Source: an uncultured virus (IMG/VR IMGVR_UViG_3300005440_000007) (lineage: Duplodnaviria > Heunggongvirae > Uroviricota > Caudoviricetes). From it: a stretch of 32,355 nucleotides of DNA. This document shows positions 1 through 32,355 of this stretch, piece after piece. The stretch is from IMG/VR virus record IMGVR_UViG_3300005440_000007. One strand, given 5' to 3'. A model generated the notes under the pieces. It had not been told where the DNA came from and did no database searches. It worked only from the letters and a program-made list of their open reading frames with translations. The position numbers were made by a program, and so were the translations under genes. How positions within the stretch are numbered: the first letter of the stretch is position 1; each line of letters begins with the position of its first letter.

Positions 1-147
1 GGACCCCCGTCAAGGTCTCACGATGGCCAACGATTTCCATGTCAGCTACCACCGTTCAACGCTCCGGGGTTGCCCGGCGGTCTACTTCGTGTGGTCGGCG
101 ATCGAGCATGTGTTCACCGACCTTAATTGCCTGGAGAGGAGTGGATC

Positions 148-600
148 ATGAAGGGCGAAGAGCAGGGGTTGTCGATCGCATTCTATCTGGCCGAGGCGCT
201 CTATCGCCTTGGTTTTCCGTGGGACAAGGTCGGCGACGAAGGTCTCAAGATCGTCGAACGGTTCACCTCGGAAGAGGTGGAGGTAGAAACCGACAAAGGA
301 ATCCTGAAGGGAATGCGCGACTACTTCGAAAAGATCAAGAGCGACCCTCCCGACATTCCTCCGATGACCTTTGACAGTCACCTCTCGCCTTCCGAGTATG
401 TCGTTCTTGACGACCTCATCAGGTCGCTCGAGGACTTGGCTGGACACCTGCCGTGGGTCGCCGCGCCGATCTACGACATCCTGGACGACTACAACGAGTA
501 TCTCGAGTCCGTCAACGCCTCAGAAAAACTTCAAGAGCGTTCCGGCCGGCTGCGTCATTCCATCAGCGACCTGGAGGACCGTGCGGCCGGGAGAGGCTGA
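148..600 (+). CDS. hypothetical acidic protein (150 aa)
   Basis: AGGAG SD before ATG148; stop overlaps next ATG (TGATG). Confidence 0.7.
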   Translation: MKGEEQGLSIAFYLAEALYRLGFPWDKVGDEGLKIVERFTSEEVEVETDKGILKGMRDYFEKIKSDPPDIPPMTFDSHLSPSEYVVLDDLIRSLEDLAGHLPWVAAPIYDILDDYNEYLESVNASEKLQERSGRLRHSISDLEDRAAGRG

Positions 601-785
601 TGCCCTACGACTGGATGAAAGGCCATTGCAAGGATTGTGGCGCTTTTGTCCGGGACGGCAACGGAATCCAGGAACAACTTCCAGGGGGAGACATCCTCAG
701 GTTCTGCGTGAAGTGTCACACCAAGAGATGTGAGTCACCCGCACCGGCATCGGCAGATCGCGCAAAGGTTGCAGTAGACGCATAG
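600..785 (+). CDS. small CxxC...CxxC zinc-finger protein
   Basis: MPYDWMKGHCKDCG...FCVKC; coupled to upstream stop; 3' end overlaps the convergent gene. Confidence 0.55.
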   Translation: MPYDWMKGHCKDCGAFVRDGNGIQEQLPGGDILRFCVKCHTKRCESPAPASADRAKVAVDA

Positions 786-1814
786 CGCCTCTGCGCCGCA
801 GACGCAAACCGCTGAAGAAACTCCAGGCCCTTTCATCGAAGGGCCTCCTGGCTTCCAGAATCCCCGGAAGAGTCCCGCGACCCTGGCTTCCACGTCCATG
901 CCGGTGAAGGAGTTCAGCATCTGCGGCTCGTCATCACGCTTCCCGAACATGAGGTGGCCCGTCGAGAAGCAGAAGGTACAGCTCTGGCAGGTGATCTTGC
1001 CGTCGATCTTTTTGTATTGGGGGCTGCGTTCGACCGGGCAGACGGGCGCGCCGCCCATCTGGGAGACGGTCGCCTTCATGCCGCTATGGTCCCGGAAGAT
1101 GAGCTCGACGGGCTCCCCGGGGAGATCCTTATCATCGGCGGCAAGCCACGCGCGGATCGCAGTGGGGATGAGGCTGGCGGCGGGGACCTTGGTTTCTCGA
1201 TCACAGGAGAGCACCAGGCGCATGTTGTCGATGTCCGACAAATTCTTCAACGGCTTGATGAACTCCCTCCTGATCTCGCCTTTTCCGTTCTGCCAGGATC
1301 TCGTATAGGCGTAGAAACGGACGTACTTCCGGCTTCTGACGATCTCCGACCAGAGGGCCACGTATTCAGGATCGAAGAAATCTCCCCCGACGTGGATCCG
1401 GACGACTCCGGTCAGGTTTGCGGTTTTCCAGATGTCGGCGAAGTGATCCGGGAAGAGGGTGACGTAGGCCCAGTTCACGTAATAGGCCCACTCGTTCATC
1501 ATGAAGAGGGCGTTCTTGGCGTAGCAGAGGCTCTCGCAGAACTCCGTCGCGCCCGGGCAGCTGGCCCCGCGGAAGTTCTGGCCGGCGGGGAGCGAGAACT
1601 GGGAGATGGCGCCGATCTTGGCATTGCCCAGGACGATGTTGACGCCTACCTGCTCGGCATCCTTGAGATGTGTGAGGATCCTGCCCCTTCGGTTCTTGAA
1701 CGTTTCCCGCTCTTTCTTGTCGGGGAAGATGGAGGGGTCCGGCAGCAGTTCGCTGACCCGGTCCACGATTTTTCGACGTTCGGGGCTTCTCTTCGGGAAG
1801 CTGCCGTAGATCAT
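735..1814 (-). CDS. GP88-like (phage gene product 88, radical-SAM-like Cys-cluster) protein
   Basis: GNAKIG...FSLPAG..CPGAT.FC..LCYAK, VRIHVGGDFFD and FYAYTRSW motifs typical of this phage family; Cys-rich C-terminus. Confidence 0.7.
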   Translation of the reverse strand: MIYGSFPKRSPERRKIVDRVSELLPDPSIFPDKKERETFKNRRGRILTHLKDAEQVGVNIVLGNAKIGAISQFSLPAGQNFRGASCPGATEFCESLCYAKNALFMMNEWAYYVNWAYVTLFPDHFADIWKTANLTGVVRIHVGGDFFDPEYVALWSEIVRSRKYVRFYAYTRSWQNGKGEIRREFIKPLKNLSDIDNMRLVLSCDRETKVPAASLIPTAIRAWLAADDKDLPGEPVELIFRDHSGMKATVSQMGGAPVCPVERSPQYKKIDGKITCQSCTFCFSTGHLMFGKRDDEPQMLNSFTGMDVEARVAGLFRGFWKPGGPSMKGPGVSSAVCVCGAEALCVYCNLCAICRCRCG

Positions 1815-2050
1815 ATTGGCTCTTCGGAAGGCTCGAGATGGACGTCGATTTGAAGCTCAGCGAACAGGTGGTCGACCCAGTCCTCTGGAGCGACCGGATC
1901 CGGTTGGACCGTGGATGCTGCAGTGTCGAAGGATTCCGCCTCGAGCTTTGGAAAGTCCTTCAGGAACCGGACCCTGACGTCCTGGACGAAATCTGGGGAA
2001 TATCCCGCCTGCAGGATGACGTCCGCGACATCCGAGAAGGGAACACCCAT
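1811..2050 (-). CDS. hypothetical acidic protein
   Basis: ATGA overlap with GP88-like gene; TAAACT -10-like hexamer 8 nt upstream of ATG. Confidence 0.6.
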   Translation of the reverse strand: MGVPFSDVADVILQAGYSPDFVQDVRVRFLKDFPKLEAESFDTAASTVQPDPVAPEDWVDHLFAELQIDVHLEPSEEPI

Positions 2051-2297
2051 CGACTCAAAGTTTACCCGGCCTTGCGCCGGCGGTCCAGCATGGCGTATAT
2101 TCTTGTGGATGGACGATACGAAATTGCCCGACTATCACGGCCAGCTCGCACCCGCTCCGTGGGGCAAGGTTCGCCTCACCAAGCGGAATCGGAGAATCCT
2201 TCGGGGTGGGTCGTCAAAGGGATGCCCCAGCTGCCAAGGGGTCGGATTCACGGGGGGACCGGAGTTCGGGACTCCGTGCTCCTGCCTCAATGCATCC

Positions 2298-2325
2298 TTG
2301 CCTCCCAAGCGGTCTGCGGTATAAT
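2298..2325 (+). promoter_or_regulatory. sigma70-type promoter, probably leaderless transcript
   Basis: TTGCCT-16-TATAAT, ATG 8 nt downstream, no SD. Confidence 0.55.
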
Positions 2326-2333
2326 CAGAATTC

Positions 2334-2813
2334 ATGGACTTCTACGCGAGGCGTACAGACCTCTCGCCGGTCCTGGGTATCGAGGAAGGGGAGACCAGAA
2401 AAGTTTGCCCACCCGGTACTGTGAAGTCGTACCTTCCGCATTTCCCGTGGTCGGAATGCATTCCCACCGAGCAGGCGCTTGAGCCTCACAAATTCCCAGA
2501 TCGCATCCCGAGGCCAGGCCCGACGGCTACGAGCACGACGGCCGCCAGGCCAAACGGGAACGGAGCCTCCCCCGGCCCAGCTCCTCTCCCTCCGCCGCCT
2601 CCTGCTCCGGCCGCGCCCGCCCCTCTTCCTCCTCTGAAGAAGGCCAGGTTCCTCGCGGTGGATTACCAGAGCGGGGAGATCGTGGACCCGGACACCGGCG
2701 CCATCATCGAAAATGCAACGGCCTATTCGATCGACACCGTCGACACGGTGGCGATCGGCGCGGGCCTCGGCCTTGTAGCGGTGCTGCTCGCGTTGGCAGG
2801 AGTTTTCGACTAG
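2334..2813 (+). CDS. Pro-rich protein with C-terminal transmembrane anchor
   Basis: SPVLG leader, CPPG..C pair, poly-Pro linker, terminal hydrophobic helix VAIGAGLGLVAVLLALAGVF. Confidence 0.75.
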   Translation: MDFYARRTDLSPVLGIEEGETRKVCPPGTVKSYLPHFPWSECIPTEQALEPHKFPDRIPRPGPTATSTTAARPNGNGASPGPAPLPPPPPAPAAPAPLPPLKKARFLAVDYQSGEIVDPDTGAIIENATAYSIDTVDTVAIGAGLGLVAVLLALAGVFD

Positions 2814-2823
2814 GGAGCCGATT

Positions 2824-3039
2824 ATGAGCCAGGAAGCAAATCTTGCGTTCTACGAGCAGATCAAGCCCGATCTGATCTCCAAAGGTCTCGAGGGGTATTT
2901 CGTCCTGATCAAGGATGCCGCGCTCGTCGACGTCTATCCGACGCACAAGGACGCCTACGATGCTGCGGTAGCCCAGTTCGGCGCAGCCGAGGTGACGATC
3001 AAGGAAGTCAAGATCCAGGACATCGTGGAGACGATCTGA
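2824..3039 (+). CDS. DUF5678-like small protein
   Basis: NLAFYEQIKPDL...GYFVLIKDAALVDVYPT..DAY pattern; directly upstream of a clan AA protease, a recurrent pairing. Confidence 0.6.
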   Translation: MSQEANLAFYEQIKPDLISKGLEGYFVLIKDAALVDVYPTHKDAYDAAVAQFGAAEVTIKEVKIQDIVETI

Positions 3040-3569
3040 TGAATCCCAACGTGCTGCGGCATTTCGGAACGGCCCTTCCCGTCGCCCCCTCTTTCCGGCG
3101 TCCGACCCGCTTCATCGGAGCTCCGCGCCGACCTGTTCTCGGGCAGTTTGCCAAGGACACGGAGGAGTTTCGGAGCCGCGGTGCGATTCTTCCGATCCAG
3201 ATCGGAATCCCAAGCTCCTTGGCCGCCCAGATGACGGCTCAGGGCAAGACGCCTCCTCCCCCAGAAGAAATCATGGCGCTTGTCGACACCGGCGCCTCGG
3301 TCACGGCGATCAACGTCGCGACCGCTCAGCGTCTGGGTCTTCCCGTGACCGGCTCCATCACCATCGGTCACGCGGGAGGTACGAGCGAGCAGCCCGTCTA
3401 CAGCGCCATGTTCCGGATTCCGGATCCTTTCATCGAGTGGGATCCCATGCCGATCTCCGGATCCAACCTTTCGGGAACGCCCTTCGACATTCTGCTGGGA
3501 CGGAACGTGCTTTGCAGCATGACCCTGTCCTACGACGGAAAGGCCGGACGGTTCTCCCTCATTCTCTAA
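3039..3569 (+). CDS. retropepsin-like (clan AA) aspartic protease with N-terminal extension
   Basis: ALVDTGASVTAI catalytic motif and DILLGRNVL motif. Confidence 0.85.
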   Translation: MNPNVLRHFGTALPVAPSFRRPTRFIGAPRRPVLGQFAKDTEEFRSRGAILPIQIGIPSSLAAQMTAQGKTPPPPEEIMALVDTGASVTAINVATAQRLGLPVTGSITIGHAGGTSEQPVYSAMFRIPDPFIEWDPMPISGSNLSGTPFDILLGRNVLCSMTLSYDGKAGRFSLIL

Positions 3570-3582
3570 GTCTGCTTTCCTC

Positions 3583-3610
3583 TTGACGTCATTGGTATAC
3601 GGCGTATACT
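3583..3610 (+). promoter_or_regulatory. sigma70-type promoter with GTATAC-N3-GTATAC element
   Basis: TTGACG-16-TATACT; ATG3618 7 nt downstream. Confidence 0.6.
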
Positions 3611-3617
3611 CAATGAC

Positions 3618-3968
3618 ATGCCAAGGATCAAGCGCCCGGAAATCGGATCTTTTATGGGCGTGATCCCTCCCGGCGTCAAGTCGTTTGCGGCCGACCTCCT
3701 GGATTACTCCTACCGAAAGAAGCGACTGCATGCTGCTCATCTGGTGGTCACGCTGTGTCGCTTCGGCCGGTGGCTATCGTGGGCGTTTTTCCCATCCTTC
3801 CGATTCTTCCCAGGCCTGACCGATTCGGTCGACGGGGCAATGTCCTGGGAGATGAAGGCAAAAATTTCCCTTCGGCCGGACCCCAGGATTCCGTTCGTGC
3901 TGGCGGCCACCGGAGCGATGGGGGCGATTATCGCCAGCCGCAGTTTCAGGGTGAAGAAGGGGGCGTGA
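3618..3968 (+). CDS. hypothetical protein
   Basis: follows promoter; stop overlaps next ATG. Confidence 0.5.
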   Translation: MPRIKRPEIGSFMGVIPPGVKSFAADLLDYSYRKKRLHAAHLVVTLCRFGRWLSWAFFPSFRFFPGLTDSVDGAMSWEMKAKISLRPDPRIPFVLAATGAMGAIIASRSFRVKKGA

Positions 3969-4480
3969 TGGACTACGGAAGGCTTTTCCTGTTCCTGGCC
4001 GCGGCGACGGGCGTCATGGCCATCGGCACCCACCTCTGGTGCTGGGCCTACCGCGTCGTCGAGCGCGCCGTCTTTCGCAGAAAGCTGGCAAGCCTCTGCC
4101 AGACCTGGGAACGCGAGTGCCTTGAAGACGACGAGATCGAACGGCGTCGTGCGGTCGCCCCACGATACATGACCTGGGAGCAGGCCATGAACGACTTCCG
4201 GGGAGGTCTTCCGCTTGATGACGTTCTCGACAGGCTCAACGGGCAGTTCCCGCCGCGCGCGGCTGATATTCAGAAGAGCGTTCCCGGGCCCATCCCCGGA
4301 TCCGTAAGTTCTGGAATCAGCGGGCCCGCCCTCGCTGCAGTTCTGACGACGGTGGCGGTTTTCGCATGCCTTTACGGAATCGGATTCAAGCCTGAGGGGC
4401 TTGAGTATCTGATCCAAAAGGCCAGAGAGCAGTTCGGCAACAACCCTCCTCCGCCTCCGATTCCTGGAGGAAAGGCGTGA
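3968..4480 (+). CDS. hypothetical membrane protein
   Basis: GGGGG SD, TGATG coupling, two hydrophobic segments. Confidence 0.6.
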   Translation: MDYGRLFLFLAAATGVMAIGTHLWCWAYRVVERAVFRRKLASLCQTWERECLEDDEIERRRAVAPRYMTWEQAMNDFRGGLPLDDVLDRLNGQFPPRAADIQKSVPGPIPGSVSSGISGPALAAVLTTVAVFACLYGIGFKPEGLEYLIQKAREQFGNNPPPPPIPGGKA

Positions 4481-4674
4481 TCGCCTTCTTCTGGTCGTTC
4501 GTCGTATCCCTCGGTTTCGTGCTCTCGGGCTTCCTCCTTCGGGACGGAGAGTTCCGGCTTGCTGGAATCCTCTTCTTCGCGACGTGGGCATGGCTCCTCT
4601 TTCCGAAAATTCCAATGTGGCTCATCCGTCAGGCCGGGAAACTTCTGGGCGGACAACGCAAGGCTGCCGCCTGA
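4477..4674 (+). CDS. small two-TM membrane protein
   Basis: GTGA overlap, GGAGG SD, two hydrophobic helices, basic C-tail. Confidence 0.6.
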   Translation: MIAFFWSFVVSLGFVLSGFLLRDGEFRLAGILFFATWAWLLFPKIPMWLIRQAGKLLGGQRKAAA

Positions 4675-4691
4675 AATCGGAGGTCCGTTCT

Positions 4692-5132
4692 ATGGAGATG
4701 TCCCAGGAAGACGGAGCGCTGATCGGCCTTTCGACGATCGGCATCGGGAATTACTTCAAGCATCCGGACAAGATCGTGGGGAAGGACGGGACGCAGGGCG
4801 CCGCCAGAAGCTTCGACAAGGAGATTCTCGATCGTCTCGTATCAAGCGGACTTGCCGTTTACGATCAGAAATGGGAAGGCTACGCGCTCTCGCTACCCGG
4901 CGCGAAGCGCGTGATGCAGATCATGCTCCTCGAGACGCCCATGGAGCCGATCCACGCTCTCGAGGCTCTCGTCAAATTCGGCGCGCTCATCAAGCTCGAG
5001 AAGGGCCAGGGAGAGATTTACGTAGTGACCGTCGTGATGCAGGGGACGGCTTATATCGCCGCCGACAAGGAGCTGGCCAAGGCTGCAATCATGGCCAAGC
5101 GCAAGGTGGACGAGGGGCTGATCGGCTCCTGA
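4692..5132 (+). CDS. hypothetical protein
   Basis: GGAGG SD before ATG4692. Confidence 0.65.
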   Translation: MEMSQEDGALIGLSTIGIGNYFKHPDKIVGKDGTQGAARSFDKEILDRLVSSGLAVYDQKWEGYALSLPGAKRVMQIMLLETPMEPIHALEALVKFGALIKLEKGQGEIYVVTVVMQGTAYIAADKELAKAAIMAKRKVDEGLIGS

Positions 5133-5157
5133 GGTCCGACGTGTCGGGGGAGGGGTA

Positions 5158-5307
5158 GTGGTTGTCTGCGGGAAATGCCACGGCGAGAAAACGCGCATCG
5201 TCAAGCCAGGCGGCGGATACCGCTATGTCTGCTGGTGTGAGGAGTGGAAGGCGATCCTGAAGCTCCTGGATGTTGCAAGAACGAAAGAAAGGAAGAGGGG
5301 ACGTTGA
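5158..5307 (+). CDS. 49-aa zinc-ribbon-like protein (not in ORF track)
   Basis: GGAGG SD, GTG start, MVVCGKCHGEKTRIVKPGGGYRYVCWCEEW...; TGA overlaps ATPase ATG. Confidence 0.55.
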   Translation: MVVCGKCHGEKTRIVKPGGGYRYVCWCEEWKAILKLLDVARTKERKRGR

Positions 5308-7127
5308 TGCGGAAGCTGTGGATCTCCAAAACCCTCGGGCTGCCCGTGGACGCGGTCACCCAGCGGATTTCCATCCTCGGGAAAACACGTTCCGGGAAGA
5401 GCTACACGGCCGGCGTGGTCGTCGAGGAAGTCCTCAAGGCCCGTCAACAGGTCGTGATCCTGGATCCCAAAGGAGACTGGCACGGTCTCCGTTCCAGCGC
5501 CGATGGAAAGTCGACGGGCTTCTCGATCACGATCATGGGTGGGAAGCGCGGGGACATTCCTCTTGAGCCCACGGCCGGCGCCATCATCGCAGACATCGTC
5601 GTGGACGAGAGAGCTTCACTCGTTCTGGACCTCTCCCAGTTCGAATCCAAGGGGGATGAGATCCGGTTCGTCACCGCGTTCCTCGATCGTCTGTACCGGA
5701 AGAACACGGAGCCGGTTCTTCTCGTTGTCGACGAGGCCGACGTCTTCGCGCCTCAGAAGCCCGAGAAGAACGAGACCGTCATGCTCAATCGCATGGAGAC
5801 GATCTGTCGCCGCGGCGCCGGAAGAGGGATCGGAGTCCTGCTCGTATCCCAGCGATCGGCGGCTCTCCACAAGGGATGCCTCTCCCAGACCGAGCTCATG
5901 ATCGCGCACCAGACGACGGCTCCCCAGGACAAGGATGCGATCAAGGCGTGGGTGGTCGATCACGGTGACGAAGACCAGCGCGAAAATTTCATGAAGGAGA
6001 TCACGAAGCTCAAGACGGGCACGGCTATCGCCTGGTCGCCTTCCTGGCTCGAGATCTACGAGCAGGTTTCCGTCCGGAAGAAGGAAACCTACGACTCGGG
6101 CGAGTCGCCGCGCGTCGGAAAGCGCCGGAAGGCACCCAAGGTCTTGGCGAAGGTCGACCTTGATCGTCTCAAGAAGCACATGGCCGAGACCATCGAGAAG
6201 GCCAAGCAGGAAGATCCGAAACTGCTTCGCGCGGAGATTCAGAGGCTCAAGGCGGAGCTCGCCAAGAAGCCCTCTGCTGCCGCCCCGGCGCCGAAAGCTC
6301 CCCCCATCGTCGTCCAAGCCGTTCAGGTCAAGGATCGCATCGTGAAGATCCCGGTACTCAAGAAGGGGCAGATCAAGAAGCTCCAGAAGCTGGCCGAGCG
6401 GATCGAGAAGTCGAAGTCCGGTCTTGGCGGTTCGATCCAGTCTCTTGAGACCGTAATCAATGCGATCTCCAAGGTTCTCGGGAAGGTTTCGGAGCCGATC
6501 CAGCAGGTCAAGCATGAGGCGCCCCCTGCGCGTCCGGCAGCGGCTGCGGCGGCTCGTCCGGTCCAGAAACCGAAGATTGTGGAGACGCCGTCGAAGGTTT
6601 CCTCGAACGGCGAGGACAAGGTCAACCTTCTTGCCGGCGAGCGAAAGATGCTCGAGGTTCTCGCCCAGTTTCATCCGGGTTCTCGCACGAAGGCCCAGAT
6701 TGGAGCTCTCGCCGGTTATACCCCCAGCGGAGGAACGTTCAGCACCTATTTCAGCACACTCCGGAAGAATGACCTGGTCCAAGAGGACGACTCGGGCAGC
6801 GTGAAGATCACCGAGAAGGGTCTCGACTGGTTCGGCGAAGCACGTCCTGAAGCGCCGAAGACCACAAAAGAGCTTCATGAGATGTGGCGCGGTAAGTTCC
6901 TGGCTGGAGAGCGGAAGATGTTCGACGTCCTGGTCTCGCGATATCCGGAAGGGATCTCCAAGGAGGAACTTGGCCAGGAGACGGGGTATGAGGCCTCTGG
7001 AGGAACTTTCAGCACCTATCTGAGTACCCTCCGGAAGAACTTGCTGGCAACCGTCGACAAGAAGACGGAGATAGTCAGGGCAGCGGACACTCTTTTCGAG
7101 CTGGGGCCGGTCTCCGCGCGGGTGTAG
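5307..7127 (+). CDS. HerA/FtsK-superfamily (DUF87-type) ATPase with coiled coil and duplicated C-terminal winged-helix-like domains
   Basis: Walker A GKTRSGKS, ILDPKGDW, Walker B LLVVDEAD, RRGAGRGIG..VSQR; two repeats LAGERKM...GY..SGGTFSTY.STLRKN. Confidence 0.85.
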   Translation: MRKLWISKTLGLPVDAVTQRISILGKTRSGKSYTAGVVVEEVLKARQQVVILDPKGDWHGLRSSADGKSTGFSITIMGGKRGDIPLEPTAGAIIADIVVDERASLVLDLSQFESKGDEIRFVTAFLDRLYRKNTEPVLLVVDEADVFAPQKPEKNETVMLNRMETICRRGAGRGIGVLLVSQRSAALHKGCLSQTELMIAHQTTAPQDKDAIKAWVVDHGDEDQRENFMKEITKLKTGTAIAWSPSWLEIYEQVSVRKKETYDSGESPRVGKRRKAPKVLAKVDLDRLKKHMAETIEKAKQEDPKLLRAEIQRLKAELAKKPSAAAPAPKAPPIVVQAVQVKDRIVKIPVLKKGQIKKLQKLAERIEKSKSGLGGSIQSLETVINAISKVLGKVSEPIQQVKHEAPPARPAAAAAARPVQKPKIVETPSKVSSNGEDKVNLLAGERKMLEVLAQFHPGSRTKAQIGALAGYTPSGGTFSTYFSTLRKNDLVQEDDSGSVKITEKGLDWFGEARPEAPKTTKELHEMWRGKFLAGERKMFDVLVSRYPEGISKEELGQETGYEASGGTFSTYLSTLRKNLLATVDKKTEIVRAADTLFELGPVSARV

Positions 7128-7136
7128 AATACGACC

Positions 7137-7481
7137 ATGAAGCTTCGGCTCACACCAGAGGAGCTCGCGAAAGCTCATGACGGGCTCTGCAGCAGTTCAA
7201 TCGGCGACGGCCCGTGCTCGTGCCTTGTTCACTGGATTGAGGGCCTGCAGACGGAGGCCGACAAGCTCAAGCTCGAGAAGCGCGGATTCCAGATCATGAC
7301 CAGGAAGGTCGCCGATGCCATGGCGGCTCCCCTGAAGCAACTGGTCCTGGACGGAAAGTACGAGCGTGCGGGCGGCGATGTCGAATGCGAGATTTGCCGC
7401 CTCAAGTATTTCGAGCATCCTCAGGTCCCGGACCTTCCGACATTCCATCTGATCTGCAGCGGATCAGTCGTGAAGACGTAG
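7137..7481 (+). CDS. hypothetical Cys/His-containing protein
   Basis: TAGAAT 6 nt upstream of ATG; CEIC...H..C motif. Confidence 0.65.
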   Translation: MKLRLTPEELAKAHDGLCSSSIGDGPCSCLVHWIEGLQTEADKLKLEKRGFQIMTRKVADAMAAPLKQLVLDGKYERAGGDVECEICRLKYFEHPQVPDLPTFHLICSGSVVKT

Positions 7482-7492
7482 AAGGGTCGACG

Positions 7493-7768
7493 ATGCCACA
7501 CGCCACCACCTGCTCAAAATGCGGATGTATCTACGAATCCGGAAGCGAGGAGCAGGCCAACGAACGGCATCGCTGGTGTCCGTCATGCCGGATCTGCGTC
7601 GATTGCCAGGAACGCGGTGGCGTCCTTGGAGTTTGCGGCGTGGAGCATGGGCCCCTGTGCTCGGCCTGCATCAAGATTCACAATGACTCCCACGAGGAGC
7701 AGACGAAGCGTGACGCGGCCGACAAGAAAGAGTGGCCGGACCTCGCCCTCGAGGATGAAGACGAATGA
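7493..7768 (+). CDS. Cys-rich zinc-finger protein
   Basis: four CxxC pairs; ATGA overlap with next gene. Confidence 0.6.
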   Translation: MPHATTCSKCGCIYESGSEEQANERHRWCPSCRICVDCQERGGVLGVCGVEHGPLCSACIKIHNDSHEEQTKRDAADKKEWPDLALEDEDE

Positions 7769-8379
7769 CGACGAATCTTCTTCTTGAGAGCCCTCCCAAA
7801 GGGAGACCGAAACCAAAGCCCAGGCCGAATCGTAGCATCGCTAAAGGCTCAAAACTCAGTTCCAAGTATCACAACACCTACCTGTTCGATTACTGCGGAG
7901 AAGAAATCCGCAAGTGCCTTGCGCGGCTTTCCGACCAGGCGGAGCTCTACAAGAAGGGGTCCGATGCTGTTCGGAAAAGAATGCGCGTTCGGGCGCTCGT
8001 GGTCGCGTCATTGACCCTGAACGCTACAGCGGTCTGGACCGCAAAGCTTCTCATGCAAGGCAAGTTTTCGATGAGGACCCAGAAGGCTTTTTTCAAGAAG
8101 CGCTGGAAGCTTGATCCGAAGGAGTGGGGCACAACCGCCAAGAGCTGCTTCGCTCGGGCGCTCTGCGGATATTCCATAGGAGCTGACGGCGTCTGCGTGG
8201 ATCGTCATCTCGAGAGAATGGACCTTCTTCCGAAGGACGCCGCGGAACAGTGGCGGGACTGGTTCAGGCTCTACGAAAGCATGTACGGTCCCGGAGAGAC
8301 CGTCCTCTGCGTTCGATGGCATATAGAACTTCTCCACTGGATTGCGATGCAGGCCGAAAGACCTGTATCATGGAAATGA
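7765..8379 (+). CDS. hypothetical protein, possible HhH-GPD/endonuclease III-like motif
   Basis: DGVCVDRHLER resembles the (V/P)VDxH motif; family call weak. Confidence 0.55.
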   Translation: MTTNLLLESPPKGRPKPKPRPNRSIAKGSKLSSKYHNTYLFDYCGEEIRKCLARLSDQAELYKKGSDAVRKRMRVRALVVASLTLNATAVWTAKLLMQGKFSMRTQKAFFKKRWKLDPKEWGTTAKSCFARALCGYSIGADGVCVDRHLERMDLLPKDAAEQWRDWFRLYESMYGPGETVLCVRWHIELLHWIAMQAERPVSWK

Positions 8380-8651
8380 GTATGGAAGCCGACGGCAGCT
8401 CCGGGAATTTCTGCGGTTATTGCAGCAAGGCCGGCCATCGGACGGAGCAGTGCAGGGAAAAAACGGCGGACCGCCGCTTTGAGATGGCCATAGGATGCGG
8501 GATCGGGCTTCTGCTCGTCCCGTTCGCCTTGATCGGTCTCATCTTGGGCATCATCGGGAGTTCCGTGTGGGGAGGGGTCCGCTATGGCCTCAAGCTCTGG
8601 CCGGAATGGGCCGAACACATGAAGAAGCTCGTCTACAAGGAAAAATCATGA
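8376..8651 (+). CDS. CCHC zinc-knuckle plus transmembrane protein
   Basis: CGYCSKAGHRTEQC = Cx2Cx4Hx4C followed by a long hydrophobic helix; ATGA overlaps at both ends. Confidence 0.65.
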   Translation: MSMEADGSSGNFCGYCSKAGHRTEQCREKTADRRFEMAIGCGIGLLLVPFALIGLILGIIGSSVWGGVRYGLKLWPEWAEHMKKLVYKEKS

Positions 8652-9085
8652 GTCACGACCGCTTGGTCAAAGGCGCCGGGATCCTGGGGAGCCTCTGGCG
8701 AGAAGGAAACCGATGCGGCGCAGCCTGGTCGGGGATCTGCGTCTGCCCGGCCGTCCGGACTTTTTGCCTTGGGAAGAAAAAGTGGCTCGGGCTGCTGCGA
8801 GAACTTCACGAAGGGAAGTACCCTCACGACCTTTCCGGGAACGAGGGCTTCCTCGTCCTCGAATGCATGGATGAGGAAATGCTCAAGGCGACCGGGCTGA
8901 CGATAGTGAAGGTCGCTCCCCCTGGAAGAGCTCTTCTGCGAATTTGCAATATCGACAATCCTCTTGGAGAAATGCTCAAGCTGGCTCAGACAAGAAATAA
9001 CGGTCTGGACGAAAGCGGTCCAATCGTCTTGATGCAGGAACTGTGGTCCCCCGCCGAGACCCCTTCGGAGGCGGCCGTTTCGTAG
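8648..9085 (+). CDS. hypothetical protein
   Basis: AAGGA SD and ATGA overlap. Confidence 0.6.
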   Translation: MSHDRLVKGAGILGSLWREGNRCGAAWSGICVCPAVRTFCLGKKKWLGLLRELHEGKYPHDLSGNEGFLVLECMDEEMLKATGLTIVKVAPPGRALLRICNIDNPLGEMLKLAQTRNNGLDESGPIVLMQELWSPAETPSEAAVS

Positions 9086-9098
9086 TAGAATTAATTCG

Positions 9099-9299
9099 AT
9101 GCTGGTCTGCAGTACTTGCCACTCCCGAAGAGTTCCATGTCGAGGCGCTCACGACGACGCTCCCTTTGGAAGATGTGAAAGCTGCGGTCGGTCAGGAGAG
9201 CTGGTTTCCTGCGGGAAAAAAGCCGATCAGCAGTGGAGTTCCATCGGGATCTACCGGAACACTGCCTGGCTGAAATATCGACGTCCTCGAAAGAAGTAG
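9099..9299 (+). CDS. small CxxC zinc-finger protein
   Basis: CSTC...CESC; TAGAAT 7 nt upstream. Confidence 0.5.
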   Translation: MLVCSTCHSRRVPCRGAHDDAPFGRCESCGRSGELVSCGKKADQQWSSIGIYRNTAWLKYRRPRKK

Positions 9300-9350
9300 T
9301 ACCGGATAGGCCCTTCCGGGTATACTTCAGCCGAAGGTTCGGAGGACGAC

Positions 9351-9704
9351 ATGCATCAGAGAATACCCGTCAGCGCCAAGTTCGCCGCCGAAGGATTCGG
9401 CGGAAGCAAATTCACCCCCATGAGGTCGATCAGCGGCCCGATGGGCCGAATCGACCTGGGCCAAAACGGCGGAAACGGTCCTTCTCCCGCGCCTTCTCCG
9501 TCGCCGGCCCCGGCCCCAGCTCCCAGCTCGGACGTGGTGGTTCGGTCGTCGCCCTTCCTCATTCCGCCCGTGGTTCCGGTCGCGCCGACGTATCCGATCG
9601 CGCCGGAGCCCGTCTACGTGACGGAGCCCACCGACTACACGAACACCATCGTTCTGATCGGTGCCGCGATCGGCCTGGTCGCGTTGGGGGCCGCGCTCTC
9701 CTAG
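9351..9704 (+). CDS. Pro-rich protein with C-terminal transmembrane anchor
   Basis: GGAGG SD; MGRIDLGQNG, PSPAP repeats, terminal helix IVLIGAAIGLVALGAALS. Confidence 0.75.
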   Translation: MHQRIPVSAKFAAEGFGGSKFTPMRSISGPMGRIDLGQNGGNGPSPAPSPSPAPAPAPSSDVVVRSSPFLIPPVVPVAPTYPIAPEPVYVTEPTDYTNTIVLIGAAIGLVALGAALS

Positions 9705-9717
9705 AAAGTCGTCGGGC

Positions 9718-10161
9718 ATGGCGGATTACTACGAGCTCCTGGGCGTTTCGCGCACGGCCTCCATCGAAGAGATCCGCGCGGCCTACCGGAAGCGGGCGAG
9801 TGAATCCCATCCCGATCGGCACCCAGGCGATGCTGAAGTCGCCAAGAAATTCTGCGCGTTCTCCCAGGCCTACGAGACTCTCACGGACCAAGACCGGCGC
9901 CGGACCTACGACAAATCGGGGCCGTCCGAACATCCAAAGAGCCTCTTCGATTCCCTTGCCGAAGACCTTGAGTCCGCGCTCGCGCTCTTCGGTCAAGTCG
10001 CCAGCTTTTTCGAGGTCCCCGAGCCGAAGAAAAGAAGGGAATGTACGACGTGCGGAGGAACGGGAGAAACCACGATCGAGCTCGGCCCGCTCACTTTCAC
10101 TCAGAGCTGTCCTGACTGCGAAGCTGAAAAGCCTTCTCCGGTGAATGGCGATCGATCATAA
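9718..10161 (+). CDS. DnaJ (J-domain) protein with partial zinc finger
   Basis: DYYELLGV...IRAAYRK...HPD...AYETL.D..RR.YD; CTTCGGTG and CPDC. Confidence 0.9.
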   Translation: MADYYELLGVSRTASIEEIRAAYRKRASESHPDRHPGDAEVAKKFCAFSQAYETLTDQDRRRTYDKSGPSEHPKSLFDSLAEDLESALALFGQVASFFEVPEPKKRRECTTCGGTGETTIELGPLTFTQSCPDCEAEKPSPVNGDRS

Positions 10162-10168
10162 TAAGTCG

Positions 10169-10360
10169 ATGGCCCGTTCAAGTCCGACCCTTGGGATCAT
10201 CCGGAAATGTCGCGTTCGTGACATCGACAAGAAACGCCCCGGCCGCCGCTGGTGCCTTTATTCCAAGAAGAAACCGGGCCGCGTGATCGGGCGACATCCC
10301 TCGAGGGCCGCGGCGTTGCGACAGGAGCGCGCGATCGAGATCGCCAAGCACGGAGGATAG
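10169..10360 (+). CDS. small basic protein
   Basis: CATAAT 6 nt before ATG10169; WCLYSKK...GRHPSRAAALRQERAI. Confidence 0.65.
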   Translation: MARSSPTLGIIRKCRVRDIDKKRPGRRWCLYSKKKPGRVIGRHPSRAAALRQERAIEIAKHGG

Positions 10361-10363
10361 CCT

Positions 10364-10645
10364 ATGGCTGAAAAGCCAGCCTTCGTCGAGCAGACCGTCA
10401 TCATCAAGAAGGACCACCCCAACGCGCCGAACCGCAAGGCGGCCATGAAAGTCGCCCAGTATCACACGGGCCGCGCCTCGAAAACGATCAGGGAAACAAA
10501 GAGCTCATTTCGGGTTCGCCAGCGCCCCGTGACCTGCTTCGTCCCAGGAAGTTTCCGGACCAAGTGTCGCGGAAAGAAGAAGCTGACCTGCGTCACCTAC
10601 GGACGGCTCAAGCCAAGTGCGAGAGATCGCCAGTCGTGCCGATGA
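10364..10645 (+). CDS. small basic protein
   Basis: GGAGG SD; Lys/Arg rich. Confidence 0.7.
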   Translation: MAEKPAFVEQTVIIKKDHPNAPNRKAAMKVAQYHTGRASKTIRETKSSFRVRQRPVTCFVPGSFRTKCRGKKKLTCVTYGRLKPSARDRQSCR

Positions 10646-11520
10646 GTTACCCTCAAGAAGACGTCGACGCCTTTGAGTTCCGGATGCACGATCCGGTCAC
10701 CGACGAATGGTTCTACTATCAAGCTACATCCTGGGAAGAATTCGAAAAGATTCTGATCTCCGTTTCGAAGCATCGCGGTCACCCCATGGAACTCTGGGCG
10801 ATCTCGAGAATTGATTTCGACCCCTTTGAGCCGATGGCTCCATGGGCGGATGAAGGTGGGAACCTTCTTCTTCCGTGGAAGCGTGTTGCTACGATGGTTC
10901 AAGCGGGGCCGCGTTGGGACGTCTCCATGAATGGAGAGGGGTCGGACTATTCGATGGGAGCATCAAGACAGCGTCGGGTGAAACCGAACAAGATGAAGCT
11001 CGCCCAGGCGCAGCGTCTGGCCGCTCGGATCGAGAAAACTCTGGCGCCTTATTCCGATTTCATCATGGTTGTCGGATCCGTGCGCCGCGAAGCTTCCACC
11101 GTCGGGGATATCGAGCTCGTGGTACTCCCCAAGGATCTCGAGGAGTTTCTCGGGACCCTGCAAGAGGAGGGATTCCACGGAGGAACCCGGAAGCAGGTCG
11201 GAAGCGTGAGAGGTATGACGGTCGAAATCTACCTCGCTCACGATCCTAAGGAGATCGGCGGCCTCGTCTTCATGTATACAGGCGACTTCCAGTTCAACAT
11301 CGCCATGCGGAGGAAAGCCAAGAGACGCGGCCTCAAACTCAACCAGTATGGGATCTGGAAGGGATCAAAGCCTGTTCTTCAGAGTGACGATGAGGTAGAC
11401 TTCTTTGAATTCCTCGACGTGCGGTATCACGAGCCCCAGGAGAGAAGCCTGGCCGCTCGTGGAAAGGCAAAGCCGGCCATGGCTGGAGCCGAGTACTGGG
11501 ACGACGAGGAGGATAGCTAG
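10642..11520 (+). CDS. polX: family X DNA polymerase (minimal palm/thumb core) with unrelated N-terminal domain
   Basis: VGSVRR..STVGDIELVV, YTGDFQFNIAMRRKAK.RGLKLNQYGI, EPQER. Confidence 0.85.
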   Translation: MSYPQEDVDAFEFRMHDPVTDEWFYYQATSWEEFEKILISVSKHRGHPMELWAISRIDFDPFEPMAPWADEGGNLLLPWKRVATMVQAGPRWDVSMNGEGSDYSMGASRQRRVKPNKMKLAQAQRLAARIEKTLAPYSDFIMVVGSVRREASTVGDIELVVLPKDLEEFLGTLQEEGFHGGTRKQVGSVRGMTVEIYLAHDPKEIGGLVFMYTGDFQFNIAMRRKAKRRGLKLNQYGIWKGSKPVLQSDDEVDFFEFLDVRYHEPQERSLAARGKAKPAMAGAEYWDDEEDS

Positions 11521-11546
11521 ACCGTGATCGTTCGGGAGGCGAGACC

Positions 11547-12053
11547 ATGAGGTATCCCGTCATGAACGTGCGCCCCCTGGCTGCAAGGGCGGCCGCGGGA
11601 ACGCCAACCTTCAGGAGCGATCGACGTGTCGACCTGAGGGGCGTCAACGACCGAGGGAACATCGACTGGTGGATGTACCAGCAATCCTTCATCCCGGAGC
11701 TTTTCTTTTCAAGACCGCGCGTCCGGCGCGCCACGCTCGGCGTGGGAAAGCCTGTCCCAGCCGGGATCTGCTGCCAGGCCACGGAGGACGGCGGGGCGAT
11801 CTGTTCGACGGGGCAGGGCTTCCCGCCCGATTGCCCTAACAAGCCGGAACCGAACTTTCCCGGAGTCGCGCAGTACATCAACCAGGAAGGGTACATGGTC
11901 CCCAAGCCTCCGCCGGCGCCGGTGAACGGCGTTTGCGGCGTGCCTTCGGAAGTCCCGAAGGCGAAGCCCGCAGAAGAAGGCGGCGGCATTCCGCCGCTTG
12001 TGGGGATCGCGGCGGTCGGGACGCTCGTCTATGCCCTGGTGAGATCTCTGTGA
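11547..12053 (+). CDS. Cys/Pro-rich protein with C-terminal transmembrane anchor
   Basis: GGAGG SD; RRATLG; terminal helix LVGIAAVGTLVYALV. Confidence 0.7.
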   Translation: MRYPVMNVRPLAARAAAGTPTFRSDRRVDLRGVNDRGNIDWWMYQQSFIPELFFSRPRVRRATLGVGKPVPAGICCQATEDGGAICSTGQGFPPDCPNKPEPNFPGVAQYINQEGYMVPKPPPAPVNGVCGVPSEVPKAKPAEEGGGIPPLVGIAAVGTLVYALVRSL

Positions 12054-12268
12054 TCCCTCCCATCGACGCGCGCCGGGACCCCTGGGCGCCGAGATTCCTG
12101 GGCGAAGTAAAGCTTGCCCAGCAGCCTACGGTTGAAGTCCCAGCCATCCCGTTCGGAGCAAACGCGCTTGTTCTTGGTCCCTCGTCGTGGGGATTCGGGG
12201 CTCCCAATGCAATCCCGATTCCGGTAGAATGGCCCAGGATGGTCAGGCCCGGAAGGCCTCAGTGGTAG
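12050..12268 (+). CDS. small Pro-rich protein
   Basis: GTGA overlap; shares LGxVxLAQ with ORF 23235 and LGPSSWG with ORF 23033. Confidence 0.6.
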   Translation: MIPPIDARRDPWAPRFLGEVKLAQQPTVEVPAIPFGANALVLGPSSWGFGAPNAIPIPVEWPRMVRPGRPQW

Positions 12269-12282
12269 GCTCGGAGAGAAAG

Positions 12283-12534
12283 ATGGAAAACGAAGAAAAG
12301 CTCATGACCGGCGTCGTCCGAAAGTTCGATGACGAGCGCGGATACGGCTTCATCAGGGTCGAGGGAATCACCGAGGACATCTTCGTCCACCATCAGTCGA
12401 TCAAGATGGACGGGTTTCGCACGCTTGCCGTGGGGGACAACGTCCAGTTCCGGATCTCTCGCGACGCCAAGGGCCTGAAGGCGAAGGACGTCGTCAAGGT
12501 CCCGTCGTCACAGCCCCAGGAAAGCAAGCAGTAA
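12283..12534 (+). CDS. csp: cold-shock domain protein (CspA family)
   Basis: MTGVVRKFDDERGYGFI (RNP1), DIFVHH.SI (RNP2), GFRTL..GD.V.F. Confidence 0.93.
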   Translation: MENEEKLMTGVVRKFDDERGYGFIRVEGITEDIFVHHQSIKMDGFRTLAVGDNVQFRISRDAKGLKAKDVVKVPSSQPQESKQ

Positions 12535-12549
12535 CGGTCGTCATTTCGG

Positions 12550-12578
12550 TTGACGCCTACCTGTATACCGCGTATACT
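12550..12578 (+). promoter_or_regulatory. sigma70-type promoter with GTATAC-N3-GTATAC element
   Basis: TTGACG-17-TATACT upstream of tmk-thyX. Confidence 0.65.
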
Positions 12579-12605
12579 CCCGGTATTCAGGGGGAACTTC
12601 AGTAG

Positions 12606-13226
12606 ATGGGCATCCCGGGAAAGTTCATCGTATTCGAAGGCGTCGACCATTCCGGCAAGACCACCCAGATCGACCTGGCGGAAAAGTGGCTCCTCTCGCG
12701 CGGCTACAAGGTCGCTCGATTTCGGGAGCCTGGCGGTACCCCGGCCGGCGAGCGGATCCGGGGCGCTCTCCTCGATAAGGAGCTTTCCATCGTCCCCCTC
12801 TGTGAGATGCTGCTTTTCATGGCCTCCCGAGTGCAGCTCCTCGAACAGAAAATAATCCCTGCGCTGAACAATGGGGAGGTTGTTCTCCTGGATCGGTACT
12901 GGTTCTCCACGTATGCCTACCAAGGTATTGCCGGGCATCTCGGTGGAAATCGCGTGACCGATCTGGTCTTCCTGCTCGGTCTTCGTTATCCGGATCTCGT
13001 GGTCATGTTGGACGGGGATCCGGAACTCCTGGCGTCCAGGCATCATGGTGCCAGTGATCGGATCGAGGCTAAAGGCCTCCAGTATCAGCGCGAGGTTCGT
13101 GATGGCTACCATCAACTCGCGCTCACTCATAAAATGAAGCATCTATTTCGGGTAGTGGACGCCGAGAAGCCGCTTGAAGACGTTCACACGGCAATCGTCG
13201 ACGCCCTTTCAAAGGCAAACTTCTAA
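12606..13226 (+). CDS. tmk: thymidylate kinase
   Basis: FIVFEGVDHSGKTTQ P-loop, REPGGT, LLF.ASR, DRY..ST.AYQG, PDL, DRIE. Confidence 0.95.
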   Translation: MGIPGKFIVFEGVDHSGKTTQIDLAEKWLLSRGYKVARFREPGGTPAGERIRGALLDKELSIVPLCEMLLFMASRVQLLEQKIIPALNNGEVVLLDRYWFSTYAYQGIAGHLGGNRVTDLVFLLGLRYPDLVVMLDGDPELLASRHHGASDRIEAKGLQYQREVRDGYHQLALTHKMKHLFRVVDAEKPLEDVHTAIVDALSKANF

Positions 13227-13235
13227 GGACTTGAA

Positions 13236-14366
13236 ATGGGCATCTCGAAATACGGCATGATCTCACGACTCGTCTGGGACGGCGGAGACGCAGTCCGGAT
13301 CCCCGAAGAACTGGGAGAGCCAGCGCCGAATCAGATGCTGGGGACGCCGGCGGAACGCCTCAGCGAGGTAGGCGGACGCACCTGCTACGACTCGCTCGGA
13401 CGCGGCCGGTCGAGCGATGATTATCACAAGCACATTCTCGAGGTCGGGCACGGGTCCGTCTACGAGCATTTCGCCATGACGGTTCAGATCTCGGGCCACT
13501 CAGAGCTGCTCTGGGCCCTCATCAATCGTCCTGGGGTCTGGGTCGAGGCGGATTTCGGGAAGATCCGAGTGACGTTCAACCCTCGGGCGATTCTGGACTG
13601 GAATTCGTGGACGAAGCAGCTCACCTACTTGAGCGACAGGCCGGACCTCGTCGGCAAGCCGAGGTCGGTAGGCGATCGTCTGGCGTACTGGGCGGAGCTG
13701 GCCTTCCCCAAGATTGTCCCTCCCCGGGAGAGATCCCAAAGCGTTCTCACGGACTATCGCAGCGACTGCCGGGTCGAGCCCCTGACTGAACAAGAAAAAT
13801 GGATTTCGATGTTCATGTGCGGGAGCCGAGGTTGGTCCCATGAGCAGGTCCGGCACAAGTTCCGGACGGCGGTGAGCCAGCGCAGTACCCGCTTCGTGAA
13901 CGAGGCAGAATCCCCGTGGGTCGACCATCCGCTCGTACAGGAATACATGGGAGATCCGGCGCTCGTCCCTGCCGACCTGGATGAAATGAACAGGGTCCTG
14001 AAAGCGATCAAGAAGAACTCCAGGGAGACCTACGGCTACGTGGTCGATCGCCTGGAGCCCTGGCTGATCCGCCGGGGCGTTGAGAAGATCACGGCCCGGA
14101 AACAGGCCCGCGGCGCCGCGCGGGGCTATCTGGGGAATGCCCTCTGGACCGAGATGGTCTTCTCGGCGTCTGTCGCGGAGTGGAAATGGATGATGAAGCT
14201 TCGCTGCTCGAGCCCTGCCGATGCGGAGATCCGGGGCATCTTCTGCGAAGCGCTCCCCGAGCTCCGCAGCAGCCGTTATGGGGAAGATTTCAAGAATCTC
14301 GAGCTGGTGCCGGCGCCCGACGGCCTTGGACAGATGGCGGTGGAGCGTTCGAGCGTTCAGGTGTAG
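13236..14366 (+). CDS. thyX: FAD-dependent thymidylate synthase
   Basis: GRTCYDS, GHGSVYEH, SRGWSHEQVRH...SQRSTRFV, RKQARGAAR, LR....ADAEIR. Confidence 0.9.
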   Translation: MGISKYGMISRLVWDGGDAVRIPEELGEPAPNQMLGTPAERLSEVGGRTCYDSLGRGRSSDDYHKHILEVGHGSVYEHFAMTVQISGHSELLWALINRPGVWVEADFGKIRVTFNPRAILDWNSWTKQLTYLSDRPDLVGKPRSVGDRLAYWAELAFPKIVPPRERSQSVLTDYRSDCRVEPLTEQEKWISMFMCGSRGWSHEQVRHKFRTAVSQRSTRFVNEAESPWVDHPLVQEYMGDPALVPADLDEMNRVLKAIKKNSRETYGYVVDRLEPWLIRRGVEKITARKQARGAARGYLGNALWTEMVFSASVAEWKWMMKLRCSSPADAEIRGIFCEALPELRSSRYGEDFKNLELVPAPDGLGQMAVERSSVQV

Positions 14367-14388
14367 GATAGCGGACGAGGATGAAAAA

Positions 14389-14781
14389 ATGAGCATGACC
14401 CGCAAGCAGGCCATCGAAGCGATGGTCGGACGTCATCGAGAGGCCCTGGCGAAGTCGGCGAACTTCCGCTGCTGTTGCTGCGATGGGATCTACCCCTCGA
14501 AAGAAGCGTCCCATGTCGCCGCCTACGAATCGACCAACGGCGTCATGCAGAGACTCATTCCGGGCGAGAACATCGCCACCTACGTCGTCTGCAAGGAATG
14601 CGCGCGGATGCCGGAGAAGACGATGCTCCTCAAGGTCGAACAGAACCTGGTCAAGAGCGGCCTTCTTCGGACGGACCTCAAGCGCCTGAGCGATCCGGGA
14701 GGACACTCTCCGGGGCATCAGCCGCACAAGCATGGGCCAAATTGCAGTCACGGGAAAGGCGGAGAGCTTTTCAGAGGATAA
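14389..14781 (+). CDS. hypothetical Cys/His-rich protein
   Basis: GAGG SD; CCCC and CKEC, His-rich tail. Confidence 0.65.
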   Translation: MSMTRKQAIEAMVGRHREALAKSANFRCCCCDGIYPSKEASHVAAYESTNGVMQRLIPGENIATYVVCKECARMPEKTMLLKVEQNLVKSGLLRTDLKRLSDPGGHSPGHQPHKHGPNCSHGKGGELFRG

Positions 14782-14785
14782 GTAC

Positions 14786-15022
14786 ATGACGATCCGGGAG
14801 AGGGCGGAGCGGTTCGCGCAGAAGCTAGGCGCGCAACCCGATCAGGCGGCGGCCATTCTCGAGGAAGCTTTGCGAGAGGAACTCAAGGACGTGGCTTCGA
14901 CCCTTTCAGCTTCGGCGACGCACAAGGAGAAGATGTACCGGGAGCTTGGCCTAAACGGTGCCGACCAGGCCAGGCCCTATCACGACATCGCTGAGGCAGT
15001 GCGAAGGAGATCTGAATTATGA
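14786..15022 (+). CDS. hypothetical protein
   Basis: GAGG SD, operon spacing. Confidence 0.6.
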   Translation: MTIRERAERFAQKLGAQPDQAAAILEEALREELKDVASTLSASATHKEKMYRELGLNGADQARPYHDIAEAVRRRSEL

Positions 15023-15435
15023 GCCAGGAAGCGGTCGAGGCCAAACTCGTCCAGAAGACGGTTTCCATTCTCCGGATGGCCCGTCATGTCATCGAAAAGC
15101 TTCATGACGAGAATGAGAAAGGATTCCAGGAAGAGCCCAGCCTGAGCGATCTGGTTCTCGTCGCACAGATCATCGGGCAGACCTCGACCATCGACCGTCT
15201 GGGCGAGATTGGAGGGCAGGGAGACATTCCTCCAGGCGCGGAGAGTCCCGCGCGAGCCGTCATCTCCGGAGAGATCCAACTTCCCGATCTTTTTGTCATG
15301 TGGACTCCGGAGGGGTGGTATGTGAATGCCAATCCGGATTTCCAGATCCAATCCCAGCACTGCCGGACCAAGGAAGAGCTTTCGTCGATTTTGCAGCAGC
15401 TGGCGGAAGTGTGCGCCAGCCATCGGATTTCTTGA
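15019..15435 (+). CDS. hypothetical protein
   Basis: AAGGAG SD, ATGA overlap. Confidence 0.65.
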   Translation: MSQEAVEAKLVQKTVSILRMARHVIEKLHDENEKGFQEEPSLSDLVLVAQIIGQTSTIDRLGEIGGQGDIPPGAESPARAVISGEIQLPDLFVMWTPEGWYVNANPDFQIQSQHCRTKEELSSILQQLAEVCASHRIS

Positions 15436-15455
15436 AGAACGATCAGGAGATTTTC

Positions 15456-15860
15456 ATGGCCGACGAAGAGAAGAAGGACGAGAAAAAGCAGGAGCTCGCG
15501 AAGGTCGACGAGCAGTCCAAGTCCGGAGGGCTGACCCTGGATCAGGTGATGTCGCATCCGGCGGTCCAGCAGCTCAGCCAGAGGCTCGAGGAGACCAAGC
15601 AGCTTCTCCAGAGTCTTCCCGAAATGATCGGCCGCGCCGTCGCCGAAGCCCAGCGTTCCGGCAGGGTTCCGCTCGTCTCCGGGCCCGCGGTCGAGCTTCG
15701 TCCGGGCGGAAACGGATCGGTCGAGTTCCACCGAAAGGGGAGGATCGTCGAGAACGGCCAGGAAATCGTTCCGGAAGGCCTGAAGGCCGATGGGACGGTC
15801 GAGCAGGATCTCGAGGACATCCGGAGGAAGGCTCCTCCCCGGAAGCTCAGGCGGTCGTAG
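15456..15860 (+). CDS. hypothetical protein with coiled coil
   Basis: AGGAG SD before ATG15456. Confidence 0.7.
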   Translation: MADEEKKDEKKQELAKVDEQSKSGGLTLDQVMSHPAVQQLSQRLEETKQLLQSLPEMIGRAVAEAQRSGRVPLVSGPAVELRPGGNGSVEFHRKGRIVENGQEIVPEGLKADGTVEQDLEDIRRKAPPRKLRRS

Positions 15861-15886
15861 CCCTCCAAATCGACCGGAGAATCATT

Positions 15887-16573
15887 ATGAAGATGGAAGA
15901 CATCTCGCGCGCGGCCATCGAATTCGGAAACGAGGCCGGAGAACGCCTGCAAACCCTGTTGGGAAGGGTCCCGGATCCCCAGGAGTTCATGGCCTTCTAT
16001 GGAACCGCTTCCGGAACCATCTGCGGAAACGCGCTCTCCGAGATCGTGAAGGCGGCGGGCAAAGAGATAGGAGCCCAGTGGCTCATGGAAACCCTGGGCC
16101 TCATCCAGCTGACTGCGCGTCGCAATGGCGCGGACATCGTCATTTCGGGAGGACTATCTCTCAAGACCGTGTCGTCTCCCATGGGCAAGCAGCAGGCTGC
16201 GCCGGCCCCTCCTCCGCCCATCCTGGAAAGCAATGTCTGCCAGTGCCAGATCTTGGACGGCACCTGCAGGTCGTGCGAGAGGGAGCTGGACCGGACGGTA
16301 GAGCGATTCACCAACCTGATCAAGAATACGGTCGACGCCTCCCACGAAGCCGGACACTCCAAGATCTGCAAGGTGTGCAAGATCCGCCTCGTCGACGGAG
16401 TGCTCGCTCGCTCGATCAGGAAGAACGCTCCCTCCTTCGGCGACCGTCTTCCGGCTGCGATCGAGATCTTCACGGCCGTCGTTCTTCAGCAGCTCAAGGG
16501 GCTGATGCCCGAAGTTTCATTCGACGAGACCTTGAAGGCCGTGAACGATGCGGTCGCCATGATCAAAAAGTGA
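15887..16573 (+). CDS. hypothetical protein with Cys cluster
   Basis: GGAG SD; CQC...CRSC...CKVC. Confidence 0.7.
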   Translation: MKMEDISRAAIEFGNEAGERLQTLLGRVPDPQEFMAFYGTASGTICGNALSEIVKAAGKEIGAQWLMETLGLIQLTARRNGADIVISGGLSLKTVSSPMGKQQAAPAPPPPILESNVCQCQILDGTCRSCERELDRTVERFTNLIKNTVDASHEAGHSKICKVCKIRLVDGVLARSIRKNAPSFGDRLPAAIEIFTAVVLQQLKGLMPEVSFDETLKAVNDAVAMIKK

Positions 16574-16639
16574 TGCTGCCGTCAGCGTTTTCGGTCCACC
16601 CCTTCCTGAAGACTTGAAAATCTTGTCGGAGGATTTTTC

Positions 16640-17500
16640 GTGAAGGGGATTATCCTTGCGGGAGGCGCAGGAACGCGCCTTCACCCGGTGACGCGATCGG
16701 TGAGCAAGCAGCTCTTGCCGGTCTACGATAAGCCGATGATCTACTATCCCATGAGCGTTCTCATGCTCGCGGGGATCCGGGAAATCCTTCTCATTTCGAC
16801 GCCTCACGACCTCCCCGGATTCGAACGGCTCTTTGGGAACGGCTACGGGATCGGTCTCAGGATTCAGTACGCCGTGCAGGAGCGGCCGGAGGGCCTTGCC
16901 CAGGCGTTCTTGATTGGCCGGAAGTTCCTGGGCCATAGCCGAGCTTGCCTTGTCCTGGGAGACAATCTCTTCTACGGTCACGGCTTGACAGAGACCGTAA
17001 AGCGTGGAGCGAATCTCCGTGCCGGCGCGGTCGTATTCGGATACCGGGTCAAGGATCCGCAGCGGTACGGGGTCGTTGAATTCGATGTCTCTGGAAAGGC
17101 AATCTCTCTCGAGGAGAAGCCGATCAAGCCGAAGTCCAACTGGGCGGTCCCAGGCCTCTACTTCTACGACCAGACGGTCTGTGATCGGGCGGCTTCCCTC
17201 GAGCCGAGCTCGCGCGGGGAGCTCGAGATCACCGACCTCAACCGGATGTATCTCGAGGAGGGGAATCTGTCGGTGGAGAAGATCGGGCGCGGGATCGCCT
17301 GGCTCGACACGGGAACCCCAGGGAGTCTTCTTGAGGCGGCGTCGTTCGTCCAGACGATCCAGGAGCGTCAGGGGCTCCAGATCGCCTGCCTCGAGGAGAT
17401 CGCATGGCAGAACGGATGGGTCGGAGCGACGGAACTGAAGTCGGCGGCTGACGCCATGGGGAAATCTTCCTACGGCGACTACCTTCGGAGCCTTTTGTGA
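16640..17500 (+). CDS. rfbA: glucose-1-phosphate thymidylyltransferase
   Basis: [67 protein letters not shown]. Confidence 0.97.
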
Positions 17501-17724
17501 TGGCCCTCCGTAGGATCCTACCGTCCAACGGTCGGAATCCGGCCACGCGGAGATCCGGCAGATGCCGCTGCAAGAAGGTTCGCCTGGGCTCTATCGAGCT
17601 CCGCTCTCGCATCGCCCATTGTCAGGACTGCGGCGGGGTGGTTAGAATCTATCCAAAGCATCCGACCTCTTGCCCGTGCTGGAGATGCCGGGAATGGAAT
17701 ACGGTCCGGATGTCCGGGAGGTAG
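17500..17724 (+). CDS. small basic Cys-rich protein
   Basis: coupled to rfbA stop; CRC, CQDC, CPCWRC; GRNPAT shared with ORF 23033. Confidence 0.5.
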   Translation: MALRRILPSNGRNPATRRSGRCRCKKVRLGSIELRSRIAHCQDCGGVVRIYPKHPTSCPCWRCREWNTVRMSGR

Positions 17725-17728
17725 AGCC

Positions 17729-17896
17729 ATGCCCGACGAGACGCTCAACTGCAGGGACTGCGGTCAACCGTTCAAATTCTCAGAAAAGGACCAGCAGCTT
17801 TTCGCTGACAAGGGATGGAAGCCGCCCTTCCGTTGCCGGCCTTGCAGGAGCCTCGCCAAGCAGCGCCGCCCCAAGCAGGATCAGCAGACCGGATGA
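17729..17896 (+). CDS. 55-aa zinc-ribbon protein (zf-trcl-like; not in ORF track)
   Basis: GGAGG SD; MPDETLNCRDCGQPFKFSEKDQQLFADKGWKPPFRCRPCR. Confidence 0.8.
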   Translation: MPDETLNCRDCGQPFKFSEKDQQLFADKGWKPPFRCRPCRSLAKQRRPKQDQQTG

Positions 17897-18186
17897 GTCA
17901 GTCTCGCCGTAGTCTTTATGCGATCCTGGGGGAGCTCGCCCTCGCCGCTCCAAAGCTCGTTCTCATGCAGGGAGCTGAGTATTTCAGGATCGAAGATCTC
18001 TGGCGTTGGGCCAGGAAAGACCTCCTGAAAGGCGATCCAAAAGAGCAGGCGGCCCTTTCGGACTCGATCTACTGGACCGAGCGCGACGTTCGCGGTAAAC
18101 TGCTCCTGAAGGGTGTTACCCAGAAGGGAGACGAGTTTGTCGCGTTCGTTGAGCCCGGCTCCGACATACAGACCTCCCCGATTTGA
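17893..18186 (+). CDS. hypothetical protein
   Basis: ATGA overlap with zinc-ribbon gene. Confidence 0.55.
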   Translation: MSQSRRSLYAILGELALAAPKLVLMQGAEYFRIEDLWRWARKDLLKGDPKEQAALSDSIYWTERDVRGKLLLKGVTQKGDEFVAFVEPGSDIQTSPI

Positions 18187-18373
18187 AGGAGCGGCCCCGC
18201 GCCATATCTGCGGATGCGGGGCAAAATCCGTCATCCGCCTCCAGAGCGCCGCAGGAGAACTGCGCTCTTTGGCCGCCGACACTTCCCCGCCCGTAGACGC
18301 CCTGGATACGGTCATCAATATCGCTCTGATCGGGGGCGCAGTCTATCTCGTGTACGAGATCTTCCTCGGATAG
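18137..18373 (+). CDS. small protein with C-terminal transmembrane anchor
   Basis: possible TTG start after AAGGGAG; terminal helix VINIALIGGAVYLVYEIFLG; start uncertain. Confidence 0.5.
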   Translation: MSRSLSPAPTYRPPRFEGAAPRHICGCGAKSVIRLQSAAGELRSLAADTSPPVDALDTVINIALIGGAVYLVYEIFLG

Positions 18374-18375
18374 AG

Positions 18376-18591
18376 GTGATCGTGGGGCCCGGCGCGTGGA
18401 TCCTGGTCGGATTGATCTTGCTTGTGGGTCTCTTGACGTTCGCGATCCGATATGCAGATCGGGCGATCCGGGAGAATCGTCCAGGATGGACTTCTCCTCC
18501 GGAAGATCGCGGACTGGAATGCCCTCACGCTGTCGGCGAAAAAGGAGCAAAAGGAGAGCCCGAACGGGAGGACCATGAGCTACAAGGTTGA
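18376..18591 (+). CDS. small membrane protein
   Basis: GTG start, N-terminal hydrophobic helix. Confidence 0.5.
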   Translation: MIVGPGAWILVGLILLVGLLTFAIRYADRAIRENRPGWTSPPEDRGLECPHAVGEKGAKGEPEREDHELQG

Positions 18592-19087
18592 GGTCATCGC
18601 CGACAACAGCGGAAAGTGGGTCAGTAATGCCCTTCGGTTTCCTACCGAAGAGAAAGCCGAGGCCTACGCAAAGGATCTCGCATCACGGTGGACGCTCGTC
18701 CGGAAATGGCGCGTCGTCCCAGCGGACGAGCCGGCGGAAGAGTATCACGATCCGCAGCTTGGGATCTCCGAGCCTCGACGGAGATTCATGACTGCGGCCC
18801 AGGAGAAGGCCGAGGACAAGAAGACCGACATCCCTCTGGCCGAAAACTTTTCTGCGGGAGAGAAGGTCGTCGTCGATCGCGCTTGGAGAAGGCATTGGAC
18901 CTTCAAGGAGGCGCCGGCTCCCACAAAGCATCTCTGGTCGAAGCTCTTCACCGAAGTAGGCGTCGTGAGCGGAATCGACACCTGGGGGAACGTGTACGTC
19001 ATGGACCGCTACGACCAGGTCCATGGGCGAGAAGGGTTTCCCGTCCCAGCGCGCTTCGTCAAGCATGCCGGCCCGGAGACGAATTAG
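18575..19087 (+). CDS. hypothetical two-domain protein
   Basis: GGAGG SD; MSYKVEVIADNSGKWVSNALRF.TEE.AEAYA.DL. Confidence 0.7.
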   Translation: MSYKVEVIADNSGKWVSNALRFPTEEKAEAYAKDLASRWTLVRKWRVVPADEPAEEYHDPQLGISEPRRRFMTAAQEKAEDKKTDIPLAENFSAGEKVVVDRAWRRHWTFKEAPAPTKHLWSKLFTEVGVVSGIDTWGNVYVMDRYDQVHGREGFPVPARFVKHAGPETN

Positions 19088-20458
19088 GTGAAGCTGTACA
19101 CCTACACCACAGAGAGAAGCCTGGCGCGCATGGCGCTCAAAGGCATGCCCAGATTCTTCCCCATGTGGGGCTCGGTCGCTCCAGCCTCGGAAATGGCCGA
19201 GATGGACAAAACACCGAAGGACATCCCGGTGGTTCTTGAGATCGACATAGACGGCCTTGAAAGCATTCTCGCCGTCAGCCCCGAGCGCGTCGAGGACGTC
19301 GCGTCAATGGCCCAGGACGATGTCGAGAACGATCCGGATCTTCCGGAGGGCCAGAAGACCGAGGCGGCAGCGGAAAAAGCCTATTCGGACGTTTACGACG
19401 CCGCCGAGAACCTTTCCAGTGTCGAGGATATGATCGAAAAGTTCGACGTGGTGGAGAATACTGAGGAGATCGACCCCTCCCGGATAAAAGTTCTCGGAAT
19501 TCCCGACATCCAATACCCGGACGACGTCGAGGAAGAGCCGAAAGTTTCTTTCGAAGAGTCTCCCAGGCCCCTCAAGGCCTACAAGCAGCCGCTCGTGACG
19601 CGGCTTCTTCGGTCCATCTTCCTCCCGCGGCACAAGCTTTACGGAGCCCATAAGCGCCGACGTCCCATGATGGGCTTGATTTCGAGATTCATCCCAAGGG
19701 CCCAGGAAGAGGAAGTTTTCGAGGAGCCCCCAGCCGATGTCGTGGATGGGATTCCTCTCGTCTGGGCTTCGGGCAAGACCTTCAGGCGCGGCATGCGCGG
19801 AGCATTCGGCCCCGAGGACGGCGACGCGATCGCGCAGATGGTCGCCCTCCGCGTTGGCCGGGAGCCGGGGAAATACCTGGGAAGCGGGGCGCGCGGCGCC
19901 GCCTACTCCCTCGAAAAGAACCGAGCTCTCAAGGTGACGATGGACGGGAATGAGATTTTCGCCGCGGCGAATCTCATTGGGATCCGACATCCGAATCTCG
20001 CGACCGTGTATGACGTCTTCATCGTGACGGATGGGAAGGCAGGTGCCGGGATCATCGTCCGGGATGCAATCGACACGACGCTCGATAAGTTCGATCCAAA
20101 AGCGGCGGACGCCCTTGACAAGGTCATGGACGACGCCTTTCTTTCGGCGAGCGAGAAAATCGAGCGGGACGCCTCGAGCATAGCCGACATCGACCCGGAT
20201 ATCCTTGCCCAAGAGCTTGAGATGGCGATCGACGTCCTTCGGGAGATCGGATGCGATCTCAAGACCGACGCAGTTCTCGATCTTGCGGACGCCTTCCGAG
20301 AACTCCGTCATCTTGGGATCGTCGGGATCGACTTTGATTCCGGAAACATCGGGATCGTTCGGAAGCCGAAGCCGAGGGCTGTAATTTTCGACTACGGCAT
20401 GACAAAGTCACCAGCCGTCCAGATCGAAGTTCTCAGCCTCGAGCAAATGCAGCGGTGA
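19088..20458 (+). CDS. protein with C-terminal protein-kinase-like domain
   Basis: YLGSGARGAAY Gly loop, ALKVT, HPNLATVYDV, DFDSGNIG catalytic-loop-like, VIFDYG. Confidence 0.75.
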   Translation: MKLYTYTTERSLARMALKGMPRFFPMWGSVAPASEMAEMDKTPKDIPVVLEIDIDGLESILAVSPERVEDVASMAQDDVENDPDLPEGQKTEAAAEKAYSDVYDAAENLSSVEDMIEKFDVVENTEEIDPSRIKVLGIPDIQYPDDVEEEPKVSFEESPRPLKAYKQPLVTRLLRSIFLPRHKLYGAHKRRRPMMGLISRFIPRAQEEEVFEEPPADVVDGIPLVWASGKTFRRGMRGAFGPEDGDAIAQMVALRVGREPGKYLGSGARGAAYSLEKNRALKVTMDGNEIFAAANLIGIRHPNLATVYDVFIVTDGKAGAGIIVRDAIDTTLDKFDPKAADALDKVMDDAFLSASEKIERDASSIADIDPDILAQELEMAIDVLREIGCDLKTDAVLDLADAFRELRHLGIVGIDFDSGNIGIVRKPKPRAVIFDYGMTKSPAVQIEVLSLEQMQR

Positions 20459-20461
20459 GAG

Positions 20462-21019
20462 ATGCCAAAGCCAGAGGCCCTTGTCCTGGTCACGGTTCCC
20501 AATAAGCTGATGAGCGCCCTCAGGGCCTACTGGGCGGAGCTCGATCTTGATCGGGGACCAAGATCGACGCATTTCTGGGACCTCAGGTTCGCGGCGGTCA
20601 ATCGTTGGAAGTCGGATGACTCCTGGCCGGCGCATATTCACTACACGCTGATATTCCGTCGCGGGGACAACCTGGACGACCTCGAGCATGTCCAGAAGCA
20701 CGGCTCCTTCCCAGCAGATCCAAGGGCCTGGAAGATTCTCTTCGACAAGGGGACCTTCCCCGAGAGCTTCAATCCCGAGTTCGATCAGTGGATGCGAGAG
20801 AACATGGGGAAGATTTCGGAGGTTGAGGACAAGAGGGGACAGAAGGAAGCTTGGGCCTATGTAGAAAAGCACGGGCCGATCCAGTACATTCCAAATCCGG
20901 AGAACTGGACGCCGGAAAAAGCCGCCCAGGAGCTCCACAACGTCATTCCCAAGGCCATCGAACTGTTCGAAAGCGAGAGGCTTCCGATCGACTGGAAACC
21001 CAAGGGATACATCGTGTAG
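20462..21019 (+). CDS. hypothetical protein
   Basis: 185-aa ORF in operon context. Confidence 0.7.
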   Translation: MPKPEALVLVTVPNKLMSALRAYWAELDLDRGPRSTHFWDLRFAAVNRWKSDDSWPAHIHYTLIFRRGDNLDDLEHVQKHGSFPADPRAWKILFDKGTFPESFNPEFDQWMRENMGKISEVEDKRGQKEAWAYVEKHGPIQYIPNPENWTPEKAAQELHNVIPKAIELFESERLPIDWKPKGYIV

Positions 21020-21064
21020 ACTAAGCGGGTCGGATTCATATTTTCGAACTACGAGGAGATCGCG

Positions 21065-21241
21065 ATGGCCAAGAGGAAGATCAGCCCCCAGCTCAAGGCG
21101 TACAGCTCCTGCGTCAAGGATCTGGGCCTCAATCCCCGGATGATGCAGAAGGGGGCGAAGAACGCCGCCAAGAACAAGCAGGCCCTCAAGACCTGTGCCA
21201 TCAAGAAGCTCGAGAAGATGGGAATCAAGCCCAAGAAGTAA
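21065..21241 (+). CDS. 58-aa Lys-rich basic protein (not in ORF track)
   Basis: GAGGAG SD; MAKRKISPQLKAYSSCVKDLGLNPRMMQKGAKNAAKNKQALKTCAIKKLEKMGIKPKK. Confidence 0.75.
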   Translation: MAKRKISPQLKAYSSCVKDLGLNPRMMQKGAKNAAKNKQALKTCAIKKLEKMGIKPKK

Positions 21242-21244
21242 GTC

Positions 21245-21694
21245 GTGGCAAAACGGAAGGAACATCCGCTCGTCGGGACCTACGTCAAGGCAGTCTCCCG
21301 GATGAAACACGACGAGCTTGAGGTGCGTGGCTGGTCTCAATCTCCCGCCGTGATCACCCTGGAAGGCCGTCGCAACGAGACTTATCGGCTTTTCCCGACA
21401 AGCGACGAAGAGGGGAACGAGCCCGGCGTCATTTTCGGGGACTCTCCCCAGGCGGCGTTCTACCTGTTCGGAAGCATCGACGACCAGAAGATGCTGCAAG
21501 GGCTTCTGGTCCACGAAGTGCGACCCATGACCAAACAGGAGCTCGAGAAGCAGGGCTGGGACATTCCATCGTGGGACAAGCCTCCCCTGGCGCTCGTTTT
21601 CCGAAGCATGATCCTCTATCCATCCAAGGACGCGGAAGGAAACGGACCGGGCTTCTGGAGAGTGGACACCCATTCCATGGAAGACTCCTTGTAG
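21245..21694 (+). CDS. hypothetical protein made of two tandem homologous domains
   Basis: M...ELE..GW ... L(F/Y)P..D.EGN.PG occurs twice. Confidence 0.7.
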   Translation: MAKRKEHPLVGTYVKAVSRMKHDELEVRGWSQSPAVITLEGRRNETYRLFPTSDEEGNEPGVIFGDSPQAAFYLFGSIDDQKMLQGLLVHEVRPMTKQELEKQGWDIPSWDKPPLALVFRSMILYPSKDAEGNGPGFWRVDTHSMEDSL

Positions 21695-21702
21695 GCCTAT
21701 CC

Positions 21703-21957
21703 ATGCTGAAGCGTATAGGACCGGTCAGTCTTCGACTCCTGGAAAACGGATCGGCCGACATCGAGATCTGGGTCCGGATCTCCCCGGGGAATGAGTGGAA
21801 GGGAACGGCGGCGTTCCCACTCGTGATGGCGGGAGAGGCTCGGAATTGGATCGAGCTTGTCGAGACTCCGAACGACCTGGAGGATTTGATTCGGGAGTTC
21901 TGCGATGCCCAGGCCTGGGGATCCTACCAGAACTTCAGAGATCTGAACGGATTCTGA
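21703..21957 (+). CDS. hypothetical protein
   Basis: fills the gap before the PAPS-reductase-family gene. Confidence 0.55.
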   Translation: MLKRIGPVSLRLLENGSADIEIWVRISPGNEWKGTAAFPLVMAGEARNWIELVETPNDLEDLIREFCDAQAWGSYQNFRDLNGF

Positions 21958-21958
21958 G

Positions 21959-22963
21959 ATGGCTCTACCGACAGAGATCCGAGAGGACACGTCCGAGCTC
22001 CTTCCCTTCGATCGCTATGATCACGTCATCGTCTCTTTCTCCGGGGGAAAGGATTCCTTGGCCTGCGTCCTCTATGCCCTCGAGCTGGGGATCCCGAAGG
22101 AAAAGATAGAGCTCTGGCATCAGGCCGTTGACGGGAAACCCGGCGTCGATCCTCGCTTCTTCGACTGGCCATGCACGGAAAGCTACTGCAGAGATGTCGC
22201 CCGAGTTCTTGGTCTTCCGATCAAGTTCCAGTGGAGAGACGGCGGATTTGAGCGGGAGATCAACAAGCAGGATGCGCCGACGGCGAAGATCGGATTCGAG
22301 CTTCCAGACGGCTCGATCGGCCAGGCCGGCGGGACGGGGGAGCCCAATACGCGCCTCATGTTCCCGGCCGCGGTGGCCGACCTTCGGACCAGGTGGTGCT
22401 CGGCGATCCTCAAGATCGACGTGGCGACCTCGGCCATCAACAACGATCCGAGATTCAAGACCGGAAAAATTCTCGAAATCACTGGAGAGAGGCGTCAGGA
22501 ATCGAACAATCGTGCAAGGTACGCTGAAGTCGAGAAGCACAAGTCGACTACTCAGTCCAGGCGCGTCGATCAGTGGCGCGCGATCATCGACTGGCCTGAA
22601 GAACGCGTCTGGGAAATCATCCAACGCTGGGGGATCCGCGCGCACCCTGCCTATCACCTTGGCTGGGGACGGGTTTCCTGCATGTTCTGCATCTTCGGGA
22701 ATCCCGACCAGTGGGCGAGCGCAAATGCGGTCAACCCAAGGATGTTCTGGCGGATCCTGAACTACGAACGGCAGTTCGGTCGAACGATCCAGCAGGGCGG
22801 CGACATCGAGCGCCTTGCATCGAAGGGGAAGAGCTATGTCCCGGACGATCCGGAGATGATTCGAATCGCGATGAGCGACGAGGTCCCCCACGGGTACGCC
22901 CAGGCCGGCGCCGCCTGGACGATGCCGTTCGGCGCGTTCAAGAGAAGCGGCGGGCCGCTCTGA
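21959..22963 (+). CDS. phosphoadenosine phosphosulfate reductase family (PP-loop) protein, phage type
   Basis: VSFSGGKDS PP-loop, RWCSAILKI, GERRQES..RA, HPAY.LG.GRVSCMFCIF. Confidence 0.85.
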   Translation: MALPTEIREDTSELLPFDRYDHVIVSFSGGKDSLACVLYALELGIPKEKIELWHQAVDGKPGVDPRFFDWPCTESYCRDVARVLGLPIKFQWRDGGFEREINKQDAPTAKIGFELPDGSIGQAGGTGEPNTRLMFPAAVADLRTRWCSAILKIDVATSAINNDPRFKTGKILEITGERRQESNNRARYAEVEKHKSTTQSRRVDQWRAIIDWPEERVWEIIQRWGIRAHPAYHLGWGRVSCMFCIFGNPDQWASANAVNPRMFWRILNYERQFGRTIQQGGDIERLASKGKSYVPDDPEMIRIAMSDEVPHGYAQAGAAWTMPFGAFKRSGGPL

Positions 22964-23032
22964 CCGTGAATCCTTTGGATGTTTCAGCGGCTCCGTGGTA
23001 GAGTGAAAGTCGTAGAGGTTCGGAGGCGGAGA

Positions 23033-23230
23033 ATGACCACCCCAGGACGCAATCCGGCGACCAAATCCATGGGACAGGTCCCCCTCAATCTGGGCCCGTC
23101 GTCCTGGGGCGGCGGGATGGGTCCAGTGGCGTCAGGACCGCCCAAGTGCCCGCCGGGAATGACTGCAGGCCCTCGCGGGCTTTGTCGGCCCACGACGACG
23201 ACGCTCGGCAAAGGTCGTCTTTCTCGGTAG
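23033..23230 (+). CDS. small Gly/Pro-rich protein
   Basis: GGAGG SD; GRNPATKSMGQVPLNLGPSSWG, CPPG...C. Confidence 0.6.
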   Translation: MTTPGRNPATKSMGQVPLNLGPSSWGGGMGPVASGPPKCPPGMTAGPRGLCRPTTTTLGKGRLSR

Positions 23231-23234
23231 GACG

Positions 23235-24056
23235 ATGCGCCCCTTCCTTGGTCGGGTTCCCCTAAGGGCTTCCGGATCTCGATCTCTTGGCCAGGTCGAA
23301 TTCACGGATCCGTGGGGCGGTTTTCATCGGGTTACCATAGAGCCCGCCCCCGTCCCGGAAGAGGTACCTCCCTTCAACGCCCCCTTTTCCGAGGAGTCGC
23401 GCTTGAGGGATCAGCGCGAAGAGTCCTATCGTCGAAAAATCGACGCGAAGAGGCGGGAGTGTGATTTCCTCGACAAGAATTCAGAGGACTACAGGGAGCA
23501 CTACGAAGGCCTGGAAGATCCGAGCGACGAGGACTACCAGGCTTACTCCCATTCGGTTGACGCCTACAACGAATGTCTCGACAAAATCGACGCGCTCATA
23601 GATGAGATGAACACTGCACCGGTGGATTTTGGCGTGACTCCTCAGGGCACCGGATATCAGTGGCCGCAGGAAGTTCCGGAGCCCACGGGCAGGCCTTTCG
23701 ATCCAGGAGAACAGCCCTACGTTCATCAGCCAGAAGATTATCCGCCCGTGCCATCCGTCGACTGGGAGTGGCCTGAAGAAGTTCCACAGCCGCCAGAAGT
23801 CGTTCCTGAACCCGAGCCGCCGGAGATCGTAGAGCAGCCCCCGACGACGGTTGCAAGCGTCGACTGGAGAACGAGCGGCTGCCCCGCAGGGACCCAGAGA
23901 CTGGTTCGTGGCGGGATGTGTGTCTCTTCGGGTCTCGTTTCGACGGCCTTCTCAATGCCGCAGACGACGGTCCCCCTTTCTACTCAAGCGATGACGACGC
24001 CTTCGTCGGCGTACCTCGGTCGCGTGCGTCTCGCGCAGCGTCCTGGCGCCTTCTAG
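23235..24056 (+). CDS. acidic Pro-rich protein with basic LG-motif termini
   Basis: MRPFLGRVPL..SRSLGQ, W(P/E)xEVP repeats, CPAG...C, AYLGRVRLAQ. Confidence 0.75.
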   Translation: MRPFLGRVPLRASGSRSLGQVEFTDPWGGFHRVTIEPAPVPEEVPPFNAPFSEESRLRDQREESYRRKIDAKRRECDFLDKNSEDYREHYEGLEDPSDEDYQAYSHSVDAYNECLDKIDALIDEMNTAPVDFGVTPQGTGYQWPQEVPEPTGRPFDPGEQPYVHQPEDYPPVPSVDWEWPEEVPQPPEVVPEPEPPEIVEQPPTTVASVDWRTSGCPAGTQRLVRGGMCVSSGLVSTAFSMPQTTVPLSTQAMTTPSSAYLGRVRLAQRPGAF

Positions 24057-24075
24057 AATCTCAATTTTTTTCCGC

Positions 24076-24104
24076 TTGACACCGAACCTTTCGGCGGCTA
24101 CGTT
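24076..24104 (+). promoter_or_regulatory. sigma70 promoter of the tRNA array leader
   Basis: TTGACA-17-TACGTT with an upstream T tract. Confidence 0.75.
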
Positions 24105-24145
24105 GTTCATGTAACAAGACCGCGAAACTAGGAGACGAACCTTCC

Positions 24146-24310
24146 GTGATGTCAAGACCCTGCGTCCGAGATCAAAGGCCAACGACGGGAGAGATCCTCC
24201 ATCGGCAGGCCTGGTCTCTGTTCGTGGGTTCGTATTCCCCGGCGACGAGCAACAAGCCCGCCGGGAATCGAACCATCGAACAGACGGGCGCGGGGGCGAT
24301 GGTCGAATGA
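24146..24310 (+). CDS. putative attenuator leader peptide sampling all 20 amino acids (not in ORF track)
   Basis: AGGAGA SD 24130-24135; GTG24146/ATG24149 to TGA24310; MSRPCVRDQRPTTGEILHRQAWSLFVGSYSPATSNKPAGNRTIEQTGAGAMVE. Confidence 0.7.
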   Translation: MMSRPCVRDQRPTTGEILHRQAWSLFVGSYSPATSNKPAGNRTIEQTGAGAMVE

Positions 24311-24347
24311 AGTAAAGCCCGGAGAAAAAAGACAACCCCCGCGCCCG
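24285..24347 (+). promoter_or_regulatory. antiterminator pairing
   Basis: CGGGCGCGGGGG (24285-24296) is the exact reverse complement of terminator 5' arm CCCCCGCGCCCG (24336-24347). Confidence 0.75.
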
Positions 24348-24368
24348 AAAGGACGCGGGGGTTTTTTT
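24334..24368 (+). terminator. intrinsic terminator (attenuator) upstream of the tRNA array
   Basis: AACCCCCGCG-CCCGAAAGGA-CGCGGGGGTT stem ending in a 7-T run (24362-24368). Confidence 0.85.
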
Positions 24369-24629
24369 GTTGTACCCACCGACCGGTGAAGGTCGGTGGG
24401 CGGATGCAAGGGACTCAGGACGCCATCGGCTTCGGCCGGGCCCCTGAGCCAGGAAGCCGCGGCGCGTTGGCGCGCGCCGCACTTGAAAATCGGGCTGGAA
24501 CGACAAAGATCGGAAGGGGAGGCCCATCCGGGAAGGGTGGGCCTCCCCGACCTCAATGCCAGGCCGCCATACGCTCAGGAATCGAGTATACGCGAGGGGG
24601 ACGAAATCTTCAAGCGCATGGCGCGCCTT

Positions 24630-24703
24630 CCGCCTGTAGCTCAACAGCAGAGCGTCTGGTTTCCACCCAGATGATGCCGGTGCGACTCCGGTCAGGCGGT
24701 CCA
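24630..24703 (+). tRNA. tRNA-Gly(TCC)
   Basis: cloverleaf, CCA end, T-loop TGCGACT. Confidence 0.9.
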
Positions 24704-24706
24704 TCT

Positions 24707-24781
24707 GCGGGCGTAGCGTAGGAGCAACGCGTCTCCTTCCCAAGGAGAAGATCGCGGGTGCAAGTCCCGCCGCCCGCTCCA
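24707..24781 (+). tRNA. tRNA-Gly(CCC)
   Basis: cloverleaf, CCA, T-loop TGCAAGT. Confidence 0.9.
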
Positions 24782-24782
24782 C

Positions 24783-24856
24783 ATGCCGGTGGTGTAGCAG
24801 CAGCATCGCTGTTTCCAAGTCAGCGGGTAGAGGTGCGACTCCTCTCCGGCATGCCA
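24783..24856 (+). tRNA. tRNA-Trp(CCA)
   Basis: cloverleaf, loop TTCCAAG, G73, CCA. Confidence 0.85.
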
Positions 24857-24867
24857 AAATTGAAAAC

Positions 24868-24943
24868 GCCTCTGTAGGGGAGTGGAGTCCCCGCCTCCCT
24901 GTCACGGAGGAGACCGTGGGTTCGAATCCCATCAGGGGCGCCA
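24868..24943 (+). tRNA. tRNA-Asp(GTC)
   Basis: canonical cloverleaf, G73, CCA. Confidence 0.95.
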
Positions 24944-24981
24944 AGCTTCGGGCGTGGTCGCTTGTGCGTGTCGCCCTTTAT

Positions 24982-25055
24982 TCCCACGTCGTCTAAAGGT
25001 AGGACTGCGGTCTCTGAATCCGCCAATCGTGGTTCGAGTCCACGCGTGGGAACCA
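24982..25055 (+). tRNA. tRNA-Gln(CTG)
   Basis: canonical cloverleaf, U1-A72, CCA. Confidence 0.93.
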
Positions 25056-25059
25056 AGCT

Positions 25060-25383
25060 TTAGAGGCCGAAGCGATCCTTGATTTCCCTCTCGAGGCGAC
25101 GATACGGGGTCGTTCCGTCGATCTGGTAGAACTTCTTCCCGTCCTTGAAAAAGACAAGGGCGGGGATCGACGCGATCTCGTATCTCTCGGTCGCTTTTGG
25201 CGCCTCGTCGATATCGGCGCCGACGATCAGGACTTGACCCTTGAGCTCCTGGGCGAGTCGCTCGATCACGGGCTTGGCGGCCTTGCAGCCCGGGCACCAG
25301 GTGGCCCAGAACTCGATGATCGCGAACGGAGCTTTCAGGGCTTCTTCGAAGTTCGCGTCGGTGACCTGCAGAAGTTCGTTCAT
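25060..25383 (-). CDS. trxA: thioredoxin
   Basis: VTDANFE, EFWATWCPGCK, YEIASIPALVFFKDGK; antisense inside the array. Confidence 0.92.
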   Translation of the reverse strand: MNELLQVTDANFEEALKAPFAIIEFWATWCPGCKAAKPVIERLAQELKGQVLIVGADIDEAPKATERYEIASIPALVFFKDGKKFYQIDGTTPYRRLEREIKDRFGL

Positions 25384-25473
25384 AAGTTCCCCCTTGCCGG
25401 GGAATTCTAGCCTATTTTTCATTCCCTGTCACATCCCTATTCGGAGGCGCGCGATACCTTCAGGAGGTACCGC

Positions 25474-25665
25474 ATGACGAATCGGGAGAAACTCATCCGA
25501 GGGATCACGGAGTACGGACGAACGATCCAGGTGGACGGATGGCAGGCGGGGGAAGCCGTCATCCGGAAATACGAATCCAGGATCCCGGACTTCAGGCGTT
25601 GGGCCTATGCCCTCGGGATCCTGCTCAGAGCGGAAGAATTACTCGCCGGTCTAGCTCAGCAGTAG
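25474..25665 (+). CDS. hypothetical protein; last codons overlap tRNA-Phe
   Basis: AGGAGG SD before ATG. Confidence 0.6.
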   Translation: MTNREKLIRGITEYGRTIQVDGWQAGEAVIRKYESRIPDFRRWAYALGILLRAEELLAGLAQQ

Positions 25666-25719
25666 AGCGCCCGTCTGAAAAGCGGGAGGCGTCCGGGGCA
25701 GCACCGGAGGCCGGCACCA
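25645..25719 (+). tRNA. tRNA-Phe(GAA)
   Basis: cloverleaf, CCA, T-loop GGCAGCA. Confidence 0.87.
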
Positions 25720-25793
25720 GGGTCCATCGTCTAGCAGGAGGACGCGAGCGTGGCACGCTCGAGGCGGGAGTGCGATTCTCCCTGGATCCACCA
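25720..25793 (+). tRNA. tRNA-Ala(GGC)
   Basis: cloverleaf with G3:U70, CCA. Confidence 0.9.
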
Positions 25794-25798
25794 AAGCT

Positions 25799-25876
25799 TG
25801 CAGAGGAGAGGCATCCGGTGACCTCGCTTGGCTCATAACCAAGAGCTTGCGGGTTCGAATCCCGCCTCTGCTACCA
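25799..25876 (+). tRNA. tRNA-Met(CAT), initiator-like
   Basis: 1:72 mismatch (U/U), CTCATAA loop, TTCGAAT, CCA. Confidence 0.87.
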
Positions 25877-25906
25877 ATCTTCGGGGCCAAAGGGTTATAA
25901 TCCTGC

Positions 25907-26488
25907 GTGCCCAAGTACACGGCCAACTGGTTCCCGGCGGACGTTTTCGTGAAGTTCTGCCCAGGCCTAAAGGGAAAACAGAATCTCAGGTTCCTCGAGA
26001 TCGGCGTCTTCGAAGGTCAGGGAACGAGGTTCTTTTTCGAGAAGCTTCTGGGGCCGACGGGGACCTTGGTCGGGATCGATCCATTCATCGAGTACTCCAA
26101 GTCGACGGTAGCGAAGATCCCTGGATTCGACCATCTCATGAATGGATCGGTAGAGGAGCGGTTCCGGTCCAACACGGCAGAATTCGCTGCAAGGATCACG
26201 ATCCACAAAGGCTTGAGCCAGAACGTCCTTCCCGGCCTTCCAAGCCAGAGCTTCGACCTTTCCTTCGTCGATGGGGATCACAGTCGGGACGCGGTCGCCT
26301 TCGACGCGCTCCACTCCATGAGGCTCGTCAAAAAGGGCGGCTACATCGTCTTCGACGACTACGGCTGGGGATACAAAGATCGTCCGGAGACGTGCCCTAA
26401 GCCGGCGATCGACAAGTTCCTCATGCAGTACTCCAAGCAGCTCAACGTCCTCTTCAAGCAGTGGTGCGTCGTAGTCCAGAAAAAGTGA
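25907..26488 (+). CDS. class I SAM-dependent methyltransferase (Methyltransf_24-like)
   Basis: FLEIGVFEG, GIDPF, FDLSFVDGDH, LVKKGGYIVFDDY. Confidence 0.88.
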   Translation: MPKYTANWFPADVFVKFCPGLKGKQNLRFLEIGVFEGQGTRFFFEKLLGPTGTLVGIDPFIEYSKSTVAKIPGFDHLMNGSVEERFRSNTAEFAARITIHKGLSQNVLPGLPSQSFDLSFVDGDHSRDAVAFDALHSMRLVKKGGYIVFDDYGWGYKDRPETCPKPAIDKFLMQYSKQLNVLFKQWCVVVQKK

Positions 26489-26498
26489 GATCATTCCA

Positions 26499-26573
26499 GG
26501 GCCCATAGCTCAACCAGAAGAGCAGCCGGTTCGCAATCGGCAGACGGCGGGGCAGCACCGCCTGGGTCCACCA
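26499..26573 (+). tRNA. tRNA-Ala(CGC)
   Basis: cloverleaf, G3:U70, T-loop GGCAGCA, CCA. Confidence 0.88.
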
Positions 26574-26575
26574 AC

Positions 26576-26651
26576 GGGTCCGTAGCTCAATCAGGAGAGC
26601 GCCTGCTTTGCAAGCAGGAGGCAGCGGGAGCAAAGCCCGCCGGATCCACCA
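26576..26651 (+). tRNA. tRNA-Ala(TGC)
   Basis: cloverleaf, G3:U70, T-loop AGCAAAG, CCA. Confidence 0.88.
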
Positions 26652-26659
26652 ATCTTCCA

Positions 26660-26752
26660 GGGCGCTGGTCCGCTCGGCGGTCTGTAAAACCGTTGTCCAA
26701 AAATAAGAGCGGCGGTCAAGGACGAGAGGTTCAACTCCTCCAGCTCCCACCA
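26660..26752 (+). tRNA. tRNA-Tyr(GTA), atypical (no D arm, enlarged variable region)
   Basis: GCGGT-CTGTAAA-ACCGT anticodon arm, GAGG-TTCAACT-CCTC T arm, A73-CCA. Confidence 0.7.
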
Positions 26753-26753
26753 T

Positions 26754-26832
26754 TGCCCGGCACTCTGTACTGGTATCGGAGCTCCGCCTTTGAAGCGGGT
26801 GGGTGAAGGTTCGATTCCTTCCCGGGCAACCA
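26754..26832 (+). tRNA. tRNA-Gln(TTG)
   Basis: cloverleaf, U1-A72, CCA. Confidence 0.88.
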
Positions 26833-26841
26833 GAAAAATTT

Positions 26842-26915
26842 CGGGGTGTAGCACAACGGTAGTGCGCCTCTTTGCCAAGGAGGAGACGCCGGTTCGACAC
26901 CGGTCACCCCGTCCA
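26842..26915 (+). tRNA. tRNA-Gly(GCC)
   Basis: cloverleaf, U73, CCA. Confidence 0.92.
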
Positions 26916-26939
26916 ATATTTGGGCTATACTTCTGTTGG

Positions 26940-27179
26940 ATGAAGATGTTCCTCGCCGCCGTCTTGGCCCTTTCAGGATGTGCGGCTCCGGCGGGGAACA
27001 CGATCGACGCCACGATCCGAAACGACACTCCTATCCCATTCGTGGTGAAGGTCTCGACTCCCTGGGGACAGACGAGCGTCGTCATCGCTCCCGGCACAAC
27101 CTGGTCGGGCCAGGTGGATCGGCGTATGATCCCATCTCGGGTCTCGCTCGTCGTTGAACTTCCTTCCGCGCAGAAGTAG
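26940..27179 (+). CDS. small lipoprotein
   Basis: MKMFLAAVLALSG-C lipobox; TATACT 8 nt upstream. Confidence 0.75.
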   Translation: MKMFLAAVLALSGCAAPAGNTIDATIRNDTPIPFVVKVSTPWGQTSVVIAPGTTWSGQVDRRMIPSRVSLVVELPSAQK

Positions 27180-27188
27180 CCCTCATTC

Positions 27189-27263
27189 CGGCGTGTAGCT
27201 CAAAAGTAAGAGCAGTCGGCCGATAACCGACAGACAGTGGAGCGTTACCACTCACGCCGACCA
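27189..27263 (+). tRNA. tRNA-Ile(GAT)
   Basis: cloverleaf, C33, T-loop AGCGTTA, CCA. Confidence 0.85.
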
Positions 27264-27269
27264 ATATTC

Positions 27270-27343
27270 GGGGCCAAAGTGTTGCGGCGGCACGGTCGGC
27301 TGTGACCCGGCCAGGGTGGGTTCGACTCCCACTGGTCCCTCCA
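27270..27343 (+). tRNA. tRNA-His(GTG)
   Basis: cloverleaf, CCA; lacks G-1:C73. Confidence 0.87.
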
Positions 27344-27364
27344 AGATTCGATGTACAATCTGGT

Positions 27365-27574
27365 ATGCCTCAGATCGAGCAGTCCTGGAGAAACGAAAGC
27401 CGGGCCTGGAGGTGGCTTTCCAGGATCCTGTGCTTCTTCGGACTTCATCACTGGGTCTGGAGCACCACGCTCAAGGCAGCAATCGCCTGCGCGGTGTGCC
27501 CGAAGAAGACGAAGCATTGGCAGGAGTATCGCCGCAGGTCGGCGGAGGGGATGAGAAGAAGCTTTGATCCATGA
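27365..27574 (+). CDS. small Cys/His protein
   Basis: LCFFGLHHW...CAVC; TACAAT 5 nt upstream. Confidence 0.55.
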   Translation: MPQIEQSWRNESRAWRWLSRILCFFGLHHWVWSTTLKAAIACAVCPKKTKHWQEYRRRSAEGMRRSFDP

Positions 27575-27648
27575 CGGGCTCAGGGGTAGACAGCGACCCG
27601 CCTGCTTGGGGTGCAGGAGTAAGCGCGGTGCAAGTCCGCGGAGCCCGA
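27575..27648 (+). tRNA. tRNA-Pro(GGG), CCA not encoded
   Basis: cloverleaf, C1-G72, A73. Confidence 0.85.
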
Positions 27649-27657
27649 TAAATTTGA

Positions 27658-27958
27658 GAAGCGTTCGGTCTGTTGGTGCAAGTCGAAGCGATCACGGCGC
27701 GAAACGACCCACGTAAGTCTCCATGTCCTCAAGCCGCCTCGGAGGACGAAGGAGTGGCAGGGCCTCCAGGTCCGCTATTCGACCACATGCCTTTTGGAGA
27801 TGATCATGGCCGGGCCGGGGAAGCGAAGAGCTTCCAAGATTTGTGTCAGTCCTGCCGCGAGAGCGAGAGACGCCATAAAGGGAGCGCGGGCTCTGAAGTA
27901 CCGGCTAAAGCGTCCAGCAGGCGAGTGTGGGGGCTAAACCAAGGTCAGCGAACGCTTC
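27658..27958 (+). ncRNA. raiA-motif-like structured ncRNA
   Basis: terminal stem GAAGCGTTCG/CGAACGCTTC; blocks AAGTCGA..AAACGACCCACGTAAG, AGTCCTGCCGC..GCGAGAG, CCAGCAGGCGAGTGTGGGG..AGGTCA match my recollection of the raiA motif in order (not checked against a model). Confidence 0.8.
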
Positions 27959-27962
27959 ACTT

Positions 27963-28036
27963 GGGCGCGTAGGATAACAGAAGACCGCCTGCGTGACATG
28001 CAGGAGGAGCTGGTGCGACTCCAGCCGTGCCCACCA
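27963..28036 (+). tRNA. tRNA-Val(GAC)
   Basis: cloverleaf with weak D stem, CCA. Confidence 0.85.
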
Positions 28037-28054
28037 ATTTTGTAAGATGATTCC

Positions 28055-28252
28055 ATGAGCCGAAAGGAAGAAATCCTCAGGAGAGCCGAAGAGCTCCGGC
28101 GCCAGGAGAAGACGTCGAGGAAACCTCCCGACAGCCCATACGATGGAAGAGGGATGGTGTCGCGAATGCCGCTCGGCTGCTGGATCTGGATCCTGGGGCT
28201 TGCAGCGCTCGTTCTTTACGCCTTCAGTCGGTTCGTCGTCGGTGTACACTGA
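28055..28252 (+). CDS. small single-TM protein
   Basis: charged N-terminus, C-terminal hydrophobic helix; TAAGAT 6 nt upstream. Confidence 0.6.
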   Translation: MSRKEEILRRAEELRRQEKTSRKPPDSPYDGRGMVSRMPLGCWIWILGLAALVLYAFSRFVVGVH

Positions 28253-28364
28253 AATCGACCGGATCACCTGGACCCCTAACTCTGGTGGCGGGGTTCGGGT
28301 CGGCAAGGATCGAGGGTGTGCGCCTTCGCGAGGGGCTGACCCGGACCCCGCTCCCGATTTTCCC

Positions 28365-28440
28365 GCCGGCGTAGTTTAGCAGCTCTGAATGCGGCATTGG
28401 TAATGCCGAGGTGCGGGGGCAGCACCCGCCGCCGGCTCCA
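28365..28440 (+). tRNA. tRNA-Thr(GGT)
   Basis: cloverleaf, T-loop GGCAGCA, CCA. Confidence 0.87.
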
Positions 28441-28506
28441 AAAATAAAAAAGCCCAGGCTACGCACCTGGGCCTCGGGCGGGTCTAGTGATCGGATTGTA
28501 GCACAT

Positions 28507-28581
28507 GCTGGCGTAGCTCAACAGCAGAGCCCCCGCCTTGTAAGCGGACAGATGCCGGTGCAAGACCGGTCGCCAGCTCCA
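28507..28581 (+). tRNA. tRNA-Thr(TGT)
   Basis: cloverleaf, CCA. Confidence 0.88.
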
Positions 28582-28657
28582 AAATAATAAAGCCCGGAGA
28601 AACAGGACTTCTGCCCTCCGGGCCATGTGCGGTATGTGTCAGAAAGATTCTACACGA

Positions 28658-28732
28658 GCCAGTCTCGTCCAACAAGAAGGACGTCGGTTTCATAAGCCGA
28701 AGATAGCGGGGCAGATCCGCTGGCTGGCACCA
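28658..28732 (+). tRNA. tRNA-Met(CAT), elongator-like
   Basis: cloverleaf, loop TTCATAA, T-loop GGCAGAT, CCA. Confidence 0.82.
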
Positions 28733-28738
28733 AAGCTT

Positions 28739-28830
28739 GGAGGGTTTGGTACATCGGCAGGTCCGCTCCGCTCGAACCGGAGTAGGTCTCGAAAGGGGCC
28801 TTGGGCGTTCAACTCGCCCACCCTCCTCCA
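28739..28830 (+). tRNA. tRNA-Ser(CGA)
   Basis: long variable arm, GGAG acceptor, CCA. Confidence 0.87.
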
Positions 28831-28908
28831 AAAAAATTCGAGCCCAGGCGAAGTGCCTGGGCTCGGGAGAGGGAAACGCCTTTCGAAGGCTGAGAAATTC
28901 TACCACAT

Positions 28909-28998
28909 GGAGACGAAGGCAGTCAGCGTGCCGCACCGGCTTGAACCCGGTTGCCCGGCTCGTCCGGGTCGCGCGTGCAACTCGCGCCGTCTCCTCCA
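28909..28998 (+). tRNA. tRNA-Ser(TGA)
   Basis: long variable arm, CCA. Confidence 0.87.
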
Positions 28999-29006
28999 AG
29001 TTTCAT

Positions 29007-29097
29007 GGAGGCGTTGGGCATAGGCAAGCCCACTTCGTTGGAAGCGAAGGGCCGACGATTCGTTGGCTTGCAGGTTCGACTCCTGCCGTCTCCGCCA
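29007..29097 (+). tRNA. tRNA-Ser(GGA)
   Basis: long variable arm, G73, CCA. Confidence 0.92.
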
Positions 29098-29098
29098 T

Positions 29099-29185
29099 GG
29101 AAGAGTACGGCTAATTGGTAAGCCACCGTGTTGCTAACGCGGCGCCCTCACAGGCTTGTGGGTTCGAGTCCCACCTCTTCCGCCA
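29099..29185 (+). tRNA. tRNA-Ser(GCT)
   Basis: long variable arm, G73, CCA. Confidence 0.93.
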
Positions 29186-29262
29186 ATCTTGAAAGTCACC
29201 AGTCGTTCGACCAGGCCAGGATAGCGTGCCCAGCACGACGGCTCTGGATCGGCGACGATCGG

Positions 29263-29337
29263 TGCGGGACAGAAGGCCGGGCCTCGACGGGTTTCATAAG
29301 CCTGTTACTGCGTGTTCAACTCACGGTCCCGCTACCA
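29263..29337 (+). tRNA. atypical tRNA with CAT anticodon (Met/fMet-like)
   Basis: T.GCGGGAC/GTCCCGC.T acceptor, tiny D loop, loop TTCATAA, 4-bp T stem with TTCAACT, CCA. Confidence 0.7.
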
Positions 29338-29338
29338 T

Positions 29339-29413
29339 GCACCGTTGGCGAAATGGGAACGCGGCCGCCTGCAAAGCGGTCATGACCGGGCTCGATCCCC
29401 GGACGGTGCTCCA
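29339..29413 (+). tRNA. tRNA-Cys(GCA)
   Basis: cloverleaf, U73, CCA. Confidence 0.88.
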
Positions 29414-29443
29414 AGCTTCTTCCATGATCGGATTGGGAGCGTT

Positions 29444-29737
29444 ATGATGACGCTCATGACAGCCAAGTTCGCGGCCAATCCATTCCAGGGCGTTTCGTTC
29501 GGCCTGGACCACTCCTTCATGTACCGCCAGGAGGATCCGGAGCACTGGATCGTCTACCAGAGGAAAGACGGCCTCATCGTCGCGTCCTTCGACGGAACCG
29601 AAGCATTTCCGGGAACATCCCAGAATCTCGATCAGTCGCAGAGAAAATTCTGGGCCCAGGAGCTCGCGTACCGGGAATGCATTCGGAGGAATTCCCCTGC
29701 GGCCCCGGATCTCGCGGCGATCGACACCACGCCATAG
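29444..29737 (+). CDS. hypothetical protein
   Basis: GGGAG SD; fills the gap between tRNAs. Confidence 0.6.
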   Translation: MMTLMTAKFAANPFQGVSFGLDHSFMYRQEDPEHWIVYQRKDGLIVASFDGTEAFPGTSQNLDQSQRKFWAQELAYRECIRRNSPAAPDLAAIDTTP

Positions 29738-29753
29738 CAGAAACTTCATCCAG

Positions 29754-29829
29754 GCCGGTGTAGCTCATTCAGCAGAGCGCCGAGTTCGTAACTCGGAGGC
29801 GGCGAGGGCAGAGCTCGCCACCGGCTCCA
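29754..29829 (+). tRNA. tRNA-Thr(CGT)
   Basis: cloverleaf, T-loop GGCAGAG, CCA. Confidence 0.87.
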
Positions 29830-29830
29830 T

Positions 29831-29905
29831 TCCGGGATCAGCTCAACGGTAAGCTGCTCGGTTGTTACCCGAGTCATGGGGGTTCGAATCCCTCTCCCGG
29901 AGCCA
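29831..29905 (+). tRNA. tRNA-Asn(GTT)
   Basis: cloverleaf, U1-A72, G73, CCA. Confidence 0.92.
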
Positions 29906-29910
29906 ATCTT

Positions 29911-29985
29911 GCCCCTGTCGCGTAACAGACAGCGCGCCGAGCTTCTACCTCGGAAGTGCGGGTGCAATTCCTGCCGGGGGTACCA
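29911..29985 (+). tRNA. tRNA-Arg(TCT)
   Basis: cloverleaf, CCA. Confidence 0.88.
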
Positions 29986-29986
29986 T

Positions 29987-30060
29987 GGCCTCATCGACTA
30001 TGAGTAGGTCGGCACCCTCTCAAGGTGCAGGAGCGAGTGCGAATCTCGCTGAGGCTACCA
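29987..30060 (+). tRNA. tRNA-Glu(CTC)
   Basis: cloverleaf, CCA. Confidence 0.9.
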
Positions 30061-30065
30061 ATCTT

Positions 30066-30140
30066 GGGCCGCTCGTCTACGAGTTAGGATCTCCGGTTTT
30101 CACCCGGAGGGACAGGGTGCGAGTCCCTGGCGGCCTGCCA
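30066..30140 (+). tRNA. tRNA-Glu(TTC)
   Basis: cloverleaf, CCA. Confidence 0.9.
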
Positions 30141-30143
30141 ATT

Positions 30144-30644
30144 TTAGCTGAAGATCGCGTAGAGCGCGGCCGCGATCCCGACGGCGCCAAGAGCGTATGG
30201 CGCAGCTTCTTCGATCGTCGTCTTCTTCTCCTCGCTTGCCTGGAACTCAAAGGCAGCTTCCGGAGGAGTGGTCGGCGGATAGTAGTAGATCGGCGGGTAG
30301 TACGGGAAGTAGTAGATCGGCGGCCGCGGGCGAGGCGGGCACGAGGCGGGTTCCTTCTTGTAGGTGATCGTCCCGTCCGGCTGCTTGCATTCGAAGAGCT
30401 GGAGGCAGGATCCGTTCTCCCTGAAGGGAACTCCGAGGCGCTTGCAGTCTGCTGGGGGAGGAGGGGGCGGAGGAAGCGGTTCCGGTTCAGGTTCCAGAGC
30501 GGGCTCCGGCGCGGGCTCGGGTTCCGGCATCGGTGCCGGTTCCGGAGGAAGCACGTCGGGGAGAGGGCCATTCTGGCCCATGCGGGCGCGCGTGAACGGG
30601 GATCCCTGGAACGGGAGCTGTCTCAAGAAGGTCTTCTGGAACAT
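30144..30644 (-). CDS. Pro-rich protein with C-terminal transmembrane anchor
   Basis: AAAGGAG SD; RARMGQNG, PEP repeats, 4-Cys mini domain, PPIYY repeats, terminal helix YALGAVGIAAALYAIFS. Confidence 0.8.
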   Translation of the reverse strand: MFQKTFLRQLPFQGSPFTRARMGQNGPLPDVLPPEPAPMPEPEPAPEPALEPEPEPLPPPPPPPADCKRLGVPFRENGSCLQLFECKQPDGTITYKKEPASCPPRPRPPIYYFPYYPPIYYYPPTTPPEAAFEFQASEEKKTTIEEAAPYALGAVGIAAALYAIFS

Positions 30645-30710
30645 TCCGCTCTCCTTTCGGGCTTCAGGAAGAATTATAGCCACAACCTGGCTTCTAAAAA
30701 ACAGAGATCT

Positions 30711-30784
30711 GCCTCCGTAGATCAACAGCAGATGACCCGGCTTTTACCCGGGGGATGAAGGTGCGAATCCTTCCGGAGGCACCA
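30711..30784 (+). tRNA. tRNA-Lys(TTT)
   Basis: cloverleaf, CCA. Confidence 0.9.
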
Positions 30785-30792
30785 GAAAATTC

Positions 30793-30866
30793 GGGAGCGT
30801 AGTTCAACAGCAGAAGACCCGGCTCTTACCCGGGGGATGAGGGTGCAACTCCCTCCGCTCCCACCA
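30793..30866 (+). tRNA. tRNA-Lys(CTT)
   Basis: cloverleaf, CCA. Confidence 0.9.
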
Positions 30867-30874
30867 AACTTCAA

Positions 30875-30951
30875 GCCGCCGTGGCGCAACCAGCAGACGC
30901 GCTCGTTTCAAAAACGAGATCTTGCGGGTGCGAGTCCCGCCGGCGGCACCA
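30875..30951 (+). tRNA. tRNA-Leu(CAA), short variable loop
   Basis: cloverleaf, A73, CCA. Confidence 0.88.
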
Positions 30952-30955
30952 TCCT

Positions 30956-31031
30956 GGGCCCGTGGCGGAACAGCATACGCGCTCGCCTTAGGAGCGAGAT
31001 TTTGGGGGTGCAAATCCCTCCGGGCCTACCA
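30956..31031 (+). tRNA. tRNA-Leu(TAG), short variable loop
   Basis: cloverleaf, A73, CCA. Confidence 0.88.
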
Positions 31032-31037
31032 AAATTC

Positions 31038-31114
31038 GCGGCTGTGATGCAACTGGCAGACATCTTCGGCTCAGAACCGGAGTCCTGGAGGTTCGAATCC
31101 TCTCGGCCGCACCA
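31038..31114 (+). tRNA. tRNA-Leu(CAG), short variable loop
   Basis: cloverleaf, A73, CCA. Confidence 0.9.
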
Positions 31115-31121
31115 AAGATTT

Positions 31122-31195
31122 GCCCCGCTATTTCAACAGTAGAATGCCTGTCTCACATACAGGTGATGGGGGTGCAACTCCCTCGCGGGGTACCA
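31122..31195 (+). tRNA. tRNA-Val(CAC)
   Basis: cloverleaf, CCA. Confidence 0.88.
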
Positions 31196-31334
31196 AAAAA
31201 TTTACGAGGCCGCGAAGATCTGGCGATCTCCGCGGCCTCAGGCAGGGACCCGTTGCCCCTCTCTCCGGGAACTGGGGAGAATATGTTGTCACCATGGATT
31301 CAGAATCGTGAAAAATGTTACTCGAAAAATATTT

Positions 31335-31412
31335 GCCCGTGTAGACCAACTGGCAGGAGTCACGACGCTGAGAACGTCGGTAGTGGAGGTTCGAATCCTC
31401 TCGCGGGCACCA
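31335..31412 (+). tRNA. tRNA-Leu(GAG), short variable loop
   Basis: cloverleaf, A73, CCA. Confidence 0.9.
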
Positions 31413-31420
31413 AACTTCAT

Positions 31421-31497
31421 CGGGGCGTAGGGTAGCGGCTTAACCCGCCTGTTTCGGATACAGGAAATCGCGTGTTCAAATCACGCCGCCCCGACCA
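31421..31497 (+). tRNA. tRNA-Pro(CGG)
   Basis: cloverleaf, C1-G72, CCA. Confidence 0.93.
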
Positions 31498-31545
31498 TTT
31501 TTTTTGATTCTTGAAAGCCTTCAGATACCGTGATAGGCTTGAGCT

Positions 31546-32127
31546 GTGTTCGAGCCTATCTTTCCGGGGGCCACAATTCCTATCCGTTCAGTAATTCTTG
31601 GCCAATCGGATCCACGCGATCCAGAGTATTGGCGAAAAGCTCTGGAGAGATTTAAGGAAGATAAAAAGGAACTGGAGGAATTCTACGGGCCTAGAAGCCC
31701 GGAGCAAGAAAAGCTGCTTGAGTATTACCGCGATATGATACCCAGGGTAGAATCATTTCTTCAGACCGGATGGTGGCCTCCATTTCCAGGGACACCCGGC
31801 CGTAGCAAGGCTCTTCCTGGCGGTGGAGTTCTGATGCTACCTCCATTTGAGTCGCTCACGGCTCCTGAAACTCCTCCACCTCCCCCTCCACCACTGCCTG
31901 TGCCTAGCGGTGGGATAACCAGGAGAGGAATAATAGATCGGCCGGACGTTGCCACGACTATGTGTCCTCAGGGGCAATTCTGGGACGGCCAGAGATGTCG
32001 TGGAAGCGTTTCGTCATTCGGTGCCTTTGGTGGGCTTGCCCTTCAGCCTGGCGGCGGTGCAACAACGTTCACCATGGGTAGTATTCCGCTTGTCCGCGGC
32101 ATTGGCACCCGTGCGCTTGGCTTGTAG
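31546..32127 (+). CDS. Pro-rich hypothetical protein with LG-motif leader
   Basis: TTGAAA-17-TAGGCT 6 nt before GTG; RSVILGQ, poly-Pro, CPQGQFWDGQRC; architecture like ORF 23235. Confidence 0.7.
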   Translation: MFEPIFPGATIPIRSVILGQSDPRDPEYWRKALERFKEDKKELEEFYGPRSPEQEKLLEYYRDMIPRVESFLQTGWWPPFPGTPGRSKALPGGGVLMLPPFESLTAPETPPPPPPPLPVPSGGITRRGIIDRPDVATTMCPQGQFWDGQRCRGSVSSFGAFGGLALQPGGGATTFTMGSIPLVRGIGTRALGL

Positions 32128-32151
32128 ACGGTAGAAACGTCAAATCTTCTC

Positions 32152-32227
32152 GGGCCGTTAGCTCAACGGCAAAGAGCGAGCGTCTCATAAACGCCTGACG
32201 CGAGATCGACACTCGCACGGCCCACCA
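32152..32227 (+). tRNA. tRNA with CAT anticodon, probably Ile2 (lysidine type)
   Basis: GGGCC acceptor, CTCATAA loop, T-loop ATCGACA, CCA; Ile2 versus Met is inferred. Confidence 0.8.
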
Positions 32228-32235
32228 AACATCAA

Positions 32236-32311
32236 CAGGCTCAAGGGTAGATAGCGACCCGCCTGCCTTGGAAGCAGGAGCAGCGGCGTGCAAGTCGCCG
32301 GAGCCTGACCA
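32236..32311 (+). tRNA. tRNA-Pro(TGG)
   Basis: cloverleaf, C1-G72, CCA. Confidence 0.88.
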
Positions 32312-32312
32312 C

Positions 32313-32355
32313 GCCCCCGTGGGGTAGTAGATGCCCGGCGATCTCCTACATCGCA
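32313..32355 (+). tRNA. tRNA-Arg(CCT), truncated by window end
   Basis: acceptor 5' strand, D arm and GCGAT-CTCCTAC-ATCGC anticodon arm. Confidence 0.75.

Follow-up and report, generated by a model that had tools for sequence, protein, structure and literature searches.

The attenuators of trp, his, thr and ilv follow a 1:2, 2:3, 3:4 pairing logic, with the leader stop codon at a site from which a ribosome in termination blocks segment 2, and T-box riboswitches report tRNA status through the choice between an antiterminator and a terminator. Phage tRNA genes are viewed as helping with codon supply and with countering host defences that cleave tRNAs; to our knowledge, almost nothing is known about how phages control their own tRNA genes. 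At the bmrB leader of the bmrBCD operon in Bacillus subtilis, an ORF of 53 aa that starts with GTG, any ribosome-targeting drug that slows leader translation increases read-through, while the codon content tunes basal read-through (PMC4191407). For the mycobacterial whiB7 uORF, it is reported that stalling leads to antitermination, that losing any of many amino acids, tRNAs or tRNA synthetases switches the system on, and that the uORF sequence drifts with its composition kept (PMC10274678). The trn L-array of Anabaena is kept off until translational stress induces it, and its repressor TrcR acts at direct repeats that cover the -10 box and the transcription start site (PMC8421152, PMC10272220); 'attenuat', 'terminator' and 'leader' are all absent from the text of PMC8421152. 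In the literature searched, neither attenuation of tRNA arrays nor control of tRNA genes by decoding speed turned up in any paper.

The locus described here lies in a 32,355-nt stretch of uncultured viral DNA (IMG/VR record IMGVR_UViG_3300005440_000007; the window), which has a GC content of ~60% and is phage-like, encoding a Gp88-family protein, a HerA/terminase-like ATPase, ThyX, thymidylate kinase, a PolX-like protein and a PAPS-reductase-like protein. A large uncultured soil phage is its most likely source; a comparison of the window with INPHARED phages gave single-tRNA matches only, the neighbouring 456-aa protein had no match there, and no cultured phage was similar. The leader in front of the tRNA array (Table 1) is, at about even confidence, a ribosome-coupled transcription attenuator that heads a phage tRNA operon and would sense the general elongation rate. 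The promoter, SD, 53/54-codon ORF and terminator were all found where the original prediction had placed them; of its attenuator interpretation, the switch, a conserved unit before the array and a kept frame stood, whereas the two-state model, the ATG start and the expected covariation did not.

Table 1. Coordinates of the leader features and of the array, with identities to the relatives L071/L073
Feature	Position	Strand	Details	Identity to L071/L073
Protein gene				78-81%
Sigma-70-like promoter	24076-24104	+	TTGACA 24076-24081, 17-nt spacer, TACGTT 24099-24104; core identical in 12/12 leaders	96% (promoter region), core identical
5' UTR				79-80%
SD-like AGGAGA	24130-24135	+	11 nt 5' of GTG, 14 nt 5' of ATG; AAGGAGACG invariant in 12/12 leaders	
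Leader ORF	24146-24310	+	GTG 24146 / ATG 24149, 53-54 codons, stop TGA 24308-24310; open in 12/12 leaders	90-91% (ORF part)
Segment 1, putative anti-antiterminator strand CCCTGCGTCCG	24158-24168	+	codons 5-8; partner segment 2 (P1) or, in the read-through fold, segment 4	
Hairpin A	24169-24217	+	within ORF; pairs survive one-sided changes	
Hairpin B	24218-24283	+	within ORF; arms T-arm-like; 26 pairs, 98.4% of cells paired	
Segment 2, putative switch strand CGGGCGCGGGGG	24285-24296	+	partner segment 1 or segment 3; 12 nt, 100% complementary to segment 3	
A-rich variable linker, predicted antiterminator loop	24311-24333	+	54-69% identity to relatives	54%
Intrinsic terminator	24334-24368	+	hairpin 24334-24363, GAAA loop, T7 24362-24368; segment 3 24336-24347, segment 4 24351-24361	100%
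Post-terminator leader	24369-24629	+	five conserved hairpins up to first tRNA; 92-98% identity to relatives	92-93%
tRNA array with raiA-motif RNA and embedded protein genes	24630-32311	+	runs past window end	tRNAs mostly 97-100%; tRNA-Gln 71%, tRNA-Met 88%
Neutral spacers				40-70%

Like the trp, his, thr and ilv attenuators, the phage leader has the four-segment logic and the stop placement, but it is devoid of a regulatory codon run, counts 53 codons rather than 14-32, has segment 1 at codons 5-8 and carries two large hairpins inside the ORF. Rfam 15 covariance models run over 24000-24640 gave no gathering-score match, the best being Thr_leader at 23.5 bits vs 55, and the Thr, His and Leu leader models reached about 16-23 bits vs cut-offs of 49-55. 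The leader differs from T-boxes in that it has no Rfam T-box match, and no specifier-loop architecture was identified in it. The bmrB and phage leaders share a 53-aa GTG-start ORF with no run of one codon, whereas the bmrB terminator lies inside the coding region and the phage ORF stops 25 nt before the hairpin, and bmrB controls a bacterial ABC transporter while the phage leader precedes tRNA genes. The likeness to whiB7 lies in the proposed stall-driven antitermination and in a drifting uORF of kept composition; in contrast, the whiB7 uORF is alanine-enriched and its target is a transcription factor, whereas the phage leader uses the 20 amino acids evenly. The Anabaena array is likewise a long tRNA array under control, there by a repressor and in the phage by a proposed attenuator. 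The TrcR repeat signature has 0 matches in the window at <=1 mismatch, and the palindrome CCGAA-CCT-TTCGG in the promoter spacer (24082-24094) differs from it. The direct repeat CGAACCTT(T/C)CG (24083, 24136) was discarded, being at about chance level for a two-copy 11-mer and weaker in 7/12 leaders. The -10 element of the promoter matches 3/6 consensus bases and was not picked up by a promoter scan.

The alternative pairings of the leader start from segment 2, CGGGCGCGGGGG (24285-24296), which was correctly predicted to be the exact reverse complement of the terminator 5' arm (24336-24347); these are the sole two exact copies in the window, and chance is an unlikely source, since just 1 of 20,000 shuffled versions of the upstream leader produced a 12-nt match. 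The claim that antiterminator and terminator are mutually exclusive is borne out as well, since segment 2 competes for segment 3. The two-state model drawn from this is nevertheless incomplete, as it missed a fourth segment (24158-24168), the predicted anti-antiterminator with 24285-24295. The pairing of these two strands, P1, is the closing helix of a three-way junction whose other arms are hairpins A and B, and 100% of its cells are paired in 7/7 sequences. Duplex energies were calculated as -22.8 (1:2), -29.7 (2:3), -21.8 (3:4) and -22.7 kcal/mol (1:4), and the terminator hairpin by itself folds at -23.6 kcal/mol. In prefix folding, P1 is present to 24340 and the antiterminator takes over at 24348 (-101.0 vs -89.3 kcal/mol), while the complete leader has two near-isoenergetic folds, one with P1 and the terminator (-114.8 kcal/mol) and one with the antiterminator and 1:4 (-118.1 kcal/mol); the fold z-score of the leader is -5.8. 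Because a static fold needs no 3:4 complementarity and a plain terminator needs neither segment 1 nor segment 2, the modelled leader is well supported as a terminator/antiterminator switch.

The covariation of the arms that the original prediction had proposed as a check is absent, with compensatory change in 0/79 and 0/83 pairs; the arms never vary, hence the structure rests on conservation and energy rather than on covariation. The terminator is 100% identical in all 11 leaders reaching that far. Among the five hairpins of the post-terminator leader, 3 of the 90 pairs show compensatory change. Hairpin A carries, in 6/12 leaders, a C-to-T change and a 3-nt deletion that result in a perfect 7-bp hairpin. 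A tRNA remnant in hairpin B was ruled out, as relaxed ARAGORN gives no tRNA there.

Relatives were collected with the 273-aa upstream protein, for which 16 homologues were found; an alignment of 11 led to 15 metagenome loci, 14 of which align to the leader. The leader alignment comprises the window and 11 of these 14 loci, that is 12 sequences with 7 ORF haplotypes, L064, L065 and L067 (100% identical) being left out. The leaders are 91-100% identical (n=12) vs 50-81% for the adjacent protein, and at L075 an upstream protein of 50% identity accompanies a leader of 94% identity. Leader and tRNA array occur together in 9/9 related loci with downstream sequence. Scans of IMG/VR with the upstream protein yielded no relatives, the leader peptide alignment had no match in IMG/VR, and exact DNA patterns of the leader matched neither IMG/VR nor the species genomes. 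The array's methyltransferase led to 2 distant loci and the HerA-like protein to 1 locus, an 84-kb record with 3 tRNAs and without the array; for the PAPS-reductase-like neighbour (59 loci), a tRNA array was found in 0 of the first 22 scanned.

In the homologous leaders, where the original prediction had suggested looking for a conserved short ORF, the SD, an in-frame start, an open frame and the stop position are kept in 12/12 cases. The start is better placed at GTG 24146, which is invariant in 12/12 leaders, whereas the ATG that had been offered as the other start is lost in 7/12. The spacing of 11 nt between SD and GTG is long, as the phage's few clear SDs lie 7-9 nt from the start in a rough survey based on longest-ORF starts. 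The stop codon lies 12 nt 3' of segment 2 in 12/12 leaders, across four linker sequences, one of which has a 2-nt deletion offset by a new TAA, and the 3-nt deletion found in 6/12 leaders stays in frame. Mean lnRSCU is 0.152 in frame 0, which is phage-like (genes 0.183, sd 0.114), vs -0.009 in frame 1 and -0.040 in frame 2, and the frame-0 value is matched by just 3.5% of 2,720 noncoding structured windows; GC3 is 0.72 vs 0.57 at codon positions 1 and 2. Over 24149-24307 none of the three forward frames contains a stop, hence the open frame is weak evidence of coding. The pN/pS of the ORF is ~1 (0.7-1.2) and synonymous sites are conserved as much as others; the conservation acts on the RNA, and a structured RNA that is not translated would account for it. 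Gene callers seldom call the ORF (2 clusters in 5.8 billion proteins, both with an internal ATG start), the leader peptide has 3 matches in 1.84 billion representatives, two of them the same leader and one of low complexity, and Pfam and PHROG gave no match for the ORF. A 53-aa homologue of 61-67% identity, P0018, keeps the frame through three indels, although as a peptide from a protein search, which favours kept frames, and the homologues P0017 and P0020, likewise peptides from that search, are 40-42-aa pieces from an internal Met without the N-terminus. The codon bias and the kept frame and stop are indirect signals that the leader ORF may be read by ribosomes.

In the proposed mechanism, transcription would start near 24111, and the first pairing in the nascent RNA would be P1 (segment 1 with segment 2), which encloses hairpins A and B. 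After synthesis of segment 3, segment 2 may switch to the 12-bp antiterminator, and segment 4 could then not complete the terminator. A ribosome starting at GTG 24146 would melt P1 and both hairpins. If it stays abreast of the polymerase, it would cover the 3' half of segment 2 at the stop codon, the terminator would form and the array would be off; masking of segment 2 by a terminating ribosome is expected from the size of the ribosome footprint. With a ribosome that falls behind or stalls at any of the 53 codons, segment 2 would be free and P1 broken, which would lead to the antiterminator and to transcription of the tRNA genes. Slow decoding, caused for example by tRNA loss, starvation or antibiotics, would in this way give more phage tRNA. 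With no ribosome on the leader, P1 may hold segment 2 and termination would be favoured. A ribosome stalled mid-ORF would leave segment 1 free, and P1 might re-form around it. We infer both the coupling of transcription and translation and the direction of the response. If the mechanism is true, a conserved switch and a translated test frame together would constitute a feedback from decoding speed to tRNA genes; amino-acid operons, bmrCD and whiB7 are known to use such feedback, and for tRNA genes it was found in no paper of the literature searched.

The same conservation could also reflect a ribosome-independent switch, in which the three-way junction binds a small ligand, a tRNA or a protein of phage or host that stabilises or opens P1 and the ORF is incidental, a reading that we consider rather unlikely. 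A junction closed by P1, the 3' strand of which is shared with the antiterminator, has the layout of a transcriptional riboswitch, and the conservation acts at the nucleotide level at all codon positions, with hairpin stems that are nearly invariant and every forward frame open regardless of translation. An invariant UGGU after segment 2 could, by analogy, pair with the 3' end of a tRNA, a pairing that T-boxes make. However, aptamers usually conserve junction strands and apical loops, and here the apical loops vary, as does the junction strand (24281-24283); no Rfam family reaches its gathering score, the hits by E-value being terminator-only, and the frame-0 codon bias and diversity, the invariant SD and GTG and the fixed stop would be left unexplained.

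That the leader has no regulatory role is improbable in our estimation. The promoter-to-terminator unit would then be the gene of a stable, structured small RNA, or its hairpin would terminate in both directions and insulate the array, ending upstream transcripts as well as the antisense transcript of the minus-strand thioredoxin-like gene, with the extra complementarities as helices of a single static fold. The leader MFE is indeed one nested structure in which the ends are paired (1:4, 2:3 and the 5' UTR with the U-tract), but all four pairings have similar energies, which argues for a switch. With an A-tract upstream and the T-tract downstream, the hairpin is a terminator on both strands, the linker providing the T-tract on the minus strand, where it was scored as a terminator-like site; in addition, a minus-strand gene lies downstream with its own promoter-like site, and the array carries other ncRNAs, for example raiA. 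Yet the A-tract is located in the least conserved part (54%), and RNA-library contigs that span the T-tract speak weakly against a plain terminator. A functional 53-54-aa phage protein, the gene of which the terminator just ends, would account for the SD, the start codon and the phage-like codon usage; with a pN/pS of 0.7-1.2, neither a Pfam nor a PHROG match and just 3 matches among the 1.84 billion representatives (the same leader twice and a low-complexity sequence), it is highly improbable.

For the ribosome-coupled attenuator, the codon content of the ORF deserves separate treatment. As had been counted before, the first 36 codons from the ATG include 34 distinct ones, ACG alone being repeated, and the set of 20 amino acids is complete at codon 36; the whole ORF has 39 distinct codons in 53, or 36 classes after merging three twice-used NNY pairs. 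The expectation under uniform use of 61 codons, put at ~27 in the original prediction, was computed as 27.4 (sd 2.0). At least 34 distinct codons occur in 4/32,384 stop-free 36-codon six-frame windows, all 4 in the leader frame, with the 36-codon cut set post hoc; all 20 amino acids occur in 13 of these windows and both properties in 1. The diversity is frame-specific, with 34/25/25 distinct codons in the three forward frames, and the suggested test against the phage's own codon usage gives a P of 5e-6 (5e-4 under uniform use). The in-frame maximum of distinct codons per 36 in real genes is 30. The stretch 24110-24217, which includes untranslated in-frame triplets, scores 34 too, the last 17 codons bring just 5 new codons, and 39/53 distinct codons are equalled by 4.6% of noncoding structured windows.

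Among the relatives, 7/7 haplotypes keep 20 amino acids and 38-39 codons, but the count in the first 36 codons is 32-33 rather than 34. P0018 has kept 20 amino-acid types, and both the single Trp, lost in P0018, and the single His, lost in P0020, are replaced elsewhere in the peptide; RNA structure explains part of the His replacement, as the loss of His in P0020 restores a base pair of hairpin A. Of the 7 singleton residues, 6 sit in invariant stems. A regulatory codon run or enrichment of the trp/his type was not found in the leader ORF. Sensing of 'almost any codon' would follow from the geometry of the modelled leader; selection for an all-codon set is a separate claim and is unproven. We regard it as doubtful that, as a sub-case of the ribosome-coupled attenuator, the ORF has been selected to sample about the whole codon and amino-acid repertoire. 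If it were, a shortage of about any tRNA, the phage's own included, would slow the ribosome and turn on a near-complete set of phage tRNAs, and the leader would be a pan-tRNA homeostat or a counter to host tRNA-cleaving defences.

The array itself is slightly smaller within the window than the 42 tRNAs claimed, as 40 genes were found there (ARAGORN 34 and 6 by Rfam only), and four Arg tRNAs (CCT, GCG, TCG, CCG) lie just beyond the window end. The examined part of the array yielded no tRNA-Tyr, which weakens the full codon-sampling reading.

Two studies have RNA-library contigs that run across the T-tract, namely X16 (24331-24490, 0 differences) and X20 (24218-24444, 11 differences, 6 gaps). 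As contigs from libraries in which DNA may be present, and silent on starts, ends and levels, they give a weak hint that read-through RNA exists. The contig X15 (24199-24398) was discounted as bridging, reaching 30 letters past the T-tract only. The absence of contig cover over 23800-24111 and most tRNAs carries no weight. A further contig, X17, from a run that is probably DNA, begins at 24112, near the predicted start site.

Embedded among the tRNA genes of the phage array is a match to the raiA-motif RNA, which scores 101.4 bits in Rfam relative to a cut-off of 101.3 (E 2e-24) and is flanked by tRNA-Pro and tRNA-Val. Its position is conserved in all four of the related metagenome loci that were scanned, and the part of the raiA paper seen (PMC10861870) contains no mention of phage or tRNA-array copies. 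Six further tRNA genes of the window's array are detected by Rfam, not by ARAGORN with default settings, and the T-loop of several of these is atypical, being GGGGCAGCACC-like instead of the usual TTCRA. Their anticodons were read by eye as Phe GAA, Ala CGC and Thr GGT, and relaxed ARAGORN settings returned Ala TGC, Ile GAT and one CAT. Past the window's end, the array continues with tRNA-Arg genes of four anticodons on the same contig (L065, whose leader is identical to that of the window), and all Arg codon boxes are thus served; no tRNA-Tyr gene was found in the ~9.4 kb of array examined.

Features in and around the tRNA array (window coordinates unless a locus is named)
Feature	Location	Strand	Details
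Palindrome CCGAA-CCT-TTCGG	24082-24094		leader promoter spacer
Near copy, CGAACCTTCCG	24136-24146		between SD and GTG
Five conserved hairpins	24369-24629		260 nt, terminator to first tRNA
Thioredoxin-domain ORF	25060-25422	-	PHROG 22, E 1.6e-9
Rfam-only tRNA genes	25645-25716, 26499-26570, 26576-26648, 27189-27260, 28365-28437, 28658-28729		
Methyltransf_24 gene	25907-26488	+	
raiA-motif RNA	27659-27957	+	Rfam RF03072
raiA-motif RNA, relatives	L066 5183-5481; L071 3535-3833; L077 3738-4036; L063 4567-4865		
Terminator-like hairpins with T-tracts	31240-31205, 28865-28839, 28475-28449	-	strong, n=3
tRNA-Arg CCT, GCG, TCG, CCG	L065 19079-19667		past window end

The array also holds protein genes, namely a thioredoxin-domain ORF on the minus strand, which has a promoter-like site of its own at 25432-25404, and a Methyltransf_24 gene, whose segment (~25875-26498) is missing from the related loci L071 and L073. 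The three minus-strand terminator-like hairpins are placed in spacers of the plus-strand array, where they would halt antisense transcription into the tRNA genes.

Between terminator and first tRNA, the leader is 92-98% identical to its relatives and has no match to an Rfam family, and compensatory change was seen in 3 of 90 predicted pairs. Further upstream, the palindrome in the promoter spacer and its near copy 53 bp downstream could be operator sites; an 11-mer in two copies is about what is expected by chance, and the second copy is weaker in 7 of 12 relatives. The leader of the related locus L075 is 94% identical to that of the window, whereas the protein encoded just before it is only 50% identical. 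As the L075 leader follows one leader type in its 5' part and has the linker of another, its sequence suggests recombination within the leader-array module.

Follow-up and report, generated by a model that had tools for sequence, protein, structure and literature searches.

An A18/G55 form of the tRNA elbow in the tRNA gene array of a large phage-like element from soil

Introduction

The contact of G18 with U55 is near-universal in tRNA and holds the molecule in its L-shape. In the excerpted text of a preprint (bioRxiv 10.1101/2022.12.26.521914), 88.7% of riboswitch T loops are UGNRA, their intercalating base, almost always an adenosine, is held to the G sugar edge by two hydrogen bonds, tRNA-type UUCRA loops are inferior in the unmodified riboswitch context, and an rRNA T loop of sequence GGAAG is known. 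Recognition of the elbow, according to an excerpt of PMC4810234, takes place chiefly through stacking on G19:C56, and tRNAs with altered elbows can serve non-ribosomal roles, as in the staphylococcal cell-wall tRNAGly (PMC4574755). Our literature search found no paper describing an exchange of G18/U55 for A18/G55, and neither T nor D loops are mentioned by van den Berg et al. (0 occurrences). Here we describe such an exchange in a tRNA gene array carried by a large phage-like element from soil.

Results

The window (the whole stretch of DNA analysed, 32,355 nucleotides) contains 41 complete tRNA genes between positions 24630 and 32311, all on the + strand, and the 5′ part of a 42nd (Table 1). 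The array runs past the window end, with 3 more Arg tRNAs after the 42nd, so that the parent contig adds 4 further Arg tRNAs and holds about 45 tRNA genes in total, 27 of 45 being A18/G55 (hereafter swapped). ARAGORN called 34 genes in the window and Rfam RF00005 at its gathering score 33, giving a union of 40, to which one sub-threshold Tyr-GTA-like gene was added. Six of the 7 genes missed by ARAGORN are G55 genes with a non-U base at position 54, and A18/G55 tRNAs represent a design partly overlooked by gene finders. RNA-library contigs span some of the array genes, which may reflect DNA carry-over. Swapped and canonical genes together cover all 20 amino acids, with CAU the only duplicated anticodon, while Asp, Asn, His, Cys and both Gln are served in the window by canonical tRNAs only.

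Table 1 Genes of the tRNA array, with elbow type and loop sequences
Position	Strand	Gene	Elbow	D loop	T loop	Remarks
24630..32355	+	tRNA gene array				41 complete genes and 5′ part of 42nd
24630..24703	+	Gly-TCC	A18/G55	AACAGCA	TGCGACT	
24707..24781	+	Gly-CCC	A18/G55	AGGAGCA	TGCAAGT	
24783..24856	+	Trp-CCA	A18/G55	AGCAGCA	TGCGACT	
24868..24943	+	Asp-GTC	canonical G18/U55			
24982..25055	+	Gln-CTG	canonical G18/U55			
25645..25719	+	Phe-GAA	A18/G55	AGCAGTA	GGCAGCA	G54/G58; missed by ARAGORN
25720..25793	+	Ala-GGC	G55	AGCAGGA	TGCGATT	ambiguous: A18-G19-G20, or G18-G19 without position 20
25799..25876	+	CAU tRNA a	canonical G18/U55			U1/U72 mismatch
26499..26573	+	Ala-CGC	A18/G55	AACCAGAA	GGCAGCA	G54/G58; missed by ARAGORN
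26576..26651	+	Ala-TGC	G55	AATCAGGA	AGCAAAG	A54/A58; D loop ambiguous like Ala-GGC
26660..26752	+	Tyr-GTA-like	U55		TTCAACT	no normal D arm; below Rfam threshold
26754..26832	+	Gln-TTG	canonical			
26842..26915	+	Gly-GCC	canonical	AACGGTA	TTCGACA	T stem same as swapped Gly-TCC
27189..27263	+	Ile-GAT	A18/G55	AAAAGTAA	AGCGTTA	A54/U58; C33
27270..27343	+	His-GTG	canonical			
27575..27648	+	Pro-GGG	A18/G55	AGACAGCG	TGCAAGT	sole gene without encoded CCA
27963..28036	+	Val-GAC	A18/G55	AACAGAA	TGCGACT	
28365..28440	+	Thr-GGT	A18/G55	AGCAGCTCT	GGCAGCA	G54/G58; missed by ARAGORN
28507..28581	+	Thr-TGT	A18/G55	AACAGCA	TGCAAGA	
28658..28732	+	CAU tRNA b	A18/G55	AACAAGAA	GGCAGAT	G54/G58; missed by ARAGORN
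28739..28830	+	Ser-CGA	canonical			
28909..28998	+	Ser-TGA	A18/G55	contains CAGC	TGCAACT	
29007..29097	+	Ser-GGA	canonical			
29099..29185	+	Ser-GCT	canonical			
29263..29337	+	CAU tRNA c	canonical U55		TTCAACT	U1/U72 mismatch; 4-bp T stem
29339..29413	+	Cys-GCA	G18/U55		CTCGATC	C54
29754..29829	+	Thr-CGT	A18/G55	ATTCAGCA	GGCAGAG	G54/G58; ARAGORN bounds wrong
29831..29905	+	Asn-GTT	canonical			
29911..29985	+	Arg-TCT	A18/G55	AACAGACA	TGCAATT	
29987..30060	+	Glu-CTC	A18/G55	ATGAGTA	TGCGAAT	
30066..30140	+	Glu-TTC	A18/G55	ACGAGTTA	TGCGAGT	
30711..30784	+	Lys-TTT	A18/G55	AACAGCA	TGCGAAT	
30793..30866	+	Lys-CTT	A18/G55	AACAGCA	TGCAACT	
30875..30951	+	Leu-CAA	A18/G55	AACCAGCAG	TGCGAGT	
30956..31031	+	Leu-TAG	A18/G55	AACAGCAT	TGCAAAT	
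31038..31114	+	Leu-CAG	canonical	AACTGGCAG	TTCGAAT	
31122..31195	+	Val-CAC	A18/G55	AACAGTA	TGCAACT	
31335..31412	+	Leu-GAG	canonical			
31421..31497	+	Pro-CGG	canonical			
32152..32227	+	CAU tRNA d	G18/U55	AACGGCAAA	ATCGACA	A54/A58
32236..32311	+	Pro-TGG	A18/G55	AGATAGCG	TGCAAGT	
32313..32355	+	Arg-CCT, 5′ part	A18/G55	AGTAGAT	TGCGACT	cut at window end; elbow and loops from whole gene on L152

A cloverleaf parse places G at position 55 in 24 of the 41 complete tRNAs (T loops TGCAA 9, TGCGA 8, GGCAG 5, AGCAA 1, AGCGT 1) and U in 17 (TTCGA 11, TTCAA 4 plus Tyr, CTCGA 1, ATCGA 1). As a preliminary description of this DNA had held, every G55 tRNA has A-G at D-loop positions 18–19 (24/24, 22 unambiguous and 2 reading AGG), and all 16 U55 tRNAs having a D loop keep G-G, leaving no off-diagonal case (24/0/0/16); the Tyr-like gene, described there as lacking a D loop, has just a 3-bp, 3-nt hairpin at the place of the D arm. 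The association of 18 with 55 gives a Fisher p of 1.6e-11, or 2.4e-9 when the two AGG tRNAs are counted against it (22/0/2/16), values that overstate independence, since the tRNAs are interrelated and the outside loci considered below were found with an A18 bait. Mutual information, proposed earlier as a check, bears the coupling out: computed on 36 window tRNAs (5 with irregular D arms excluded), it is 0.944 bit between 18 and 55, the whole entropy of position 55, against at most 0.22 bit elsewhere (position 57). G19 and C56 are retained in 24/24 swapped tRNAs, the G19:C56 pair being kept throughout, and U54 is kept in 17/24. The 54/58 combinations had also been read correctly; the window holds G54/G58 in Phe, Ala-CGC, Thr-GGT, Thr-CGT and the CAU tRNA at 28658, A54/A58 in Ala-TGC and the CAU tRNA at 32152, and A54/U58 in Ile-GAT. 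Gly-GCC (AACGGTA/TTCGACA) and Gly-TCC (AACAGCA/TGCGACT) have identical T stems, and the D loops of Leu-CAG and Leu-CAA read AACTGGCAG and AACCAGCAG; that paralogs in the same context differ by exactly the 18/55 bases supports a rebuild by matched pair.

It is very improbable that the A-G lies elsewhere than at positions 18–19 through an artefact of hand alignment. For 8 of 10 swapped tRNAs inspected (Lys-TTT, Lys-CTT, Leu-TAG, Val-CAC, Leu-CAA, Ile-GAT, Phe and Ala-CGC), the formal alignment by which this register was to be judged (cmscan against RF00005) matched A to G18, and G to both G19 and U55; for the remaining 2, Ala-TGC and Ala-GGC, the model puts the following GG at 18–19 and deletes position 20, so that an artefact could apply to at most 2 of the 24. 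The 99%-identical Ala-CGC ortholog in relative L154 reads AACCAGGA against AACCAGAA in the window, an A/G difference that marks the third purine as the variable position 20, accounts for the AGG cases and favours the A18 reading. Seven-base D loops align to their canonical paralogs without gaps, and the register is fixed by phage contig L023, where the base that follows A18 changes together with base 56 (C:G, U:A and A:U beside G:C).

The same 18:55 coupling was found in other phage contigs, in one cultured phage (Erythrobacter phage XM05, with two Val tRNAs reading AGTTAG[T/G]A and GGCAGGA) and in many bacterial tRNA arrays. Among 604 distinct non-bait tRNAs from loci found with the A18 bait, 519 were scorable, comprising 416 A18/G55, 93 G18/U55, 10 G18/G55 and 0 A18/U55. 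Eight of the ten G18/G55 tRNAs belong to a single Arg-TCG family, whose T loop is CGAAA, and the existence of these ten indicates that G55 has no strict need for A18. The orthologous Arg-CCG in a 94%-identical relative (L155) reads AACGGATC/TTCGACT against AACAGATC/CGCGACT on the window contig, a coupled flip between G18/U55 and A18/G55; the two genes differ at 7 of 72 nt, and a compensatory D-stem pair is among the differences.

Discussion

The array genes are probably working tRNA genes in which the lock between D loop and T loop has been rebuilt by matched changes at 18 and 55. The acceptor stem has 7/7 pairs in 38/41 genes and CCA is encoded in 40/41; the 24 swapped genes are fully paired in both the acceptor stem (7/7) and the T stem (5/5), and 23 of them encode CCA. 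Identity features are present (G3:U70 in 3/3 Ala, C1:G72 with A73 in Pro, U73 in Gly), and in relative L153 the stems of Glu-CTC, Leu-GAG and Pro-CGG carry compensatory changes. That the G55 genes are pseudogenes in decay, decoys or tRNA-like RNAs with another role, and take no part in translation, is improbable: gene finders score G55 genes lower, one swapped gene lacks CCA, Ile-GAT has C33, and the staphylococcal tRNAs provide a precedent, but the stems, the CCA ends, the identity features, the compensatory changes and anticodons that complement the canonical set speak against it, as does the retention of G19 and C56, which the staphylococcal tRNAs lack. The earlier claim of selected, functional tRNAs rather than decay thus holds to the extent that intact stems, compensatory changes, the Arg-CCG flip and recurrence of the coupling in unrelated phage and bacterial arrays argue, at the level of sequence, for selected structured tRNAs.

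We infer that the swap is a structurally compensated second elbow design, in which pseudouridine 55 is not possible and should not be needed. The T loop would keep its five-base fold, with base 18 still inserted between 57 and 58. The sugar edge of G55 would present N2-H and N3 where U55 or pseudouridine has only a carbonyl; G18, showing only donors to that edge, would misfit, and A18, with N1 as acceptor and N6-H as donor, would fit. The outer G19:C56 pair is untouched; its face is where the ribosome, RNase P, the CCA-adding enzyme and T-boxes stack, so normal handling should continue. The benefit may be an elbow that reaches its fold unaided by T-loop modification or chaperoning from the host, which, if true, would suit tRNAs mass-produced by mobile elements in any host entered. 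Such a benefit leaves the 16 canonical tRNAs of the same array unexplained. G55 cannot become pseudouridine, nor A18 Gm18, and the swapped T loops fall outside the TruB target as given in the excerpted text of a review (53-GUUYRANYC-61, PMC7912444). Of the suggested independence from TruB/TrmA-type modification, the TruB part therefore stands on chemical grounds; TrmA independence does not follow, since most swapped tRNAs keep U54.

What drove the exchange can be read in other ways. It is possible, though less probable than the compensated design, that A18/G55 is a near-neutral second solution that arose rarely via tolerated A18/U55 and owes its frequency in mobile tRNA arrays mainly to inheritance and horizontal transfer from a single pool of array tRNAs, without being the better design. 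Thr-CGT is such an A18/U55 intermediate in L007/L015 and L117, both states occur within one array and flip between close relatives, and T-loop types are inherited per isoacceptor in Verrucomicrobial arrays, where dozens of loci share CGCGC in Phe, TGCAT in Lys-TTT and GGCAG in Gly-TCC; the window Ile-GAT resembles its counterpart there in having C33, AGAC as variable loop and AGCGTYA as T loop. The swap nevertheless spans contigs of 33% to 66% G+C and many phyla, and the isoacceptors swapped vary by array (Asn, for example, is swapped in L012 and L023 but canonical in L022 and in the window), which would need repeated events. Window tRNAs share just 62–82% identity with their best outside matches, too little to demonstrate that the elbow descends from a common source, and yeast SUP4 did not tolerate single changes at G18 or U55 in the excerpted account of PMC4117946, so that the path was not one of free neutrality.

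Rather unlikely is a chiefly counter-defensive swap, in which the structural compensation would be the same and the selective driver would be escape, the rewired elbow keeping the phage tRNAs out of sight of a host nuclease or toxin with specificity for the T loop or elbow or, in a variant, marking them as "self" to a phage factor by which host tRNAs are removed. Some contact-dependent inhibition toxins cleave inside the T loop. Loop changes also let phage tRNAs evade anticodon nucleases (excerpts of PMC10264068 and PMC11555353), and the swap is found mainly in phage and mobile-array tRNAs. In two known plasmid arrays it was rare or absent, with 1/24 tRNAs in Nostoc pCC7120delta (ARAGORN) and 0/40 in Paenibacillus pSC2. 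Against this reading, 16/41 tRNAs are canonical and give the sole cover for several amino acids, so that a nuclease reading the canonical elbow would still halt translation, and the array-to-array differences in swapped isoacceptors also weigh against it. A Pfam scan of 28 window ORFs recognised no nuclease, RNA ligase or repair gene, and 7 downstream ORFs and 3 from the far locus end gave only PHROG matches to a kinase and a tail-protein family. The escape from elbow-reading nucleases suggested earlier is thus without support and weakened by the canonical tRNAs alongside.

For the compensated design, the structural comparison is with riboswitches, whose intercalating adenosine is supplied by a strand in which the order is reversed (partner of base 3 followed by intercalator), and the geometry may differ from that of a swapped tRNA; the arrangement itself would be that of an ordinary non-tRNA T loop, U-G-N-R-A with an intercalated adenosine hydrogen-bonded to the sugar edge of the G.

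Coupled replacement of positions 18 and 55

The window (32,355 bases, 59.7% G+C) ends in a dense, single-strand tRNA array with 41 tRNA genes within 7.7 kb (24630–32311). ARAGORN predicted 34 of these and the Rfam tRNA model (RF00005) 33 at its gathering score, and a sub-threshold Tyr-GTA-like gene raised their union of 40 to 41, the total given in the preliminary description. Using the bounds given by Rfam and ARAGORN, each gene was divided into its cloverleaf parts, and the loops were then tabulated. G55 is present in 24 of the 41 genes, with T loops TGCAA (9), TGCGA (8), GGCAG (5), AGCAA (1) and AGCGT (1), and all 24 carry A-G in place of G18-G19. All 16 U55 genes that have a D loop carry G-G at 18–19, so that there are swapped (A18/G55) and canonical (G18/U55) genes and no mixed cases (Fisher p 1.6e-11, with the reservation that paralogous tRNAs are not independent). 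Across 36 genes, five with irregular D arms being excluded, the mutual information between positions 18 and 55 is 0.944 bit, which is the full entropy of position 55; of the 29 other positions and loop-length measures compared, the best reaches 0.22.

Infernal alignment of ten swapped genes to RF00005, which could have placed the AG outside 18–19, aligned A with G18, G with G19 and G with U55 in eight (Lys-TTT, Lys-CTT, Leu-TAG, Val-CAC, Leu-CAA, Ile-GAT, Phe and Ala-CGC). For Ala-TGC (AATCAGGA) and Ala-GGC (AGCAGGA), the model reads the later GG as 18–19 with position 20 deleted, and scoring both genes against the coupling gives a table of 22/0/2/16 (p = 2.4e-9). The Ala-CGC D loop is AACCAGAA in the window and AACCAGGA in a 99%-identical orthologue on the related contig L154, which indicates that the third purine is simply a variable position 20; we therefore favour an A18 reading for Ala-TGC and Ala-GGC as well. 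The A18/G55 swap claimed for 24 genes in the preliminary description is thus formally confirmed in 22, with these two ambiguous. The G18 and U55 conserved in RF00005 are accordingly both replaced in 24 of 41 genes (22 unambiguously), while none of the 40 genes with a D loop has lost G19 or C56. Of the 24 swapped genes, 17 still have U54/A58, and the loop table reproduced every 54/58 combination previously noted.

Swapped and canonical paralogues differ in just the 18/55 bases and otherwise share their context. On the same T stem, Gly-GCC has AACGGTA with TTCGACA and Gly-TCC has AACAGCA with TGCGACT; the corresponding Leu paralogues are Leu-CAG (AACTGGCAG) and Leu-CAA (AACCAGCAG).

Close relatives and structural integrity

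An exact search with the window end returned eight loci in metagenome_contigs and no match in viral_contigs. Three of the eight are diverged relatives: L154 (97%), L155 (94%) and L153 (81–91%). Most tRNAs are identical among these and the window contig, and where stems differ they change compensatorily (Glu-CTC in acceptor and T stems; Leu-GAG in the acceptor stem; Pro-CGG in acceptor, D and anticodon stems). The most telling case is Arg-CCG, in which 18 and 55 have changed together between genomes that are nearly identical: the gene has AACAGATC with CGCGACT on the window contig and AACGGATC with TTCGACT in L155, and the orthologues show seven differences in 72 bases, two of which form a compensatory D-stem pair. 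At the place of Val-CAC, L153 has a gene with AACGGTA and ATCATCA.

The genes conform to the RF00005 cloverleaf, which is defined by a 7-bp acceptor stem, a 5-bp T stem with its 7-nt loop and an anticodon loop of 7 nt, with seven of seven acceptor pairs in 38 of 41 and five of five T-stem pairs in 39 of 41, the exceptions being the CAU-anticodon tRNAs at 25799 and 29263 and the Tyr-like gene. Every one of the 24 swapped genes has both stems fully paired. Of the 41 genes, 40 encode CCA, including 23 of the swapped ones. Judged by the amino-acid identity rules of E. coli, G3:U70 is present in all three Ala genes (all swapped), C1:G72 with A73 in all three Pro genes, U73 in Gly, and A73 in Leu, Val and Lys genes. 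The earlier argument that these tRNAs are selected and functional rather than decaying is supported in its first part by intact stems, encoded CCA and compensatory changes, which place the swapped tRNAs under structural selection; they may be functional too.

The RF00005 gathering threshold (29 bits) was reached by 33 genes, with 41.5–63.1 bits and including 19 swapped genes. The eight below it are the Tyr-like gene, Gln-TTG, Ser-CGA, the CAU tRNA at 29263 and the swapped Pro-GGG, Ser-TGA, Glu-TTC and Pro-TGG; ARAGORN calls seven of these eight. At default settings ARAGORN misses seven of the 41 genes (four with GGCAG loops, both with AGC loops, and Tyr) and sets wrong bounds for Thr-CGT. Gene finders tuned to GTTC therefore under-call, which, if these tRNAs work, biases phage tRNA counts and codon-supply analyses.

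Several individual genes are unusual (see table). The Tyr-GTA-like gene, the only Tyr candidate of the array, scores 23.9 bits as tRNA-Sec and is misread by ARAGORN as Arg-CCG at a relaxed threshold. Ile-GAT has C at position 33 in place of the near-invariant U; Ile-GAT genes from Verrucomicrobial arrays, found with one swapped D arm as bait, have C, U or A at this position and a similar T loop, AGCGTCA. The acceptor-stem mismatch in two of the four CAU tRNAs recalls initiator tRNA.

Coordinates of the tRNA array, of features within it and of two outside stretches compared with it
Feature	Sequence	Coordinates	Strand	Remarks
tRNA array	window	24630 to window end	+	
CAU tRNA	window	25799-25876	+	U1/U72 mismatch atop acceptor stem
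Junction in DNA contig of run X12	window	25874 joined to 26499		methyltransferase ORF left out
Tyr-GTA-like gene	window	26660-26752	+	3-bp/3-nt hairpin replaces D arm; long variable region
Ile-GAT	window	27189-27263	+	C33; anticodon loop CCGATAA
raiA-motif RNA (RF03072)	window	27659-27957	+	101.4 bits against gathering score 101.3; E 5.8e-24
A-rich stretch, then G+C-rich hairpin	window	28441-28480	+	directly 3' of Thr-GGT
A-rich stretch, then G+C-rich hairpin	window	28582-28625	+	directly 3' of Thr-TGT
CAU tRNA	window	28658-28732	+	
A-rich stretch, then G+C-rich hairpin	window	28831-28870	+	directly 3' of Ser-CGA
CAU tRNA	window	29263-29337	+	U1/U72 mismatch atop acceptor stem
Segment missing from L154 and L155	window	31497-32143		includes ORF 31546-32124
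CAU tRNA	window	32152-32227	+	A54/A58
Viral tRNA array	L023	7705-10583		59% G+C
Erythrobacter phage XM05 (PV416404), scanned stretch	L026	6726-8731		12 scanner-found tRNA genes

The same swap in other phage and bacterial arrays

The 18-base bait, searched for exact matches, occurs at 21 loci in viral contigs and at least 124 in bacterial species genomes. As ARAGORN leans on the T-loop consensus, a scanner using stems only was written; it recovered 35 of the 41 window genes, with one false call (the lowest score) and none in three shuffles, and it found 687 distinct tRNAs in all outside loci listed. Leaving out 45 bait-bearing tRNAs and 38 from two known plasmid arrays, 604 remained, of which 519 were scorable and 85 were unscored (C55, or 18–19 unclear). 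The scorable tRNAs comprised 29 A18/G55, 29 G18/U55 and no mixed cases at viral loci, and 387 A18/G55, 64 G18/U55, 10 G18/G55 and no A18/U55 among the matches listed at genome loci. The loci were selected through one A18 gene, so these frequencies mean little, but the coupling does mean something. Eight of the ten G18/G55 tRNAs among the matches listed belong to one Arg-TCG family with a CGAAA T loop, and A18/U55 occurs in two distinct Thr-CGT genes among the bait-bearing tRNAs, which are possible intermediates.

The Arg-TCG family, the main exception to the coupling, comes from Verrucomicrobial loci (L030, L049, L068, L073, L074, L093, L098 and L102). It has CGAAA or TGAGA T loops and D loops such as AATGTATA, and by the rule applied here it scores G18 with G55 and U19:A56.

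Carriers include phage contigs of 33–66% G+C. In the cultured Erythrobacter phage XM05, two Val genes are swapped among 12 in the scanned stretch, where the feature table lists only protein-coding genes. Long arrays are mostly from Verrucomicrobia among the matches listed, with further carriers in Planctomycetota, Chloroflexia, Obscuribacterales, Streptomyces, myxobacteria and candidate-phyla-radiation bacteria. According to ARAGORN, two known arrays are nearly free of the swap (1 of 24 in Nostoc pCC7120delta and 0 of 40 in Paenibacillus pSC2). In the viral array L023, 19:56 varies beside A18 (A-C with G56 in Arg-CCT, A-U with A56 in Arg-CCG, and A-A with U56 in Thr-GGT and Glu-TTC), and this covariation fixes the register independently. 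Across that array 19:56 is C:G, U:A, A:U or G:C with A18/G55 constant, and two of its Pro tRNAs combine C55 with G18 in TCCGA loops.

In the wider sample, position 54 is other than U in 243 of 497 tRNAs with G55, against 14 of 157 with U55, and the 54/58 variants are G/G, A/U, C/A, C/C and A/A. Judging from these sequences, the 54/58 pair, too, seems to become free to vary once the TruB/TrmA regime is left. The best-match identity of window tRNAs to the 687 outside tRNAs is 0.62–0.82, a range that does not resolve ancestry.

Carrier and neighbouring genes

The window is 100% identical to part of L152, a metagenome contig of 98,208 bases with four further tRNA genes beyond the window (Arg-CCT, whose first 43 bases are the last of the window, Arg-GCG, Arg-TCG and Arg-CCG); the 45 genes serve all 20 amino acids. 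A long tRNA array or phage tRNA cluster has at least 20 co-oriented, tightly spaced tRNA genes on a mobile or viral element, and the locus, on a probably viral carrier, qualifies as one. Pfam matches upstream of the array comprise GP88, a HerA-type ATPase, a PolX thumb, ThyX, a nucleotidyl transferase and a PAPS-reductase domain, and the array itself contains thioredoxin and class I methyltransferase genes. Among 21 ORFs compared with PHROGs, viral signals were few and weak: a HerA/terminase-like family (the HerA-type ATPase also matches a PHROG terminase family), a tail family (1.9e-8) and a family without known function. As these signals are few and weak, a large phage is the likely rather than the proven carrier.

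Twenty soil or rhizosphere DNA runs contain at least 81% of the sampled words of the array, and six of these runs may be its source. A BLAST search of the whole array against phage and plasmid collections found no related array and returned single-tRNA matches only (77–88% identity), and the array methyltransferase as query found two loci, 25–28% identical, of 43–44% G+C and both without tRNAs. Two RNA-library runs hold small shares of the array, with contigs over Glu-TTC and Pro-TGG (X22) and Lys-TTT/Lys-CTT (X21); they are not counted as evidence of transcription, since DNA may be present in these libraries and contigs give neither ends nor strand.

Small ORFs within the array make up a variable cargo, the adjoining tRNA genes being kept where an ORF is left out (see table). 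The three A-rich stretches, each with a G+C-rich hairpin behind it, might act between tRNA genes as processing elements or as something like terminators. A raiA-motif RNA, matched over 299 nt against a model of 209 positions, lies inside the array directly after Pro-GGG, the only array tRNA gene without an encoded CCA. Such RNAs have been reported from chromosomes of Bacillota and Actinomycetota (PMC10861870); to find one on a phage-like element, within a tRNA array, is apparently uncommon and could point to an actinobacterial host.

Proposed structure of the swapped elbow

The tRNA elbow contains a five-base T-loop motif closed by a reverse Hoogsteen pair between its bases 1 and 5; base 18 intercalates between 57 and 58 with one hydrogen-bonded contact to base 55, and base 56 pairs with 19, forming a flat surface that serves the ribosome, RNase P, T-boxes and several enzymes as a stacking platform (PMC4810234). 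G19:C56 is unchanged by the swap, so elbow readers that stack should not notice it. In riboswitches, 88.7% of T loops are UGNRA and the intercalator is an 'almost exclusive' adenosine that hydrogen-bonds twice with the sugar edge of the position-2 G, while tRNA-type UUCRA loops function but are weaker performers in that unmodified setting; rRNA has a GGAAG T loop (bioRxiv 10.1101/2022.12.26.521914). The TGCRA loops in 17 of the 24 G55 genes match the generic consensus (U1, G2, purine 4, A5), the other seven having G/G, A/A or A/U at positions 1 and 5. TGCRA loops with A18 would amount to this general T-loop design moved into tRNA.

The sequences, with A18 in 22–24 of the 24 genes, are compatible with intercalation of A18 and its hydrogen bonding to G55. 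The carbonyl of U55 or pseudouridine 55 would meet the donors of G18, and G55 would present N2-H and N3, which A18 could satisfy through N1 and N6-H and G18 could not. We infer this scheme from base chemistry; it would account for the harm done by either change alone and for the success of both together. Yeast SUP4 does not tolerate a single change at G18 or U55, and G18A is rescued solely by moving a G into place (PMC4117946). We found no structure of a tRNA with this elbow. The structural logic of the swap is well grounded by analogy with known T loops.

Modification, benefit and alternative drivers

G55 is not isomerisable to pseudouridine and A18 cannot become Gm18. The target of TruB is 53-GUUYRANYC-61 (PMC7912444), and the swapped loops, judged by sequence, lie outside it. 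The proposed independence from TruB/TrmA-type T-loop modification therefore holds for pseudouridine 55, Gm18 and the TruB target, but it cannot be extended to TrmA, as 17 of the 24 swapped genes keep U54.

A self-sufficient elbow would fold without host modification or chaperoning, a plausible advantage to mobile elements that express such tRNAs in bulk. This is the benefit that we favour, on inferential grounds, and it does not account for the 16 canonical genes in the window. A serious rival is that descent has spread a near-neutral alternative, given that in Verrucomicrobial arrays each isoacceptor inherits its own T-loop type and that Ile-GAT of the window has C33 and an AGCGTYA loop in common with its counterpart there. 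The swap is also possible as an escape from nucleases that read the elbow, as suggested in the preliminary description, but the window lends this no support: Asp, Asn, His, Cys and both Gln tRNAs are encoded by canonical genes only, the swapped isoacceptor set varies from array to array, and no nuclease or repair gene was recognised near the array by Pfam in 28 window ORFs or by PHROGs in 21. Two other candidate rules were rejected, namely avoidance of restriction sites (TTCGA contains TCGA), as 11 canonical TTCGA loops stay in the array, and a dependence on the amino acid or on GatCAB/queuosine substrate class, which the variation of swapped isoacceptor sets between arrays contradicts.

Beyond the favoured self-sufficient elbow, A18:G55 might mark a distinct, horizontally circulating 'mobile' tRNA class with an elbow orthogonal to the host T-loop machinery, a proposal that we regard as unlikely. 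Were it true, the elbow would be no substrate of TruB or TrmH, free of the U54/A58 rule and possibly invisible to T-loop-directed tRNases, the phage and array tRNA pool would be one that the cell cannot modify, chaperone or selectively destroy, and the coupled flips among close relatives would reflect an ongoing elbow arms race.

Significance and comparison with known systems

G18, U55 and pseudouridine 55 are generally presented as universal to the tRNA fold. The array provides a clean and large example of an alternative elbow whose bases co-vary and which is widely repeated among phage and array tRNAs, a second solution seen here and in hundreds of tRNAs of phage and bacterial arrays. If these tRNAs work, the elbow contact would be a replaceable module (U55 with G18, G55 with A18), and a large tRNA class would escape pseudouridine 55 and Gm18, providing a natural test of those modifications and of the chaperone roles of TruB and TrmA; the design could then also serve engineered tRNAs that fold without modification. 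The cultured phage XM05 is an immediate experimental handle.

We found no description of a natural A18–G55 tRNA pair in the full-text literature searched, a body that includes few subscription journals. Term searches of the accessible text of individual papers gave no occurrence of T loop, T-arm or tertiary terms in the L-array paper PMC8421152, of an altered elbow in the review of non-canonical tRNAs PMC7609411, of 'G55' in the T-loop modification review PMC7912444, or of the T or D loop in a paper on nuclease-evading phage tRNAs.

Compared with the canonical elbow (G18–pseudouridine 55, G19:C56, reverse Hoogsteen pairing of U54 with A58, and stacked R57), the cloverleaf and loop lengths are the same, and G19:C56, G53:C61 and purine 57 are kept in swapped genes. 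In contrast, 18 and 55 are both changed, so that a contact described as universal cannot exist; pseudouridine 55 has been called the 'most universally conserved' modification (PMC7912444). The swapped loops resemble the generic T loop with its receptor (FMN and cobalamin riboswitches, RNase P, rRNA) in the UGCRA of 17 of 24 and the adenosine partner, and the five GGCAG loops resemble the rRNA loop GGAAG. Unlike the generic motif, they occur in tRNA, their third base forms a Watson-Crick pair with 19, and base 19 is directly 3' of the intercalating base, whereas the riboswitch has the reverse order of partners.

Phage clusters and L-arrays, such as the Nostoc/Anabaena PCC 7120 delta-plasmid operon, likewise comprise dozens of close-packed tRNAs on the same strand (PMC8421152, PMC6409571), and they share with the window mostly CCA-encoding genes, a viral or mobile element and interspersed small variable ORFs. 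The Nostoc array has an annotated HNH gene next to it; Pfam recognised no HNH family among the 28 window ORFs scanned, a set outside which the small ORFs fall. Nuclease-evading phage tRNAs also differ from those of the host at conserved loop positions, but through anticodon-loop changes with a shown target, whereas the change here is in the elbow with no known target (PMC10264068; PMC11555353). Staphylococcal non-proteinogenic tRNAGly, tRNAPyl and many mitochondrial tRNAs depart from G18/U55 as well (PMC4574755, PMC7609411). Those tRNAs lose G19 and C56 too, or the whole D/T contact, the staphylococcal tRNAGly being characterised by joint loss of G18, G19, U55 and C56 (PMC4574755), whereas all 24 swapped genes retain G19 and C56 and the contact is replaced in a co-varying manner.

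Follow-up and report, generated by a model that had tools for sequence, protein, structure and literature searches.

Our analysis of a 32,355-nucleotide stretch of DNA (hereafter the window) identified a 301-nt RNA, encoded on the plus strand at positions 27658..27958, that is almost certainly a homolog of the bacterial raiA (ModT) RNA and that is a divergent offshoot of that family rather than an ordinary copy. Among bacterial RNAs that still lack a known biochemical function, this family is one of the most widespread and abundant. The reading we prefer, at a probability of about 0.6, is that the RNA is a functional, divergent ModT homolog carried by a large phage-like mobile element of soil bacteria, that it has been built into the tRNA gene array of that element, and that it acts on the ModT targets of the host. 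The typical raiA RNA is abundant, stable and trans-acting and is encoded at a single chromosomal locus of a member of the Bacillota or Actinomycetota, between comFC and raiA/hpf, whereas the RNA of the window lies between two tRNA genes of a phage-like element, in a mobile-looking tRNA array. In the available text of PMC10861870, raiA is described as a chromosomal gene that is present in single copy and inherited vertically, and its horizontal transfer is argued against. The full-text literature searched on the raiA motif in combination with phages or tRNA arrays contained no mention of a copy that is mobile or lies in a tRNA array. An earlier note on this DNA, made from the letters alone, had proposed a raiA-like RNA with an internal expansion in a mobile tRNA array under a translation-stress attenuator; the family, the mobile-looking array and the expansion, which proved to lie in P5, stand, whereas the attenuator is not supported.

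Identity of the RNA

The RNA is closed by a 10-bp stem (G27658-G27667 with C27949-C27958) and is separated by 9 nt (27649-27657) from tRNA-Pro(ggg) and by 4 nt (27959-27962) from tRNA-Val(gac). The ends, length, stem and gaps had all been given in the earlier note and agree with our reading of the sequence and with the ARAGORN calls. The resemblance to the raiA motif proposed in the earlier note proved to be well above chance level with Rfam model RF03072 (raiA), which matched over its full length (1-209 of 209) with 101.4 bits (E 5.8e-24), the gathering score being 101.3 bits. The six distinct sequences of the clade scored 104.3, 101.4, 101.4, 101.4, 100.5 and 98.2 bits, four of them at or above the cut-off and two just below it, and the five distinct relatives of the window RNA spanned 98.2-104.3 bits. 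Every one of 57 sampled bacterial hits scored higher than the window RNA (111.8-172.5 bits), the full range of the bacterial copies scored here was 112-201 bits, and the closest bacterial raiA had no more than 67% identity to the mobile RNA.

The divergence indicated by these scores is accompanied by extensive retention of the family's most constrained bases. Among the columns that are at least 95% identical in 113 bacterial raiA RNAs, 67 of 79 (85%) are kept in the window RNA, or 49 of 61 when the 18 columns forced by the search pattern are set aside. Nine of the 12 changed positions lie in helices, namely two in a C-G to G-C change of P3b, six in PK1 and one in P1c. The total length is unexceptional, as bacterial copies of 271-311 nt exist; what is unusual is the placement of the extra nucleotides.

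Secondary structure

The window RNA has the layout of the P2-less subtype of raiA/ModT (RF03072) with a P7-P8 domain, to which Ca-raiA of C. acetobutylicum belongs: P1a, P1b and P1c with their bulges, P3 to P8, the places of PK1 and PK2, and no P2 (available portions of PMC10861870, PMC11706538 and PMC12968392). Its parts, for which the scheme given in that portion of PMC12968392 was followed where cited, are these:

27658..27677, plus strand: 5' strand of P1a/P1b/P1c with a GU bulge, pairing with 27938-27958 (GGU bulge) in 18 pairs
27682..27708, plus strand: P3a (GUCG/CGAC), AA/GAAA internal loop and P3b (GCG/CGC), architecture as in PMC12968392
27691-27697, plus strand: 7-nt P3b loop AUCACGG, the 5' strand of PK1 (PMC12968392)
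27709..27712, plus strand: 5' strand of P4, CCAC, pairing with GUGG at 27927-27930, invariant (PMC12968392)
27717..27801, plus strand: P5, a 7-bp stem in which TCTCCA (27718-27723) pairs with TGGAGA (27795-27800), enclosing 71 nt
27724-27794, plus strand: P5 insert, consisting of two hairpins (27724-27748, 27752-27780) and a single-stranded tail of 14 nt that does not vary (27781-27794)
27806..27815, plus strand: PK-L, in which AUG (27806-27808) is a strand of PK2 and CCGGGC (27810-27815) the 3' strand of PK1 (PMC12968392)
27819..27835, plus strand: extra 17-nt hairpin of 6 bp with a GAAGA loop, between PK1 and the linker, present in 0 of 121 bacterial copies
27836..27850, plus strand: altered single-stranded linker AAGAUUUGUGUCAGU, replacing bacterial UUAGA(C/A)GUAA(GU) (PMC12968392)
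27851..27921, plus strand: P6 (CCUGC/GCAGG), a short P7 with a GNRA loop, and P8, from the Rfam alignment and the pairing count

The conserved core is intact in most respects. All 18 pairs of P1 were formed (100%) in the six sequences, with five pairs changed on both sides and both bulges present, and the A-rich, asymmetric P3a-P3b bend and the long-range P4 helix are present in the window RNA and invariant within the clade, with P3b departing from the bacterial consensus by a C-G to G-C exchange that is compensated. The P6, P7 and P8 helices were likewise 100% paired in the six sequences. A P7-P8 domain occurs in 68% of raiA family members, often with an E-loop in P8, whereas in this clade the E-loop AGUA/GAA is absent and CAUAA/CUAAA stands in its place.

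Both pseudoknots are weakened. In PK1, four of the six pairs between the P3b loop and PK-L are Watson-Crick, and two mismatches (A/G and U/C) occur in all six sequences; three of its pairs differ on both sides from the bacterial consensus of the PMC12968392 scheme and are nevertheless still Watson-Crick. The PK2 of raiA consists of two Watson-Crick and two G-A pairs, with a bulged A contacting G20. One of the two Watson-Crick pairs is retained in the window RNA (G27808-C27934), the other being a U27807/U27935 mismatch (U-A to U/U), and the G and A residues of the non-canonical pairs and the A run are present in the sequence.

Relative to raiA/ModT, the window RNA is distinguished by a 71-nt branched P5 insert, a 17-nt spacer hairpin, a different linker and a different E-loop. 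The insert is the expansion between TCTCCA and TGGAGA that had been remarked on previously, and its stem is P5. Expansions of P5 also occur in a few bacterial raiA copies, in which they are rare; the truly clade-specific features are the hairpin at 27819-27835 and the loss of the conserved linker. The spacing from PK1 to P6 is 41 nt in the window, compared with 17-18 nt in every one of the 121 bacterial copies inspected, and the conserved 10-nt linker UUAGA(C/A)GUAA does not follow directly after PK1. This second insertion and the linker loss had been overlooked in the earlier note.

When folded alone, P5 gave a weak z of -1.64, and it is covariation rather than the P5 fold energy that supports the insert hairpin. 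RNAalifold, a consensus folding based on energy only, recovered P1, P3, the insert hairpins and P7 from the six sequences but assigned P4, P5 and P6, whose pairs are all invariant, to different partners. Within the clade, P3, P4, P5, P6 and the two pseudoknots do not vary and so show no internal covariation. A candidate pairing of the invariant P5-insert tail with the new linker was equaled or beaten by 20-32% of shuffles and was dropped.

Conservation among related loci

The RNA was found at 11 soil and rhizosphere metagenome loci, six of them identical to the window and five distinct. In the six distinct sequences, 96.2% of 522 cells were paired, and six pairs were changed on both sides (four in P1a, one in P1c and one in a P5 insert hairpin), a number reached by none of 500 shuffles and compared with 0-1 in slid controls. 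The RNA is 90-97% identical between lineages, whereas the flanking ORFs are 48-89% identical at the nucleotide level; the flanking tRNAs are 78-100% identical where the same tRNA was found. A 99-codon frame that overlaps the RNA has lost its TTG start in three of six variants and is frameshifted in locus L248. The RNA is thus very probably under selection as an RNA. The P5-insert tail, the extra hairpin and the new linker vary little or not at all between lineages that diverge elsewhere.

All 11 loci sit within same-strand tRNA arrays. The distance from RNA to tRNA is always 4-10 nt, and four lineages share a 3' spacer of 4 nt. In L248 the RNA occupies a different slot, between tRNA-Pro(tgg) and tRNA-Arg(cct), at 6 and 8 nt from them; in L243 an endonuclease VII/HNH-like gene has been inserted beside the RNA; and one related array has no RNA after tRNA-Pro(ggg). 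No tRNA lay within 1.5 kb of any of 69 bacterial raiA loci. Among 151 sampled Actinomycetota genomes, raiA was present in 57, in a single copy in all 57.

The tRNA array and transcription of the RNA

The surroundings of the RNA, all on the plus strand, are as follows:

24630..32311, plus strand: tRNA gene array with 40 distinct tRNA calls and small ORFs between them, running past the end of the window
27365..27574, plus strand: conserved 69-aa small ORF between tRNA-His and tRNA-Pro
27575..27648, plus strand: tRNA-Pro(ggg), the upstream neighbor, called by ARAGORN only and absent from the Rfam tRNA model results even at E<=1
27649..27657, plus strand: A/U-rich spacer of 9 nt, TAAATTTGA, where the 5' end presumably forms
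27959..27962, plus strand: 4-nt spacer before tRNA-Val, read from the sequence
27963..28036, plus strand: tRNA-Val(gac) with encoded CCA, called by ARAGORN and Rfam
28055..28252, plus strand: conserved small ORF of 65 aa downstream of tRNA-Val, its C-terminus hydrophobic

ARAGORN called 34 of these tRNAs and Rfam 33, with 27 common to both, a density of 40 genes in 7.7 kb; together with phage-family genes (Pfam/PHROG), this agrees with the mobile character that had been attributed to the array. The 3' side of tRNA-Pro(ggg) has TAA rather than an encoded CCA in the window lineage and CCA in L245 and L247. Further hairpins follow tRNA 3' ends elsewhere in the array.

We found no plus-strand terminator-like site near the RNA, the nearest downstream being at 30128, and the three promoter-like sites in 23000-32355 are all on the minus strand. 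Because the spacers on either side are too short to hold a promoter or terminator of its own, release of the RNA by tRNA processing, as already suggested in the earlier note, is a reasonable inference, and the RNA is probably co-transcribed and processed with the tRNAs. The attenuator proposed to govern the array found no support: no T-box or leader family was significant, the best being Thr_leader on the opposite strand (E 0.61), and what lies at 24076-24370, 3.3 kb upstream of the RNA, is a promoter-like site with a bidirectional terminator hairpin after it, which nothing ties to translation stress.

A 260-nt rhizosphere metatranscriptome contig matches 27672-27931 with 0 differences and lies entirely within the RNA, at a depth of 3.4 that leaves DNA carry-over possible. 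This contig shows no RNA ends, and the uncovered parts of 26000-30000 in RNA runs are uninformative. Wastewater runs labeled 'RNA?' are probably DNA.

The niche of the RNA is shared with GOLLD (RF01998) and ROOL, which are large, structured RNAs of phages and prophages without an assigned function, lie in or next to phage tRNA islands and are probably co-transcribed with the tRNAs (available parts of PMC5737381 and PMC12286853). Their covariance models gave no match in the window at gathering scores, nor at E<=1 in 24000-32355, and the two are unrelated to the window RNA in sequence and fold. They are 500-800+ nt long and form multimeric cages, whereas the raiA RNA is a monomer (same part of PMC12286853). 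Mycobacterium plasmids and phages carry tRNA array units that are similarly dense, with about 30-40 tRNA genes, and that also belong to mobile elements of Actinomycetota (available parts of PMC5966550 and PMC12803027); these units have been reported with the large noncoding RNA GOLLD, according to a title cited in PMC12286853. However, their DNA similarity to the window array is limited to single tRNA genes, and the noncoding RNA here is raiA-like and not GOLLD.

The carrier and its host

A contig of 98,208 bp is identical to the window. Pfam and PHROG matches in the window include GP88, a HerA/terminase-like ATPase, ThyX, PolX and a PAPS-reductase-like protein, and the 327 records with GP88-like matches are almost only from actinophages: 223 are listed under Mycobacterium, 96 under Streptomyces and 4 under Fromanvirus, the rest being 2 Caudoviricetes and 2 Sphingomonas records. 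The 32-kb window showed no capsid, portal or tail gene, and for that reason a plasmid is possible as the carrier, although it appears likelier to be a phage. RmlA gave no signal as to the host, its closest relatives (64%) being genes on replicons of Proteobacteria and Acidobacteria.

Searches of cultured phages and plasmids for near or distant DNA matches returned single tRNA genes only, and the RNA alone as a query against phages gave no match. In IMG/VR, a strict pattern of the 3' block occurred at two loci and a loose one at 58, for 12 of which the upstream sequence was inspected, making this a weak scan; a mid-block pattern occurred at three loci, of which only the L002 contig had raiA by Rfam. 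The HerA-like ATPase has a relative (40% identity) on one 83.9-kb IMG/VR contig, which lacks raiA, and the 59 loci with relatives of the PAPS-reductase-like protein are without tRNA arrays and raiA blocks. A 456-aa protein of the window has no relative in IMG/VR and 34 metagenome homologs. Three GenBank phage records have a protein in common with the window, those of Streptomyces phages Bmoc and Mandalore and that of Caudoviricetes sp. MW202482, which came from a spring metagenome; none of them contained raiA at E<=1.

Alternative explanations

Possibly, the raiA fold is a mere chassis whose clade-specific parts bind a protein of the element, tRNAs or ribosomes, with the ModT pathway of the host being irrelevant. 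This explanation, which we consider unlikely, would account for the near-invariance of the clade-specific segments in lineages that differ elsewhere, for the replacement of the bacterial linker and E-loop, and for the spacer insertion that none of 121 bacterial copies has, and it has a parallel in the unrelated GOLLD and ROOL filling the same niche in phage tRNA islands (available parts of PMC5737381 and PMC12286853). It does not explain why 85% of the near-invariant bases survive, among them core and P1 positions unnecessary for mere stability, or why PK1 has been preserved by compensation; these two results indicate that the conserved core is itself still used.

An improbable reading is that the RNA acts in cis, as processing punctuation, a stabilizer or an insulator of the array with no life after cleavage. 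The constant distance of 4-10 nt from tRNAs and the other hairpins behind tRNA 3' ends in the same array are compatible with such a role, but 300 nt with two pseudoknots and 67 family-invariant bases exceed the needs of punctuation, and the 260-nt contig from an RNA library spans the RNA alone. In addition, the related array without the RNA after tRNA-Pro(ggg) and the relocation in L248 show that the neighboring tRNAs are independent of the RNA.

Accidental capture of a host raiA that is now decaying is very improbable. Its threshold score, its two weakened pseudoknots and the lost linker and E-loop are what decay might leave, yet the RNA is more conserved than the ORFs beside it, its stem substitutions preserve pairs, including the six double changes, and it was retained after relocation within the array; with no bacterial copy closer than 67%, any capture must be old. 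Finally, it is scarcely credible that the window is the chromosome of an unsampled bacterium with an ordinary raiA, as the lack of a structural phage gene might suggest, given 40 tRNA genes in 7.7 kb amid phage-family genes, a fixed spacer different from that of all 121 bacterial copies, the endonuclease gene inserted in L243, and no comFC or raiA/hpf beside the RNA, when these neighbor 74% and 66%, respectively, of bacterial copies (available text of PMC10861870).

Proposed mechanism and significance

From the homology, a structure conserved under selection, the constant setting in tRNA arrays and the presence in an RNA library, we infer a pathway of co-transcription, enzymatic processing and action in trans for a functional ModT homolog, with a direction of effect. 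The RNA would be transcribed within a polycistronic tRNA precursor, RNase P cleavage at the 5' end of tRNA-Val would leave it with a 4-nt 3' trailer, and its 5' end would arise in the A/U-rich spacer by an endonucleolytic cut or by 3' maturation of the upstream tRNA, giving a product of about 305-314 nt closed by P1. This product would fold into the conserved raiA core (P1, P3, P4, PK1, PK2 and P6-P8) with the lineage-specific additions of a branched P5, an extra hairpin and an altered linker, the last corresponding to the segment proposed in bacteria as a recognition site for KhpA-KhpB or a partner. In the infected cell the RNA would act in trans on the ModT targets of the host, most likely mimicking or competing with ModT, and the effect would be a translation apparatus (tRNA and rRNA pools, growth-phase state) kept favorable to the element, an end that the tRNA set would also serve.

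A role in translation or tRNA homeostasis is a hypothesis. That the RNA is specifically a mimic or antagonist of host ModT is a tentative proposal, and a more detailed version is doubtful: a ModT competitor remade by a phage, with P1 and a conserved core, catalytic or ligand-binding, kept and the exposed linker (the proposed KhpA-KhpB or partner site) swapped for a new hairpin and a U-rich strand, might be made stoichiometrically with about 40 phage tRNAs and block the ModT-dependent down-shift of the tRNA/rRNA pool and growth state in a stressed or infected cell. If this were true, raiA/ModT would natively serve to control tRNA and rRNA homeostasis, and the variant on the phage would be a natural separation-of-function mutant that shows the roles of the RNA part by part.

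Our findings indicate that a raiA RNA is able to travel on mobile DNA together with tRNAs, and a conserved, remodeled mobile copy shows that the RNA is useful enough for a parasite of the cell to carry. They also tie raiA to tRNAs by independent genomic evidence, which fits the rise in tRNAs upon deletion of modT in C. difficile, where 75 of 90 tRNA loci were raised (available text of PMC11706538). The clade represents a natural mutagenesis experiment, in which compensation preserved the core, P1 and PK1 but the linker and E-loop were replaced, and this would permit direct tests of the roles of the linker and the core.

Identity and architecture of the RNA

A scan of the whole window with Rfam 15 matched the 301-nt RNA at 27658–27958 (+) to the raiA family (RF03072; 27659–27957, +, 101.4 bits, E 5.8e-24, model positions 1–209 of 209), the sole match in the window other than tRNAs. 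The earlier note had likened the RNA to raiA from the sequence alone and named cmsearch with the raiA model as the check, which it passed, though just at threshold (gathering score 101.3 bits). The layout described there was also correct, with ARAGORN placing tRNA-Pro(ggg) at 27575–27648 and tRNA-Val(gac) at 27963–28036 in the window, 9 nt before and 4 nt after an element closed by 10 bp (27658–27667 with 27949–27958), as was the internal expansion, since the TCTCCA/TGGAGA stem (27718–27723 with 27795–27800) encloses 71 nt. As a member-like offshoot of the known raiA family, the RNA is not categorically new.

Helices of the RNA (+ strand; i = window coordinate minus 27657), named after passages of PMC12968392 (cryo-EM) and PMC10861870
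P1a: i 1–10 with 292–301, present
P1b: i 13–15 with 289–291, present
P1c: i 16–20 with 281–285, present, with GU and GGU bulges
P2: none in the RNA
P3a: i 25–28 with 48–51, present
P3b: i 31–33 with 41–43, present, with AA/GAAA bend
P4: CCAC i 52–55 with GUGG i 270–273, present
P5: i 60–66 with 138–144, present
P6: i 194–198 with 260–264, present
P7: short stem with GNRA loop, present
P8: i 213–216 with 253–256 plus inner stem, present

Across 113 different bacterial raiA RNAs taken from species genomes, 79 columns were at least 95% identical, of which 67 are unchanged in the window; 18 of the 79 were forced by the fetching pattern, so that 49 of 61 is the fair figure. Nine of the 12 changed near-invariant positions lie in helices. 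Relative to the bacterial copies, P3b has G-C in place of C-G (two positions), and one near-invariant position of P1c is altered together with its partner. PK1 has six altered positions, with UCACGG/CCGGGC where bacteria have GUCGCA/UGCGGC: in three pairs both bases differ and Watson-Crick pairing is kept, one G-U has become G-C, and two pairs are lost. PK2 keeps its G-C, and its U-A pair is now U/U.

The larger departures are a 71-nt insert in P5 (i 67–137; two hairpins and a 14-nt single-stranded tail), an extra 6-bp hairpin between PK1 and the linker (i 162–178), a linker that reads AAGAUUUGUGUCAGU instead of the bacterial UUAGA(C/A)GUAA(GU), and a P8 internal loop of CAUAA/CUAAA instead of the AGUA/GAA E-loop. 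A long P5 is rare rather than unique, as bacterial P5 segments measure 17–21 nt in 110 of 119 copies but also 25, 33, 51, 58 and 103 nt. Two such bacterial RNAs, a 310-nt Actinomycetota raiA with a P5 segment of 103 nt (L259; G099:C14:25934–26243, −) and another with one of 51 nt (L260), demonstrate that long P5 arms exist outside the mobile clade, that is, the RNA and its five distinct variants from soil and rhizosphere metagenome contigs. The total length is within the bacterial span (copies of 271–311 nt were fetched). The PK1-to-P6 spacing is 41 nt versus 17–18 nt in all 121 bacterial copies, as counted after three regex artefacts were resolved. Every bacterial copy examined has both the linker and the fixed spacer, and the RNA has neither; the real signature of the clade is the PK1–P6 spacer insertion together with the altered linker.

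Relatives and selection on the RNA

Our scan of the metagenome collection, which used the raiA mid-block and a long P5, returned 12 loci. One (L254) was rejected as an ordinary bacterial raiA that matched the pattern by chance; the RNA is present in the other 11, six identical to the window and five distinct. One identical copy lies on a 98,208-bp contig (L244) that is 100% identical to window 22682–32355 over 9,674 nt. The five variants each match the full raiA model (L249, 101.4 bits; L243, 100.5; L247, 104.3; L245, 101.4; L248, 98.2).

The alignment of the six distinct clade sequences was evaluated against a homology-based structure of 87 pairs, both pseudoknots included. Pairing was found in 96.2% of 522 cells, and six pairs carry changes in both partners: four belong to P1a, one to P1c and one to the first of the P5-insert hairpins. 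None of 500 shuffles matched this result; sliding the partners by 1–3 columns gave 0–1 pairs changed in both partners and 37–40% pairing. The other stem changes are wobble intermediates, the only pair lost among them being the closing U-G of the insert hairpin, in two sequences. As P3, P4, P5, P6, PK1 and PK2 are invariant within the clade, their support is homology to bacterial raiA and not internal covariation; RNAalifold on the six sequences gives those strands other partners, likewise with invariant pairs only.

The variants are 97.3% (L243), 96.7% (L247), 93.0% (L245) and 90.4% (L248) identical to the RNA of the window, compared with 48–89% for the two flanking small ORFs across relatives and 78–100% for the flanking tRNAs where the same tRNA was found (both blastn identities over query length). 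Its evolution thus resembles that of a tRNA, not that of a spacer. Together these analyses show a raiA-family RNA that selection maintains as an RNA and that is fixed within a mobile tRNA array. An overlapping 99-codon frame was rejected as a gene: three of the six variants have lost its TTG start, and in L248 it is broken by an indel of 2 nt in the P7 loop.

The tRNA array

From 24630 to 32311 the + strand carries all 40 distinct tRNA calls of the window (34 by ARAGORN, 33 by Rfam, 27 common to both), and 32 of the 33 Rfam tRNAs encode CCA. All 11 related loci are inside the same kind of array. In four lineages tRNA-Val(gac) follows the RNA by 4 nt; L248 uses another slot, with tRNA-Pro(tgg) 6 nt upstream and tRNA-Arg(cct) 8 nt downstream. 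L243 has an insertion between tRNA-Pro(ggg) and the RNA, a 189-aa ORF (317–886, +) with matches to endonuclease VII/HNH families of phages (phrog_1035, E 4.7e-14), and it resembles a homing endonuclease that has entered a phage tRNA array. In a related array from a wood-decay RNA run tRNA-Pro(ggg) is followed directly by another tRNA, without the RNA. These differences in slot, insertion and absence make the RNA a movable module of the array.

For bacterial raiA, none of 69 loci had a tRNA within flanks of ~1.5 kb. Among 151 sampled Actinomycetota genomes (including two flagged as unpublished, used in this tally only), 57 have raiA, one copy each, at 111.8–172.5 bits. The clade is a mobile, tRNA-array-borne raiA subfamily with a genomic niche unlike that of the bacterial copies.

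The genome is 60% G+C and the spacers 5′ of the RNA are A/U-rich (TAAATTTGA); those of relatives, after CCA, read ATTTTTC, GATTTTC and AATTTT. The tRNA-Pro(ggg) upstream of the RNA, which the Rfam tRNA model did not report, is followed by TAA at 27649–27651, where L245 and L247 encode CCA. Several array tRNAs (e.g., 24630–24781 and 27575–27648) have T-loops UGCAAGU or UGCGACU, with G at position 55; U55 is near-universal in tRNA T-loops. The Pro-raiA-Val unit is flanked by ORFs of 69 aa (27365–27574, +) and 65 aa (28055–28252, +, with a hydrophobic C-terminus) that are conserved as proteins in relatives (67–100% identity) and match no family at E ≤ 0.001, the best being one PHROG at E 0.0098.

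The carrier element and raiA in phages

Genes of the window named by Pfam, PHROG and NCBIfam
735–1814 (−): GP88-family protein
5244–7127: HerA/FtsK-like ATPase, also matching a PHROG annotated as terminase large subunit
PolX-like polymerase
ThyX
RmlA
PAPS-reductase/DndC-like protein
Methyltransferase and thioredoxin, within the tRNA array

The GP88-like protein has counterparts in 327 phage records (223 Mycobacterium, 96 Streptomyces) at ~27% identity, and on these matches and the gene families we call the carrier a large phage-like element, probably of Actinomycetota. The same three collections identified no capsid, portal or tail gene in the 32-kb window, and the carrier may be a plasmid. 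It is common in soil and rhizosphere: 91–97% of sampled words of 27300–28300 were present in nine DNA runs from nine studies of these habitats, a count restricted to runs not flagged as a possible source of the window (eight further runs may be). A 456-aa protein without family match (19088–20458, +) has 34 unnamed homologs, all in metagenome assemblies on contigs of up to 170,838 bp, at 38–100% identity, the top one (100%) being the window's own cluster; it marks an uncharacterised lineage of large elements.

The raiA mid-block, which the search design makes invariant across the 113 bacterial copies, is kept in the clade too. In IMG/VR this pattern detected only three loci on three contigs, one of them a true raiA (L002, 188.1 bits) at the edge of a prophage, and no clade member. 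The RNA had no blastn match in 50,697 GenBank phage records, and three phage records with a protein common to the window had no raiA at E ≤ 1.

On the A+T-rich IMG/VR contigs L001 and L002, which share the same downstream flank, raiA sequence stands beside homologous integrase ORFs: L002 has the full raiA at 12–217 and then a tyrosine integrase ORF (325–1527, −), and L001 just the final ~30 nt of raiA (the 3′ block used in the search, about 3001–3040) and an integrase ORF at 3145–4344 (−). The arrangement suggests that the 3′ end of the raiA gene is an integration site for some prophages of Bacillota, a role known for tRNA and tmRNA genes.

A full-text literature search found no paper on raiA on a phage, plasmid or tRNA array. 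Phage is named once in PMC10861870, in a reference title, and nowhere in PMC11706538 or PMC12968392; main-text passages of PMC12286853 describe a raiA profile run on phage genomes and report no phage copy.

Transcription and processing

Our consensus scan of 23000–32355 reported no terminator-like site close to the RNA on the + strand (the first one downstream is at 30128), and its three promoter-like sites all lie on the − strand. Spacers of 9 and 4 nt leave the RNA no room for signals of its own, so the sequence all but requires that it be co-transcribed with its tRNA neighbours. We infer that the RNA is transcribed within a tRNA precursor and freed by the enzymes of tRNA processing. As in textbook tRNA maturation, RNase P acting at the 5′ end of tRNA-Val would set the 3′ cut and an endonuclease or tRNA 3′ maturation would cut the upstream spacer, giving a product of ~305–314 nt closed by P1. 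A 260-nt contig from a rhizosphere metatranscriptome (X18) equals 27672–27931 with no differences, wholly inside the RNA, and a 168-nt contig from a soil metatranscriptome (X22) spans 28227–28394 with one difference; these contigs show presence in RNA libraries, but their depth is low (~3), they may stem from DNA carry-over, and they show no ends.

The translation-stress attenuator named in the earlier note found no support. No leader, T-box or riboswitch family of Rfam was significant in 24000–32355 (sole leader match Thr_leader, − strand, E 0.61). The first tRNA is preceded by a promoter-like TTGACA-17-TACGTT (24076–24105), then a ~230-nt leader and a G+C-rich 13-bp hairpin (24334–24363) with an A run and a T run on its sides, which reads as a bidirectional terminator. 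The 24076–24370 region, which matches no Rfam family, may mark where the preceding operon stops or may act as a small RNA or attenuator; it has no evident link to translation stress or to the RNA, which lies 3.3 kb further downstream.

At 28438–28475, 28831–28865 and 31196–31240, an A run and a strong G+C-rich hairpin come right after the CCA of three tRNA genes, two of the hairpins with a common core, GCCCAGG...CCTGGGC. They read as intrinsic terminators on the − strand, where no convincing gene ends.

Function

Passages of PMC10861870 describe bacterial raiA RNA as abundant and trans-acting, its loss in C. acetobutylicum impairing sporulation and aggregation. In C. difficile, loss of ModT delayed stationary-phase entry and raised 75 of 90 tRNA loci and 5S RNA (passages of PMC11706538), and KhpA-KhpB binds raiA RNA, with the exposed linker as the proposed site (passages of PMC12968392). 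In the mobile copy the core and P1 are retained, and it is precisely the linker region that is rewritten. The most economical reading, a tentative one with a probability of about 0.3, is that the RNA imitates host ModT or competes with it, which would help to keep the translation apparatus in a condition that favours the element and would fit the tRNAs that accompany it.

Somewhat less probable is an exapted scaffold with a new partner. That the RNA is a cis-acting processing element appears unlikely, a decaying hitch-hiker is very improbable, and least probable of all is an ordinary chromosomal copy.
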